Shown: one piece after another, positions 1 through 64,000 of the stretch | Numbering within the stretch: the stretch's first letter is position 1 | How the letters are laid out: each line of letters begins with the position of its first letter | NCBI GenBank assembly: GCA_001600815.1 | Contig: BCKZ01000001.1 | Coordinates: 1,211,389-1,275,388 of the forward strand | Origin: Alloascoidea hylecoeti | Taxonomy: Eukaryota | Length of the DNA stretch: 64,000 nt | Direction: 5' to 3' | The notes under the pieces: model-generated | The model's database searches: none | Told to the model about the DNA's origin: nothing | The model's input: only the letters and a program-made list of their open reading frames with translations | Position numbers and translations under genes: made by a program

Positions 1-560
1 TGCGAACAAGAAACTGTCTCAATTGGTACCCCTGAAAGGGGAACTAGCATCCGCAATAGGATGCACTAACGCCAATGGGGATGCTCTATTCCTGGTGATA
101 ATGTTTAATGGGTTAAAGTTGTTCCAAACTGAATTAAAATTTTCAATCAAGAGGAGCTCAAAAAGTGAGAAATTATTTTGCGATCTTAATGGGTATAATA
201 ATGTTTATCTCGATCGTCATTGCTTCAGTAGTCTGAAGGTTGTCTTCAGTAAATATAACTCAGACAATCTATATTTTTCTGGGCAGAAATTCCATAGCCA
301 GAAAAATGATTTCTTTGGGCTATATGCTATATGATATTTGTCGAAACCAAGAATTTACCTCCAAAAATGGATTCAAGAAAACAGGTGTATGGCATATCTT
401 TTTTTAAAGAAGTAAGTGTAGAAATAGGAAAACGGCAGCTAAACTGATTGAAAATAAGTCCATTCGATATTCAATATGGATCGTTCGCTAGAGAGGGTTA
501 TAAGCAAAATATGAAATGATTGGTCAATTTCGTGGAATCATGATATCAGATTCTAACGAG
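1..560 (+). mobile_element. Decayed pogo/Fot1-like (DDE_1) transposase remnant, open at the left window edge
   Basis: ORF 23..334 contains ASAIGCTNANGDALFLVIMFNG, resembling the pogo/Fot1 motif TVIECISADGxxLPPLIIFKG. Later segments resemble the GW-N and DGHxSH regions (LNGYNN, FSGQKFH) but are degenerate, and stops follow. Right boundary approximate. Confidence 0.5.
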
Positions 561-1528
561 AAAATTGCTCATCTTCTGGGTATATTATATGCATATTCAT
601 ATGAATTTATGAAACACATCTCATATTATAGATTAGCTAACGTTAACAGTTATCTATTAGACACAGCACTACGTATACTACTGTAGCTATTAGACTATTA
701 CTCAATGATTTCACTTAATTACGGCCACGTGGTAGACTTGAATTCGATTCAGATTGTGATGAATCTGATGATTACGTCACAGCTTATATACATATAATTA
801 AATAATAATTCGTACAACCCACCAAATATTAATATTTTTGAAACTCGCAAATTACCTACCCGTATAATCTTAATTAAATGAAGGAATTATATTTTGCGAA
901 ATCACCGATAATCTTTATATTTCTTAACAAACCTCCACAAATATTTATTTTCTGAAACATTCAAAATGTTTTCCCTCAAACACATAAATATATATTTTTC
1001 AAAAGATCAGCGAAATAATTACCAAAAGACACCTCTAGCTAGACACATTAATATATTATCAAAGAAAGAGCGACGTACTTCTGAAAACCTCTACGAAATA
1101 GTTCGTAGAAATACTTATTTGGAAACCCCAAACCTTTTCGAAAAACACTATTATATAATGAATCTACCATTTTACTCTAATTTTAAGTCCTTGTTTTAAT
1201 TCTTACTTTTACTACATATTTCAATCATTACTTTCATTCACTATGTGTGATATAGAACTGAAAGATGACGGGCCTTCTCAGACTATTATATAACGTTAAC
1301 ATAACTAAAGAGTTTTTTAAAGATTTTACAATAATTTGGAGTCCTTCATCGACAGAGATGATTTTTTGAACTTGCGGTTGTCAAACTTACCCTAGGCTAT
1401 GTCTATAAATAGTGTGTATTGTTTCTATATTTATATGAACAAGATCACTTATTAAAAATAGAAAATAATTTTTAAATTATCTTAATGAATTTTAATGAAT
1501 ATAAAGCTTATGAATATATTAATTAAAA

Positions 1529-2629
1529 TTAGCAAGAAGCGCCAGAACCACTTGGAATGCCAGTACATTTACTAGATGTCTTACCACCAGAAACACTGAT
1601 TCCTGACCATTTCCAATTAGAAGCTCCCTTAACCAAAATGTAAACATTAGTACCTGAGCTCTTAACCGATCCTTTAATGTTGCTCAATGTCAATCCAGTA
1701 ATTGGAACACCAGAAGTTGGTGTGCCTGTAGGAGATCCATTTTTGTAATCACCTTGAATAACAATACCATATTTAGCAATATTGGAGAGTGTGATATCAC
1801 TATAAGTAACATCAGATACAGAACCAGTGGCTCCATAAACTGTCTTAACACGAACTCCATTGTCGGAGTCAACAATTTTTGAATTGCTGATTGTGATTCC
1901 CTTAACCACATTGTTAGACCTTCCCCCAACTGAACCAATTGAAAGACCATGACCTCCAGAACAATATCCATTGGTGAAAGAAATATTGGTACCTGAATTA
2001 ATAGCTAAGCAATCATCTTGGTTATAAACAGTGGCACCTGTGATGGTGACTTGATCGGAAGATCCAACATCAAAAGCATCAGTATTATGACCTCCGTTGG
2101 AAACATCACCAGCTCTATTGTCAATAGTTACTCCAGATACTGTAAGTTCTGTACAACCATTAATAGAAAAGACTTGAACAGGGGAATTCTTGATATTTAA
2201 CGCAGAAATTGTTGAACTGATCAATTTATGAGCAGCAAAAAACTTTGGTTTTGTCTTACCGCCATTTCCCCCTTTACCGTCCCACCATTTAGCACCATTC
2301 CCATCAATAACATGACCAGAAACACCAGTCACTTTAACATCCGTGCCTGACACTGAAATCAAAGGTCCTTCCCACTCTTTATAACCAAAAGTTGTAGTTC
2401 CCTTAAATGTAACGGTTGTACCAGATTTCAACCCGGTAAGGTCAAGGGTTTTTCCAGCAGGAACTGTTAAGTCAGATACAACGATATTAGTACATGAACT
2501 CTTAACAGAGGCTAAGTTACTAATTGAAGAGCCTGTCAAGGTACATGAATCCCTTTTTTCAAGTTCAGAGGGAGCAGCATTTGCTAAAATCAAGAGGGTA
2601 AAGCCAGAGATTAAACCTGAAAGTTTCAT
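1529..2629 (-). CDS. PGU1: Secreted endopolygalacturonase (GH28), PGU1-like
   Basis: 366 aa intronless ORF with a signal peptide, a Kex2-type EKR|DSC site, and the GH28 motifs NTD, QDD, GHG and RVK. Confidence 0.96.
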
Positions 2630-3578
2630 GATTACTAAAAGATTGTTATACTGAATTTGTTATTCAAATAGATTATATGTAAGAATAAAGTTAATATTAA
2701 TGGGAATATATCAGCTTTTTATAAGATTTGAAAGATATATTTATATCCACAAAACCAATATCAAAATTATAATACTTTTTAATGTATATATATTGTGAAA
2801 AACTATATAAATTTTTCAAATATAATATTTTGGAAAACTATCTCAACTATCGTAGGAGTCTATTACTATAAATAATATTATTAAATATATAGTGTTATAT
2901 GCCTCCAGATACGTTTACACCATGGGTATGTATTTGGTAACATTATTCCGGGTTGTTTCAAGTTTCTAGCTTCCAATTATAGAACCATTATATATGTAGC
3001 GCTATATATATCATATGTCCGGTTAAATATTGAATGATCACTATGAAGAGCTTCAAACTTTACCAGTCTGTATCACATTCTAGTTCAATTTTCAATCGCT
3101 CATATATTCTATTCAATATATACACTATGTTTAGTTTCTATAAATTGGTATACACTGGTATAGCAGTGAATCGCTAGCTATAGTAACTGCAACATATTAA
3201 TTATATAAAGATACTATATTAATGCCATTTATTAATAGGTGGCGCTTTTGTTTCATATAAGCTTAATTATAAGTTATAGCGAGGCCCCTATAATTTCTCA
3301 GGGCGTAGCTGAAAAATCCAAGGTCGTGTTTCTGCGTATATATTGCTTAATAATGCTTATATGTACGACCAAAATATATATTAATGTATTCCTGTCTTAA
3401 TTGCAATCGTAATTGCACTTATGGCGCTAAATTTATATCGTAAATAATTATAATCAACATTAATTGGAAATGGTGATATAGCAACCACCTATAAAGAGAG
3501 AACTACTAATTACTAATTTATAGATATTCTTTAGAGATGTGTTTATCTGAAATTTGAGCCTGAGCAGCTCGTGAGCCG

Positions 3579-3675
3579 GTGCTCACGAAGTCAAAAATTT
3601 CGCTATGCTCAGCTCATTTTGTGCTCACAAAGTCAAATTCTTGGCTATGCTTAGCCCGTTTTCAGCCCACAAGTC
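3579..3675. repeat. Imperfect 42-bp tandem repeat (~2.3 copies)
   Basis: GTGCTCACxAAGTCAAA...GCTATGCT units start at 3579 and 3621, with a partial unit at 3663. They follow TAGAGATG at 3532. Confidence 0.75.
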
Positions 3676-4782
3676 TGGATATTTGGTAAATTATGTAATA
3701 ATAGTAGGGTAAGTGTAAATAATATTGATCATGTGACAACTATAAAATTAGGGTGTATGGATGTATCAACTTGTGCTGAGAGCTGGATGAGAACCTAACA
3801 TATGGTAAATTGTTTAATATGTTCTGGTTATTTTAGTGCATAAAGTGGCCAATTATTTAGTGTCTCAAGTAGCTTTGTCAGGAGATCTCTTACCAACATT
3901 GTTCCCACCAAGTAGCAGGTAATTCTGGGTATATACACTACATAGGTTTATTATTATCAAAACAAGGAAATTCAGATGAAAGGCTCCGTAATAATTGTAA
4001 AAGAAGAAGATAGCAAGAGGACCTCGATTTGAGTATCTAAGAATATAGTGAGCAATAATTTAAAAAAAAATAATTCAACATGGTGAAGATTTAACTTATA
4101 ATAAATTAGTGTCATCGAAAATTCTACTAACAAAGTTACGATCGTTTTAATCCCCCAATTGACGGTATATGCTTGAGTGGCTTTCGCCACAAAAGGTCTA
4201 AAGATAGGCCAATGGTAAATATAACAGTACTAAATTTGAAGTTACATGTCAGTCTAATAGATTATTTATTTGTTTGATTTTCTTCTAGCTGTAAAGATTA
4301 TATTAAAGGTTTTAGGAGAACGATTTATTATGCTTGATGTCAGGAATTTTTACACTAATATTATATTTCATCTTACAATTAACCGGCTCCAAATTTAAAG
4401 CTTCTTGGAACCAGTTATTCAATTAAGAAGAGCTTTAACTGATAGTTTTATATACAATTGTTATATGTATTAGGCCTTACTATTGTAATATGTAGAAATT
4501 ATTTCGACTTTCGGTAATACGGGGCTTATAATCGGGTTATATAGTAAACTCCTCTATCTACATCAAGTCATGCAGCCACTCGGTTCGGGTACATGCGTCG
4601 AAATCTTTTCTACAAAATGGCGAATTCAGAGTGGAAAAATTGTACTATGTAGTCCTTGAATATGGGCAATTGATATCTTTGATGAGGACTTAATCAACTA
4701 ATTGTGTGAGTTGGCCAACAGCTTATATTTTAGATGGAGATAGATTCTCTGATAGGGCCAATTTATTATGTAATTTTGCTTT

Positions 4783-4838
4783 TGAGCCCCATTTTTCTTG
4801 GCTTAAGCCCCATTTTGCTTGGTTTAAGCCCCATTTGA
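4783..4838. repeat. 21-bp tandem repeat (~2.6 copies)
   Basis: AGCCCCATTT core recurs three times at a 21-bp period. Confidence 0.8.
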
Positions 4839-6079
4839 AACCACCAATTGCAATCACACAAACCTGTAAAACAAATAACTAGTAACTACCATTGATCAAA
4901 ATCTACAAGTTTCCTTTGCAGTGGATTCAATAAGCATTTCTCTCAGCAGTATTTCAATCACATATAAAAAGATCTTCAGTTGCAAGATTCGTGTATTAAT
5001 ATTATTTGAGAGTGGATGGTATAACGAATATGTGTGTAATTAATAATATTTTTTTTTTCTATGAATTTAGCATATATCTTTGAGAATAGCAAACATTAAT
5101 TTTCTACTAATATTGTACTTATAAATGTAATAAATATGTGCTTATGTAGTCGCATCACAGAGGGATGATGATACCTTATTGGATTAAATGTTTATCATTA
5201 TGAATGGTTTTATAAGTGGGAATACACTTGAAATATGGCATCATTTATTTGTGGATAACCTAATATAAATGTATATCCCTTTATAAATTCTCTAGAGTAT
5301 TGCTTTACACTTAACATTCTTGATTTATATATATGCATACATCGGCTCACAACAACCCTTACCCGACATAAGAGTCGTTTATAAGAATTCGAGAGAAGCA
5401 AATGGTGGATAAGACGAAGAGGCTGTAGTTTTAATTAACACATGTCAGATGCAGGGTAAGAGTAAGAAAATCCCCAACTGATTACAGTGTTGCCAGATAC
5501 AGTAACTGCATTTAAATCTTTTTATTCAAATGCATGCGATCGAGATCTATATGTAAATCTAAGATATATATTATCTCTCTCATCTGAGATCAAATTAGAA
5601 ATATAACGTTTGCTCATACTAAATTTACATTATAGAATACAACAGTTACAAATAATTGTAATCAATAGGTAGTTAGTTATATAGTATAAGCTTAAGGTTG
5701 CAACTATGCAGGTAGCCTCAAAATATAGATCCTGATATCGTTTTACAAAAGTTACATTTATTATTATTCAAGATATCTTGTTCTTTAGTTTAGTTTAAAT
5801 TTACATATGTTAAACAATTGGTATATATCATCATATTTATATTTATTAGCGCTACATGTTGGAATCTCCAAACAATTATAATTGCAGAGTCATACTGTGT
5901 GAAATTTACTTTACTATTAGGTATTAACATTACAGTTTTATCTAGGGTATGTTTAATGAGGTATTTTATAACTAGAACTTAAAAATGTAATTGTTATATA
6001 TAATTGCAAGGATTTGTTTCTTTTTCTCTTCTCTTCTCTTCTCTTTTCAAGTTTTAATTTTAAAGAAAAAATATTAATA

Positions 6080-7106
6080 ATGGTATCTTTAGACAATATC
6101 ATCAAACAAAACGTAGCATTGAGTGCTAATTTAGAGAACTTGGTAGTCGTTGTTTCTGGGGGAACAGGTGGAATTGGTGAAAGTACAGCTTATAAATTTG
6201 CCAAATATACTAAATCACCAACAATTTATATAGTTGGAAGAAATAAGGAAGCAGGAGCAAGAGTTCTTGAAAACTTAAAGAAAATTAACGATGACAATGC
6301 CAAATATTATTTCCTTAGCCATGATTTATCATTGATCACTGAAGCCGATAAGGTCGTCGAAAGTATTAAGGCAGTCGAATCAAAGGTTAATGTTTTATTT
6401 TTATCCTCTGGATTGATGGATCTCAGTAAGAAGAAAACCGAGACAGCTGAAGGAATTGAAAAAAGATTGGCCATCAATTATTATACTCGTTGGAGAATTG
6501 TTGATGGACTTGCTGATTTGCTTAAAGTTGCTGGAGATGCTGAAGAAACTGCAAGAGTTGTTAGTGTTCTACATGCTGGTGGCGAATTCTTTGCTAGACC
6601 AGATGATTATGGATTAAAGGACAGTAAGCTAATTATTAACACTAATATCAATGAAGTATTCAATAGAACTAACTATTTTTTTAGATTTTTCTTTTGCCAA
6701 TTATGGTAGTCATGTTGTTGCATTAAACTCAACAGCAGCTTTGAGATTTGCAAGAGTTTATCCAACTGTTTCATTTAACCACGGACATCCAGGGTTTGTC
6801 CAAACCGGTGTCTTAAGCAACTTACCATGGTATCTTAGATACCCTGCCACTGGTATTATTAAAATCTTTGGTGCTACTCCAGATGAGAGTGGTGAAAGAT
6901 TTTACTATCTATCTGCTACTGCTCCTGAGTTCGCAAGAGGTGGTCATTTAGTCAGTGAAAAAGATGAAGATGTCACTGATAAATCCAAGGTTCCTAAGAA
7001 GACCCCAGCTGGTACTCACGACTGGTGGAGTGTTGAATCTCAAGATGCAGCATGGTTACATACTTCAGAAGAGTTTGTTCTTGCCCGTGCAGCTACCAAG
7101 CATTAA
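6080..7106 (+). CDS. Short-chain dehydrogenase/reductase, paralog 1 (one intron, 6624..6684)
   Basis: Rossmann motif SGGTGGIG, plus GRN and HPGFVQT. The intron GTAAGC...ACTAAC...TTAG joins ORFs 6014..6709 and 6651..7106 in frame. First ATG at 6080. Confidence 0.9.
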
Positions 7107-8171
7107 ACACTCTGGAATGTTCAGTGATATCACAGCAATTTTCTAATAGTTTGGAGTTGTCAATACTTCATAATAATATTTATGTACATCTATATAATCT
7201 TGAATTAATTAATATGCTGTTAATAATATAATATAATAATAATAAACTTAAATTCTTATCGATACTTTATTAATTGAAGTGTATCTTGAAAAGTACGTAA
7301 ATTAAACATTATTGTTAATCCTACAATATCTTTTTCGATTTGCGCATACTCAATTGATTGATTATTGTATTAGCAGCATACTTGTATTAGCAGCATCCTT
7401 ATAACTTATATTTCCTTAATAAATTGCAGCTACAGTTGATTCAGTTCAACGATCTGATGATAATTTGGCCATCTTAAGAATGCCATCACTATCAGTTTGA
7501 ATAATAGTTGTACATGTATAATAACAAGTTTCAGATGGTTCTTGTAAATCTATAAGGTGCTTCGGAAAAGTGATAGTCGATTCTGACCTATTAATATTTA
7601 GAAAAATGACACATAAAAAAAGAAGTAAATATAAAGGTAAACGCCGGAGCACAAACGAATATAGGACACATGATAGCCAGAGGATAAAATTAAGATATCG
7701 ATGACTGATAACATTTCACTTATACATCTCTTTTGTATCTAAAGTGATCCTAGAGTGGCCATAAAGACAATTATACATGATTATAAGCTTTGATTGGTAG
7801 ATTTGTACTGTAGTACTGATTCCGTTACTCTAAACTTAATTGTAAAAGTTTTTGAATTATGAACAATACGGCAGCTTTAGATCAGCATTGATTCTACCAT
7901 ATATATAAACTATCCCCTCGCGGGAATATGTAGTGAGATCGATCGTCACTATAAAAATTGTGTTTTAACAACAGTGACTATTTTGCAAATGGATTTCGTG
8001 ATCACATAATTGCTATATCTACATATTAATGTGAGCGCACGTTCTTATACGCTTTAATCTATATAGCACTATAGATATATTGATACATAAAGGACAAGAG
8101 TACCATTCTATTTGTGCATTGATATTGCCATTATTTAATAATTATAAATATATCAATATATATGATCAATA

Positions 8172-9287
8172 ATGCCATCTTTACAACATATCATCAAGCA
8201 AAATGTTGAGGTCGGTACCAAATTAGAAAACTTGGTAGTCGTTATTACTGGTGGAACAAGTGGAATTGGAGAAAATACAGCTTATAAATTTGCAAAATAT
8301 TCTAAGTCACCAACAATTTATATAATCGGAAGAAATAAAGAAAAGGGAGCAAAAGTTCTTATAAATTTAAAAGAGATTAACGATGATAATGCAAAATATT
8401 ATTTCCTAAGTTATGATTTATCATTAATTTCTGAAGCTGATAAAGTAATCAATTATATTAAAGCAAAAACAGCAAAGGTTAATGTTATAATTTTATCTTC
8501 TGGATTTCTTGAGATTGGTAAAAGAAAAGCATCAATTGAAGGAATTGATAAAAGATTGGCAGTTAATTATTATTCCCGATGGAGAATTGTTGATGGCCTT
8601 ATAGATTTAGTCCAAAAAGCAGCGGAATCTAAGGAACTATCAAGAGTTGTCAGTGTTTTACATCCTGGTATTGAAGGGTTTGTTCACCCAGAAGATATTG
8701 GATTAAGGAAAAGTAATAACATTCTAGATAGGCATACCCTAATATAGGATATCTATAAATACAGTTTAACTAACGAATATTGCTTTCTTAGATGCCGGTA
8801 TAATTGACTATAATTTACATGCTAGTACTTTAAATTCAACGGCGGTTTTGGTATGTATGACAACGGAAATTGAAATTTAAACAGGAATCAGCAATCAAAT
8901 TACTAATTAACCATTATTATATCCTTATATTGACAATTGAAACAGAGATTTTCCAAAGAATATCCAAGTATTTCATTTACTCATGTTTATCCTGGAGTAG
9001 TCCAAACAAACGTTTTAAAGAATCTCCCATGGTACATTAGATATCCAATATCGGGTATTATGCTGATTCTGGGAACTACGGCAGAAGATAGCGGAGAAAG
9101 GATTTTCTATATATCAGGATCAAGCCAAGAATTTGCAAAAGGAGGGGATTTAGTTAATGGAGATTGTGATTCAATTCTTGAATATTCTAAAAATCGGGGA
9201 GGTTGGTGGAGAGAAGAAAGCATAAAGAAAGTATGGAAACATACTTTAGAGGAGTTTGATGGTGCAATTAATAATCCGTATCCTTAA
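8172..9287 (+). CDS. Short-chain dehydrogenase/reductase, paralog 2 (introns 8713..8791 and 8851..8945)
   Basis: TGGTSGIG motif and clear colinear similarity to paralog 1. Splicing GTAATA...TAG and GTATGT...CAG gives a continuous frame. Confidence 0.9.
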
Positions 9288-9474
9288 AAAATAATGATTG
9301 CAAAATAAAAATGAATTTATATAGTCAATTATAAAAATGTTTGATATTATGCTGAAATATTTTGGTACACTGTGTTGAAGGTATTTGGTGTGAAATGTAA
9401 TGTTCTACAAAAGAATGAACAGCTAAGTATATATCAGAACGCATATGTAACACTGATACCTAGTAGAATGTGGT

Positions 9475-9482
9475 CCGGGTAA
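9475..9482 (+). promoter_or_regulatory. Reb1-type site CCGGGTAA upstream of the IRS4-like gene
   Basis: Exact Reb1 consensus ~50 bp before the ATG. The same motif occurs in other promoters in this window. Confidence 0.55.
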
Positions 9483-9533
9483 CGTTGATTCTACTGAAAC
9501 GGTCGTCTTCTAATTGTTTGCATTGTCGTACAA

Positions 9534-11897
9534 ATGGGTATTAAACCTTTGGATTTCAAGAGAAACACGTCTCACGCTTCCCCGGGAGTGTCTGGGTCAG
9601 GGGGACCAGGGGGACCGGGGGTGGATGCGTTGGCTGCGGCCACTGCAGCTGCTGCCTTTTTGAGTCCACCTAAACAGAAGCAGCAGTTTCTTTCAGTATC
9701 TTCTCGGCCTGTTAAATCTCCCCGATCTCCTCGCTCTCCTCGCTCTGTGTCCCCCCAAAAATCAATTCACTCTCCGATCCCCAACACTAATAACTCAAAA
9801 CCAATCCAAAATAAAAATAATAAAGACAATAAAGTTGGTGAATCTAATCTTGATATAACTACTGATTTAAAGCTGGGTAATACTAATCATCAGCATGCAC
9901 CTACAAAAAGGCATACCAATAATTCAAAAGATTCATTATTAAAAGATGAGAGTGTACAACAATCATCAACAACATCTTCAATTAGTCTTAAAAAACGAAC
10001 AAAACTGGGTTCTGCAATAAGTTCTGTAAATAATTCATTAGCAACTGATCAAGAAATCGAAGAACAACGACGTAAGGAATCGTTGGCTGCTGCTTTGAAA
10101 AGTTTTAAAATCAGTAGTAATAATAACGTGTCTAATCCTAGGGATTCTATTCAATCACAATCACAATCACATTCGGATGCCGAATCAATCTCAAATCTAC
10201 ATAAAAAAAGATTATCGGTTTCATCATTGAGACAAACAAACAAATCTACTCCACAACAGATACCAGAGTCAGCACCACCAGCACAAGAATTTGAAAAGGA
10301 GAAAGATTTAGTTTCAATCAAAAAGGGAAAATCAAACTCATCACTATATTTAGATATAAACCCCCAAAATTCAAATACATCATCATCATCAAGTATCCTT
10401 TCCTATCCAAATTCATTACAATTAACATCTGAATCACAAGTGCCATCACTATCTCAAGCACAATCACAACCTCTACCAGGACCTCGATTATCATCATCAT
10501 CTTCTTCAACATCTTCAGCAAAGTTAAAACCAAAAAGTAATGCATTATTAAAATCCCAAGTTCCTTCACTCACACCAGATGAAGAAAAGAAGCCAAATTC
10601 AGTAAGAAGAAAACCACCAGCTGCTCCACAAACTCAATCAGAATCACAAATACAAACACAACCAAAACCTAAACCACAATCACGTTCAGAGTCGCAACCA
10701 CCCACGGTTGTAATCAATGATGATAATAAAAACGGTTGCACTAGTCCTAAATCAAGACCCACCCCACAACAATTATTAAGCTCTGACACACTTAAGAAAC
10801 CAATACGGAGACATCCATCATTAAATCCAAGAAATAAATCAAATGTTAGTGCTTCTGATGCATGCTCATTATCAAGTGTGACTACCACATCTTCAACGTC
10901 TTCATCATTTTCTAAATCGCTGAACAAACGTCCCAATAGCACTTACAGTTATAGTAACATTTTAGAAGTTAATTCTATTGATAGTGATCTTATTAAAGAT
11001 GATTATGAAGTTGATGATTATTTCTCTTTATCTAGATCTTTAAACCAATCCCCTGTACAACCACAATCACAATCACAACTTCAATTACAAGGTTTTGTAA
11101 AAAATACATTTGGCAATAATAATAATCTAATAAAACCTTCAACGTCAATAACAAATCAATATATAGGTATAGGACCACCAACTGATGAATTAGCAACATT
11201 AGCAATGCAATTAGGATCAAGAATTGAACCAAAATCAAAACATCAATTATCATCAAACTTGAAAAATGGAACAAAAAAAGTTTTAAGAGATTTAAAATTA
11301 ATACCACAAAAGAGTAAAAAAAATAGTAGTATTGATAATTTAGTAATTAATAATATTAATGGCAATAATTTAAGTATGATGTATGACGACCAATTTTATG
11401 ATTCTAATTCATTAAGTAATGATAACAATATAACAACAGTTCAATTAAAATCAACAATGAGGAAACAAAAGAAGAAGGAAAAAGATTTTAATGAAGACAA
11501 ACCATGGAAACATCATACTGATACAACTCGATTAACAGAGCAAGAAAGGAAACGTTATGAAGGAGTTTGGGCTTCAAATAAATGTGCAATTGACTCCAGA
11601 TTTTTATACATTGAAAATAATTATAATAATACTTGTGATGAATCTATTCATGCACTAGTTGTCCGAGAATTATGGAGAAGAAGTAAATTACCAGAAGATA
11701 TACTTCGAAGAATATGGGACTTGGTTGATTTGAAACAAGATAGAACATTAAATAGAGAGTCATTTCTTGTTGGTATGTGGCTTGTTGATCAATGTTTATA
11801 CGGTAGGAAATTACCAAAGGCTGTTGATAAAGTTGTTTGGGATAGTGTTACAAGATTAAATGTTGAGGTTAATATTTTGAAAAAAACTAAAAGGTAA
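9534..11897 (+). CDS. IRS4: IRS4/TAX4-like C-terminal EH-domain protein
   Basis: Long low-complexity S/Q/P region, then FNEDKPWKHH, ERKRYEGVW, an EH domain (ELWRRSKLP..IWDLVD) and GMWLVDQCLYGRKLP. Confidence 0.85.
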   Translation: MGIKPLDFKRNTSHASPGVSGSGGPGGPGVDALAAATAAAAFLSPPKQKQQFLSVSSRPVKSPRSPRSPRSVSPQKSIHSPIPNTNNSKPIQNKNNKDNKVGESNLDITTDLKLGNTNHQHAPTKRHTNNSKDSLLKDESVQQSSTTSSISLKKRTKLGSAISSVNNSLATDQEIEEQRRKESLAAALKSFKISSNNNVSNPRDSIQSQSQSHSDAESISNLHKKRLSVSSLRQTNKSTPQQIPESAPPAQEFEKEKDLVSIKKGKSNSSLYLDINPQNSNTSSSSSILSYPNSLQLTSESQVPSLSQAQSQPLPGPRLSSSSSSTSSAKLKPKSNALLKSQVPSLTPDEEKKPNSVRRKPPAAPQTQSESQIQTQPKPKPQSRSESQPPTVVINDDNKNGCTSPKSRPTPQQLLSSDTLKKPIRRHPSLNPRNKSNVSASDACSLSSVTTTSSTSSSFSKSLNKRPNSTYSYSNILEVNSIDSDLIKDDYEVDDYFSLSRSLNQSPVQPQSQSQLQLQGFVKNTFGNNNNLIKPSTSITNQYIGIGPPTDELATLAMQLGSRIEPKSKHQLSSNLKNGTKKVLRDLKLIPQKSKKNSSIDNLVINNINGNNLSMMYDDQFYDSNSLSNDNNITTVQLKSTMRKQKKKEKDFNEDKPWKHHTDTTRLTEQERKRYEGVWASNKCAIDSRFLYIENNYNNTCDESIHALVVRELWRRSKLPEDILRRIWDLVDLKQDRTLNRESFLVGMWLVDQCLYGRKLPKAVDKVVWDSVTRLNVEVNILKKTKR

Positions 11898-11930
11898 TTT
11901 ATAATTATGGAATATAATCTTTTCTGTTAT

Positions 11931-12033
11931 ATTGTTATTGTTATTGTTATTGTTATTGTTATTGTTATTGTTATTGTTATTGTTATTGTTATTGTTATTG
12001 TTATTGTTATTGTTATTGTTATTGTTATTGTTA
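11931..12033. repeat. (TTATTG)n hexanucleotide microsatellite, ~17 units
   Basis: Perfect array just downstream of the IRS4-like stop codon. Confidence 0.97.
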
Positions 12034-12627
12034 CTATAAGTCCATTAGACTTCAAAGTACAGTATTTGATCATATTAATATAAGGTTGCCCACCTGCATA
12101 TGCATATGCATACCCATCTCTTTAAATTGGTAATTTGGGAAGCTACTGGTGATCACCTAAGAACGAAAGCGCATAATTTCTCCACACCTTTTTTTGACGC
12201 AGAACAACCAGTTACCAACAACAATAAATGACAAAGATGTAGGGAGATATATTATGCCAAATAGAATTTATTACACTTTTATTTTTATTACATCTGATTG
12301 CGGCAGTGTGTTGAACTCAAATATATCCAAACCATTTAGCTTCGCTCCGCGTGCATATGCAATAATATATAACAGAACATACATAATTACTCACTTATTC
12401 GACTTAACTACCCTTACACTTGATCGAAGGCTCAATATTTGACTTGTTAACAAGGATGAACACAACAGTAAATGTTAATTCAGAAAACGTATGCAAACAA
12501 ATGAATGGAAAATGAAATCAGTTTAGTTCTTTTTCCAACCTTATAAGATGCATTTCTTTATACAGTAGTTCTGTAAATATGCATATCCCAATATAGTAAG
12601 TACGTATATGTGTCATATTTACCCGTC

Positions 12628-13917
12628 CATTGTATCTTATCGGTGAAGTAATCTTTTATAAGCTTATAAATGAATTATATACGTATTTAAGACTTATCTC
12701 TCTAGGTGATATATTATTATAAGTTATTGTTTGGTGTCATAAGGTCTAATAACTAATTTTTCATTAGACACTTTATTTTCTTTGGATAATAAGTACCCTT
12801 CATTGAGTGAATTCAATCCATTTGGAAGTACCTTAATAGGAATATGTTGAATTAATCCCTTATTAACAGCTTCAGCAACAACCGGTTGAGCACGTCTCAC
12901 AAATTCGGAAATTTCTGGGTTGGAAACCAGACCAGGTCCTCCCATAGAGTAAAAAGGATCACCAGATGAAAAATATGCTAAAGTTTGTGTAACTTTGACA
13001 TTTGGTTTAAGGTTTTTAATGTCATCAGATTTAAATCCTAATAAATTATCAAAAATAACAGGTTTTGTTGAAGAAACAGAATCATGAGTTGCTTGAATAG
13101 TGTTTGCCAATGAAATTGAATCTAAAGCATACACTATATCCTCCCCACCGATAGCTTTAATCTGGTTAACAACATCAGGATCACGATAATCAACAACAAA
13201 ATCTGCTCCTAATTCCTTCAATTCAGCATGATTTTTCTTAGATGATGTTGTAATGATCTTCCATCCAATAAGCTTACCAAATTGAACTGCAATCTGTCCT
13301 GTTGACGAAGCACCTCCCCAAATAAGTAGATATTTCTCTGATTCTTCCGCTTTGGTTTTACTTAATCCAAATGATCCTCCCATATTATGAAATAAACTGA
13401 TTAGAATAGTTACTAAAGAAACTCCTAATGAAGAAGNACCTTCAAAAGTTGTCGGAATACCTCTTGGAATATTATCGGATTCGGATCTATTCAGGCTATT
13501 CAATTTAAAAAATAGATGAGATTTAACAATTGCATATTGCGCAAAGGCTCCATTATGTGGNCCTGCTTTATTTGAACCATGTACAAACCCAACTCCAGCA
13601 TCACCAACCGAGATATTAGTAACTTCAGAACCAATTTTAACTGCAACACCAGCTAGATCGCAACCTGTGATGGCACCAGGTGCTCCATATAAGCCATAAA
13701 AGAGATGTTTCCAGTCTGTAGGGTTAATTGCAGCAGCTTCGATCTTAACAAGGACCTCATTTGGTTTTATGGATGGGACTGGGACTTCTTTAATAACGAG
13801 GGAATCAGTTCCTGTCACAGCGGCAGTCTGTTTTGATGGAATTGACATTTGGGTATATTTGATTTTCAATTGAAGATGAACGTAAAAAGAAGATTTGCAG
13901 CGAAACTTAGTCTTTTA
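12628..13917 (-). repeat. Left arm of 1290-bp inverted repeat (partner 19052..20341)
   Basis: Reverse complement of 19052..20341. Endpoints, N positions and mismatches all mirror (coordinate sum 32969). Confidence 0.97.
12724..13848 (-). CDS. Zinc-independent MDR-family enoyl/aldehyde reductase (YNL134C-like), copy 1
   Basis: Motifs INPTDWKH, GCDLAG, GAFAQY, LIWGGASSTG and KVSNEKLV. First ATG at 13848 (MSIPSKQ). Confidence 0.92.
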   Translation of the reverse strand: MSIPSKQTAAVTGTDSLVIKEVPVPSIKPNEVLVKIEAAAINPTDWKHLFYGLYGAPGAITGCDLAGVAVKIGSEVTNISVGDAGVGFVHGSNKAXPHNGAFAQYAIVKSHLFFKLNSLNRSESDNIPRGIPTTFEGXSSLGVSLVTILISLFHNMGGSFGLSKTKAEESEKYLLIWGGASSTGQIAVQFGKLIGWKIITTSSKKNHAELKELGADFVVDYRDPDVVNQIKAIGGEDIVYALDSISLANTIQATHDSVSSTKPVIFDNLLGFKSDDIKNLKPNVKVTQTLAYFSSGDPFYSMGGPGLVSNPEISEFVRRAQPVVAEAVNKGLIQHIPIKVLPNGLNSLNEGYLLSKENKVSNEKLVIRPYDTKQ

Positions 13918-14813
13918 TATACGGTATAACTGCTATAATATATTATTTAAAGAATTAGGATAAGTTTGAAGAAGTAAGTATACAACACCATATAAACTCA
14001 GATTATTATATTCCCAATAAGCTATGTTAACGAAGTTTGATCAGCCAAATGGAGATATCGTGGTAATTAGTTAACTATGTATAAATCAATATTATTGTCT
14101 CCATATAATTAATATATTAGTTAAATTCTGCCAGACAATTTAAAGCTCAAGGTGCTTTCAATTGTAATAGTTAGCTAGATTGGTTTCAAGAACGACATCA
14201 GGCTCTTAGATAATTATTAGTCAGACAGCACAATAAAAGAATTATACGGCGAATAAATGTTGCGAAGATAATATTATGTAGACTCCAAGTGTCGATTTCA
14301 GATTATATTTCTGCACTACTAAATGTAATTTCGTGGCTTCGTAGTACACTAGATATTTCCGTTTGATACAACATAATTATAAATCAAGTCTATTATATTA
14401 ATCATAACGTCTTTTGGTTTTATATTTCTTTTAAAGTTAGTACACATGTACCTATATTGTCTGATGATTCTTATTGATCCTAACTAAAAGCATAATGTAC
14501 AAATATATATAAATCTCCAACTTAAGGAAAAAACATCCATAGAAGATTGGTTTCAAAAAGATCACAATTGAAATTATACTATTATATTCAATTCACGATC
14601 AATATTTAGCATGAGCTTGTGATCAGCGTATTCAATGAATATCTACATATAAGTACTATACATGCCAGTCTTTCCACTTGTTAATAAAGCTAATTAATTC
14701 CCAGACGTAACGATAATTATTTTCGAAAATAGCGTTATTAATAGGTAGAAAGACTGTACTCTGATGAAAAATCAAATACATACATCGTTAAAACTTTATT
14801 ACTATTTATACAT

Positions 14814-14842
14814 CATACATATACATATACATATACATATAC
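14814..14842. repeat. (CATATA)n microsatellite
   Basis: About 4-5 units, downstream of the orphan ORF stop. Confidence 0.7.
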
Positions 14843-14913
14843 AAACAGATTAAAATATCTAAAAATTCAATTCCAATTCGAATCACTATTTCGATACAAA
14901 GTTCCGTTTATAA

Positions 14914-15891
14914 TTATAAAATTAAACCTGTATAACTTTCTGCCATTCCCCAGTCAATGCTATCAAAGTTATTGCTTAAAACCCCTTGAATAAAACCCGT
15001 AGGAAACCCAAAATGCACATTTAAGAAATCGCACATCACCTTTTCATCATCCTTCTTTAACCCATTTAAATATAATGTTTTTAAAACGGATTCGATTTCA
15101 CTGGCCTCAAATGTTAAATCATCATTATTCGAGGACTTGTAAATATTGACATTGGATAATGGAGCTGCAGCCGAAAGCCAAGTGAATGTTCTAGCTGTAG
15201 ATTGATTTGGAGGATAGGACCCTGGCGCTTTTCCTGATGGTGATCTGGTTGGTGGACCACTTGTAACAATTGGTGCCGCCCGGGCAGGTGAGGCTTTAGT
15301 TGGGATAGGAACCGCTGGATCAGCCTTCGCTGGTTTGGCGCTTAAAATACATTGAAGTTTTATATGGAGCCCGTTATCATGCTCCACTAATAGGGCTACT
15401 TTCTTGGGTTTGGTCAAAATTTTGAGCTGACTGTGTAAATCAAAAATCATTTTTCTCACACGAAGCTGTTGTGGTAATGTTAATGTTAACCCCATCATGG
15501 AATTACTATCCAATTGCAACTTATTGTTAAACTTTCCTAAACCTGAGGGAAATGGTGTGGCTAGAGTTGGCTTCTCTGTATTGGTGGGAGTAAGAGTTGC
15601 TAAAGTGTTATCAGCATGACCATAGCTAGACGTCTCGGCGACAATCAAATTGTACGCACCTGGAGTACAGTTAACACCATGGACCATTTCAAATGAGATA
15701 AATGCGGATGTTATAGATCCAAATATTAGGTTTATTGGGGTTGAAGTTTTTATCTTAATAAAATTAAACATGAATAAATGCGAAAACTTTAAGAATGAAA
15801 GGGGACTAAGCTGGTTCTCACATAATATAATTTCCTGTTTTGCTTTTGTGTTTTTTAAAAATAGTATGGAAGGTAGTACAACTAATCCCAA
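14914..15891 (-). CDS. Orphan ORF, up to 325 codons, with a central Pro/Ala-rich linker; start uncertain
   Basis: A ~1 kb open frame is unlikely by chance in this AT-rich DNA. The track start is TTG; the first ATG is ~40 codons in (MFNFIKIK). No family recognised. Confidence 0.55.
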   Translation of the reverse strand: MGLVVLPSILFLKNTKAKQEIILCENQLSPLSFLKFSHLFMFNFIKIKTSTPINLIFGSITSAFISFEMVHGVNCTPGAYNLIVAETSSYGHADNTLATLTPTNTEKPTLATPFPSGLGKFNNKLQLDSNSMMGLTLTLPQQLRVRKMIFDLHSQLKILTKPKKVALLVEHDNGLHIKLQCILSAKPAKADPAVPIPTKASPARAAPIVTSGPPTRSPSGKAPGSYPPNQSTARTFTWLSAAAPLSNVNIYKSSNNDDLTFEASEIESVLKTLYLNGLKKDDEKVMCDFLNVHFGFPTGFIQGVLSNNFDSIDWGMAESYTGLIL

Positions 15892-16065
15892 TTGGGGAAT
15901 AACGGCATTAATGGATATACATAGTGATACTTCGTGTGATTTGTGTTATATTTTGTGTAATTGTAAACGAAAAGTAAAAGTAATATTATTTGAGTTAAAA
16001 TATCCAGTTTAACGATTGTTAATACTGTGTTAATATACTATTGTATATTTAAACAATTGAGGACC

Positions 16066-16415
16066 TGTTGGTGACCTTATAATTAAAGTGATATCAAAGA
16101 TAACTACTAATTATAAACTAAAAACTTGAAAAACAAAAGAAAGAAAGGAAAGAAAGAAAAAATATTTATATAACCAAAAAGGACTTACCCTGAATTCAGC
16201 TAAAATAAAGCTAAATTCTCAAAGGATCAATACACACACAGTCATTTCACTTACTGTTGGGTATTAAGTTTTGTTAGATTCTATATTAAGCAAGGAATAA
16301 TATTTAGAAGTTACTATATAGTTAGCCATTTTCCCACTTGTTTTGACAAGACAGATATATATACAATAATATAAACAGATAATAACTAAGTTTCAAAGAT
16401 GTCAGATATCAAACA
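16066..16415 (+). mobile_element. Putative 5' LTR of a Ty1/copia element
   Basis: Starts TGTTGG and ends AAACA directly before TGGTAGCGGCG. The gag ATG lies inside its 3' end, as in Ty1. The left boundary is uncertain (alternative TGTTGG at 16255). Confidence 0.55.
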
Positions 16416-16426
16416 TGGTAGCGGCG
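16416..16426 (+). other. Primer-binding site, tRNA-iMet type
   Basis: TGGTAGCGGCG directly after CA. It is complementary to a tRNA 3' end CGCCGCUACCA (U72, A73, CCA) and close to the Ty1 PBS TGGTAGCGCC. Confidence 0.75.
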
Positions 16427-17239
16427 CTGGTATTGCAAGCACATCTAGTGTAGGTGCGGCAATTTCAACAGAAACGATCCGAGCTTTGCCCAAATTAGTG
16501 ATGGGAAAGAACAACGCATCCTTTGAACGATGGGATTATGCTGTAACGTCGACNTTACGGAGATATGGTCTGGCTAAATATATCTCGATGACAGAAGGAG
16601 CAGCTTTTTATGAGGATAATGGAAAGCTAAAGAAAACACTGTCGGAAAGAGAAGTTCTAGAGCATGACAATGTGATGACTATTTTGCTGGGATCAACAGC
16701 GGTCGATCTACAGGTCTACATTGATGTTAGAAAAGGTGCTTTAACAAGTTATGTGAACTTGAAGAAGGTATTTCACTACCAAAAGTCGGTACCTATTTGG
16801 TTAAGAGAGATCACCAGTTTAAGATTTGATGGTGATGAGACTATTATGAAATTTGTGACTAAATTTCAAAAATATTTGCGAGATCTTGAGAGTGGCGGAT
16901 TAGAAATGAGCGATGAGATTGCTGATTCACTCTTATTAAGTACATTATCAGGTCCTTATGAAAGAATCACCGATGATCTGATTAACAGTAATAATGGTAA
17001 GGATTATTCAGATATCCTAAATAGGATGTTAAATATTGAAGAGTCAATAAAAGATAAAGATACAGTTGTGATTGGAAAGGTCAATACACAACATAATGCA
17101 AATCCAAATCGTGGAAGAAATAATAATAATCGTGGTGGTTATAAAAATAATAATTATAGGGGTAATTATAACCAAAGAAAAGAACCACGTAAATGCTATA
17201 AATGTAATTCTTTAGATCATATTTATTGGAATTGTTGTG

Positions 17240-17271
17240 TGTGCTTGCAATACCAGCGCCGCTACCATGTT
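17240..17271 (-). repeat. Perfect 32-bp inverted copy of 16412..16443 (LTR end + PBS + gag start)
   Basis: TGTGCTTGCAATACCAGCGCCGCTACCATGTT is the exact reverse complement of AACATGGTAGCGGCGCTGGTATTGCAAGCACA. Confidence 0.97.
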
Positions 17272-17551
17272 AAAGTTCAAAGTGCCTGTTCTCCCAGTTG
17301 CGCCAAAAAGCCAATCGACTCTTTAGTGAACTGTTCTAAGAGTGTAATATATATCCAACATACTTTCGGGCTTTCTGATCTGGCTATGCATATTTGTATC
17401 TTTATAGTAAGTTTATACCATACTAACTATCGGACACTCCTAGAACTAATTTTCGGACGGGTTTGGTTCCTGAAGTTGCTCTATGTCCCTGCATATTAAC
17501 GGATCATATCGGTGATAGCCCGTCCTAAGTATGATACTCGTTAATATTTCA
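17268..17551 (-). mobile_element. Putative second, dissimilar LTR in opposite orientation
   Basis: On the minus strand it ends ...CTTTAACA directly before the second PBS, with TATATAT ~80 bp upstream of that end. A TG start is possible at 17551 but this boundary is uncertain. Confidence 0.45.
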
Positions 17552-19051
17552 TCAATCCAAATTTAAAAGGCGTAAGGAAAATTAATAAGTATTCAGATAT
17601 TCTCTTATGGGTTAATTATATTTTTATGTAGCTACATGATGAAAATTTAATATCTATTTGATATATGGTTAGCTGAATAACTATAATATTTGTTCGGAAC
17701 CGAACTGGATACCTCTTTTGTATCTGGTGACATCGTTAAACAATAATTATTATCTATATATTAATATATATATATCTATTCTATAAAAACAAGTAAAAAT
17801 TACTGACTATATAGTAAGTACTAAACCTTAAGCCTCATTTTATAACTGATCACGACAAATTTTAATAAAGACAATCTAATCATTTATATCTAACAATATT
17901 GTAAAGTGAAAAATAAAAACTAGAATAGAATCTCCGAAATTGGCTTGATCAAGCGTATAATCATAGAGTATGTACAGTTTTTTCTGTTAAATTCTACAAA
18001 TATTTTTGATAGTTTAAGTTTGGTGAGCAAAAACGAATAATCACTAGTTATATATATGAAATTGCCTGTAAGAATATAGCAGTTTTATAGCTGAAGAATT
18101 ACTTGTATTAGAAAGAGAGGAAACTACTTACTATTTATATGATAGCTATAAAATGCTTAAATTTTACAAAAAATTTAAAGAAAGGTGGGAAGGCTGAAAA
18201 TAATTCCACATAAGTGTATGTAACATAAGAAGAAGAAAAAGGGGTTTCACAAGTGAAGAATAATACAGATTAAGGCTAAGAATAAGATAATTCTAAAATC
18301 GGAAAATATAAGGTACCAATACATATATCTTTTAAACTTGAATTTTTTTGAACTCTTCTTTCGCCATTAGCAATACACCTAGTTTTCTTTCGAGTTGAGT
18401 TTCCATTGAGATTGTTAGTATAAATATTAGAAGAAACAATTCTATCCCCTTTTCCAAAACCGTTGGTGATATTATTAGAGTTGGATTTTAAAAGCTCCAT
18501 GGCCAAATATGGTAGTAAAAGGGATAAACTGATATAGAATTGATTCCGCGACCGTGAACATCAAATCATCAGTATTTAATTATATTAAGTGATCCTAAAT
18601 GCGAAATGAAACTGTTTCTTGTGGCTCTGAGTAGAAATGTATACAAACTATCTAAAAATGCAGTGAACTTTTTATCTACTGTTTTCTTTTCTTTTGCTCA
18701 ATTAATATTGCATTTTGTGATACATAGCACTATTCGTACAAATACATCAAAGTTATAGTATACTACCCAGAAACACCAAACATCTAACAATCATCTTCGC
18801 CCGTAATTATAATTTAGTTTTCTAGATATTTCGTCTTTTCTTAACTGAATATAAACAACTCAGCGCGTAATTATTCGGAACCTACAAACCCTGAGGATAT
18901 AAATATGTTGAAAGTACAATCCGAAAACTCCGTTTATTTAACAAAAAATAAAAAAAATAGAAAAACTTATGAATATTAATTTAAATGGTGTTATGCTATA
19001 TTACAAATCATATAATATGGGAAATTGTAATTAGTAATCAAATTTATTACT

Positions 19052-20341
19052 TAAAAGACCAAGTTTCGCTGCAAATCTTCTTTTTACGTTCATCTTCAAT
19101 TGAAAATCAAATATACCCAAATGTCAATTCCATCAAAACAGACTGCCGCTGTGACAGGAACTGATTCCCTCGTTATTAAAGAAGTCCCAGTCCCATCCAT
19201 AAAACCAAATGAGGTCCTTGTTAAGATCGAAGCTGCTGCAATTAACCCTACAGACTGGAAACATCTCTTTTATGGCTTATATGGAGCACCTGGTGCCATC
19301 ACAGGTTGCGATCTAGCTGGTGTTGCAGTTAAAATTGGTTCTGAAGTTACTAATATCTCGGTTGGTGATGCTGGAGTTGGGTTTGTACATGGTTCAAATA
19401 AAGCAGGNCCACATAATGGAGCCTTTGCGCAATATGCAATTGTTAAATCTCATCTATTTTTTAAATTGAATAGCCTGAATAGATCCGAATCCGATAATAT
19501 TCCAAGAGGTATTCCGACAACTTTTGAAGGTNCTTCTTCATTAGGAGTTTCTTTAGTAACTATTCTAATCAGTTTATTTCATAATATGGGAGGATCATTT
19601 GGATTAAGTAAAACCAAAGCGGAAGAATCAGAGAAATATCTACTTATTTGGGGAGGTGCTTCGTCAACAGGACAGATTGCAGTTCAATTTGGTAAGCTTA
19701 TTGGATGGAAGATCATTACAACAGCATCTAAGAAAAATCATGCTGAATTGAAGGAATTAGGAGCAGATTTTGTTGTTGATTATCGTGATCCTGATGTTGT
19801 TAACCAGATTAAAGCTATCGGTGGGGAGGATATAGTGTATGCTTTAGATTCAATTTCATTGGCAAACACTATTCAAGCAACTCATGATTCTGTTTCTTCA
19901 ACAAAACCTGTTATTTTTGATAATTTATTAGGATTTAAATCTGATGACATTAAAAACCTTAAACCAAATGTCAAAGTTACACAAACTTTAGCATATTTTT
20001 CATCTGGTGATCCTTTTTACTCTATGGGAGGACCTGGTCTGGTTTCCAACCCAGAAATTTCCGAATTTGTGAGACGTGCTCAACCGGTTGTTGCTGAAGC
20101 TGTTAATAAGGGATTAATTCAACATATTCCTATTAAGGTACTTCCAAATGGATTGAATTCACTCAATGAAGGGTACTTATTATCCAAAGAAAATAAAGTG
20201 TCTAATGAAAAATTAGTTATTAGACCTTATGACACCAAACAATAACTTATAATAATATATCACCTAGAGAGATAAGTCTTAAATACGTATATAATTCATT
20301 TATAAGCTTATAAAAGATTACTTCACCGATAAGATACAATG
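19052..20341 (+). repeat. Right arm of 1290-bp inverted repeat
   Basis: Mirror of 12628..13917. Confidence 0.97.
19121..20245 (+). CDS. MDR-family enoyl/aldehyde reductase, copy 2
   Basis: Protein identical to copy 1 except TTAS versus TTSS, with two N-containing codons at the same positions in both copies. Confidence 0.92.
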   Translation: MSIPSKQTAAVTGTDSLVIKEVPVPSIKPNEVLVKIEAAAINPTDWKHLFYGLYGAPGAITGCDLAGVAVKIGSEVTNISVGDAGVGFVHGSNKAXPHNGAFAQYAIVKSHLFFKLNSLNRSESDNIPRGIPTTFEGXSSLGVSLVTILISLFHNMGGSFGLSKTKAEESEKYLLIWGGASSTGQIAVQFGKLIGWKIITTASKKNHAELKELGADFVVDYRDPDVVNQIKAIGGEDIVYALDSISLANTIQATHDSVSSTKPVIFDNLLGFKSDDIKNLKPNVKVTQTLAYFSSGDPFYSMGGPGLVSNPEISEFVRRAQPVVAEAVNKGLIQHIPIKVLPNGLNSLNEGYLLSKENKVSNEKLVIRPYDTKQ

Positions 20342-20475
20342 TAAATGCTTCGGTGTAACAAATATAAAGATAAAAATGGAGAAAATTTAAGTAGAAAAAG
20401 GTGCTTTAGCGCTGATGATACTCTCAGCCAAACGAAATAATGGTAACCCTCAGAATATAACGAGATCCGGCGGGT

Positions 20476-20493
20476 GGGGGGGGGGGGGGGGGG
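20476..20493 (+). repeat. Poly-G tract (G18)
   Basis: Direct reading; preceded by GGCGGGT. Confidence 0.9.
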
Positions 20494-21104
20494 AAATATT
20501 ACGAAGGCCAGGCTATGCCTCTGAACAAAAATATAACTCTTAACTATTTTGAGAATAACTTAAATGTCTTGTCGAGTACTCAGTAACTAGTTATAATCTT
20601 GCTATTATTATGTGACTACTAAATTCTAAACGAAAATGTATTAAAGAAATAAATACAAATAATATTGAATTTGACCAACAGTATAGGCTAGATATAACTA
20701 TATAACTATGATAATGAAGATAAAAATGACAATAAAGATGAAAATAAAAAAGTTGGAATTAGTGATGATTATATAATTTCAAATGAAAGAAGATACAATT
20801 GTAAAAACATAAAAATAAAGCATGGCCTAGGGTTCCTATTCTTTTATCGGATATAAATGATGATAGGTTTAAATTACAACCACTTATGTTATGTCATTTC
20901 ATTAAGCATTTTGATATATACTATTAAACTAATTTATTAAAAAACGAACGATTAAATATGTACTATTTATTTATATAGGGTAATGCATAATTTTCCAAAA
21001 TGTGCTCTCAATTGTAAATAAAAATGAAAAAAAAAACAATATATAATCATATTGTGATGATGATGTAGAAGAAGTTGAAGATAAAGAATGCTACGATGAT
21101 GAAA

Positions 21105-22070
21105 TTATAAATGCCATTGTCTATTTTCAGTTAAAAAACCATTCTCAATTTCTTTATCTTCATTTAAATTTAAAATTAAATTTTTACCTTTTTCTTTAAC
21201 AATACCAAATTTAATTAATCTTGGATAATATAATTCATAAAGTGGTAAGAAATCATTAATTTTTGAAATAACCTTCTCATCATTACCATCATCTTCTTCA
21301 TTAATTTGTTGTTGTGGTTGAAATTGTTTAGTATATTTTTGTGATAATTTCCAATTATAAATATAATTTAATTTAATTGGATTTAAATCAATGAATAAAT
21401 CAATAAAATTCCAAATTTCATCATACGGTTTTAATGAATCATTTAATAACATTAAATCACTTGGTTTTAAATTTAATTTATTAACAATACTTTGATTATC
21501 ATGACTTGCATCATCATAAAAATTAATTAATGTATCAACATTTAAAGATTTAAAACCAAGGATTTTACCAGTTATAATAACAACATCTAATGGTTGTTTT
21601 GGTAAAGTTTTATAAATTTTTGACCATTGAGAAACTGGTAATCTATCACCTTTACCATTATAAGCTTTAGTATTATAACGTGGGATTAATAATTCTTTAT
21701 CAGTATTATAAGAATCATTCCAAGAATTAATTTTTTCTAAAATTGTTTTTAAAAATTTTAAATCATGTGTACCAGGCAATCCTCTTTTAACTAATTTTTT
21801 TTTATCATTTGGATATTTATCTTCTAATTTTAAAAGATCTAAATAACCTAATGTAAAATCATCTAAAGAAAATTCAATAGTATTAAATTTTTTAATTGTT
21901 AATTGTTGAACTAAAGTTGTTGAAAGACTTGTTTTGTCGGATGCTTGTGGCCCAGAAATACCAATAATCAGTGGTTTATTTACATAATTTTTAGATTTAT
22001 TTGAATTGATTGTTGTAAGGTATGGTTGAAGGAAGGAAAGGGTTGTATTTATGAGTTGTTCGGTAGCCAT
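21105..22070 (-). CDS. TDA10/YGR205W-like P-loop kinase-family protein with altered Walker A
   Basis: PLIIGISGPQASDKT, SLDDF, RGLPGTHD, IPRY...GKGDRLP and YIYNW match the family pattern. Confidence 0.8.
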   Translation of the reverse strand: MATEQLINTTLSFLQPYLTTINSNKSKNYVNKPLIIGISGPQASDKTSLSTTLVQQLTIKKFNTIEFSLDDFTLGYLDLLKLEDKYPNDKKKLVKRGLPGTHDLKFLKTILEKINSWNDSYNTDKELLIPRYNTKAYNGKGDRLPVSQWSKIYKTLPKQPLDVVIITGKILGFKSLNVDTLINFYDDASHDNQSIVNKLNLKPSDLMLLNDSLKPYDEIWNFIDLFIDLNPIKLNYIYNWKLSQKYTKQFQPQQQINEEDDGNDEKVISKINDFLPLYELYYPRLIKFGIVKEKGKNLILNLNEDKEIENGFLTENRQWHL

Positions 22071-22611
22071 TTTTAAATCCTTTGAAATATAAAGATGGTG
22101 ATAATGAAGAGAATAGAAAGAAGAAGGTCTTCTTCACAATTCACTGTTTTATACAATTAAAAGGCGTGGTCTTGGTAACATTACTCCATTATAATTAATA
22201 AATATGGCTGGCTATTTTTGTTATTATTATTATTATATTATTACGGCTGGTAGCCCAGTCAGTTAAATATTTAAATTTGTTTACTTTTCAATTTACAAAG
22301 GCAGACACACTATGGGTGTATTGGTACGAAAATAGATATATTGGAATAGTCGCTTTAGAATAAAACGATTCGCATACATCTATAATTTAATCTGTTGATC
22401 AGCACAGGGACGTTAAACATTCACAATTACTACGAAGTACAGGTGTAATTATCCAACGAATTAAATTGTACGGTTTTGTGAATTATATTAGTATTTTGAA
22501 GATTTCACTATTTAGGGAATTTATAGCATTGTCATATTGTCATATTAATATTTTACTCAAAAAAAAAAAAAAAAGAACTATATAAACATATTTATAAACA
22601 TATGTATATAA

Positions 22612-23530
22612 TTAAATCAAACCTTTTTCTTTTAATTTAGAAACTAATTCATCAACATTTTCAACTTTAACACCAGCTTCTCTTGAAGGAGGGTCAGAAA
22701 ATTTCAAGATTTCTAATCTTTTTGAAATATCAATACCAAGATCAGAAGCTTTAATTTTTTCCAATGGTTTCTTTTTAGCTTTCATTATATTTGGTAAAGT
22801 TGCATAACGAGGTTCATTTAAACTATTTTACTTGGTTATTATATTGTATTATTAGGTTAAAATGAAGAAAAATTATAACTTACCGAAGATCAGTTGTGAC
22901 AATAAGAGGCAAATTAGCAGAGATTGTTTCAGAACCGCCATCAATTTCTCTAGTAACAGTTACTTTTTCACCTTCGATTTTAACTTCACTAGCATTGGTA
23001 GCCTATATTTTGATTAATTAGTTACAAATGTGTCCAATGAAAATTGAATTGGAAATTGCATTGGAAATTTAATGGAATTGAATAAAGCATACCTGTGGCC
23101 ACTTCAATAAACCAGCAAGAATTTGACCAGTTTGATTTGAATCATCATCGATGGCTTGTTTGCCCAAAATAACCAATTTACTATCTTCCTTTTCGACCAC
23201 CTTAGCCAATAATTTTGCAACATTCAAAGGCTCAACATCAACATCACCAACATCAATTAAGGTAGAAGAGTCAGCACCTTTTGCTAAACCAACTCTCAGA
23301 ACATCCTGGGCCTTTGAATTACCGATGGAGACCAGATGAACCTTGTCAATCAAAGCTTTATGGGTTTCTTTGATTCTAATCGCTTCTTCAACCGCAATAT
23401 CACAAAAAGGATTAATACTGAACTTCACACCTTGAGTGACTACGCCATCGCTTGTTTTATTAATGCGAGGCTTTGTAGCGAAATCGATGACTCTTTTGAT
23501 GGGAACCAAGATTCTCAATTTGGAGGACAT
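22612..23530 (-). CDS. CIR1: Electron transfer flavoprotein beta subunit (introns 23003..23092 and 22823..22883)
   Basis: [34 protein letters not shown]; spliced continuation [30 protein letters not shown]. Confidence 0.93.
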
Positions 23531-23609
23531 TTTTATGGGGAGTATTAGAAAAGAAGAATATATTTATATGTATTTCCGGAGCCCCACCGGGTTGCACAGA
23601 TTCCACCGG

Positions 23610-24153
23610 CTAAATTTCAGTTACCCGACTCAGGCAGTCGTCAACGGTGGCCGTCACTTTGTCCAGCTGTTGTTTGACTACAAAAACACTTTTGTTGACT
23701 TCCTCTGCCTGGTTTTTGTTGAACAGAATGCGTCGCACACTTTCGATGTCGCTCGCTCTGTTGCCGTTGTGGTTATAATTAGTATCTGCACGCATTTACA
23801 TTGTATATACACTCGTAGACTTACTCCCACACCTGTCGGACCTCGTCGGAGTCCGCTTTCCGCTCGCACTGGGCGGTGACCCTGGCCAGCTCAACCTGAG
23901 CCTTTCGCAGCTTCGCGACTGAGTTGGCGTACTCTTTATTGAAACAACTGCCCGTAACTCTGGCGTCGTTGGACATTTCTCGCACATCGTCCAAAACGTT
24001 TATTTCCGTCCAGAGCTTATCCTGGGAATCGACCAAAGGCCGCACAGAAGGAATTTGGTCTGTTTGGTGAAAGGTGTCTGCTGGTTGGACGTCGGTTTCG
24101 TGGGTGGTGTCGCCGGATGCGGATCGCAGAAGGTCTATTCGTGGCAAATCCAT
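23610..24153 (-). CDS. Hypothetical protein, probably a conserved fungal family (intron 23758..23824)
   Basis: GC-rich coding-like frame with DKLWTEINVLDDV and KLRKAQVELAR. The intron GTAAGT...TACTAAT...CAG joins ORFs 23821..24240 and 23610..23795 in frame. Confidence 0.7.
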
Positions 24154-24289
24154 TTTAATTATTACAGGTTTATCTTGTGAACTTATCTGGTGGTGGACTG
24201 TAAATAAACAACCTCCATCCTTCAGCACATTTACCTCCATCCAAATTTAAAGTAACAATAAGATACATACATACTATGAACATATAACA

Positions 24290-25461
24290 ATGCCAAAAAA
24301 TCAAAATATCAAACCATGGCGTAAATTACTTTGGTTAAAACAGCCGTATCCTGATAATTATGTCTCATCAACTTTTCTATCTCAATTGAAAAGAAATTCA
24401 AACGTTAGACCTTACTTCTACTCAACTTTGTCAATCGATTTCTCTTTGGTCTCTTTACATTTTTGTACTTTAGCTATATTTATAATCACTTTTCTGATTA
24501 TTTATAGTGATAATGATAATGATGATAAATTAAATAAAACTGCTCCTTTGGTTTCAATAATCGCTACTTTTTTAACATGTATTGGTTATTTCATTTGGTA
24601 TAAAATATCAACATTTCAAAATCAAAATCAAAATCAAAATCAAAATCAAAATCAAAATCAAAATCAAAATCAAAATCAAAATCAAAATCAAAATCAAAAT
24701 CAAAATCAAANNNNNNNNNNNNNNNNNNNNNNNNNNNNNNNNNNNNNNNNNNNNNNNNNNNNNNNNNNNNNNNNNNNNNNNNNNNNNNNNNNNNNNNNNN
24801 NNNNNNNNNNAATCAAAATCAAAATCAAAATCAAAATCAAAATCAAAATCAAAATCAAAATCAAAATCAAAATCAAAATCAAAATCAAAATCAAAATCAA
24901 AATCAGAACCCCCAAAAAATCGATATATCAACACATATAAAATCATCAATTTTAACAATCTTTATATTATTAGCATTATCTCCAATATTAAGATCATTAA
25001 CAAAATCTTCATCATCTGATTCAATTTGGGCTATATCTTCATGGTTATCAATTTTAAATTTATTATTACATGATTATTCATTTAATTTAAAAAAAGAATT
25101 TAAACCAACTATATCAACAAATATATCATTATCAATTTCAATTTTACTAGCATCAAGATTAAAAGAATCAATTGATGTATTTTTTTTCATCTTATTTAGT
25201 ATTGAATTATTTGGTTTATTACCTTGGTTTATAAGATTTATTAGAATCATTAATTTGAAATGGTATTTAATTTTAAATGTATTAGTTTTAATTATAACAA
25301 CTATTTCAGTTTATATTGTTGGTGGATTGATGGTTTGGTTTATTTGGTGTGGATTGGAAATATTTATAATTGTTGGTTGTCCTTTATGGTTAATTTCCCT
25401 ACAAAGATATAAAAATGAACTACAAGGTCCATGGGATACTGCAAAACCAATTCTTACTTAA
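24290..25461 (+). CDS. GPI2: GPI-GlcNAc transferase subunit (PIG-C) spanning an assembly gap
   Basis: N-terminal WRKLLWLKQPYPDNYV; after the gap LSPILRSLTKSSSSDSIW; C-terminal QRYKNELQGPWD. Confidence 0.92.
24617..24904 (+). repeat. (CAAAAT)n coding repeat encoding (QN)n, interrupted by a 100-N gap at 24711..24810
   Basis: About 15 perfect units visible on each side of the gap. Confidence 0.97.
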
Positions 25462-25565
25462 TTAATTCATATTTATATTCATGATCATAATTTATATTTA
25501 TAATTCTTACTTGATATCATATTCATAATTCATACTTAAGATATCTTATATGTTACTACATTCAC

Positions 25566-27204
25566 TTATATTTTAGGTCCAATCATATTTTCAGGTTTAA
25601 CCCATTCATAAAATTCCTTTTCAGTTAAAACACCCATCTCCAAAGCAGATTCTTTTAATGTAATTCCCTTTTTATGAGCATTTTTAGCAACTTTACTAGC
25701 TTTATCATAACCAATTTTTGGATTTAAAGCAGTTACTAACATTAAACTTTCATGTAATAATTTATCAATCTTTTCAGTATTTGCTTTTATTCCTTCAACA
25801 CAATGAATTCTAAAAGATTTTGTTGAATCTGATAATAATCTAATTGAATTTAATAAATTTTTAGCAATCAATGGTTTAAAAACATTCAATTCAAATTGTC
25901 CTGAAGCACCAGCAAATGTAATTGTAGTATGATTACCAAAAACTTGAGTACAAACCATTGTAATTGCTTCATTTTGAGTTGGATTTACTTTACCTGGCAT
26001 AATTGATGAACCTGGTTCATTTTCTGGTAATGATAATTCTCCATATCCACATCTTGGTCCTGATCCTAAATATCTTATATCATTTGCAATTTTAAATAAA
26101 CTTACAGCAAGAGTGTTTAATGCTCCACTGGTTTCAACCATTGCATCATGAGCAGCTAATGCCTCAAATTTATTTGGTGCTGTTTGAAATTCAACTCCAG
26201 TTAATTTGGAAACTTCTTTTGCAATTGATACATCAAAACCTTTTCTTGTATTTAATCCTGTACCAACTGCTGTACCACCTTGAGCCAATTTTGATAATCT
26301 TGGTAATGTATCTTGAATTCTTTCAATTCCATTTAATAATTGTTGTTTATAACCACTAAATTCTTGTCCTAAAGTTAATGGTGTTGCATCTTGTAAATGA
26401 GTTCTACCAATTTTAATTATTTTAGAAAATTGTTTTTCTTTATCTTCAAATGCTTTTGTTAATAATTTTAAAGATGGTAATAAATTATAATTAATCTCTA
26501 ATACTGATGCAATATGCATTACTGTTGGGAATGTATCATTTGATGATTGTGACATGTTTACATGATCATTTGGATGAACTGGAGTTTTGGATCCTCTTAC
26601 TCCACCAAGGAGTTCAATTGCTCTATTTGAGATGACTTCATTGGCATCTATTATTAATAAATAGGATTTAAATTGTTAGTTATTCCATATACCATATAAT
26701 TACAATATGCATACTCTAAAAATTGTCAGTTAGTTAGTGGATCCCCAATTATAAGAGAACAAGAAATATTTACCATATTTGATTGTGTACCACTACCAGT
26801 TTGAAAAACAACCAAAGGAAATTGATCATCTAATTTCCCATCAACGACTTCCTGTGCTGCAGTCTGAATAGCATTGGAAATCTTTGGATCCAATCCATAA
26901 GTTTCATTTACAATTGCAGCTGCTTTTTTAAGGATACCAAATGCTCGAATCAATGGTAAGGGTAAACGTTCAGTTACACCACCAATATCAAAGTTTTGTA
27001 AAGATCTATAGCTGAATTAGTTAAATAAGTTTATAAATATGATATATTTGGTTATACCTTTGTGTTTGAGCACCCCAATATTTATCGGCTGGAACTCTAA
27101 TTTCTCCGAAGGCATCTGTTTCAATTCTAGTGTTATCAGTCTAAAAAAAGAGCAATTGTTAATAAAATCATAGATAATGTATTAATATATTGCCCACACA
27201 CCAT
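25566..27204 (-). CDS. FUM1: Class II fumarate hydratase; exons 27204-27202, 27140-27058, 27005-26774, 26715 (1 nt), 26647-25566
   Basis: [60 protein letters not shown] and the signature [11 protein letters not shown]. Four GT-AG introns of 52-67 nt. The ATG-only first exon is less certain than the rest. Confidence 0.93.
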
Positions 27205-27845
27205 TATATACTATAAACCAAATAAGTTGAAAATAAATAAATTGTGAAAAAGAAAGATAAAAAACGTAAAAACTTCATATTTAAATGTGACTCCACTGGA
27301 CTGGGCCGACTGGGGTTATGATCATGAGTCAAGACAAGAGGGGTTGACATGCGACGCGGCTACGGATATATTATAAATTAATTTTAATATGCTATTATAA
27401 CGGACATTTTGACAAATTTTAAATGAATTCGAAGTTTTTCTATGTTTTAACTCAAGCTTAAGGTTTTATACTAAACTCCAGGATATTTCGTAGAAATGGC
27501 CTTAAACTTTTGATGAATAATTATCGGCCACCTCCTTCCCCAATTAAACATTCCTCTATACCATAAACTAGAGCAGTACAAACAAACCATAATTAACATA
27601 GAAAAAGTAAAAGATGTCTGTAAAGGGCGCAGCTGAATATTTAGTCCAAGGCGGTCGAAATTAATTGATAATATATACTAGTTACACCTTAAGCTTATGG
27701 TAATGCTATCCAGCTCAGACTAGCTGCCATATCTGGTGATAACAATAATTTAAAAAATTTATCCGTACAATTAAAATAGAAAAATCAATTAACAAAGCAA
27801 TTATAAACAAACAAAACATTCCAAGTCCATCGATTATTTCATTCA

Positions 27846-29624
27846 TTAAATTATGAGAGGATATCCACATCTATAAGTTAATGGATTACTATCAATTCTA
27901 TGAATATAAAGACGAACTGTAATACATTCATCAGTTGAAGGAGCTTCATTATTAAATTCATAAATTGCTCTAATTAAATCAGAATTATCATTTATAATTG
28001 AAATTTCATCATCTAAAGTTTTATAACTAATACTAAATTTTTTAAGAGTCTTGAAATTTCTTAATTTTTTTAAACTTGTTGTTGAATTTAATAAATGATA
28101 TAATTCTTTTTCTAATAATCTTGATTGAATTTTTTTATATAATATTTTAAAATTATCATTTAGTGATAATATAATATGATGAGTTTTATATGATGGTGTT
28201 TTGAATTTAAATACAATTAAACAATTTAATCCTGGGTTGAATAATTTTATATCTGTTTTTTTATTGTTATTACAAGAGCCAACTGTCATGTTATATCCTA
28301 ATGAATCTTTTGGAAATATTGGTTCATTATTTAAAAAAGTACTCCCATATCCATCTATTTTAACACTTGTTCTTTTGGACTTAACTATAGTATCAACTTC
28401 ATTTTCAATTTTAATTTCATTTTCATTATGATTATGATTAGCAATAAAATCAGATACTTTTTTAATATCTTTAACAAATCCAAAAGTTGAAGTTAAATCA
28501 GTTCCATTTATTTTTTCATCATTTTCAATAATTTCAATAAATTTTAAAAAAAATTTAGATAAGTTAAAAACATCAATTGAACCAATAAGTTTATCATTAG
28601 AATTAACAATATTCCAAACATTATACTCTAAAAAACTCATTTGTTTAATTAAATCAATTGTATTATAAATTTCTGGTATATTTTGTACTTCTAACGACAT
28701 TATTTCACCAATTTTAGTAAGAGTTGGATTTAATTTAAATTCTGAGATTTGATTAATTATATTTTGTGATGAGCATGAACCGATAATATTATTAATTTCG
28801 TCTTTTATAATTAAAATATTGACATCTAATTGTTTCATTAGCTGAGATGCTTCTAAAAGATTAGCTTTTGAATTAATATATGGAACCGAAGTTGAAGAGG
28901 AACTATCATTATAACTAAAATGTTGTAAGATTTCAGATAATTTAGGGTCATCATGATTATCCAAAGCAGTTAAAAGATTTTCTTCATCATTTGAAATATA
29001 TTTCTTTTTGTAGTTTAGTGTTGGAGATAAACTTGAAGCAAGGGTAATTTCATCTTCATCTTCATTTTCATTATCATATTCTTCTTCTTCTTCAATAAAC
29101 TCTTTGGGAATTCTATCCTCAATTAATGCTCTTTTATCTTCAATTATACTAGCCATATGATATAAACAACCAATTGGTTCTAAAACCATATCTAAGCCAC
29201 CACCATTACTTTTATAAACCAATAAATGTTTAATACCATTCTTAACCATACTATCAAATACTCCTAATATATGTTCTTCATCGGTTATATAGTCAATATT
29301 AATTTGCATAATATCTTTAGCTGTAACTTGATTCAAATCTTGATTTTCCGCAATTACTTTATAAAGTATATCTTCTGGTGTTACAATCCCAACAATTATA
29401 CCTGTGATATCCCTCACCAAAGTAAAAGTTGTGTTTGATTGAGCCATTTGAGTAATTACTTGAGTAATCGGTGTATCAACTAAACATCCAGATAAATAAT
29501 CTGGAGGAACATAGAGCGTAGCTCTTGTTGAAGTATCTAAGATTCTTGTTGATTTAGGAGTTGGAGGGATAGATAATCGACGGGATATACGTCTTGACGA
29601 TGGACATTCCTCAATTATGGTCAT
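27846..29624 (-). CDS. CBS-domain protein with a C-terminal PB1-like domain
   Basis: Repeated CBS patterns (GIVTPEDILYKVIA, AKDIM, GIKHLLV, IGEIMS) and a PB1-like tail (VFKFKTPS..H, ISY...DDEI..I.DNSDL..AI). Confidence 0.75.
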   Translation of the reverse strand: MTIIEECPSSRRISRRLSIPPTPKSTRILDTSTRATLYVPPDYLSGCLVDTPITQVITQMAQSNTTFTLVRDITGIIVGIVTPEDILYKVIAENQDLNQVTAKDIMQINIDYITDEEHILGVFDSMVKNGIKHLLVYKSNGGGLDMVLEPIGCLYHMASIIEDKRALIEDRIPKEFIEEEEEYDNENEDEDEITLASSLSPTLNYKKKYISNDEENLLTALDNHDDPKLSEILQHFSYNDSSSSTSVPYINSKANLLEASQLMKQLDVNILIIKDEINNIIGSCSSQNIINQISEFKLNPTLTKIGEIMSLEVQNIPEIYNTIDLIKQMSFLEYNVWNIVNSNDKLIGSIDVFNLSKFFLKFIEIIENDEKINGTDLTSTFGFVKDIKKVSDFIANHNHNENEIKIENEVDTIVKSKRTSVKIDGYGSTFLNNEPIFPKDSLGYNMTVGSCNNNKKTDIKLFNPGLNCLIVFKFKTPSYKTHHIILSLNDNFKILYKKIQSRLLEKELYHLLNSTTSLKKLRNFKTLKKFSISYKTLDDEISIINDNSDLIRAIYEFNNEAPSTDECITVRLYIHRIDSNPLTYRCGYPLII

Positions 29625-29873
29625 TGTGTATTATAATTGCAATAAAGAAAAGTATCTCCATCTTCATATATATATAAATCTATCAATTGACATTGTTTGA
29701 AGATCGTTTGGATTCTAATTCTAAGAAAATTTTAAGGTTTAGAGGTTTGTCGCAAGTTCGTTTCATACTTATGTAATACTTGTTATTATCCACAAATTCG
29801 GCACTTGAGACACAAACTTCCGTGGAACGATGATAGATTATCCGTGGTATTTCCAATAATAGTTAACTGTCAG

Positions 29874-29881
29874 CACGTGAC
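29874..29881 (+). promoter_or_regulatory. Cbf1-type E-box CACGTGAC in the divergent CBS-PB1/UBC13 promoter
   Basis: Exact RTCACGTG consensus on the minus strand, ~70 bp before the UBC13 ATG. Confidence 0.45.
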
Positions 29882-29950
29882 ACAACATCACACTTTTATT
29901 GATCTACTTTCCTCTTTGCCTCTCCATACTTTACTCAAATACAGTTGATC

Positions 29951-30601
29951 ATGGCTGAACGTCTACCAAAGAGAATCATTAAGGTGTGTTTTTAACTGTT
30001 TAATATCATCTGAAATGTGCTGGATTCTAACGATCGTCCTTTTCTGTTGGGTTTTAACAGGAAACTGAACGTTTGGTTTCTGATCCAGTTCCGGGAATCA
30101 ATGCTATTCCACATGAGGAAAACCTTAGATATTTTGATGTTTCCATTGATGGGCCTGGTGCTTCTCCATATGAAGGTATGTTTGTGTGTTTTGCTTGTTG
30201 TGTTGTCAATTGGGTGTCTTTTTCTAACTTTATGTAGGGGGTCTTTTTAAACTAGAGTTATTCTTACCTGAAGATTATCCCAGTAAGCCTTTTAATTATT
30301 GGTGGAGAGAAAAAGAGTACTAACTATGGCAATAGTGGTTGCACCAAAGGTACGATTTCTCACCAAGATCTACCATCCAAATATAGACAGATTAGGAAGA
30401 ATTTGTCTTGATGTTTTGAAATCCAACTGGTCGCCAGCTTTACAGATCAGGACCGTGTTGTTATCTATCCAGGCGTTACTAGGAGCACCCAATCCAGATG
30501 ATCCGCTGGCCAATGATGTTGCAGAAGAATGGAAGAGCAACGAAAAAGCAGCAATTGAGACGGCTAGAAAATGGACGGAGCAATATGCTAAGAGAACCTG
30601 A
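29951..30601 (+). CDS. UBC13: Ubiquitin-conjugating enzyme E2 (introns 29984..30060, 30176..30237, 30283..30335)
   Basis: [59 protein letters not shown]. Confidence 0.95.
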
Positions 30602-30802
30602 TCATGAGAGGATTATTCATATTAGTTAAACATGAAAATTATAAATAAAAGGTTATAATTATAGACCACGAAATATTAATTGTAGCATATAGAAGTTGTG
30701 TGTTTGATGCAATATATTGTTATTAGATCACCCAGGGAATATATTTCTGAATCCGAATCCCACAGTAATATTTCCAAATTTTTCTTTTTTTTGATAAGAA
30801 AA

Positions 30803-33800
30803 ATGTCAAACCCCCAGGAGGATCCGTTTTTGGTCCCGTCCCTCCATGTCCGAAGACAGAAAGACTCCACGCCTGCTGCTAGTCTGACAGTGGACACAGG
30901 TGTGACCCCCGACAATGAGTCTCTCTTGAAACCCTCACCCTCACCCACACCCACACTTTCACCCACACTATCTGATACCTTGTCGCCACGTGATGCGGGT
31001 TCACCAAAAGGTCGTTTCAACTCCATAGTTAAAAGAGTTTCTCGGTCAAAACCCCGTCCGGACGTTCAACCATCAAAAACTCCTCGCTCGCCTCGTTTTC
31101 CCTATTTATCTTCATTCAGATCTCCTTCAAGGTCTCCTTCAAGGTCTCCTTCAAGGTCTCCTTCAAGGTCTCCCGCAAGGTCTCCTTCAAAGTCAAATTC
31201 TCTTTCAAAATCCCCTTCAAATTCTCCTTCAAAATCCCCTTCAAGATCTCTTTCAAAATCTCCAAATAGAGATCCCGGTTCAATTCAGCCTTCTCCCGAA
31301 TCTCCTTCTAAATCACACCCTTTATTATTAGAAGCTACAGAATCCAATATTGAAGCTATTAGAGATGGATTATCTGCTGCATTAGATGTTGGCATGGGAA
31401 AATGGTTACGAGAGGACGATGAGGATGATGAGGATGATAATGAAGATGAACAATCAAGTAATTTTAGATCATCTACAGTAAAGGGAAGAGGTTCAGGTTC
31501 AAGTCCACAAGCTAAATCAAAATCTCCTTTTGCTGACCCAGTTCATGATAATATAGATTTATCAATAGGGAACTCAATTGAATTAGAGAATTTAAAACCA
31601 CCAAATGTGCATTTATCAACAATTTCTAAAAAGAGTAATAATTCAAATTTATCAATTGATGATAGGTTATATTTAGCAGAAGAAGGCCAATCTTTAGATT
31701 ATTTATCACCTCTTTTCTTCCCCGAAGAACATCAGCAAAATCTTGATCTTAATAGAAATTCAAGTCAAAGAAATAACTTAAGTCCAAAAGATGCAAATAT
31801 AAATAAAAATGAACTACAATTACCAAATAATGATCAAGAAGAAGAAGATGAAAGTCAAGGTAAATCTTTATTATCACCACGTCGTAATTTATCAATGGCC
31901 GTTAAAAGAATCTCATCTCGTGTTTTAAGAGGTACAAATGAAAGATTTGAAAAACATGATAGTATTAAAACAAAGAAAAATAATCCAGTTTCTAGTAATA
32001 ATAATAATGTTAATGATAGTGATAATGACAATCAGAGTTTAAGAGTACCAACTGATGAAAGTTTATCATCATCATCTGCTGGTAATAAACAATCAAAATA
32101 CAAATCAGTTGGTAGTGAAAGGGATACAATTGTTAGAGTTATTGGTAGTTATTCGAACGACAGTGAAGATGATGCAAATGCGACTTTAAATCCACAATCA
32201 CACAAAAACAAATTAGATTTAACAAATCCTTATGCAACCAACCCAAAAATAACATTAAATAAAGAAGATGAAGATGAGAATCTTAGACCAATTTCAAAAA
32301 TTGAAAGTGATGATCAATTTCATGCAAAGCCATTACAAAGTGATAATAATAAACCTTTAGATTTACCATTATTTGGCCGTTCATTATCATTTTTTAGTGA
32401 AAAGAGTCTGATTAGAGTTAAACTTGCAAATATAGTAATTAATCCGTGGTTTGAATCAACAATGTTTTCACTTATTGTACTTCAAGTTGTTATGTTAACA
32501 GCCAGAGAATGGAATCCTTTAAGAACTAAAAGAAGAGAGTTATTTGGAGTTACATGGGTTGATTGGATAATATTAATCATAAATATAATTTATACATTCG
32601 AAATTACTATGAAAATTGTTGTTTTTGGTTTTTGGGATGACAAAGAAATGTTTGATGAATTAGGTTTAATGCATGTATCAACGTTTTCAAAGTTTATGCA
32701 TAAAAGTTCAGAATCTAAAAAATCTTTCCAAATTCAAAAACCAATTACTTATTCATTTCATGTTAAAGAGAGAATAGGCAATAAATCGTCAATTACAAAT
32801 AAACCTAAACGAAGAGCATTTTTAAGAAGTAGTTGGAATAGAGTCGACTTTATTTCGGTTATTTCTTATTGGATTTCATTAGTTTGCTCAATTAATGGTT
32901 TTGATAAAAAACATCATCTATATCTTTTTAAAGCAATTGCGTGCATAAGAATATTAAGATTAACAAATATTACAAGAGGTACTGTCTCTATTTTAAATAG
33001 TTTAAAAGCTTCTGCTCCATTTTTGATTGACGTTGGAGTTTTTATATTATATTTTTTAGGTTTGTTTGCTATTATTGGTGTTCAAAGTTTCAAAGGTTCA
33101 TATAGAAGACAATGTGTTTGGGAAAATGAAGATGATCCATCAGATACTTTTTTACATGAGCTGCAATTTTGTGGTGGGTACTTAGATCCTGATACAAATC
33201 AAGCTATGCCTTATTTATATTCAAATGGTTCATCATCAGGTATTACAAAAGGTTTTATATGTCCTGCCCACTCAGTTTGTAAAATGGTTTCAAATCCTTA
33301 TGATGGTACGATATCATATGATAATTTTGCTCATTCTTTTGAATTAGCTTTTGTTATGATGAGTCTTAATACTTTTTCAGATCAAATGTATTATACAATG
33401 GATTCAGATTCAAAGGCATCTTGCTTTTTTTTCATATTTGGTGTTATTATATTAGGTGTTTGGATTATAAATTTATTTATTGCTGTTATAATATCTGGTT
33501 TTAAAATTGGTAGAGATGAATTAAAATCCCAAGCAATTGCAAATAAAAAGAAGTTAGCAACTATTAAAAAGAAAAAACAATCAACAAAAGAAAAACTTCA
33601 TAGACATAATTGTTTATTCAAAATTTATCATAAAACTAGGCAATTTTGGACGTTTGTTATAATATTTGATTTACTTGCTCAATGTTTTAGAAAAGTGAAT
33701 ATGGAAGAAGAGGAATATAATAAAATTTTACTTTGTGAACTTGTTGCAACTAATTTATTAGGTATTGAAATAATTTTGCGTTTTATTTCTTATTTACCAA

Positions 33801-36800
33801 GTTGGAGACAATTTTTTAAGGAGCCAACTAATATTTTTGATTTAATATTATCAATTATAACTGGTGTTATCGTTGCACCAACAATACAAGTAAGTTTGGG
33901 TCATTTCTACGATTGGTTGACTTTTTTCCAAATTGTTAGATTTTATCGTGTTATATTGGAAATTCCTTATACAAAGCATTTATGGCAAAAAGTTCTTGGT
34001 AATGTTAAATCGATTGCGAATTTATCACTTTTTTATGTTTTAATTACTTTTTTATGTAGTATCATTGCTTCTACTTATTTTAGAGATGTTATACCTGAAG
34101 ATGCTATTGAATCAAATATGATATCTTTTTATAGTTTACCAAACTCTTTTATTGGCATGTATACTATTTCAAGTACTGAAGGATGGACAGGTACTTTATA
34201 TACAATGCAGCAAAGTGGTGGTTCAAGACATTCAAAAATGTTTGGATCTATATTACTTGTTGCATGGTATATCTTATCACAAAATATTGTTTTAAATATT
34301 TTCATTGCTGTTATTGCTGAAAATTTAGAGGCAACTGAACGTGAAAAGAAAAGACAACAAGTTAAACAATTTATGATTAATTTTACAAATAAATTAAAAG
34401 CAATACCTGAAGAATCTGCATTATCAAGAGTGAAAAATAAAATTTTTAAAAGAAAAAAAAAGATTAATGAATCTGGGGAACCAAGACATAATGCCGCTGT
34501 TAATATTTTATTAAATGGTGTTGCAGTTGAAGATTTTTTAAAAGATGAATTTCATGATATTGAAAATACAAAGAGAAGGCTTTCAAGAGAAGTTTTAGAA
34601 AATGGTAAAGAATATTCATCTTGGAAGCGTTATTTTTCAATACAATATTGGAAGCATTATAACATGTTATCTGTTGTTGACAAAGAAAACCCATTTTTTC
34701 AAAAAAAAAGGAATTTAGCTGCAAAAACCTTTATTAATGCTTCAACTGTTATGAAAGATGTTGTTCAAGAAAATGCAAAAGTTGCTGCCAATCAAAATAA
34801 GTATCTACGAGAAAATCCAAATTTCAATGTTGTGTTATGGTTATTCCCTCCAAAACATCCAGTTAGAAAATTCTGTCAGAGGATAGTGGGGCCACCAACT
34901 GGTGATATAAGAAGAGATGGGGTCTATCCAAATAAAAAAGTTCGTGAAGCTTTTTCAGTTGTTATGTTTTTAGCAACAGTTTCTTTAGTTCTAATTGCTT
35001 GTTTTGTAACCCCTTTGTATCGAATTGATAATGGCTTAAATGTTGGTATATTTAACTGGACAGTTTATTCAGATATTTCTTTTTTGATACTTTTTTCATT
35101 GGAATTTTTAGTCAAGGTTTTGGCTGATGGATTTTGCTTTACTCCAAATGCCTATGTTCGATCATCATGGAATAATTTTGATTTTATTGTATTGGTTACT
35201 CTATGGATCAATCTCATAGCTGTACTTAATGGTAAAGGGAAATTAGCAAGAGCTATTCGTGGATTTAAAGCTCTTCGAGCTTTAAGATTACTAACAGTTA
35301 GTGAAAGAGCCAAATCTACTTTTCATAATATTTTAGTTACTGGTGGGGTAAAAATCATTGGTGCTTTAATTATTGCTTTTACTTTACTTTATCCATTTTC
35401 AATTTGGGGTCTGAATATCTTAAATGGTAGATTAGCTACTTGCCTTGATAATTCTTTAAGTGAAGCAGAATGCATTAATGAATTCAAATCCAACATTTTC
35501 AAATGGGATGTTACTAGTCCTGCTACTTATGTTAATAGCTATTACGATTTTGATAAATTTGCACATGCTTTCCTAATATTATTTGAAATGACTTCACTGG
35601 AAGGTTGGACTGATGTCCTAGAAAGGGCATTTAATAGTACCGGTGTTGGTACGCCTCCAGGATTTTTTACAAGTATTCCAAATGGTATTTTCATCATTAT
35701 ATTCAATTTTGTATCAACTATTTTTATTTTAACTTTATTTACATCAGTCATTATTAATAGTTATTCAAAAACAACTGGGTCGGCATATTTAACCGATGAG
35801 CAACAATCGTGGTACGAAACAGCAAAAGTATTACAATTAATAGGCCCTTATAAAAGGCCTAGGACCGGTGATTTGAACCCTGTACAGAAATTTTGTTACA
35901 AAATTGCCATATTAAAACCCCGACCTTGGGTTTATATTCTGAATTTGACTTTACTTGCTCATGTTATTATATTGATTTTAGAAGCATATCCTGAAAGATT
36001 CATGTTAGATTCTGTCCGTTATGTTATGTATGTTATTACATCGAGTATTTTTTTCTTAGATGTTTTAATGAGACTTACGGCAGTTGGATTCAAGAGATTT
36101 ATAACTTCTAGAAGTAACGCTCTTGAACTTTTCGTTATTGGTGGTGCATTTGATTTATCCCTACTTTCCTTCTTGGTATCAAGAGGGACAATTTATGCAA
36201 ATCTAAATAAGTTATTCCTTGTTGGTGTGTTATTTTTGCTAATTCAAAGAGTTAGTAAATTAGAACAATTGATGAGAACAGCTATTGCGAGTTTACCTGT
36301 TATTTTATCTTTGCTTTTCACATGGGGTGTTTTGTTTTTGGTTTGGGCTATTGCATTAAATCAGATCTTTGGCCTGACAAAAGTTGGGTCGAATGGTTCC
36401 GGTAATTTAAATTTCAGGACTGTTCCGAAGGCTCTACTGGTACTCTTCAAAATGAGTTTTGGTGAGAATTGGAATAGTTTGATGTCTGATTATACCCTTG
36501 AGACACCATATTGTATCGATTCCGATGATATTGATTCCACTGATTGTGGCAGTAAAATATGGGCTTACATTTTGTTTATTTCTTGGAATATTATCAGTAT
36601 GTATATATTCTTTAGTATGTTTGTCTCTTTAATCACAGAAAACTTTCGTTATGTTTATCAACATTCTGGTCTAAGATCAAGTTTGACTAACTCGGAAATC
36701 CGGAAATTCAAAAGAGAATGGCTAAAGTTTGATCCTGATGGGAAGGGATATATAACACCAGAAGAACTCCCTAAACTTTTAAGAGATATTGATGGTGTTT

Positions 36801-37567
36801 TATCTTTTAAAATATATGATGGTGTGTTAACGGCAAAAGAGCTTGAAAAAAGATGGTTTATAAAAAGATCTGATGACCCATATGATATTGTTGTCAGTCA
36901 TGAAGCAATTAAAGATGCCCTTGGCACTATAGATGTCGGAGCGGTTCAAGTTCAAAGGAATTTATATGAAAGATTCCTCGAGGAAGCTTATGTTAAAATG
37001 GAGTTAACAGGTGAGAAAGGAATTTCATTTACTAGTATTCTATTGCAAATTCCATTATATAAAATGTTTAATGAGAACAGTTGTTTCACATTAGAAGATT
37101 TCCTAGAAAGGCATTTACTTAACCAAAAAGTCGATAAAAGATTAGCAGAAAAACATCATAATAGTAGAGTCAAGGCAATAGCACACCGACTGAAATATCT
37201 TTACATGAAAGAAAAACTCAGCGAGGAGATGGGCGATTTTATTGATGGTTATACTTCCGATCATAAATCCCTGGATTCGAACGGTGACATAAGAATGGAC
37301 CAGGGAAATTTCATGCCAGCTATTCAAGTGTCTGATTTCAATAACTACCATGAAGTGACACTGGAAACAGAAGCTATTTCTACCCCAATAGAGCGCAATG
37401 ACGGAGGTACTAGTACAATGACAAGAAGACGAAGAAATAGTCAAAGTAAGAAAAAGACAGAACAACAATTAAGTGTAGATTTGAGTACAATGCCTATCTA
37501 TTCACCGGAAAGCCCTTTAATTAGTAGTGGGAGCTCATTAACGAAACATGATCATGAATCGCCATAA
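30803..37567 (+). CDS. CCH1: Voltage-gated-like Ca2+ channel pore subunit
   Basis: Four repeated TM domains with S4-like segments and pore loops SLNTF, STEGW, SLEGW, FGENW (N/E/E/E filter), plus an EF-hand-like FDPDGKGYI. First ATG at 30803. Confidence 0.95.
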   Translation: MSNPQEDPFLVPSLHVRRQKDSTPAASLTVDTGVTPDNESLLKPSPSPTPTLSPTLSDTLSPRDAGSPKGRFNSIVKRVSRSKPRPDVQPSKTPRSPRFPYLSSFRSPSRSPSRSPSRSPSRSPARSPSKSNSLSKSPSNSPSKSPSRSLSKSPNRDPGSIQPSPESPSKSHPLLLEATESNIEAIRDGLSAALDVGMGKWLREDDEDDEDDNEDEQSSNFRSSTVKGRGSGSSPQAKSKSPFADPVHDNIDLSIGNSIELENLKPPNVHLSTISKKSNNSNLSIDDRLYLAEEGQSLDYLSPLFFPEEHQQNLDLNRNSSQRNNLSPKDANINKNELQLPNNDQEEEDESQGKSLLSPRRNLSMAVKRISSRVLRGTNERFEKHDSIKTKKNNPVSSNNNNVNDSDNDNQSLRVPTDESLSSSSAGNKQSKYKSVGSERDTIVRVIGSYSNDSEDDANATLNPQSHKNKLDLTNPYATNPKITLNKEDEDENLRPISKIESDDQFHAKPLQSDNNKPLDLPLFGRSLSFFSEKSLIRVKLANIVINPWFESTMFSLIVLQVVMLTAREWNPLRTKRRELFGVTWVDWIILIINIIYTFEITMKIVVFGFWDDKEMFDELGLMHVSTFSKFMHKSSESKKSFQIQKPITYSFHVKERIGNKSSITNKPKRRAFLRSSWNRVDFISVISYWISLVCSINGFDKKHHLYLFKAIACIRILRLTNITRGTVSILNSLKASAPFLIDVGVFILYFLGLFAIIGVQSFKGSYRRQCVWENEDDPSDTFLHELQFCGGYLDPDTNQAMPYLYSNGSSSGITKGFICPAHSVCKMVSNPYDGTISYDNFAHSFELAFVMMSLNTFSDQMYYTMDSDSKASCFFFIFGVIILGVWIINLFIAVIISGFKIGRDELKSQAIANKKKLATIKKKKQSTKEKLHRHNCLFKIYHKTRQFWTFVIIFDLLAQCFRKVNMEEEEYNKILLCELVATNLLGIEIILRFISYLPSWRQFFKEPTNIFDLILSIITGVIVAPTIQVSLGHFYDWLTFFQIVRFYRVILEIPYTKHLWQKVLGNVKSIANLSLFYVLITFLCSIIASTYFRDVIPEDAIESNMISFYSLPNSFIGMYTISSTEGWTGTLYTMQQSGGSRHSKMFGSILLVAWYILSQNIVLNIFIAVIAENLEATEREKKRQQVKQFMINFTNKLKAIPEESALSRVKNKIFKRKKKINESGEPRHNAAVNILLNGVAVEDFLKDEFHDIENTKRRLSREVLENGKEYSSWKRYFSIQYWKHYNMLSVVDKENPFFQKKRNLAAKTFINASTVMKDVVQENAKVAANQNKYLRENPNFNVVLWLFPPKHPVRKFCQRIVGPPTGDIRRDGVYPNKKVREAFSVVMFLATVSLVLIACFVTPLYRIDNGLNVGIFNWTVYSDISFLILFSLEFLVKVLADGFCFTPNAYVRSSWNNFDFIVLVTLWINLIAVLNGKGKLARAIRGFKALRALRLLTVSERAKSTFHNILVTGGVKIIGALIIAFTLLYPFSIWGLNILNGRLATCLDNSLSEAECINEFKSNIFKWDVTSPATYVNSYYDFDKFAHAFLILFEMTSLEGWTDVLERAFNSTGVGTPPGFFTSIPNGIFIIIFNFVSTIFILTLFTSVIINSYSKTTGSAYLTDEQQSWYETAKVLQLIGPYKRPRTGDLNPVQKFCYKIAILKPRPWVYILNLTLLAHVIILILEAYPERFMLDSVRYVMYVITSSIFFLDVLMRLTAVGFKRFITSRSNALELFVIGGAFDLSLLSFLVSRGTIYANLNKLFLVGVLFLLIQRVSKLEQLMRTAIASLPVILSLLFTWGVLFLVWAIALNQIFGLTKVGSNGSGNLNFRTVPKALLVLFKMSFGENWNSLMSDYTLETPYCIDSDDIDSTDCGSKIWAYILFISWNIISMYIFFSMFVSLITENFRYVYQHSGLRSSLTNSEIRKFKREWLKFDPDGKGYITPEELPKLLRDIDGVLSFKIYDGVLTAKELEKRWFIKRSDDPYDIVVSHEAIKDALGTIDVGAVQVQRNLYERFLEEAYVKMELTGEKGISFTSILLQIPLYKMFNENSCFTLEDFLERHLLNQKVDKRLAEKHHNSRVKAIAHRLKYLYMKEKLSEEMGDFIDGYTSDHKSLDSNGDIRMDQGNFMPAIQVSDFNNYHEVTLETEAISTPIERNDGGTSTMTRRRRNSQSKKKTEQQLSVDLSTMPIYSPESPLISSGSSLTKHDHESP
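31121..31265 (+). repeat. 12-bp coding tandem repeat (TCTCCTTCAAGG, SPSR) in the CCH1 N-terminus
   Basis: Four perfect units followed by several degenerate ones. Confidence 0.85.
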
Positions 37568-38007
37568 ATTACAGAGCTGACTTAAGCGTTGAATTTCAAA
37601 TAGACATTGATAATTATATTAACTTTGGAGTTGTATTTGTATTGAAATTGAGGATTTTAATTTAGACATTTTAGATCATATAAAAGATATTAGTCTCACA
37701 TGGAACATCGATCAATTCATGCAATTTCAAACTTATTTTGTATCTTTTAGCAGAATGGGGGGAATCGCGTAATTACAAACAATTAACATGTTACCACTAT
37801 AATTTCAGTCATTCTACTTAATATAAGCCATCGCCATAAATAATTTTCCTCTGGATTATGTATTACAGGTATGGCCCGTTTATATGCAGGAATAATGGTT
37901 GCTCGTGTGCTAAACTTTGTCGAAACTTAGTTGTGGAAATCATTGATAATTAGTGAACAGAATGGCTTAAATTAAGTGTACTATTCAGCTTTTATTTGTT
38001 CATGAAG

Positions 38008-38025
38008 TTACCCGCACTTCTCATC
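38008..38025 (+). promoter_or_regulatory. Reb1 site (TTACCCG) and PAC-like CTCATC upstream of a ribosome-biogenesis gene
   Basis: Both motifs lie ~100 bp before the EFG1 ATG, as expected for a Ribi promoter. Confidence 0.5.
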
Positions 38026-38118
38026 TCTTCTGTTCTGTGAAGAAAAATCATTTTTTCCATATTTCAAATTTTTAGAATATAATTTTATATAATTATCACT
38101 TGAACTTCATTTCTACAC

Positions 38119-39108
38119 ATGGCAACGAATGAATACTCTGGCTCGAAAAGGCCTCCCAAAAATAAATTTCGTAAATATCATCAAAATAAAAATACACAAC
38201 AACAACAATCTCACGATACAAATGATTCAACTATTAATAAATCAAAAATAAAGAAAAGAATTAGAGATTTAGAGAGGCTCATTAGAAGACAAAAAACCAT
38301 TATGGACAAGAATAATAGTAGTGGTAATAAGGGTAAGGATGGTAATGATGAACAATCGGAAAACAAATACCATATAAATGCAAATGTTATTGTTGAAAAT
38401 CAACGTGCTTTAACAGCATTAAATCAGGAACTAAAAAATGTTGATAAAATAATAATCTCGAAGAAATTTTCACAAATATATCACAAAGTCAGATTTTTTG
38501 AGAAAAAAAAAGCACTTCGAAAAATTAAAAAATCTGAAAAATTAATTGCTGATCTAGAAGCTGAAAAATATCAATTAAAACATGATAAAAAAAATAAAAA
38601 TAAAGATGAAATTAAGAAAGTTAAGAAAAAATTGAAAAAGGCTAAAAATCAATTAATTGAACATCATATTGACTTAGCTTATGTTTTAAATTTCCCAAGA
38701 GATGAAAGATATATTGCTTTATATGCATCATCTTCAAAAGAATCTTTGGGAAATAATTCTGATATTGATATTGATTCTGATGCTGATTCTGATTCTGATT
38801 CCAATGTCGATAACAATACTACAAAGAAGAAAGATGAACCAACGGATAAAACATCAATTCGCAGGAAACTAATTCGGGATCGTGTAACCATTTTGTTACA
38901 AGAGAACGTTTTACCGATAAAGATCGAACCAGAACTAGACCCATCGCTTAAGAAAGTTCTGACGTCAAATAAGACTGTTTATGCCGCTGATCTATTACCT
39001 AGTGAAAAAAATAAATCTAAGAACGAAACTGGTAATATTTTGGAAGATGATGTTTATGAAGGATTTAATAATAATGATGAAGAAAAAGAAGACGACTTTT
39101 TTCAATAA
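38119..39108 (+). CDS. EFG1: rRNA-processing protein Efg1
   Basis: SKIKKRIRDLERL, YHKVRFFEKKKA, IDLAYVLNFPRDERYIALY and an acidic DDFF C-terminus. Confidence 0.9.
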   Translation: MATNEYSGSKRPPKNKFRKYHQNKNTQQQQSHDTNDSTINKSKIKKRIRDLERLIRRQKTIMDKNNSSGNKGKDGNDEQSENKYHINANVIVENQRALTALNQELKNVDKIIISKKFSQIYHKVRFFEKKKALRKIKKSEKLIADLEAEKYQLKHDKKNKNKDEIKKVKKKLKKAKNQLIEHHIDLAYVLNFPRDERYIALYASSSKESLGNNSDIDIDSDADSDSDSNVDNNTTKKKDEPTDKTSIRRKLIRDRVTILLQENVLPIKIEPELDPSLKKVLTSNKTVYAADLLPSEKNKSKNETGNILEDDVYEGFNNNDEEKEDDFFQ

Positions 39109-39649
39109 CTTTAATGTTAGTTATCATAAATTAAAACAAGTTAGCATATTTAATGTATTTTCATTAATAATATAATCATATACATGTATACACTTTATTA
39201 TATAATTAGTTGGTGATCATCCATAAAAGTATTTAGAGTCTAAGTAGGTAACATTGATAGTGGTATGTGAGAGAATTAATTAGTCACACTTTGGCTAAAA
39301 AATCGAAAATATTTAGCTGATATGCCTGAAAATAAAGGTAACGCTACGGAGCTGTGAAACTATTTAGCGAACCGTTTGATTGATTAATTAAACACCAGTC
39401 AGACAATCAACTAGTGATTCGGGTGAAAAGTAATTACATGTGTGTAGTGTAGTGATCTCGTTGATAAATAATTACCATTCTCCGCAAAAATAAGTTAACG
39501 ACTACTATGGAAAGTAGTTAGTCATTCATAAAAAATGATTATGGACAAATATGATTACAGTGCCTTTTTTTTAACTTTTCATATATTTTCCAATTAAATT
39601 ATATAACTAGAAACTATGTAAATTCTGAGGAAATCTCTACTATATATAG

Positions 39650-40445
39650 TGAAATAAAAACCTCTCTTTCTATTCTTCTTATTTTTGTGTATTCTTGCCA
39701 CTCTTCTTTCTTCTCTTATGAACCTAGACCACCTTAAAAGTAATTTTTTTTTTTTAAATACTTTTTAACTTTTTCAAGTTTTTAGATATTAGAATCCCAT
39801 CCCGCAATCAATCTCATTTAATATTTGTGGTGGTGTCCCTGCAAATCTAAATTTTTTTTTAGCTCTAGTGCCTTTTTGACAAAAGCCCCATTTTTTTCTA
39901 TATTGTTATCTTTTGTATTTACGATCAATAATTTGATCCCAATTCTTTCGCTTTCAACATCAACTTCTTTAGTATTCTTATTGTTGAGCAATCTTCAAAT
40001 AGATGTAATTTGTCGTCTTTACCTTGTTGACATAAACTACAAATATCAGATTTTTGCCACCATTGTTTTGCTTCTTTGTTATGATGTAGCATATGAGTAA
40101 CATATCCCAAGCTGAGCAAATGTATCCATTGTTTCTCCTCAGGGTGTTCCTTATATGTTTCTTTGATAAATCCCCACCATTTCTTCCAATTTTCATCTTT
40201 TAGTTCCGGAATTAACTGCATCCATTTGTTTGGTTTCAATATAATTTTGTTTTTATTATACCACTTCTGGCTTATTGATTTGATCGAGTATTTGGATATG
40301 TTTTCTTCTTCCATGTCTTTTTTTCGATAGCTCCTCCTGCTGGGTTTTCCACTAGTTTTTGTAACGCTTCATTTGTCAATTTTGGTACCGTTTTAGTAGT
40401 TGGTATATTTCTTATTTTTGTGTTATTTATTATGATTATCTATTG
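39650..40445 (-). mobile_element. Degenerate 3' fragment of a non-LTR (L1/Zorro/Ylli-like) retrotransposon ORF2
   Basis: ORF 39925..40314 has a W-rich stretch followed by CSLCQQGKDDKLHLFEDC, the CX2C...HLFxxC zinc finger at the end of LINE ORF2 proteins. Flanks show frameshifts and stops; boundaries approximate. Confidence 0.7.
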
Positions 40446-40617
40446 AGTTCACCTGATTGCTACTTACTCCTTTAATGCTGTTATTATATTTTCCTAGAAT
40501 TCTCTCATTAACTTTGCAAAGTCTTCGTCACCTTGCAATGCACACTCAACATCCGGCTATTTTTTAACTTTACGATGTATAAATAATAATATGCTAAACT
40601 AACAGCGCTAAAAGTTC

Positions 40618-40691
40618 GGTTCGATGGTCTAGTTGGTTATGGCATCTGCTTAACACGCAGAACGTCCCCAGTTCGATCCTGGGTCGAATCA
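40618..40691 (+). tRNA. tRNA-Val (AAC)
   Basis: GGTTCGA/TCGAATC acceptor stem, A-box TGGTCTAGTTGG, anticodon loop TTAACAC, B-box GTTCGATCC, then a T7 Pol III terminator. Confidence 0.97.
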
Positions 40692-41594
40692 TTTTTTTGA
40701 AGTTTTTATTTCGGTCAGGGTGGTCTGCACAATGGATTTATTATTAGCACAAGTTGATGGCTGCTTCCAAAGCGTTAACTACAGGGTCGGATATAATAGA
40801 GCACCCTCCTGGAAGGAATGTGGGGAAAGGCTCTTAGATGCCGATGCGGATTTCTAGATCGTCACACCAAACAGCCAGATCATCTGAATGCTAGCGCTAC
40901 CTTTAACTCCAATAATTCTTGTTAAGAAGTTAGACACAGAAACGCTGAATTTGGAAAATGTGGTACAGTATTTAATGATTCTAAGGTTGTTCCAACAGAA
41001 GACGAAAACTCCCTAACCCCCCTAACTAAATCCATACAAACTATGTGATGTGGGTCTCGTGAACTGTAATGTGGTGCTTCGCAAATCCTATAAAATGCCT
41101 CTTCTATTTTATTATAACTGGCCCGCCAAAACAAGATTCCTCATGGCATCACTAGCACCACCGCAACAACATCACCGATATAAAGATGGTTCAGTAAATG
41201 GAGAGGCCTCAGAAATATCAGACCACAAAAATAAAGGAAGATGATCTCTAGATCTTATAGGACTCAAATTCGAGGATGGCACCGTAGAATGCAAATAATA
41301 CAACATCTAATAAAAACGGCTAATGAATGTTAATTATTAGATACTTATTTCACAAATGGGGAGGTTTAATGCATGCTAGATTGAATCATTTTTTATATGT
41401 TGTTTCTGGATTAATATTATAGATTCAAAATTACAGATTTAATAGCTTTCATGGTATACTTCAGGATATGGTATTTGTGCTGAAACCTAACAATATGATT
41501 GGGAAATTGTCTCAACTCTTATTTGCACAATGTCCTGGTGTATATAATATATTTTTTTAGTACTATACAGTACCAATATGTAACCATTATCATT

Positions 41595-42365
41595 TTACAA
41601 CTCACTATTTGATTTTTCATCATCACTATCAGAATCTTGATCGCCATTATCACCGTCAGAGGCTGAGACTGACCTCTCCTTTGGAGGATTAATCATATCA
41701 TCAGTAACACCGAGTTCATTGCGAATTGGTGCTGCACCCTAAACACACGTTATTATTAGTAATTTGTTCACGCCAACTGAGTCTGAATGACTTACCTTAT
41801 TAAAACTAGTGAAATCCTTTTCAAGAGTATCTAATTTAGCTTTTCGTTGTCTATTTTCCGCTAGAATCCGGCTTTTTATCTCTAGCAAATGATTTTTTCT
41901 TAAAAGTAATTTCAGCCTTTCTTTTTGCTCATCCTTCAGTCTCTCCAGTAGCAACTGATGCGAATTGGTCGGAAGATCACTAAAATTTGGATATTTCGCT
42001 AAAAATCGATCCAGTGGAATAAGCTCCAGGGTTTCGAGTGATAAATTGTAACTGTTATTAGAATCGTCAATATCTTTACATAAATGCTTATTTTGATAAT
42101 TTAAATTTTGAATTTCAGATTGTTGTGATTCAACTATCAGCTTCTCATTGTTTGAAACTAATTTTGATCTATTTATTTCCTTTTGAATATGTCTATTTAA
42201 ATGTTTTAAAACACCTAGTGTTATCATTAACTTTTTGGAAGCCTGTGAACTTTGTAACTCTTGTAAATTTTCTTTAGAGTCTAAGTAGTTTTTTGACGCA
42301 TTAGATAAATTTGATAAAAAGTGTATCGTGTCTGATATCAGCTGTTCTGTGGATATTTCTGACAT
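41595..42365 (-). CDS. THO complex subunit THOC5/FmiP-like protein (intron 41739..41795)
   Basis: LKHLNR, IQNLNYQNKHL..DI, LIPLDRFL, HQLLLERLKDEQKERLKL match the fungal Thoc5-like pattern. The spliced tail ends at TAA 41595. Confidence 0.75.
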
Positions 42366-42421
42366 TATTTATTCACGATTGTTGTTGATAATTTACTGCT
42401 GGTAAAAATAGTTAGGCATAA

Positions 42422-42429
42422 CCGGGTAA
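42422..42429 (+). promoter_or_regulatory. Reb1-type site in the 113-bp bidirectional promoter between THOC5-like and CDC23
   Basis: CCGGGTAA centred between the two divergent ATGs. Confidence 0.6.
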
Positions 42430-42478
42430 CTTTACTTCCAATATAACAAAAAACAGTGTATGTGTGAATATTCAAATA

Positions 42479-44321
42479 ATGATAAGAGTAAACACAGAAC
42501 AATTTCGTTCGGATCTACGTGGATCAATAGCATTATTATCATCTCTGTGCTTGTATCAAGCTGCAAAATGGTCAGGAGAAGCACTACTAGCACTTCCTCC
42601 ACCAGAAACAGATTTTCCAGCACCACAACCTTACTTACCACAGGGCAACAATACTAATGATGATATGATAAATCAGAAGGAGAATGATCAATTATTACTA
42701 GCTAAAATATATTTTGATTGTAAAGAATTTGATAGGGCTGCATTTCTTTTGAAGAATTGTGTTGGAACACGCGCTACATTTCTAAGGCTATATTCAAAAT
42801 ACATAGCTGGAGAAAAGAAGAAAGAGGAGGAATCTGATGGTGTTTTGGGATCCACCAGTGGGTCGGCATCAAACCAAAACTTGTTGCCAATAATGAGGGA
42901 TATTGATGCCTATATGAAGAAAACAAACACACCAGATCCATTTATAAGTTACTTGTTAGTTATTTTTCTCTCGAAATTGAACTTTTTACTGCTTAATATA
43001 CTAATTAATATGTTTTCTGTAACAGGGCAGGTATCATATATTCGCGTCAAAACAACGAGAATGAAGCGATTAAAATGCTAGTTCACTCAATTACGATGTA
43101 TCCTTATAACTGGGGAGCATGGAAACAGCTTTTATCGTGCTATGGCTCATTCGACAATTTGACAGCATTAATGACAGACTTACCATCAAATATAATGACA
43201 TCGATGTTCATGCTAGTAGCAAATCAGGAGTTCTTTAAAGCTGATGACAAAGTATTTGAACTATTATCAGAGTTAGAAGGAGTTTTCCAGCAATTTAACT
43301 TTTTAACAATTCAACGAGCATTGATCAATTACCATTCCCTTGAATACCTCGAATCTGAAAAGCTGTTTGATCAAGTTCTGAAGACAGACCCTTGCTGCCT
43401 TGATGACTTAGACACATATTCAAATATTTTGTATGTTCAAGATAAACAGGCAAAACTGTCATTTTTAGCGCATTTATCACTATCTATAGATCGATTCCGT
43501 TCTGAAACATGTTGTATAGTCGCGAACTACTATAGTTTGAAGGCTGAACATGAAAAGGCAATCATCTATTATAGAAGGGCACTGAGCTTGAACAGAGATT
43601 GTTTAAGTGCATGGACATTGATGGGGCACGAATTTGTTGAATTGAAAAATTCTTGTGCAGCTATTGAATCTTATAGAAGAGCTGTTGGTATGTGTTTCTT
43701 TTATTTGAAATAATGATACATAAAAGCTAATGATTTTTAGATACAAACAAAAAGGATTTTAGAGCATGGTATGGATTAGGACAAGCATATGAAGTTTTAG
43801 ATATGAACTATTACTCGTTATATTATTACCAGAAAGCAGCATCATTAAAGTGAGTAGATTCTTCTTTATTGACATTAGAAATTTTTCAGAATCGAATTCT
43901 AACTTCTGTTCATAGACCTCTCGACACAAGAATGTGGCAAGCAATAGGAAATTCGTACGAAAAACTATCCAATCTAGATGATTCTGTAAAATCCTATCGG
44001 CGCGCACTGACACTGTCCCCCACTGATCCTATCTTATTATACAAACTTGGCCAGTTATACGACCGAGTAAAAGATCATTATAATGCATTTCAATATATGT
44101 CGATGTGTCTTGCGGAAGAAGAAGCAGAGTGTGTTACTGATGAAACCTCGAAAGCTAGAATATGGCTCGCGCGATATCAAGTTCGGAGAGGAGACTGGGC
44201 TAAAGCCAGCGAGTTGGTAGATCAGATGACTATGGGAAGTAAATCAGACTTAGAAGAAGCTAAAAGTATTGGGAGAGAGGCGAAAATGCGATTGCGATCA
44301 GGAAATCTGTCTGGTAAATGA
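42479..44321 (+). CDS. CDC23: Anaphase-promoting complex subunit APC8 (introns 42955..43025, 43688..43740, 43850..43915)
   Basis: [67 protein letters not shown] motifs; splicing gives a continuous frame. Confidence 0.94.
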
Positions 44322-45139
44322 CTATAGAATTTGAAATGACGAAGATTGGCCAGGGTAAATTATATTTGTGAGAATCCTTTATATACCATATGAAGTTGAT
44401 TCAAGTGCTAATTAATAAGCTAAAAATGCCAATTACATTATAATCATATTAAGGACTGAAAACATAATAGCGTTCCAGCAGAATTAGTTTTATACCAATT
44501 TTCATAGAATCTGAGATTCCCATAAAAACTGTAGCGACCGAATATTAGGTATGGGTTTGGTTGATAATTAGTAATCAAAATGGCCTAAATAAAGTGGACT
44601 AACTGTATTTATATTATAATTAGAGGTACATGTAAACATAAATTATTCGATATACTACGAGCCTACAAGGAGACAAAGCCTTCAATTACAATATATTCAG
44701 CTAATCTTCTGATACATATTCCATATATATAATTTTGGTGAACTTATAGACTAGTATAAAGAATGCAATTACACATATTAATGGAAATGGTAAGTAAGTT
44801 AAATTAATTTTGCCGTTCTTAATTAAACTGAAGAACGCGTATATCACAGTACACAATTTTTCAAAAGCATCTCACTTCATTAACATAAATAATAAAACTA
44901 CTTCAATCTACCATCATCAATTATTTTTGTTGGCTACCACCTTTTTTGACTTGTTGTGAGGACTTTTTGAAATTTCTGGTGTTTTCTCAACACAAGTTCA
45001 CTCTTGATTTGTATTTCTGGTCATTAATTGTTATAAGCGTCTGAAATATTCCTACCCGTAGACCTTTATTCAAATATTTTACATCTTATCGACTTTTTCA
45101 CAATTTACTGCTTGATTAAAGAAAGCCTCTGTTTTTAAG

Positions 45140-45223
45140 GTGAGTTCATTGTTCTAATTATACCAATATTTCAATTGATTCTTTGTTATTGAAACCCAAC
45201 TACAGTTTTCTAACACATATTAG
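45140..45223 (+). other. Putative 5'-UTR intron of PRP8
   Basis: AG|GTGAGT...TTCTAAC...TTAG ends 11 nt before the ATG; 84 nt. After splicing an in-frame TAA lies just upstream, so the intron is non-coding. Confidence 0.7.
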
Positions 45224-45234
45224 TTATTTACATA

Positions 45235-48200
45235 ATGAGTCGGCTACCACCCCCTCCACCTCCTGGATGGTCTGTTCCTCCACCTCCTCCACCTCCTGGT
45301 AGATCATCTGGATTGACTGCAATTTCATCGGGATTTACCCCTGGTCCCCCTCCTGGTCTTCCCCCTGGTCCTCCTCCACCCACTAAACCTACACAACCAT
45401 TCAAATCTAGAAACGATACTTTAGAAGAAAAGAAGAAAGTTTGGATACAGTTACAATCTCGTAGATATGGGGACAACACGTTAAAGTCTAAAAAGTCTAA
45501 AATTCAGAAAAATCCAAAAAAAGAAATGCCTCCAGAGCATTTACGAAAAATTATTGAGAACCATGGAGATATGAGTACCAAGAAGTATGCTGCGGATAAA
45601 AGAGCATATATAGGTGCTTTGAAATTTATGCCACATGCGGTCCTCAAGTTATTGGAAAATATGCCTCAACCTTGGGAACAGACACGCGAAGTAAATGTCT
45701 TATACCATGTTACTGGTGCTATTACATTTGTTAATGAAATACCAAGGGTTATAGAACCCGTTTATAGAGCCCAGTGGTCAACAATGTGGACAATGATGAG
45801 AAAAGAGAAGAAAGATCGAGCTCTATTTAAAAGAATGCGCTTTCCACCCTTTGATGACGAAGAACCCCCGTTGAGTTGGACTGAAAATATTGAAGATGTC
45901 GAACCTTTAGAAGCGATTCAAATGCCTTTAGATGAAGTTGAAGATAGTAGTGTAATCGAATGGTTTTACAATCATTTACCATTAAGTGATGATCCACAGT
46001 TTGTGAACGGTACAAGCTATAAGAGATGGCATTTGAATTTACAACAACTGGCAACTTTATATCGTCTTGGAAGCTCACTTTTATCTGACATTGTTGATAA
46101 AAATTACCTTTATTTATTTGATAACAATGCTTTTTTCACAGCTAAAGCCTTGAATATTGCTTTGCCTGGTGGTCCCAAATTTGAACCACTATATAAGGAT
46201 ATAAATCCGGATGATGAAGACTATGGTGAATTCAATGCTATAGACCGAATTATATTCAGAGCGCCGATACGAACAGAATATCGTGTTGCATTCCCATATC
46301 TCTATAATTCTTTAGCAAGATCAACTCATCTTAGTATTTATCACGAACCACAATCTGTCTATATTAAAAATGAAGATCCGGATCTTCCAGCGTTTTTCTT
46401 CCACCCTGAATTCAATCCAATTACACCAATTGAGGGTCAAAAGAATGAAAATGCTGTTGTCGATTTCAATAAAAATGGCGACGAAGAAGACGATTTTGAA
46501 CTACCAGAGATTAAACCTTTCCTTCACGATAATGAATTAGAAAATGAGGATACTGCTTCGGCCATTACCTTATGGTGGGCACCATATCCATTCAAAAGAA
46601 AAATGGGTCATACAGTTAGAGCGCAAGATGTTGCTTTAATTAAAAGCTGGTACCTGGAACATCCGCCAGTTGATGAGAATGGACCATTACGAATTAAAGT
46701 TAGAGTTTCATACCAAAAGTTATTGAAAACTCATGTTTTAAATGCTCTGAAGACAAAGAAGCCTTCCTCTCAACGAAAGCAAAAATTATTAACAGGCTTG
46801 AGAGGTACTAAGTTCTTTCATTCTACTAAAATTGATTGGGTTGAAGCTGGTCTCCAAGTTTGTCAGCAAGGTTTTAACATGCTTAATTTATTGATTCATC
46901 GTAAGGGGTTGACTTATTTGCATCTTGACTACAACTTCAATTTGAAGCCTACAAAAACATTGACTACAAAAGAAAGAAAACGGTCTCGCTTTGGTAATGC
47001 TTTTCATTTAATGAGAGAAATATTGCGAATCACCAAACTGATTGTTGATGCTCATGCTCAATATAGATTGGGAAATGTAGATGCTTTCCAACTAGCTGAT
47101 GGTATATATTATGCTTTGAATCATCTGGGCCAATTAACGGGTGTTTACAGATACAAGTACAAAGTGATGCATCAGATCCGTACTTGTAAGGACTTGAAGC
47201 ATCTTGTTTATCATCGATTTAATACAGCAGGGGTTGGTAAAGGTCCTGGTGTGGGATTCTGGCAACCTGCTTGGAGAACATGGTTATTCTTTTTACGAGG
47301 AATGATACCACTCTTAGAGAGATGGCTCGGAAATCTCCTCGCTAGACAGTTTGAAGGTAGGCATTCAAAAGAGGTTGCAAAGACCATAACAAAACAAAGA
47401 GTCGATTCATACTATGATATAGAATTACGAAACTCTGTCATGAATGATATTCTGGATATGATACCTGAAGGTATCAAGCAATCCAAGTCAAAAACTGTTT
47501 TACAACATTTAAGTGAAGCCTGGAGATGTTGGAAAGCTAATATTCCTTGGAAAGTTCCAGGATTACCGCCGCGTGTTGAAAATATCATTTTACGATATGT
47601 TAAAGCTAAAGCTGATGGTTGGATTTCCCTTGCACATACTAATAGAGAAAGAATTAAAAGGGGTGATACTGTGGATAAGGCTGTTGCGAAAAAGAATCTT
47701 GGACGATTAACCAGATTGTGGATCAAAGCAGAGCAAGAGAGGCAACAGAATTGGGAAAAAGATGGTCCATATGTCACAGCAGAAGAAGCAGTGGCCATTC
47801 ATTCGATGATGGTCCATTGGTTGGAAAGCAGAAAATTTAGTCCTATTCCTTTGCCACCATTATCTTATAAGCATGATACAAAGCTTCTGATTCTAGCTCT
47901 AGAAGCTTTAAAAGAATCATATAGTGTCAAGGGTAGATTGAATTCTAGTCAGAGAGAAGAACTTGCCCTTATTGAACAAGCATATGATAATCCATATGAA
48001 TGTTTAACACGGATCAAAAAGTTTTTGTTAACTCAACGTGTTTTTAAGGAAGTTGGGATTGAGATGATGGATCACTATAATTATATAGTTCCTGTTTATG
48101 AGGTTGATCCCTTGGAAAAAATTACAGATGCTTACTTGGATCAATATCTGTGGTATGAAGGAACAGCTAGAGGATTATTTCCTAATTGGGTAAAGCCAAG

Positions 48201-51200
48201 TGATACTGAAATCCCCCCACTATTGGTTTATAAATGGTGTCAAGGAATCAATAATTTAGAAGAAGTATGGGATACTAGTAATGGTCAATGTAATGTTATG
48301 ATTCAATCAACTTTAAGCAAAGTAGCTGAGAAAGTTGATCTTACTTTGTTAAACAGATTGTTGCGTCTTATCGTGGATCCAAATATTGCTGATTACATCA
48401 CTGCAAAGAATAATATTGATCTAGCCTATAAAGATATGAGCCATCCAAACAAATATGGCATGATTAGAGGTCTACAATTTTCTTCATTTGTATTCCAATA
48501 TTATGGCCTCGTAATTGATCTGTTATTACTTGGCTTGCAACGAGCTACTGATATCGCCGGTGCTCCTAATCAACCAAACGAGTTCTTACAATTTGCAGAT
48601 GTAGATACTGAAAATAGGCAGCCAATAAAATATTATTCTCGATATATCGACAAAATTCACATGTTCTTCAGATTCACAGAGGAGGATGGAGCCGAACTAA
48701 TCCACAGATTCCTAACAGAAAATCCGGATCCCAACTTCGAGAATGTAGTTGGATATAATAATAAGAAGTGCTGGCCCCGGGATTGTCGCATGAGATTAAT
48801 GAGACAGGATGTTAACTTAGGTAGAGCGGTTTATTGGGAATTGAAAAACAGGTTACCACGATCTTTGACTACAATTGAATGGGAAGACACATTTGCTTCT
48901 GTTTACTCTAAGGATAACCCTAACTTATTATTTGAGATGGCTGGCTTTGAGGTTCGTATATTGCCGAAGTGTAGGGCCGAAACATTTGACTCATCAAGTG
49001 ATGGTGTATGGGATCTAGTTGATCAGTCTACAAAAGAAAGAACTGCAAAAGCTTATCTTCAGGTCTCGGAAGATGGCATCGCCAAGTTTGTTAATCGAAT
49101 ACGACAAATATTAATGTCATCCGGTTCTACCACTTTCACAAAAATTGCAAATAAGTGGAATTCCGCGTTGATTGCCTTATTCGCTTATTATAGAGAGGCA
49201 ATAATTTATACAAACCCTCTTCTTGATGCTTTGGTGAAATGTGAAACTAAGATCCAAACAAGAGTGAAAATCGGTTTGAACTCAAAAATGCCTTCTCGTT
49301 TCCCTCCCGCTGTTTTTTACACCCCTAAAGAACTGGGAGGCTTGGGTATGATAAGTTGTAGCCATATATTAATCCCTGCTTCCGATTTACGATATTCCAA
49401 ACAGACAGATACAGGTATTACACACTTTAGATCTGGTATGACGCATGGTGTAGATGAAGAAGAGAGAACCATCCCTACATTGATTAAATATATGACTCCG
49501 TGGGAACAAGAATTTTTGGATTCTCAAAGAGTTTGGTCTGAGTATGCCATCAAGCGACGAGAAGCACAAGAACAAAACCGTCGTTTAGCGCTTGAAGATC
49601 TAGAAGACAGTTGGGATAGAGGTTTCCCTAGGATCAATACATTGTTCCAAAAGGATAGAAAAACATTGCCTTATGATAAGGGTTATCGTGTTAGAACAGA
49701 GTTTAAACAGTTCTCCATTGCAAGAGTAAATCCTTTTTGGTGGACCCATAATAGGCATGACGGAAAACTCTGGAATCTGAATGCATACAGAACAGATGTA
49801 ATTCAATCACTTGGAGGTATTGAAACAATTCTTGAGCATACATTATTTAGAGGAACCGGTTTTGAAAACTGGGAGGGTTTGTTTTGGGAAAAAGCTTCTG
49901 GATTTGAAGAGTCCCTAAAATTCAAAAAGCTGACCAACGCTCAGCGATCCGGTTTAAGTCAAATTCCAAATCGTCGGTTCACACTATGGTGGTCACCAAC
50001 TATTAACCGTGCTAATGTTTATGTTGGGTTTGTCGTACAATTAGATCTAACAGGTATTTCTTTGCATGGTAAAATTCCAACATTGAAAATTTCTTTGATT
50101 CAAATATTCAGAGCACATTTGTGGCAAAAAATTCATGAAAGTGTTGTTTTTGATTTGGTTCAAGTTTTGGACGGTGAATTGGATAGTCTTGGAATTGAGA
50201 GTGTACAAAAAGAAATGATTCACCCAAGGAAATCATATAAAATGAATTCTTCTTGTGCTGATATACTTATGACCAGTAATTATAGATGGAGTGTGCTCGA
50301 GCCATCGCTATTGAACGACGGCAAAGAAGTCTTTATGGAAGAAAGTGCCAACAAATTTTGGCTTGATATCCAATTGAGATATGGAGATTATGATTCTCAT
50401 GATATTTCTCGGTATACGAGGGCCAAATTCCTAGATTATACAGGTGATACGGAAAGCAAATATCCATCTGCTACTGGTGTGATGATCGGAATTGATCTAG
50501 CTTATAACATGTATGATGCTTATGGCAACTGGATCCCCGGATTGAAACCTTTGATGAAACAAGCAATGTCTACAATAATGAAATCCAACCCTGCTCTGTA
50601 TGTTTTGAGAGATAGGATCAAAAAAGGACTTCAAATTTATCAATCTCAACCTCAAGAAACTTTTTTAAACTCTCAAAATTACTCAGAATTGTTTAATAAC
50701 GATATTCAATTTTTTATTGATGACACTAACGTTTATCGTGTTACTGTGCATAAAACATTTGAAGGGAATTTAACAACGAAACCTATCAATGGTGCCATCT
50801 TTATTTTCAATCCTAAAACCGGTCAGTTGTTTTTGAAAATTATTCACACGTCTGTTTGGGCAGGCCAAAAACGATTAGGACAACTAGCAAAATGGAAAAC
50901 TGCTGAAGAAGTTGCAGCTTTGGTCAGATCATTACCAAAGGAACAGCAACCAAGCCAACTAATTGTAACAAGAAAGACAATGCTTGACCCCTTGGAAGTT
51001 CATATGCTTGATTTCCCAAATATTTCTATAAGACCATCTGAATTGCAGCTCCCATTCCAAGAAGCAATGAAAATTGAGAAGATTGCTGATACTATTTTAA
51101 AAGCTACAGAGCCACAGATGGTATTATTTAATCTGTATGATGATTGGTTGAAGAGCATCAGTCCTTTTACAGCATTCTCTAGATTACTACTTATCCTTAG

Positions 51201-52392
51201 AGCTTTACATGTTAATCAAGAAAAAACCAAATTAATTTTGAGACCAGATAAGAACGTCGTTACTGAAGAGCATCACAATTGGCCTACTTTGACAGATGAA
51301 GAATGGGGATTGGTTGAACGTCAATTAACCGACCTCATTCTAAACGATTATGGCAAGAAAAACAATGTAAATGTCGGATCATTAACAACTTCCGAGATTA
51401 GGGATTTAATTTTAGGTCAAGAGATCAAAGCACCTTCTATCAAGAGACAAGAAATTGCAGAGATTGAAAAACAGAATGATGATCCCTCGCAACTGACTGC
51501 CCTTAAAACTAAAACCAAAACCGTCCATGGAGATGAAATTGTTGTTGTAACAACTACGAACTATGAACAGCAGGCTTTTATGTCCAAGACCGAGTGGAGA
51601 GCTAGAGCTGTTTCAACGACTAATCTTCACCTGAGATCGAAAACGATTTATGTCGCATCAGTGGAAGATGCTGAAGCCGATGAAAACTCTACGTTTATTT
51701 TCCCTCAAAACATCTTAAAGAAATTTATTCAAATTTCGGATTTAAGATCGCAAATTGCTGGCTACTTGTATGGAGTATCACCCCCTGATAATGATCAAAT
51801 AAAGGAAATCAAGTGCATTGCTTTGGTGCCTCAGATTGGGGATCAGAAGACTGTTCGTTTGCCACATCAGTTGCCTTCGAATGAATCAATGCTCGAAGGA
51901 CTCGAACCCTTGGGCTGGATTCATACTACGCCTTCTGAATCCAGGTACATGACTGCCGTTGATATGACAAAGCAAGCACAAATTATGACCGAACATGACA
52001 CTTGGGGTTCCAAAGCCGTTACCATGTGTGTTGCTTTCACCCCTGGTTCGGTATCTTTGTCGGCATATAGTTTGACTCCAAAAGGGTTGGAATGGGGCGC
52101 TCATAACAAAAACATCATTTCTGAAGAACCTGAAGGATATAACCCGCAATTTGGTCAGAAATGTCAATTGCTTATATCTAATCGTATTGTTGGGTTTTTC
52201 ATGACTCCCGAGAATGATATTTGGAATTATGCGTTTATGGGTGCTGGATGGAATGAAAATATTACTTATCAACTCAAGTTGGATACACCATTACCCTTTT
52301 ACCATGAGTATCATAGGCCCGTGCATTTTTCTTCTTTTAACGAGCTAGAAGGGAATGATGTTGGCGTTGAAAATGAAGATTTATTTGCTTAA
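45235..52392 (+). CDS. PRP8: U5 snRNP splicing factor Prp8, intein-free
   Basis: 2385 aa with [38 protein letters not shown] and a C-terminal MPN domain (GWIHT). Confidence 0.99.
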
Positions 52393-54881
52393 GTTCTCTG
52401 CAAATGTATTATAACTTAAATTATATGTTTATAAGATATAAGACAGAAATCTAAGTTATAATGAATCGATTAAGCCAAAATCTTCATTTTTTCTTTTTAT
52501 TATTATTATGATTATACTAGTAAAATTAATCGAGACATCTGAACTCGTCTCTCTCTGTATATCACCGTTAAAATAAGTTGTATATTGTATTTAATAAAAA
52601 AATTTCATATATTGGACTATTATTATTATTAATTATCTATCAGAGGCCAGGAGGTAATGGAATTTTCCTCCAGTGACGGGTCCATAACTCCATGGCCATA
52701 TATATATCATAGTCTCCAGAGTCCATACTTATAGCAAAAATATATTATGTCAAGCTTACCATATAAGCGCGTCAAATATCAGAAATTAATCCAATCACTA
52801 ATTACAAAATGTATATTAAAGTTCTTTGTAGGAGAGGAAAATCTCCTCTATCGATTTATATCATGACTAATATTCGACTCAACCTGCCACCTATAGCTAA
52901 TAATAATTTGGAATTCGGGCCTCAATTCTGGACTAGAAATCTTCGTAAATGTTGCCGAGAGACTTTTTAGTGAATTCGCATAGTTGATCCGTCTTGAATG
53001 CTTTTTAATTACTTCGTGTAGTTTTGTTAGGTTTGCTTCACTCTGGTGTACGATTTTCATTGAGCTCCAAACATATTTCAAAACATTTAGATATAATTGT
53101 ATGCATATGCATAGCCACCTTCCTCTTCCAAAGAAATGGTATAACAGAGGAAAATTTCTGCCAACACGGCCTCAAATTATGATCCCAACTCCTCTCTACA
53201 CTACCGCTTTGAACTTATCAAAAGTCCATTTTCTGTGCTTTTCTTCACAACTTTTCCCATTGTCGATGTGCGTTTTTTGCTAAGTAATCTCATGAACCTT
53301 TTTCGACGGCTTAAATCTGCCAGGACTTTTCGGGATGTCTCTCTGCACGATATATTCCAGCGACAAATCACAGTTAGCTAGTGCCATACGTGCAAAGTTC
53401 AGTGTATATTTCTGGCTTTCTTTCACAACTTTTAGCAATGGGAATAGAGGAGTTTCGACCTTTAAATCACGTAAAGTACAGGGGTACTGCGTTGAAATTG
53501 TAGAACGCGTCTATTGTTTTGAAAATTTGGCGAATGGAAAAGCCACATTTGTATTTTCCCAACTACAATGAAAAGTCTCCATTTTGGTTTGTCCGTCATG
53601 TATTATCTACAGTTTTTGCTAATAGAGTAAGGGTTATTTATAACCTTTTTGAAGGTGGAACAACGTCCATGAATGATACAGTAAAATTTCAACACTTTTT
53701 ATGAAGTATGGTGGCTCACTGAAAAATTCGCCTGCAGCCAATTTTCAACTTCCATGGAACATTCACCAACAACACTAAATATAACTTTAAAGAAATAAAT
53801 CGATATATAAATGACCAAATAAAATTAATTTTTCTTCTTTTTCTTTATTGGTCTGCGTCGTGAAGTTCATGGACTTTCAAATATAGACCTTTTTTTCTTA
53901 TCAACTCTGCATATATGTAGTATGATAGACTGGCAAAAAAGCCTGGCATAATTATACCGTAGATTATGAGTCTCATTGTATCTTTGAGTATATTATAGTT
54001 AGCCTCACTAAGGAATACTGAACTGACGTGACACACTGAGGGCGGGACGTAAAAATATTTAACACAAGGTAACACAATAATGTTTGTATAACACAACTTA
54101 TAAAATCTAGATGGTTTATTAAAAAGACAATATGTAGATGCGTAATCTACACCACAGACTCAAATATACTAAGGATGCCCAAAGCATCAACATACAGTAT
54201 TATGCATATATATTATATATATGCATAGTAACTAGGATATATCGGATACCACAACATTGTTCTGTTGCGCCCACGAATCACAAAACTAGCAAGACAAATT
54301 ATTATATACTGAAATCCACTTAATCTTATCTTTCTGATAATCTTGTGCAATATTTTCTCCCTGTAATTTTTTCCGTGGTGTGAGAGTTTTCCTAAAATTT
54401 AACTCATCGACTCAGTGGATCCACTTATAAAACACAAATTTTCATTATTTCACGATTAGTTGGAAGCTGCCATATTGATATCATATTATGCCTCTATGGT
54501 CAAAAAATAGTGTAGATTATTTTCTTGAAGCGGTCATTGTATTGTAGTATGAGAATTGAAAAGATATATAAATTCTGGACAACCAATATAAGGTTGCCAA
54601 ATCACTGCAATTCAAAAGCACCATTTTTAAAGCAACCGCTAAATCACCGCCAAAATTTAAAATGGCATGTACAAGGACTCTAAAATCTAACAAGTGAGAG
54701 CAAGCTCACACTCTCAGTTGTTGAATATGGGACACAACACATGAAGACATCTTACTAATACATTGATTAATATTAATATTAATAATGATAAACACTAAAC
54801 TTCTAATTATATATAAGTAATGAATTTAAAATAAATTAATATAATCTAAGGGTATCGATTAATGTAATGGTTACTTTAAAC

Positions 54882-57800
54882 TTAATCTTTTTTAGACTTT
54901 TTTGGAACCCTGCATAACCAATATAGAGCCAATGCTCCAAACACATTAAAAATAATATAAACAATCATCAAACCAAAATTCCTCCATCTATCACCATATG
55001 AAATCTCCAATAAGCTCAAATAGCTATTTGTACTAGAATAAGAGCAAAATTCGCATTCACTTGTAGCATTTGGAGACTGGAGATAACCACCAGCAACGCT
55101 CATATATGGCTCCATATATTGATAACACGTCAAATTATTCGGAGGTTCTAGATTAACAAATTCAGTTTTTGAACAAACAACAGGAGCATTTGCAAGTGCC
55201 GTTGATAACAATCCAGATATATAATAAGTGAACGGTGAAACACGATACATGAAGATCCAAAAATGAGGCATGTTATCGGGAGTTGCCATAACACCACAAA
55301 AAAGTAATGTAAATGAAAACAATATGTTAGCAATATTACTAGCAGTATCTGCATCGCTCATTCCAGCAATAATCATATGGGCAAAGGTGCAAGTAAATAT
55401 ATAGAATGATACTATATATAGGAAAAACAAAGCACCTCGTTCTGAAGTTGAATCAGTATAAGTTGTATTATTTTGAAGGCCAATTGGATAATAAAAACAA
55501 AAGAAAGCACCAACTGACATGAGAAACTCCCAAGGAATTTCCAGAAATATATTTGATAACATGAACACTTGCCAGGAATAAGTTTTGGATGGTCCTTCTC
55601 TAACCTCATATAAAGATCTTTGGGTAACAAAATTAGGCATAATTTGTTGCACTAAACTACCAAAAGAAGTAGTGGACATGAAAACAGCAAACATTTGATT
55701 TTGAAGGCCTTGTTGAGAAGTCCCAGCTTTCCAAAATGAGAAGCCAATAAATAAAGTGGTGATATCACATAAAAAGAATTTTGACCAAATGTAAGTAGGG
55801 TCTCTCCAATATTGCTGCCAAATACGCTTGTAAACAATTCTAAATTGTTCATAAAACGATGCAGCATATGGTTCTCTCATTTCACGACCAACAGTATCAC
55901 TAGTGTGCTCCAAAATTAAACGGTTCGCCATTGAATCTAATTTTGTTTGTAACTCTTCATGCTCAGGGCTTTGTATCCAAACTTGGTGATAATCATATTT
56001 AGCTTTAGAACCAGGAGCAGCACCTATAACTTCAAGCATCCATTCAGCTGGGTTGGCATCCGGAGGACATGGATCAGCATCATATCTTTCAAAATAATCA
56101 ATTAGAGTCCTCGAATTTTCACCGATATCCCCATAATAAACAGTTTGACCGCCTTTTTGTAAAAATAATAGCCTATCAAATTGTTGAAATAGCATGGCTG
56201 AAGGTTGATGAATAGTACATAAAATAGCCTGCCCATTATTAGCAAGTTTTCTCATCAAGGTACAAATTGACCAAGCGGTTTGGGAATCAAGACCTGAGGT
56301 TGGCTCATCTAAGAATAACAATAACTCTGGTTTGGCTGCTAATTCAACTCCAATTGTTAACTTCTTTCTTTGTTCAACATTTAAGCCTTCACCAGGAATA
56401 CCAACTACTGCTTCTGAATAAGCTTCCATTTCTAAGATACGAATAACCTCATCAACGTATGATATTTTTTCTTCTCTTGGTATACTTTTAGGTTGTCTTA
56501 GTAAAGCACTAAAAGTCAAAGCTTCTCTAACAGTAGAGGTGGATAAGTGAAGATCCTGTTGTTGAACATAACCAGTTTTTCTCTGAAAAGAGCCATCTCT
56601 TGGATGACCATTAACAAGCATATCACCGGCTACGACACCCATTGTAACACGATCAGCCAGAACATCTAACAGCGTAGTTTTACCAGCACCCGTGGCACCC
56701 ATTAAAGCAGTTAATTTACCAGGTTGTACCCAACCATCAACGCCATCAAGAATTCTTCTAGGTTCACCTTTAATTTTGATATCATAGGTAACGCCTTTCC
56801 ATTGGAATAAGCCTTTTTGTTGAGCCAGATTCAGTATACCATTCTTCGTGTCTGAGTTTATATCACCATCAATAATAGCTTTCTCACCAGCATTATTGGA
56901 TTCAATATCATTTATCTTATTTGATTTTTGTAAATCATTTCTTTTAAAAATTAAAATTTCACCCTTTGATTTGGATCCAGATACATATTCAACACCAATT
57001 AAATAAACAGCGGTGAAAAATATAAAAAATGCAATAATGATACCAATATTTCTCCACATGTGTTTTGGATAATATTTAAACGACATCTCAATATACCTCT
57101 CGCCACGAACAAATGATTCTCCAGATATAGCACCAACAGTGGAACAAGAAATTGCATCAGTTGGAACTGAAGAATATCCTGTCCCAGATGGAATATAAAC
57201 AGAACAAGGAAACTTTCGACCATCAAATTCATTGACCATTAGAGTTTCAAACCCATAACCAATTGGATTTATATAATTGATCCACCTAAACCATGGGTGC
57301 ATATTTTTAATAGGTATTGCAAATCCAGTATAAATGACCAAAGCTAGAATTAAAAGTGATGCAAAAGGCATAGCTTGTTCAATAGTTTTTGTAAATGAAG
57401 CAATTGTTCTGAAGATACTAGACATTGTCATTGTTGTCAAAAATGAGAACAAAAAGAATATAAAAAAATGGCCTGGTGATCTTCTTAAATTAGACATGAA
57501 ATAAAGAGATAAGTTAAACATAATAGCAGTAACAACTTTTGTTGGAAAGTCACAAATCATTGATGAAGCGGCTTCACAAAATGGATGATAAAAAGCATAA
57601 CGACTATGTTTTTCAACGATATCTCTCTGATTATATAGGGTAAAAATTTCTAAAGCGGATGAAAAAGCATTCATCAAAACAGCAAAGAAAAGTAAAGCAC
57701 CCCTACTGTAAAAACTTGAAGTACTATTTTCCAAATTATAGAAAATACTTGAAATTATCAATGCCATTCCAGTATTACCAAACACAGTGGTAAAAGCCAT

Positions 57801-59382
57801 TGAAAAATCACCCCGAAGTCTTTGAAAACCTCTCATAACACAAATATCAATTTGCTTTTTTAATGATAATGTATATGGGGATTTGGGCGATAAATGCTTT
57901 GATTTTTTTGCCAGTCTTGCATCAATAAAATGGTTATAACTTTCACCGCCAGTCACAAATTCAGCATTATACTCATTTATTTCCATTTCTAGCTTTTTAA
58001 AGGTTTCACTTTCCTTCCATCTTTGTGAGAACTCATCAGGAGTTCTTGGGACCATATTCTCAAAACCTCGCCTAGTAACACGTTCCGAAGGGCTTGTTAA
58101 AGAAGTTAAAAAATCACCGGTAGTTTGTCTCTCAGGACATTCGAATCCCATTTGTACAAAAAATTCCTTTGCATCGGCAGTTGGTCCAAAGTAAATCTGT
58201 CTACCCTCATATAAAACAACCACTTTATCAAAAGTATCATAGGAGGATTGTGAAGCCTGATATAATGAGACAAACATCGTTGCTTTTGTTGTTTTCGCAG
58301 TTCTTCTCAACATGTTACAAAATTCCAATGCAGTTGCAGAGTCTAAACCACGAGTCGAGTTATCCCAACATTGTACTGGAGAACCTCCAAGAGCAGCTTC
58401 TGCAATTGAAACACGTTTCCTTTCACCACCGGAAACACCTCTAATATAAGCATCACCAACCTTAGTATTAACTGTGTGAGACAGACCTAATGATGCCATC
58501 ATAACCTCACGCATATGGGTTGCCCATTGCTCTCTAGTAATACCTGCAAGTCTTGTTCTTGGAGTTCTTGCCAATGAAGCAAATTGTAAAGTTTCTCCTA
58601 CAGTTAAATGAGGGAAATGAAATTCAGTTTCCGCATTATAAATAACTTCACCCCTAAATTCACTTGACATTTCTTCATAGCTAATACCTTGATAGTTTAT
58701 CTTTGTATCATCTTCAAGATGAAACCCATAAGTGTCACCGCTAATTGTTTTCAAAAAGGTTGAACATCCACTACATATTTGAAAAATTGCAATTAGAATC
58801 CATAATTTAGATACATCTTTAATGCACGATAAAGCGCTAAACTTACCTTCCTGGTCGTCCTAAGACTACACACATTTCACCAGCTCTAACGAGGCCGTCA
58901 AATCCTTGTAGAATATTAACTTTTCTTTGTTTTCTTTTATTTCCAAACATTCTCTTGATCATATCACCACTTGCGATTAAAATATTGAAAACAGTTTTTT
59001 GATAATCAGACTCAGTCCCATAACCATAAGCCCCAAGATCTTTGAAAGATACACCGCAGGTAACAGAAGTATTATTTGAATCTCTATTATTTAAATTCAT
59101 TATTTGTTCTGCCCAAGCTTGAGCACTAAATTCGGGATCATTTGGGTTTAATCTTGGATTTGATGTATCAATAAAAGGATTTATATCCCCAAAATCTTCT
59201 TCGGATGCATGTGAGGCTTCTGATCTTGATGTTATTGTTCTTGCAAGCTTCAATATTGTTTCTGTTTGTTGTGGGGTAAAGTTTATTTCCGATTCATCAC
59301 CGAATTTTTCATTCCCACTATATTGAGTTGGAGACCCTTTTATTTTTGTTGATGAGCCAGAGCTCTCAGTCATTGATACCAT
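54882..59382 (-). CDS. PDR/ABCG-family multidrug ABC transporter (intron 58771..58846)
   Basis: Spliced Walker A1 GRPGSGCST, VSGGERKRVSIAE, CWDNSTRGLD; NBD2 GATGAGKTT, LNVEQRKKLTIGVEL, FLDEPTSGLD; NBD-TMD-NBD-TMD layout. Confidence 0.96.
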
Positions 59383-59711
59383 TATTTTTTAGTTATATTA
59401 ATATGGGTAATAATAAGACCCAATTACAACCGCCTCTAACAAATTCTGTAAACAATAGATAAGTCCAGAGGTACAAGAAGTACTTATAAAAAAGGTCTAT
59501 AGTGATTCCAATTACAAGTAAAAATAATAGTGATATATATTAATGGGAAGGGTATAAGATCTTATATATCAAACCAGCCTCGGAAACACGGCTTGTTTAC
59601 TTTCCATATACTTAATGAAGGGTTTTATATGAGCAATTCACAGGCCTACAGGTTGATAGTGATATCATATTAAACAAGGGCAAATAGGAAGCTCGAGAAG
59701 TAACTTCCGTC

Positions 59712-59783
59712 GGTTTCTAATTATAATGAACGGATCTTGAGTTGTTCCCGTTCCGATTTTTGAGAAGATTATAATTAGAAACC
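59712..59783. repeat. Perfect 16-bp inverted repeat with a 40-bp spacer in the PDR promoter
   Basis: GGTTTCTAATTATAAT at 59712..59727 and ATTATAATTAGAAACC at 59768..59783. Confidence 0.85.
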
Positions 59784-60999
59784 TACTTCAAAGAAATAGC
59801 AAAAATCCATATATTCGTTAATGAATATTACTATATAAAGACAAGCCGTGACGAGAAATCAGCCGTACTTTCTTGTATAATTAAAATACAAGGGGCTCCA
59901 CACGTAAAATTTAAATTTATGTGTTTGCAGCTGCAGGGAATTGTATGGGAGATCATGCATATATCACCCAATTATACCAATTATTTGCCAATAATAACTG
60001 AAAGAATTCAAAATAATTTATAACAAGTGTCATGAGTATTTTGTCCCATGAAAATGGAAATAAAAACTTCTAATTTAATATGAAAACAGCGATAAACGCG
60101 ACCATCGATATGTTTTACGTTTGTTTACCCTAGCCGCACAGACCCAAAATTGCGCCGCCCTCCGAGATCGCCACTCCAATAAAAATGACAATACATGTAT
60201 ATAATATATAACCAGCTACTGGTACTCTAGATCTACAAGGCCTTGGACAGTTCTTAAAATATAGTTCTCGACCTCAGAAAATGCCTTCCATTCCATACTG
60301 ATGTTTTTTTTCAGAATGGTTCTTGCCCAAAAAAGAGCGCAACCTAAGACTTGCCCCGACTGTAATTATATAATTGAGCTTAAGACATTAATTTTTTTAT
60401 TACTAATACAGTAATTTTGAACTTGATTGGAACTCGTGATCGGGTTATTTGAGAGCCATGAGTTAATTGCAAACATTTAGCTAATATGGGCCTACCTGTA
60501 AACGCCCTCGAGCTCTGTGGGTATTCTTCTAAATGGAATAGCAGCATGTCAGTTGATTTTTTTTTTTTTCCTAGCCACGAGTCATAATTCTCAGACCAAG
60601 TAGACAAACACAAATATTTTAATTCAATAGAAGTAATATACCAATAATACCTTGTTTAAATGAAGATTAAAGCTTAAGTTGGGCTCATAACCATAAATGG
60701 TGGCAAGTATATTTTGGATGATTAGCTATACAAGTACAGGTTTACATAGTAGATTTTACTAGATCATGTAAATGTCTTTTATATATATATAACATGCGCA
60801 ACGTTAAACTATTGGGATTGGTTATCATTGGTACATGTATTTGTATCTAAAGTTTATACTGGTATCTAAATATCGATATCAATTATTATTATGAGTTATT
60901 TTATGAATTTAACAGTCTAAAAATATGTTTAAATAGTTCTTGCAATTGTCAAATAAACTGAAATTTGTTTATTTCTATAGATTTTCATTTCAAATAAAA

Positions 61000-62085
61000 T
61001 TACAATCGATCAATTGAAATTGGAGAAAATGACGAATTTCCAGGATTTCTTAAATTATCCATAACAGAAGGATGTATTATCCGTATATCATTTATTTTCA
61101 TAATATTTGGAATTTCTTTATTATTATTGAAATATTCTTGCTTTTCTGATTCATAAGTTATTTCCAAGACATTATGTGTTATTGTTAATGCTTCACCTAC
61201 TGCTTTAACTAGTGGTAAACTTAAATCAAGCAAGGATTTTCCATTGATATTTGTGTTGTATAATGATTCATCATTAATATGTAGATGAGTATAAAACCGA
61301 TCAGTAAGAATAGCCGAGAAAAAATCACCACTACCTGAAAAAGTAGCATCAATAGCAGGTAGAGCATATAAAAAGATTCTTGGGTTTAATGATTCATCAC
61401 ATTGCGAAGCAATAGTAATTAATTTATTTTTTATAGATCGATTATTCAAACCTCCATTACAATAGTCATTCCCATTCTCATTCTCATTTGATAAACCACT
61501 TAATATAAAATTTGAATCTGAATTTAATGAAGTTATAACAACATTTTTTATTTCAAATTTTTTATGAAATATTTCAATTACTTTTTTTAAAGATTCAGTC
61601 GACATTATTTTAATACCTGTTAAAATTTCAGCTTCAAATTGATTTGGAGTTATAATAGAAACTTTTTTAGTTTCCATTAATTTATGATAAATTGGTATTG
61701 TTTCTTTAGAAACATAAAGTTTACCATTATCACCAAGAACAGGATCTAAAACCCATGTTACATTTTTATTTCTTACTGATATATCATTACAAATTTCACC
61801 AATTGATTCTAACATTTCAGCACTTGGGGTATATCCAGTTAAAACAGCATCATATCCTGTATTTATTTCAATTAATCCTTTATAAATCTCATTTAAATCA
61901 TTTTTTAGTAATTTAGTACCTTTAAATTTACCATAGGCTGGATGATTTGAAAATTGAACAGTGTTTAAAGCATCAACATCCCACCCGAGAAACTGAAGAG
62001 GAAATGTCGCTGCTCTGTTACCTACATAACCATGAACAACATGACTTTGTATTGACAATATCCTCTTTTTTAAACCTCCAGTCAT
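61000..62085 (-). CDS. BUD17: Pyridoxal kinase family protein, Bud17-like
   Basis: ILSIQSHVVHGYVGNRAATFPLQ, NTVQFSNHPAY, DPVLGDNGKLYV, TPNQFE, FSGSGD. First ATG at 62085. Confidence 0.85.
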   Translation of the reverse strand: MTGGLKKRILSIQSHVVHGYVGNRAATFPLQFLGWDVDALNTVQFSNHPAYGKFKGTKLLKNDLNEIYKGLIEINTGYDAVLTGYTPSAEMLESIGEICNDISVRNKNVTWVLDPVLGDNGKLYVSKETIPIYHKLMETKKVSIITPNQFEAEILTGIKIMSTESLKKVIEIFHKKFEIKNVVITSLNSDSNFILSGLSNENENGNDYCNGGLNNRSIKNKLITIASQCDESLNPRIFLYALPAIDATFSGSGDFFSAILTDRFYTHLHINDESLYNTNINGKSLLDLSLPLVKAVGEALTITHNVLEITYESEKQEYFNNNKEIPNIMKINDIRIIHPSVMDNLRNPGNSSFSPISIDRL

Positions 62086-62149
62086 ATCAATATTAAATAT
62101 CAAATAAATAATACTTAAGCTTGATCATGATTTGTAGAGATAAGACTGG

Positions 62150-62157
62150 CCGGGTAA
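62150..62157 (+). promoter_or_regulatory. Reb1-type site in the divergent BUD17/SEC12-like promoter
   Basis: CCGGGTAA within a 179-bp intergenic region. Confidence 0.55.
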
Positions 62158-62264
62158 TTTTTGAGATTTAGCATACCAATTGCAACGTGCACAAAATGGC
62201 AAACAAATAAAAGTTCATATAAAAGTTCATTTTTTCTTTTGCCGTTGTATTTATCGTTATCATT

Positions 62265-64000
62265 ATGGCCACGACCGAAACCTCTTTATATAAAATTGGG
62301 TATCCTGTATACACAATTAAATTTATGTCTGATGATAAATTGGTTGTTGCAGGTGGAGGAGGATATCTCCAAGAACTTCCAAATAGGCTTGTAAGTGTCT
62401 GAAATAATGTTTTATCAAATAAATTAACTTTTTTTCTCTAATATTTTTCTATATTTAGTCCGTTTTAAGAACTGATTTCAAGGAAGCTAGACATGTTCAG
62501 ACAGTTATGAATCTTGATTTTGATAAAGGCGATGATGCACCAATGAGTCTTGATGTTACAAAAGAAGTATGAAATTATATATTTCTGTAAGATATTATTG
62601 ATTATTAACTAGTTTCTATAGGGTCTTATTTATCTTGGTGTTAATAGATCAATTGAAGCAATAAAAGAAGGTTCGAATGATCATACAAGAAAATTTAAAT
62701 ACATCGGAAATAATATAACACCCGTAATTACTTCAAATGAATTTGAATCAAAAAATCCTAAAATTTATCAAAAATTTACAGTATTAAATCCTGATGGTAC
62801 ATCATTAGTTATTGCAACAAATGAATCACCAAATTTAATATTTATTTTAGATTCAGTTACATTAAAGAAAATATTAAAAATGGAAATTAATGAAAATGAT
62901 GAACTTGAAGATATTAAATTTTCAAAAGATGGTAAAATTCTTGCAATTTCAACAAATAATTCAATTCAATTATTATCAATTGATTCAGGTGATGAAATTT
63001 CATTGTCTATTGAATTTGCAAAATTAAGATCATCATATTTTTTTACAAAAATATCATTTATTGATAATGATACAATTTTAATTGGTGCAACGATTAAAAG
63101 AAATAAATCATCATCAAATAAAAACAATCAAAATAAAAATAATAATGAAAAAGGTATAAGTTTAATAGTTTATTCAATTTCTACTAAAAAAGTTATAAAA
63201 ATTAAACAAATATCAAAAACAATTTTAAAAATTACAAATCTTGATATATCAAGAAATTCAAAATTAATTGCATTAACAGGATCAGATTTTTCAATATCTA
63301 TTATATCAACAACAACATTATTAATATTAGAATATTTTAAAGGTATACATGATTCATCACCAATAACGAGTATTAATTTTAATCCTTCTGGTACTTTATT
63401 AGCAAGTTCTTCAATATCTGAAAAAGTTCATATTATTAAAATTCCAAAAGGTCAATATGAAAAAAATAATTTAAAGATAGTCTTTGGATTTTTCTCTATC
63501 ATTTTAATTTTAACAGTATCAGTTGTTTTAGGTATTGGATTAAAACAAGAATTTATAACAGTTGATGGAGATTTTGATATGGATAAAGCAATTGTTGTAT
63601 CTCATGAGATTTGGGATCAAGTTTATTCATATGGTTTTGAGTTAAGCTCTTTTATTAAAGAAACAATTAATAATATACAACAGAAAACTGATCTTGATAC
63701 TGATCTTGATACCGTGGTAGATTCATATAATACTGCTATGAGTAGTTCCATTGAAGCTACTCAGACCACCACTACTGTTCTTGGTCTCGAGGATCGAGAT
63801 TTAACTTCGGAAGTCATGGAATCGACGGTTATATCTGTAGAATCAATTGAACCTTTATATGATATTGATGATGCTCATACTGTTATTGAAGAAAGATCTA
63901 TAACCTCTGAAACAATAGAAGCAGAGTCAATTATTATTACAACTGTTGAAACCACGAAAGAAACTGGATTACCCACTCAATTAATTACATCTGTAATATC
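62265..64000 (+). CDS. Sec12/Sed4-like WD40 ER membrane protein (introns 62391..62458, 62567..62621); runs off the window
   Basis: Spliced N-terminus IGYPVY...LVVAGGGG...PNRL, DDAPMSL, GVNRS...GSNDHTRKF; WD-like repeats; one TM segment near 63475-63540; S/T/E-rich tail. Mostly missed by the ORF track. Confidence 0.8.

Follow-up and report, generated by a model that had tools for sequence, protein, structure and literature searches.

Introduction

The closest described systems are the Ty1/copia LTR retrotransposons (Pseudoviridae) of budding yeasts, including Ty1, in which gag starts inside the LTR, Ty2, and Tca2 of Candida albicans. The Tca2 LTR is given as 280 bp long and starting with TGTTGG (PMC4139406). 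For Ty1 and Ty2, the start of the internal region can be read from primers placed at nt 335/333 (PMC7055915). Gag-derived inhibitors are known in Ty1 (PMC4599808, PMC8458377; PMC4551931 is cited together with these two), and the first of these sources describes p22 as Gag's C-terminal half, produced from an internally initiated transcript. To our knowledge, host-fixed Gag-derived inhibitors in yeasts outside Saccharomyces Ty1 are scarcely documented.

Here, we analyzed a locus in a 64-kb stretch of DNA (the whole stretch is hereafter referred to as the window), for which a first-pass annotation had proposed a Gag-only copia cassette that restricts retrotransposons. Instead of a defence locus, this is most likely what remains, in inert form, of two LTR retrotransposons of the Ty1/copia kind. 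The locus carries two LTRs that start with TGTTGG, as in the Tca2 LTR sequence reported, but are short (161 bp and 93 bp, versus 280 bp in Tca2; PMC4139406). The primer-binding site (PBS) begins with TGGTAGCG directly after the LTR, as in the Ty1 and Ty2 internal-region starts given in PMC7055915. In addition, a copia-type Gag with a CCHC knuckle is encoded, and the distant relatives of this Gag have the copia domain order. As in Ty1, gag starts inside the LTR. In contrast to Ty1/copia elements, this copy lacks protease, integrase, reverse transcriptase (RT), polypurine tract (PPT), 3' LTR, and target-site duplication (TSD).

Three further comparisons can be made. As with p22/p18 of Ty1, a candidate Gag-derived protein from its own element family could act in trans on particle assembly. 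The open reading frame (ORF) differs from p22/p18 in that it encodes the N-terminal 279 residues of Gag through the knuckle, followed by 87 unrelated residues, in one rearranged copy; it is thus an N-terminal part with a foreign tail and not Gag's C-terminal half from an internal transcript. TRIMs and other small non-autonomous LTR elements, as far as their published descriptions go, resemble the 93-bp unit of this locus (unit B), which likewise is a very short terminal repeat with a high summed depth. In this copy, unit B adjoins a PBS and leader that do not differ from those of the coding element, as expected of a parasite borrowing the proteins of that element; unlike in TRIMs, no complete B element (LTR, PBS, short interior, PPT, and LTR) was present among the copies inspected. 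Finally, in inverted Ty pairs, convergent elements with homologous interiors likewise form a long inverted repeat; at this locus only the end product is seen, from which we infer the mechanism.

Materials and Methods

Contigs of four public runs (X1, X2, X3, and X5) were mapped to positions 14000-19000 of the window with a likeness threshold of 80%. X1 and X5 are metagenome runs, and X2 and X3 are isolate runs labelled 'organism A'; the runs derive from three studies in all, which may have used one strain. The flanks of the locus (14000-16303 and 17333-19000) had a uniform contig depth of approximately 10, 6, and 63 in X1, X2, and X3, respectively, with 0-2 differences from the window, and served as the reference for depth. 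Pol domains were searched for by a Pfam scan of 22 of the 24 window ORFs of at least 150 aa.

Results

Element A and its gag frame

The features of the locus are listed in Table 1. The first-pass annotation had reported an LTR-like end followed by a PBS and gag, and all three were recovered in this order. The left LTR, however, had been drawn from 16066, a position that falls in a separate low-copy repeat; repeat copies of the LTR begin at 16255 in all four runs, as judged from the loose ends of contigs. At this left edge, single-copy contigs covering 14000-16303 enter the LTR by 49 letters in X1, X2, and X3. Both LTRs of the locus have the termini TGTTGG...AACA, with limits defined by repeat copies, and both are adjoined by the 12-nt candidate PBS TGGTAGCGGCGC, of which the first 8 nt are identical to the beginning of the Ty1/Ty2 internal region. 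A search of literature full text found the 12-nt string in four papers, all in unrelated contexts. No 3' copy of LTR_A was found at the locus, and no 5-bp TSD borders it, the outer flanks being CTTAC (left) and TACTT (right).

Table 1. Coordinates of the features at the locus (positions in the window).
Feature	Position	Strand	Description
Low-copy repeat	15946..16215	.	Holds 16066
5' LTR (LTR_A)	16255..16415	+	161 bp, TGTTGG...AACA; repeat copies start at 16255 in 4/4 runs
gag, truncated	16399..17234	+	Start codon to last Cys of CCHC; 279 codons, last codon completed by 17235
Candidate PBS TGGTAGCGGCGC	16416..16427	+	12 nt; adjoins 3' end of LTR_A
Leader	16428..16443	+	16 nt, gag codons 10-15; inverted copy at 17240-17255
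Filler TTGTG	17235..17239	.	5 nt; duplicates the neighbouring TTG (left) and TGTG (right); read from the sequence
Inverted leader and PBS	17240..17267	-	Leader 17240-17255, PBS 17256-17267
LTR-like unit B	17268..17360	-	93 bp, TGTTGG...AACA on the minus strand; repeat limits from contig loose ends
Single-copy DNA read by the ORF tail	17361..17499	+	Stop at 17497-17499
Solo LTR of the LTR_A kind (A2), diverged	17714..17873	-	Approximately 160 bp

The gag start codon lies inside LTR_A and opens an ORF of 366 codons (16399-17499) that is uninterrupted, as had been stated, and contains one N at 16554. The Pfam family Retrotran_gag_2 matched residues 134-220 with 28.9 bits (cut-off, 27). The knuckle CYKCNSLDHIYWNC follows the pattern CX2CX4HX4C at residues 266-279, with its last Cys codon at 17233-17235. 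A search of a protein library gave 30 matches, 19 of which were copia-type Gag or Gag-Pol proteins whose match ended at query residues 276-287, in agreement with the earlier observation that similarity stops at the last Cys of the knuckle. Among the other matches, three reached residues 309-310, four covered the tail only, and four ended earlier; the early-ending matches included two fragments of other copies of the same family (P0001 and P0002, 90% identical). Outside its own family, the Gag shared only 21-41% identity with library proteins. A word-index protein search with the 366-aa ORF yielded no match among proteins of near or greater length. Three full-length Gag-Pol relatives out of the 30 matches were scanned, and each contained gag, CCHC, a protease barrel, integrase, and RVT_2, arranged in this order.

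None of the pol domains (protease, integrase, or RT) was detected by Pfam in the 22 window ORFs scanned, which bears out the reported lack of pol. In all four runs, contigs of the family follow gag to 17234 and then exit the window, and their continuation reads in frame as CPIKKAQDEA. Since the family gag runs on past 17234 in every run, the break at 17234/17235 is real; and since this copy has no pol while other copies continue beyond that point, the locus is a truncated member of the family and not a whole element.

The local gag is approximately 1% from the family consensus. Among the variants listed, fixed private differences from the high-depth consensus were located at 16588, 16799, 16870, 17099, and 17104, and all five were nonsynonymous (window to consensus: M64V, W134L, K158Q, A234E, and P236S). 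This ratio of five nonsynonymous to no synonymous changes among the variants listed, small as the numbers are, fits what would be expected under relaxed protein constraint.

Unit B

Unit B showed no meaningful alignment to LTR_A except for the termini TGTTGG...AACA. Read on the minus strand from right to left, it is followed by the PBS (17267-17256) and the leader (17255-17240), which together form an inverted stub of 121 bp. The PBS adjoins the AACA of unit B exactly as it adjoins LTR_A, and the stub therefore represents a genuine 5' end, belonging to a second element, instead of a random fragment. The earlier claim of different LTR-like DNA facing the opposite way was thus right as to identity and orientation, whereas its extent, drawn as 17268-17551, has to be shortened: that interval consists of the 93-bp repeat and unique DNA, with 17361-17735 at single-copy depth.

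Summed contig depth, which does not equal copy number, was approximately 20-47 times that of the flanks in the gag bins and reached 584, 944, and 748 times flank depth in X1, X2, and X3, respectively, in the bin 17173-17339. At 17267 and at 17360/17362, contigs run out of unit B into AT-rich sequence that varies between them. The same two boundaries were observed in four other copies of unit B, represented by predicted proteins of NCBI contigs (P0004 to P0007) with differing flanks. All four were solo copies without a PBS; a short LTR joined to a PBS was seen once, in the window. These four unit-B ORFs were also the only ones found when the 87-aa tail was searched against a collection of 5.8 billion proteins. 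Within the 64-kb window, no second copy of unit B was found.

In addition, one contig of X5 returns from 17360 to 17256, giving unit B and the PBS and then unit B again; it may represent a miniature LTR-PBS-LTR element or a tandem. Judged by these copies, unit B appears to behave as a short, mostly solo LTR, and its copies are possibly extrachromosomal or clustered. A miniature non-autonomous element may have the 93-bp unit as its LTR and share its PBS and leader with an autonomous partner. In the Gag frame, unit B has a TAA immediately ahead of the PBS, and a B-type 5' end would therefore not open this Gag at the same position.

Exact-pattern scans with the core of unit B, and with the PBS and leader, gave no matches in metagenome contigs or in viral contigs, in collections that may lack this organism. 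No Rfam family reached its gathering score in the window and none had an E value of 1 or less in 16000-18200; on 13900-19100 there was one miRNA match at chance level (E 1.2). A tRNA scan of the window detected tRNA-Val at 40618-40691 as the only tRNA, with no tRNA-iMet, and no tRNA or other Pol III gene was found near the locus. Unit B thus corresponds to no known small RNA in Rfam, nor can the nest of relics be attributed to a Pol III gene.

Inverted repeat and joint

The perfect 32-bp inverted copy of the LTR end, PBS, and gag start described in the first-pass annotation was confirmed: the arms (16412-16443 and 17240-17271) are 32 nt long and 100% complementary (BLAST E 7e-9 within the window). 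They comprise the AACA of the LTR end, the PBS, and the adjoining leader. In the 64 kb, exact matches to their 15-nt core ACATGGTAGCGGCGC are confined to the two arms (0.15 matches expected at up to three mismatches). The inverted copy does lie shortly after the knuckle, as claimed, at a distance of 5 nt instead of 4. It had also been supposed that the sense RNA would fold a 32-bp stem, and the predicted minimum-energy structure of 16390-17300 does hold the whole stem, the arms alone accounting for -63.9 kcal/mol; in this prediction the stem is thermodynamically trivial, as it would follow from any perfect repeat.

Among the contigs listed, none bridges 17234-17268 and none covers 17235-17332, and the joint rests on the assembly of the window. 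The same left junction and a matching right flank were present in runs of all three studies; the locus is thus not obviously strain-private, in runs that may be from one strain. A second joint between gag and unit B, leading from 16793 to 17334 on opposite strands, was detected at single-copy depth in X2 and X3. Rearranged joints of the A and B types are therefore not unique to this locus, and such rearrangements recur.

Open tail

Behind Gag, the reported new tail is indeed open. After the break, the frame (17236-17499) continues for 87 codons through the inverted PBS, unit B, and 136 nt of unique DNA. Contigs covering 17333-17735 were at single-copy depth with no differences in X1 and X3, and a contig of X2 spans 17333-17916. 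Shuffling the tail 20,000 times left it open in only 0.74% of cases (p ~0.007), and among 3542 windows matched to it in length in flanking non-coding DNA, only 8 were open. The open tail is probably a chance event, an accident of one in 140, although it could also hint at a kept frame.

Surroundings of the locus

The locus is embedded in a nest of LTR relics, consisting of A2 and the repeated stretches at approximately 14683-14860, 15946-16215, and 18008-18174. For A2, positions 16303-16404 aligned to 17825-17728 with 76.5% identity over 102 nt (E 6e-15); a longer alignment was also obtained, and other copies at approximately 88% identity were present in contigs. The low-copy repeat around 15946-16215 was matched by contigs of 2414-2605 letters that derive from other places; these aligned over 15946-16204 or 15952-16215, differed at 16-22 positions, and contained 17-31 gap letters. 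The stretch 14683-14860, downstream of the ORF at 14914-15771, is repeated at a summed depth approximately 12 times that of the flanks and has a weak, AT-rich likeness to the LTR_A kind.

One joint leads from 16026 to 18074 and skips 2047 bases including the cassette, at single-copy depth in X1 to X3. It was considered as an empty-site allele and set aside, given its short side (29 letters), the likeness threshold of 80, and the unique parts of the nest, which are at flank depth; the joint may come from a paralogous site or from a weak alignment.

Discussion

A neutral deletion with end-joining between two convergent elements that shared PBS and leader probably produced the locus. Element A on the plus strand and element B on the minus strand would once have lain tail to tail, and their homologous interiors would have formed an unstable long inverted repeat favouring deletion. 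Inverted Ty pairs are unstable, and long inverted repeats tend to break and delete, leaving asymmetric remnants. A single deletion would have removed everything between position 17234 in gag and position 17240 in the leader of B, and the ends would have been joined with five filler bases. Element A would thereby have kept its 161-bp 5' LTR, PBS, and gag to the zinc knuckle, and element B only its 93-bp LTR, PBS, and the 16 nt of leader common to A. The 32-nt repeat would then be a leftover of sequence common to both elements and not something built for a purpose. The parts, boundaries, break, repeat status, and missing TSD were observed, whereas we infer in what order the events took place and that two full-length elements originally existed.

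Several observations point to such a deletion. First, LTR_A and unit B are unrelated except for their termini, which excludes the fold-back of one RNA and requires two elements. Second, no 5-bp TSD is present although the copy is young (approximately 1% from the consensus), which argues against a single integration of a ready-made chimera. Third, the inner joint links two internal positions through filler that repeats its neighbours, and thus looks like an end-joined deletion; end-joining junctions often carry filler repeating neighbouring bases. The surrounding nest of relics was counted in favour of the relic reading, as were the real break in gag, the LTR-PBS junction of unit B, the five nonsynonymous changes, and the second A/B joint, and the open 87-codon tail, the presence of the locus in runs of three studies, and the unbridged joint among the contigs listed were counted against it. 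The first-pass annotation had offered a deletion between two opposed elements as a fallback; with two different LTRs, a real break, filler, and no TSD, this becomes the best explanation. Nesting, whether of B within A or the reverse, was rejected, as the LTR or continuing sequence expected from it is missing on either side.

A single aberrant cDNA is an unlikely source of the locus. In that case, RT would have switched between co-packaged A-type and B-type RNAs, or two cDNAs would have recombined, and the resulting inverted chimera would have been integrated in one step. Both outer termini of the locus (TGTTGG...CCAACA) might be accepted by the integrase of the family, B-type RNA, having the PBS and no fewer than 16 nt of leader in common with A, may use the machinery of A, and another A/B joint exists elsewhere (16793/17334). 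These points are met by the lack of a TSD in a young copy whose flanks are essentially identical in three runs, and by an inner joint that connects two internal sequences through filler, which is untypical of a strand-transfer site.

It is decidedly unlikely that the joint of gag to the inverted PBS, or the link to the flank, was made by an assembler walking through approximately 1 kb of multi-copy sequence, or arose in cloning. The gag and unit B sequences are multi-copy, single N calls occur in the window (one of them in gag), only 0.75-0.83 of sampled window words were present in the four best runs, X1 to X4, and the joint is unbridged among the contigs listed. However, 17234 and 17240 have no common repeat that would let an assembler jump from one to the other. 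Private variants are present in the local gag, and at 16588 the window letter was found in X1 at approximately single-copy depth (7.6 of 285.7). Moreover, a left-flank contig enters the LTR, and right-flank contigs extend 28 letters into unit B in three runs, although this is below the 31 letters required.

The restriction cassette originally proposed would be a domesticated locus in which Gag(1-279) with its 87-aa tail poisons particles, and/or the PBS is hidden or titrated, or RNA silencing fed, by a hairpin or by antisense RNA from unit B; on the evidence analyzed, we regard this candidate as highly improbable. Such a cassette would be a candidate brake, kept and expressed, on a copia-like family that is still active, through protein or RNA, and the chance that the locus is one appears very slim. 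As a brake, Gag(1-279) with the tail could enter particles without Pol and disturb them, the stem could bury the PBS, or antisense RNA driven by unit B could base-pair with active elements at their PBS and leader; selection would then have left its trace in the open 87-codon tail. Consistent with this, the Gag frame is uninterrupted, the tail is open to an extent beyond chance (p ~0.007), the 32-bp stem is part of the minimum-energy fold, and the family, at high summed depth with near-identical copies, would offer something to restrict; Gag-derived inhibitors have a precedent in Ty1, as far as covered by the sources cited above. On the other side, unit B has a TAA directly before the PBS in the Gag frame and is a common solo repeat instead of a dedicated promoter, and the locus sits among debris of transposable elements. 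In addition, a 32-bp arm is short for a trigger of RNA silencing.

Taken as the remains of a deletion between convergent elements, the locus calls for routine annotation, as a copia-like element that has been truncated, together with a solo-type LTR stub, within the transposon nest of an AT-rich yeast. The corrected boundaries are useful for a repeat library of this genome. The locus would matter more if the Gag-only frame were expressed and conserved. Unit B merits a genome-wide look, having a very high summed depth and a PBS and leader in common with the coding element.

Additional observations on the window

The window has a GC content of 32%, and its genes include PRP8, a four-repeat ion channel, a PDR-type ABC transporter, fumarase, and CDC23; they are of the yeast type, without long introns. 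The CDC23/APC8 homologue appears as two overlapping ORFs (42479-43081 and 43075-43713), which may reflect a frameshift, a short intron, or a sequencing error. An assembly gap of 100 N is located at 24711-24810, in or beside a GPI2-like ORF. Two short-chain dehydrogenase genes (6073-6627 and 8165-8716) are arranged in tandem with 77% DNA identity.

An inverted duplication of 1290 bp with 99.8% identity was identified at 12628-13917 and 19052-20341. An origin of this duplication by fold-back at the 32-nt repeat was rejected, as the two symmetry axes differ (16484.5 versus 16841.5). The 5.1-kb spacer between the copies holds the transposon nest and the ORF at 14914-15771, which has no Pfam match. 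Each copy encodes an intact zinc-type alcohol dehydrogenase of 374 aa, and single Ns are located at the mirror positions 13437/19532 and 13561/19408.

Follow-up and report, generated by a model that had tools for sequence, protein, structure and literature searches.

Exons of a single nucleotide have been described in a plant and in fungi. The APC11 gene of Arabidopsis thaliana contains the single-nucleotide exon A333, which was proven by cDNA and by mutagenesis (Guo and Liu 2015, PMC4674806). The annotation had shown a single 422-nt intron there, and the exon is found 333 nt into it; constructs with A>T, A>G or A>TT changes or with a deletion served as the mutational proof. The authors argue for intron definition, with one intron leaving after the other, and cite recursive splicing at zero-nucleotide exons, where AG|GT serves as a ratchet point, as a model (PMC4674806). 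The P450 genes of the CYP621A family in Fusarium carry a one-nucleotide exon, a G within AGGGT (Nelson and Syed 2026, PMC12940212). The arrangement is kept in 20–24 orthologues, with SRA reads from two species confirming it. The long-read annotation of Coprinopsis cinerea contains 13 one-nucleotide exons in 13 genes, and omission of such microexons is stated usually to lead to premature stops (PMC12230235). One-nucleotide exons thus recur in fungi. A search of literature that included few subscription journals turned up nothing on microexons, or on recursive splicing, in budding yeasts. Two introns also share one gap in the stwintrons, the spliceosomal twin introns of filamentous fungi. In these, a splice signal of the outer intron is split by the inner one and becomes functional only once the first excision has taken place.

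The stretch of DNA analysed here (the window, 64,000 nt) contains a class II fumarase gene on the minus strand, from 27204 to 25566. We assign to this gene a five-exon structure in which the fourth exon is a single adenosine, genuine and constitutively spliced; reading the DNA and its homologues, we put the probability of this structure at roughly 0.8. The exons, introns and candidate branch sites are collected in Table 1. The exon ends, the two introns around the lone A and their motifs had been given in a preliminary description of this DNA, and all of them match the sequence to the base.

Table 1. Features of the fumarase gene model on the minus strand (introns 3 and 4 are called introns A and B in the text)
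Feature	Position	Strand	Length (nt)	Description
Exon 1, coding part	27202..27204	-	3	ATG start codon alone, donor GTGTGT directly after
Intron 1	27141..27201	-	61	GTGTGT...TTATTAAC...TTTTTTTAG
Exon 2	27058..27140	-	83	27 residues and first two bases of an Arg codon
Intron 2	27006..27057	-	52	GTATAA...TAACTAAT...CTATAG
Exon 3	26774..27005	-	232	ends with a full codon; aligns to 1yfm_A residues 55-130
Intron 3 (intron A)	26716..26773	-	58	GTAAAT...CACTAACTAACTGAC...TTTTTAG, tail CACTAACTAACTGACAATTTTTAG
Intron A branch motifs		-		overlapping CACTAAC and TAACTAAC; branch A at 26734 or 26730
Exon 4	26715..26715	-	1	single A, first base of Asn codon A|AT
Intron 4 (intron B)	26648..26714	-	67	GTATGC...TAACTAAC...AATAG, tail TTATTAATAATAG
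Intron B branch motif		-		TAACTAAC; branch A at 26676
Exon 5	25566..26647	-	1082	starts with AT, ends ...MIGPKI and TAA stop; aligns to 1yfm_A residues 132-488

The 3' end of exon 3 reads ...ACA CAA TCA AAT ATG (...GSGTQSNM), so that the reading frame is kept through its last base. Exon 5 begins with AT GCC AAT GAA GTC. Its first two bases finish a codon of the form xAT, and the exon is readable in frame only from its third base. Between the two exons lies a block of 126 nt in which the junction of acceptor and donor (26722-26709) reads TTTTTAG-A-GTATGC, with exactly one base between AG and GT. The acceptor of intron A is the first AG past the branch (26717-26716), 14–18 nt from the branch motif. 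The acceptor of intron B is likewise the first AG past its branch (26649-26648), at a distance of 28 nt from the motif. The fumarase introns are comparable in length to three likely introns elsewhere in the window (61–100 nt), and the 126-nt block is about twice the normal intron length here. The donors of introns A and B differ from the GTATGT and GTAAGT donors of two other likely introns in the window.

The arrangement resembles that of APC11. Both genes have a lone A between AG and GT that is needed for the reading frame and is absent from the annotation (PMC4674806). APC11 is a plant gene with an exon established by constructs, while the fumarase exon is predicted from DNA sequence and is flanked by short yeast-type introns with ACTAAC branch motifs. 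The CYP621A exon is closer in being fungal, and there too the flanking exons are one base out of phase within a highly conserved motif. In both cases the gap has about double the length of an ordinary intron (139 nt in CYP621A, where the median is 56; 126 nt here, beside 52–67 nt), and both exons were detected by comparison with intronless relatives (PMC12940212). The CYP621A base is a G in the middle of a Gly codon, whereas the fumarase base is an A at the first position of an Asn codon. The CYP621A arrangement is shared by its orthologues, whereas that of the fumarase is found in none of the relatives examined. The host also differs, being a budding-yeast-type fungus, and the gene encodes a core metabolic enzyme. 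Coprinopsis is a basidiomycete whose genes each have many introns, and its one-nucleotide exons are given as a catalogue without locus-level analysis (PMC12230235). Recursive splicing shares with the predicted splicing of the fumarase the placing of an acceptor beside a donor and the removal of a long gap in two successive reactions (PMC4674806). It keeps no base between the introns, whereas the fumarase gene keeps one coding base, and splicing at a zero-nucleotide exon is ruled out by the A at 26715 between AG and GT. Stwintrons also have two introns in one gap, removed consecutively. A stwintron is ruled out here, since introns A and B each have an uninterrupted donor, branch and acceptor. 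The fumarase exon is probably a further case of a rare kind that has already been published. An earlier claim that such an exon is very rare holds as to rarity, but the kind itself is on record in three publications (PMC4674806, PMC12940212, PMC12230235).

The Pfam domains PF00206 (Lyase_1) and PF10415 (FumaraseC_C) are precomputed on window ORF P0001, and 1yfm_A is matched with E = 1.8e-176. We take GSGTQSNMN to be a conserved stretch, and GSSxMPxKxN to be the signature loop, of class II fumarases. The loop is encoded in exon 5, and GSGTQSNM followed by N is complete only with the lone A. By these sequence features, the predicted product is a class II fumarase (FumC / FUM1). It is of the short form: its N-terminus, Met and 14 residues, has no presequence and matches that of short-form yeast fumarases such as P0020. 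A tree of 28 rows places the protein, with weak support (58/91), beside the 404–480-aa forms of Ascoidea, Saccharomycopsis, Pachysolen and the Candida/Scheffersomyces group. A second form of 491–503 aa with a longer N-terminus occurs in Ascoidea, Saccharomycopsis, Pachysolen and Scheffersomyces coipomensis. Since short and long forms coexist in these four species, a second fumarase in this organism is plausible by analogy, and loss of the short form could then be tolerated. None of the other rows has as long an end branch as the window's fumarase (0.42; the median is 0.12), and AT-rich composition may contribute to this length. Directly upstream of the gene, an ORF of 24 codons (MKFLRFLSFFFTIYLFSTYLVYSI) occupies 27204-27278 (-), and its TAA stop shares bases with the fumarase ATG (TAATG). 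Behind codon 20 of this upstream ORF, a weak GTTTAT donor would, if used, be in frame with exon 2.

Comparison with the yeast fumarase structure 1YFM leaves one residue unaccounted for between the ranges covered by exons 3 and 5. The residue following NM is Asn in all 78 metagenome loci that have both flanking pieces (AAC in 47, AAT in 31) and in all 119 homologues listed (P0002-P0120). Only A fits as the exon 4 base, because exon 5 already supplies AT and the residue is the invariant Asn. With the lone A, the five-exon model has 1401 nt and encodes 466 aa with no internal stop. The protein aligns without gaps to Saccharomycopsis P0020 (82.2% over 461 aa) and to Pachysolen P0036 (81.7% over 460 aa). 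Joining exon 3 to exon 5 with omission of the A gives a stop at codon 123; with intron B retained the stop falls at codon 118, and with intron A retained at codon 122. We enumerated all GT/GC-AG introns around the site as single-intron alternatives; 19 of them are in frame and free of stops, and GSGTQSNMN is damaged in every one of the 19. The preliminary description had called the exon an obligatory one that restores M-N-A-N-E. The missing residue, the invariant Asn, the failure of every single-intron rescue, the agreement of the DNA contigs and the intact coding sequence described below all favour this; the inclusion of the lone A in the mRNA is the part that we infer from the DNA.

The frame might be restored in some other manner, by a non-canonical splice site shifted by one base (ATG-GAT, encoding Asp), by RNA editing, or by ribosomal frameshifting on a singly spliced message. 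A one-base shift requires TA as the donor or as the acceptor, and it places Asp where the 78 metagenome loci and the 119 listed proteins uniformly have Asn. The two-intron solution has its full complement of canonical signals, and we regard restoration by any of these other routes as extremely improbable.

The two sets of splice signals stand out in the window as a whole. The branch-type motif [AT]ACTAAC occurs 16 times on both strands (128 kb), and two of the 16 are inside the 126-nt block. Searched with a strict pattern for complete short introns, the window gives 15 matches. The strict tandem pattern, two introns one base apart, is matched solely at the fumarase site, with two alternative upstream donors. 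A second tandem site at 39289 (-) appeared only with a looser pattern and was dropped, as the sequence there looks non-coding. Two full sets of intron signals are very unlikely to have arisen by chance. No further copy of intron A or B is present within the window. Their mutual alignment score of 4.5 makes them no more alike than shuffled sequences (mean -1.65, sd 3.3, maximum 9). With neither a copy in the window nor mutual similarity beyond shuffles, an origin of introns A and B as mobile or duplicated introns was set aside.

An insertion or deletion in the assembly at or near the junction would explain the frame difference as an artefact, and an assembly indel had been named earlier as an outcome that would overturn the one-base exon. 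Contigs of three DNA runs, X1, X2 and X4, span 26388-27300 with no differing letter and no gap, which contradicts such an error. Their depths are 6.3 (X1), 21.8 (X2) and 9.7 (X4, contig of 1208 nt). The comparison used assembled contigs of three runs from three studies and not raw reads. Runs X1 and X2 are possibly the source data of the window itself, and this leaves the artefact some ground. Run X4, a wood-decay metagenome of a different sample and study that is not marked as source data, is independent of the window and identical to it here, and X1 and X2 agree with it. An assembly indel is therefore unlikely. It also leaves the two full sets of intron signals unexplained, and we consider the chance of an artefact to be slight in the extreme. 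One X4 contig has a joint skipping from 26835 to 27064; its shorter side has 26 letters and five of 41 letters are mismatched, and it was read as a foreign contig. Matches in the metatranscriptome X8 (seven short pieces, 90–99% alike, running into unlike sequence) were taken as fumarases of other organisms.

The gene could also be a young pseudogene. The block would then be, or have been, one intron of 126 nt or just intron A, and the loss of one exonic base would have left the gene frameshifted and dead; the AG-A-GT would be coincidental and a second fumarase would be active. Species with the short form do carry a longer second fumarase, and the window's fumarase sits on a long end branch. 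The coding sequence speaks against decay. Columns that are invariant among 27 named homologues are all kept, 208/208 in exon 5 and 20/20 in exon 3 (228/228 in total), and there is no other stop or frameshift in the 466 codons. Of nine homologues scored in the same way, none is better kept than the window's fumarase. There is no sign of decay in the fumarase coding sequence. Furthermore, a single intron would have twice the normal length, and two full signal sets at the right spacings would be very unlikely to occur by chance within it. Of the four possible bases, the stranded one would happen to be the one needed for the invariant Asn. We keep a pseudogene as a quite unlikely reading, mainly because a second fumarase is plausible in the organism.

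In the five-exon reading, introns A and B would act as independent units, each with a GTA-type donor, an ACTAAC-type branch and the first downstream AG. The use of the first AG after the branch as acceptor is the rule of yeast-type spliceosomes. The two introns should be recognisable independently across the intron, because each has its own donor, branch and first-AG acceptor. The acceptor of intron A and the donor of intron B are one base apart, a spacing that hardly leaves room for two spliceosomes at once and makes their successive action very probable. As Guo and Liu argue for APC11 (PMC4674806), introns A and B would very probably be removed one after the other. The order of removal would be immaterial, as either order would give the same mRNA. 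Removal of both introns would give AUG-A-AUGCC, in which the Asn codon is AAU and the invariant active-site stretch is restored. The predicted mature junction is AATATG-A-ATGCCAAT.

Skipped or intron-retained forms would meet a premature stop, and such mis-spliced forms would presumably be degraded. This raises the possibility, proposed earlier as an off switch, that the one-base exon is regulated, with the skipped share (stop at codon 123, presumed NMD) tuned to set fumarase output. The early stops at codons 123, 118 and 122, in the skipped form and in the forms retaining intron B or intron A, fit such a role. In an engineered plant invertase gene, a one-nucleotide exon was left out of 33% of transcripts (PMC4674806). 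Against regulation, NMD substrates arise from any mis-spliced intron-containing gene. The 146-nt region around the block is not unusually structured as RNA (z = +1.92, with an equal or better fold in 195 of 200 shuffles), so that no structure drawing the splice sites together was seen, and no repeats or extra conserved elements were found in it. A regulated exon thus appears unlikely, and the five-exon gene with a constitutive fourth exon is the reading we carry forward.

Relatives were collected from metagenome contigs and from short ORF fragments. The contig scan kept 80 loci, of which 78 have both pieces flanking the site, and L024 and L049 are without the upstream piece. An intron at the exon 4 site is present in none of the 78 loci, where both pieces are contiguous. 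The fragments examined were the best 120 of 534 with E <= 1e-8. Among these 120, divergence right after NM is seen only in P0126, which is the window's own. Two of the best 120 end at NM and 11 end before the motif; 59 continue through at least nine residues, and 21 stop or diverge elsewhere within the motif. A further 26 of the 120 follow NMNxNE or NMNxNEV and then diverge. The point of divergence of these 26 marks a widespread fungal intron four codons downstream (window position 26637/26636, GAA|GTC), and the window's fumarase is without an intron at that position. The 119 other listed fragments likewise have no intron at this site. No collection searched contains a relative above 83% identity, so that the lack of a shared TAG-A-GT reflects sampling and does not contradict the exon. 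The best relatives are budding-yeast proteins, 79–83% identical. From this distribution, the intron pair at the exon 4 site looks lineage-specific. A fuller scenario can be drawn, in which the one-base exon is young and lineage-specific, and a forced order of reactions together with skipping and NMD sets the output of the presequence-less fumarase, making the site a control point at the level of splicing. We regard this combination as doubtful.

If transcripts confirm the five-exon structure, the active-site stretch that is invariant in this central metabolic enzyme would contain a one-base exon. The closest homologues of the fungus's fumarase come from budding yeasts. If the exon is in addition young and lineage-specific, a yeast-type spliceosome that uses the first AG would have to cope with a donor one base behind its acceptor. 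The site would offer a natural and compact substrate for asking what the minimum spacing between acceptor and donor is, and in which order abutting introns are removed. There is also a consequence for annotation. The fumarase gene is present in the searched protein collections only as two ORF fragments, P0001 of 329 aa and P0126 of 75 aa. Predictors that disallow one-base exons will break such genes or call them pseudogenes.

The surroundings of the gene are those of an ordinary fungal nuclear region. The window is AT-rich, with 25–38% G+C in 2-kb steps, and contains genes for PRP8, Cdc23, a PDR-type ABC transporter, a four-domain ion channel, GPI2 and others, several of them split by short introns. 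The PRP8 ORF (45214-52389, +) is uninterrupted, with 2392 aa and all eight expected Pfam domains. Cdc23/ANAPC8 (42422-44318, +) and the PDR-type ABC transporter (54885-59388, -) each extend over overlapping or adjacent ORFs, and their short introns have GTATGT or GTAAGT donors and CTAAT-type branch motifs. Short introns are numerous in this yeast-like, Saccharomycotina-type genome, and they lie well inside genes and not just at 5' ends. Two short-chain dehydrogenase genes are placed in tandem (5972-7103 and 8166-9284, both +), and in both the adh_short domain is apparently split by an intron at a similar point. One of these introns has 61 nt (GTAAGC...AACTAAC...TTTTTTTAG) and the other 79 nt (GTAATA...TAACTAAC...CTTAG). 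Two zinc-type alcohol dehydrogenase ORFs of 396 aa each are inverted relative to each other (12727-13914, -; 19055-20242, +), with identical ADH_N and near-identical ADH_zinc_N Pfam scores. An ORF with a copia-type gag domain (16390-17496, +) is located between them, and the layout suggests that the pair was duplicated recently, in inverted orientation, around a retroelement.
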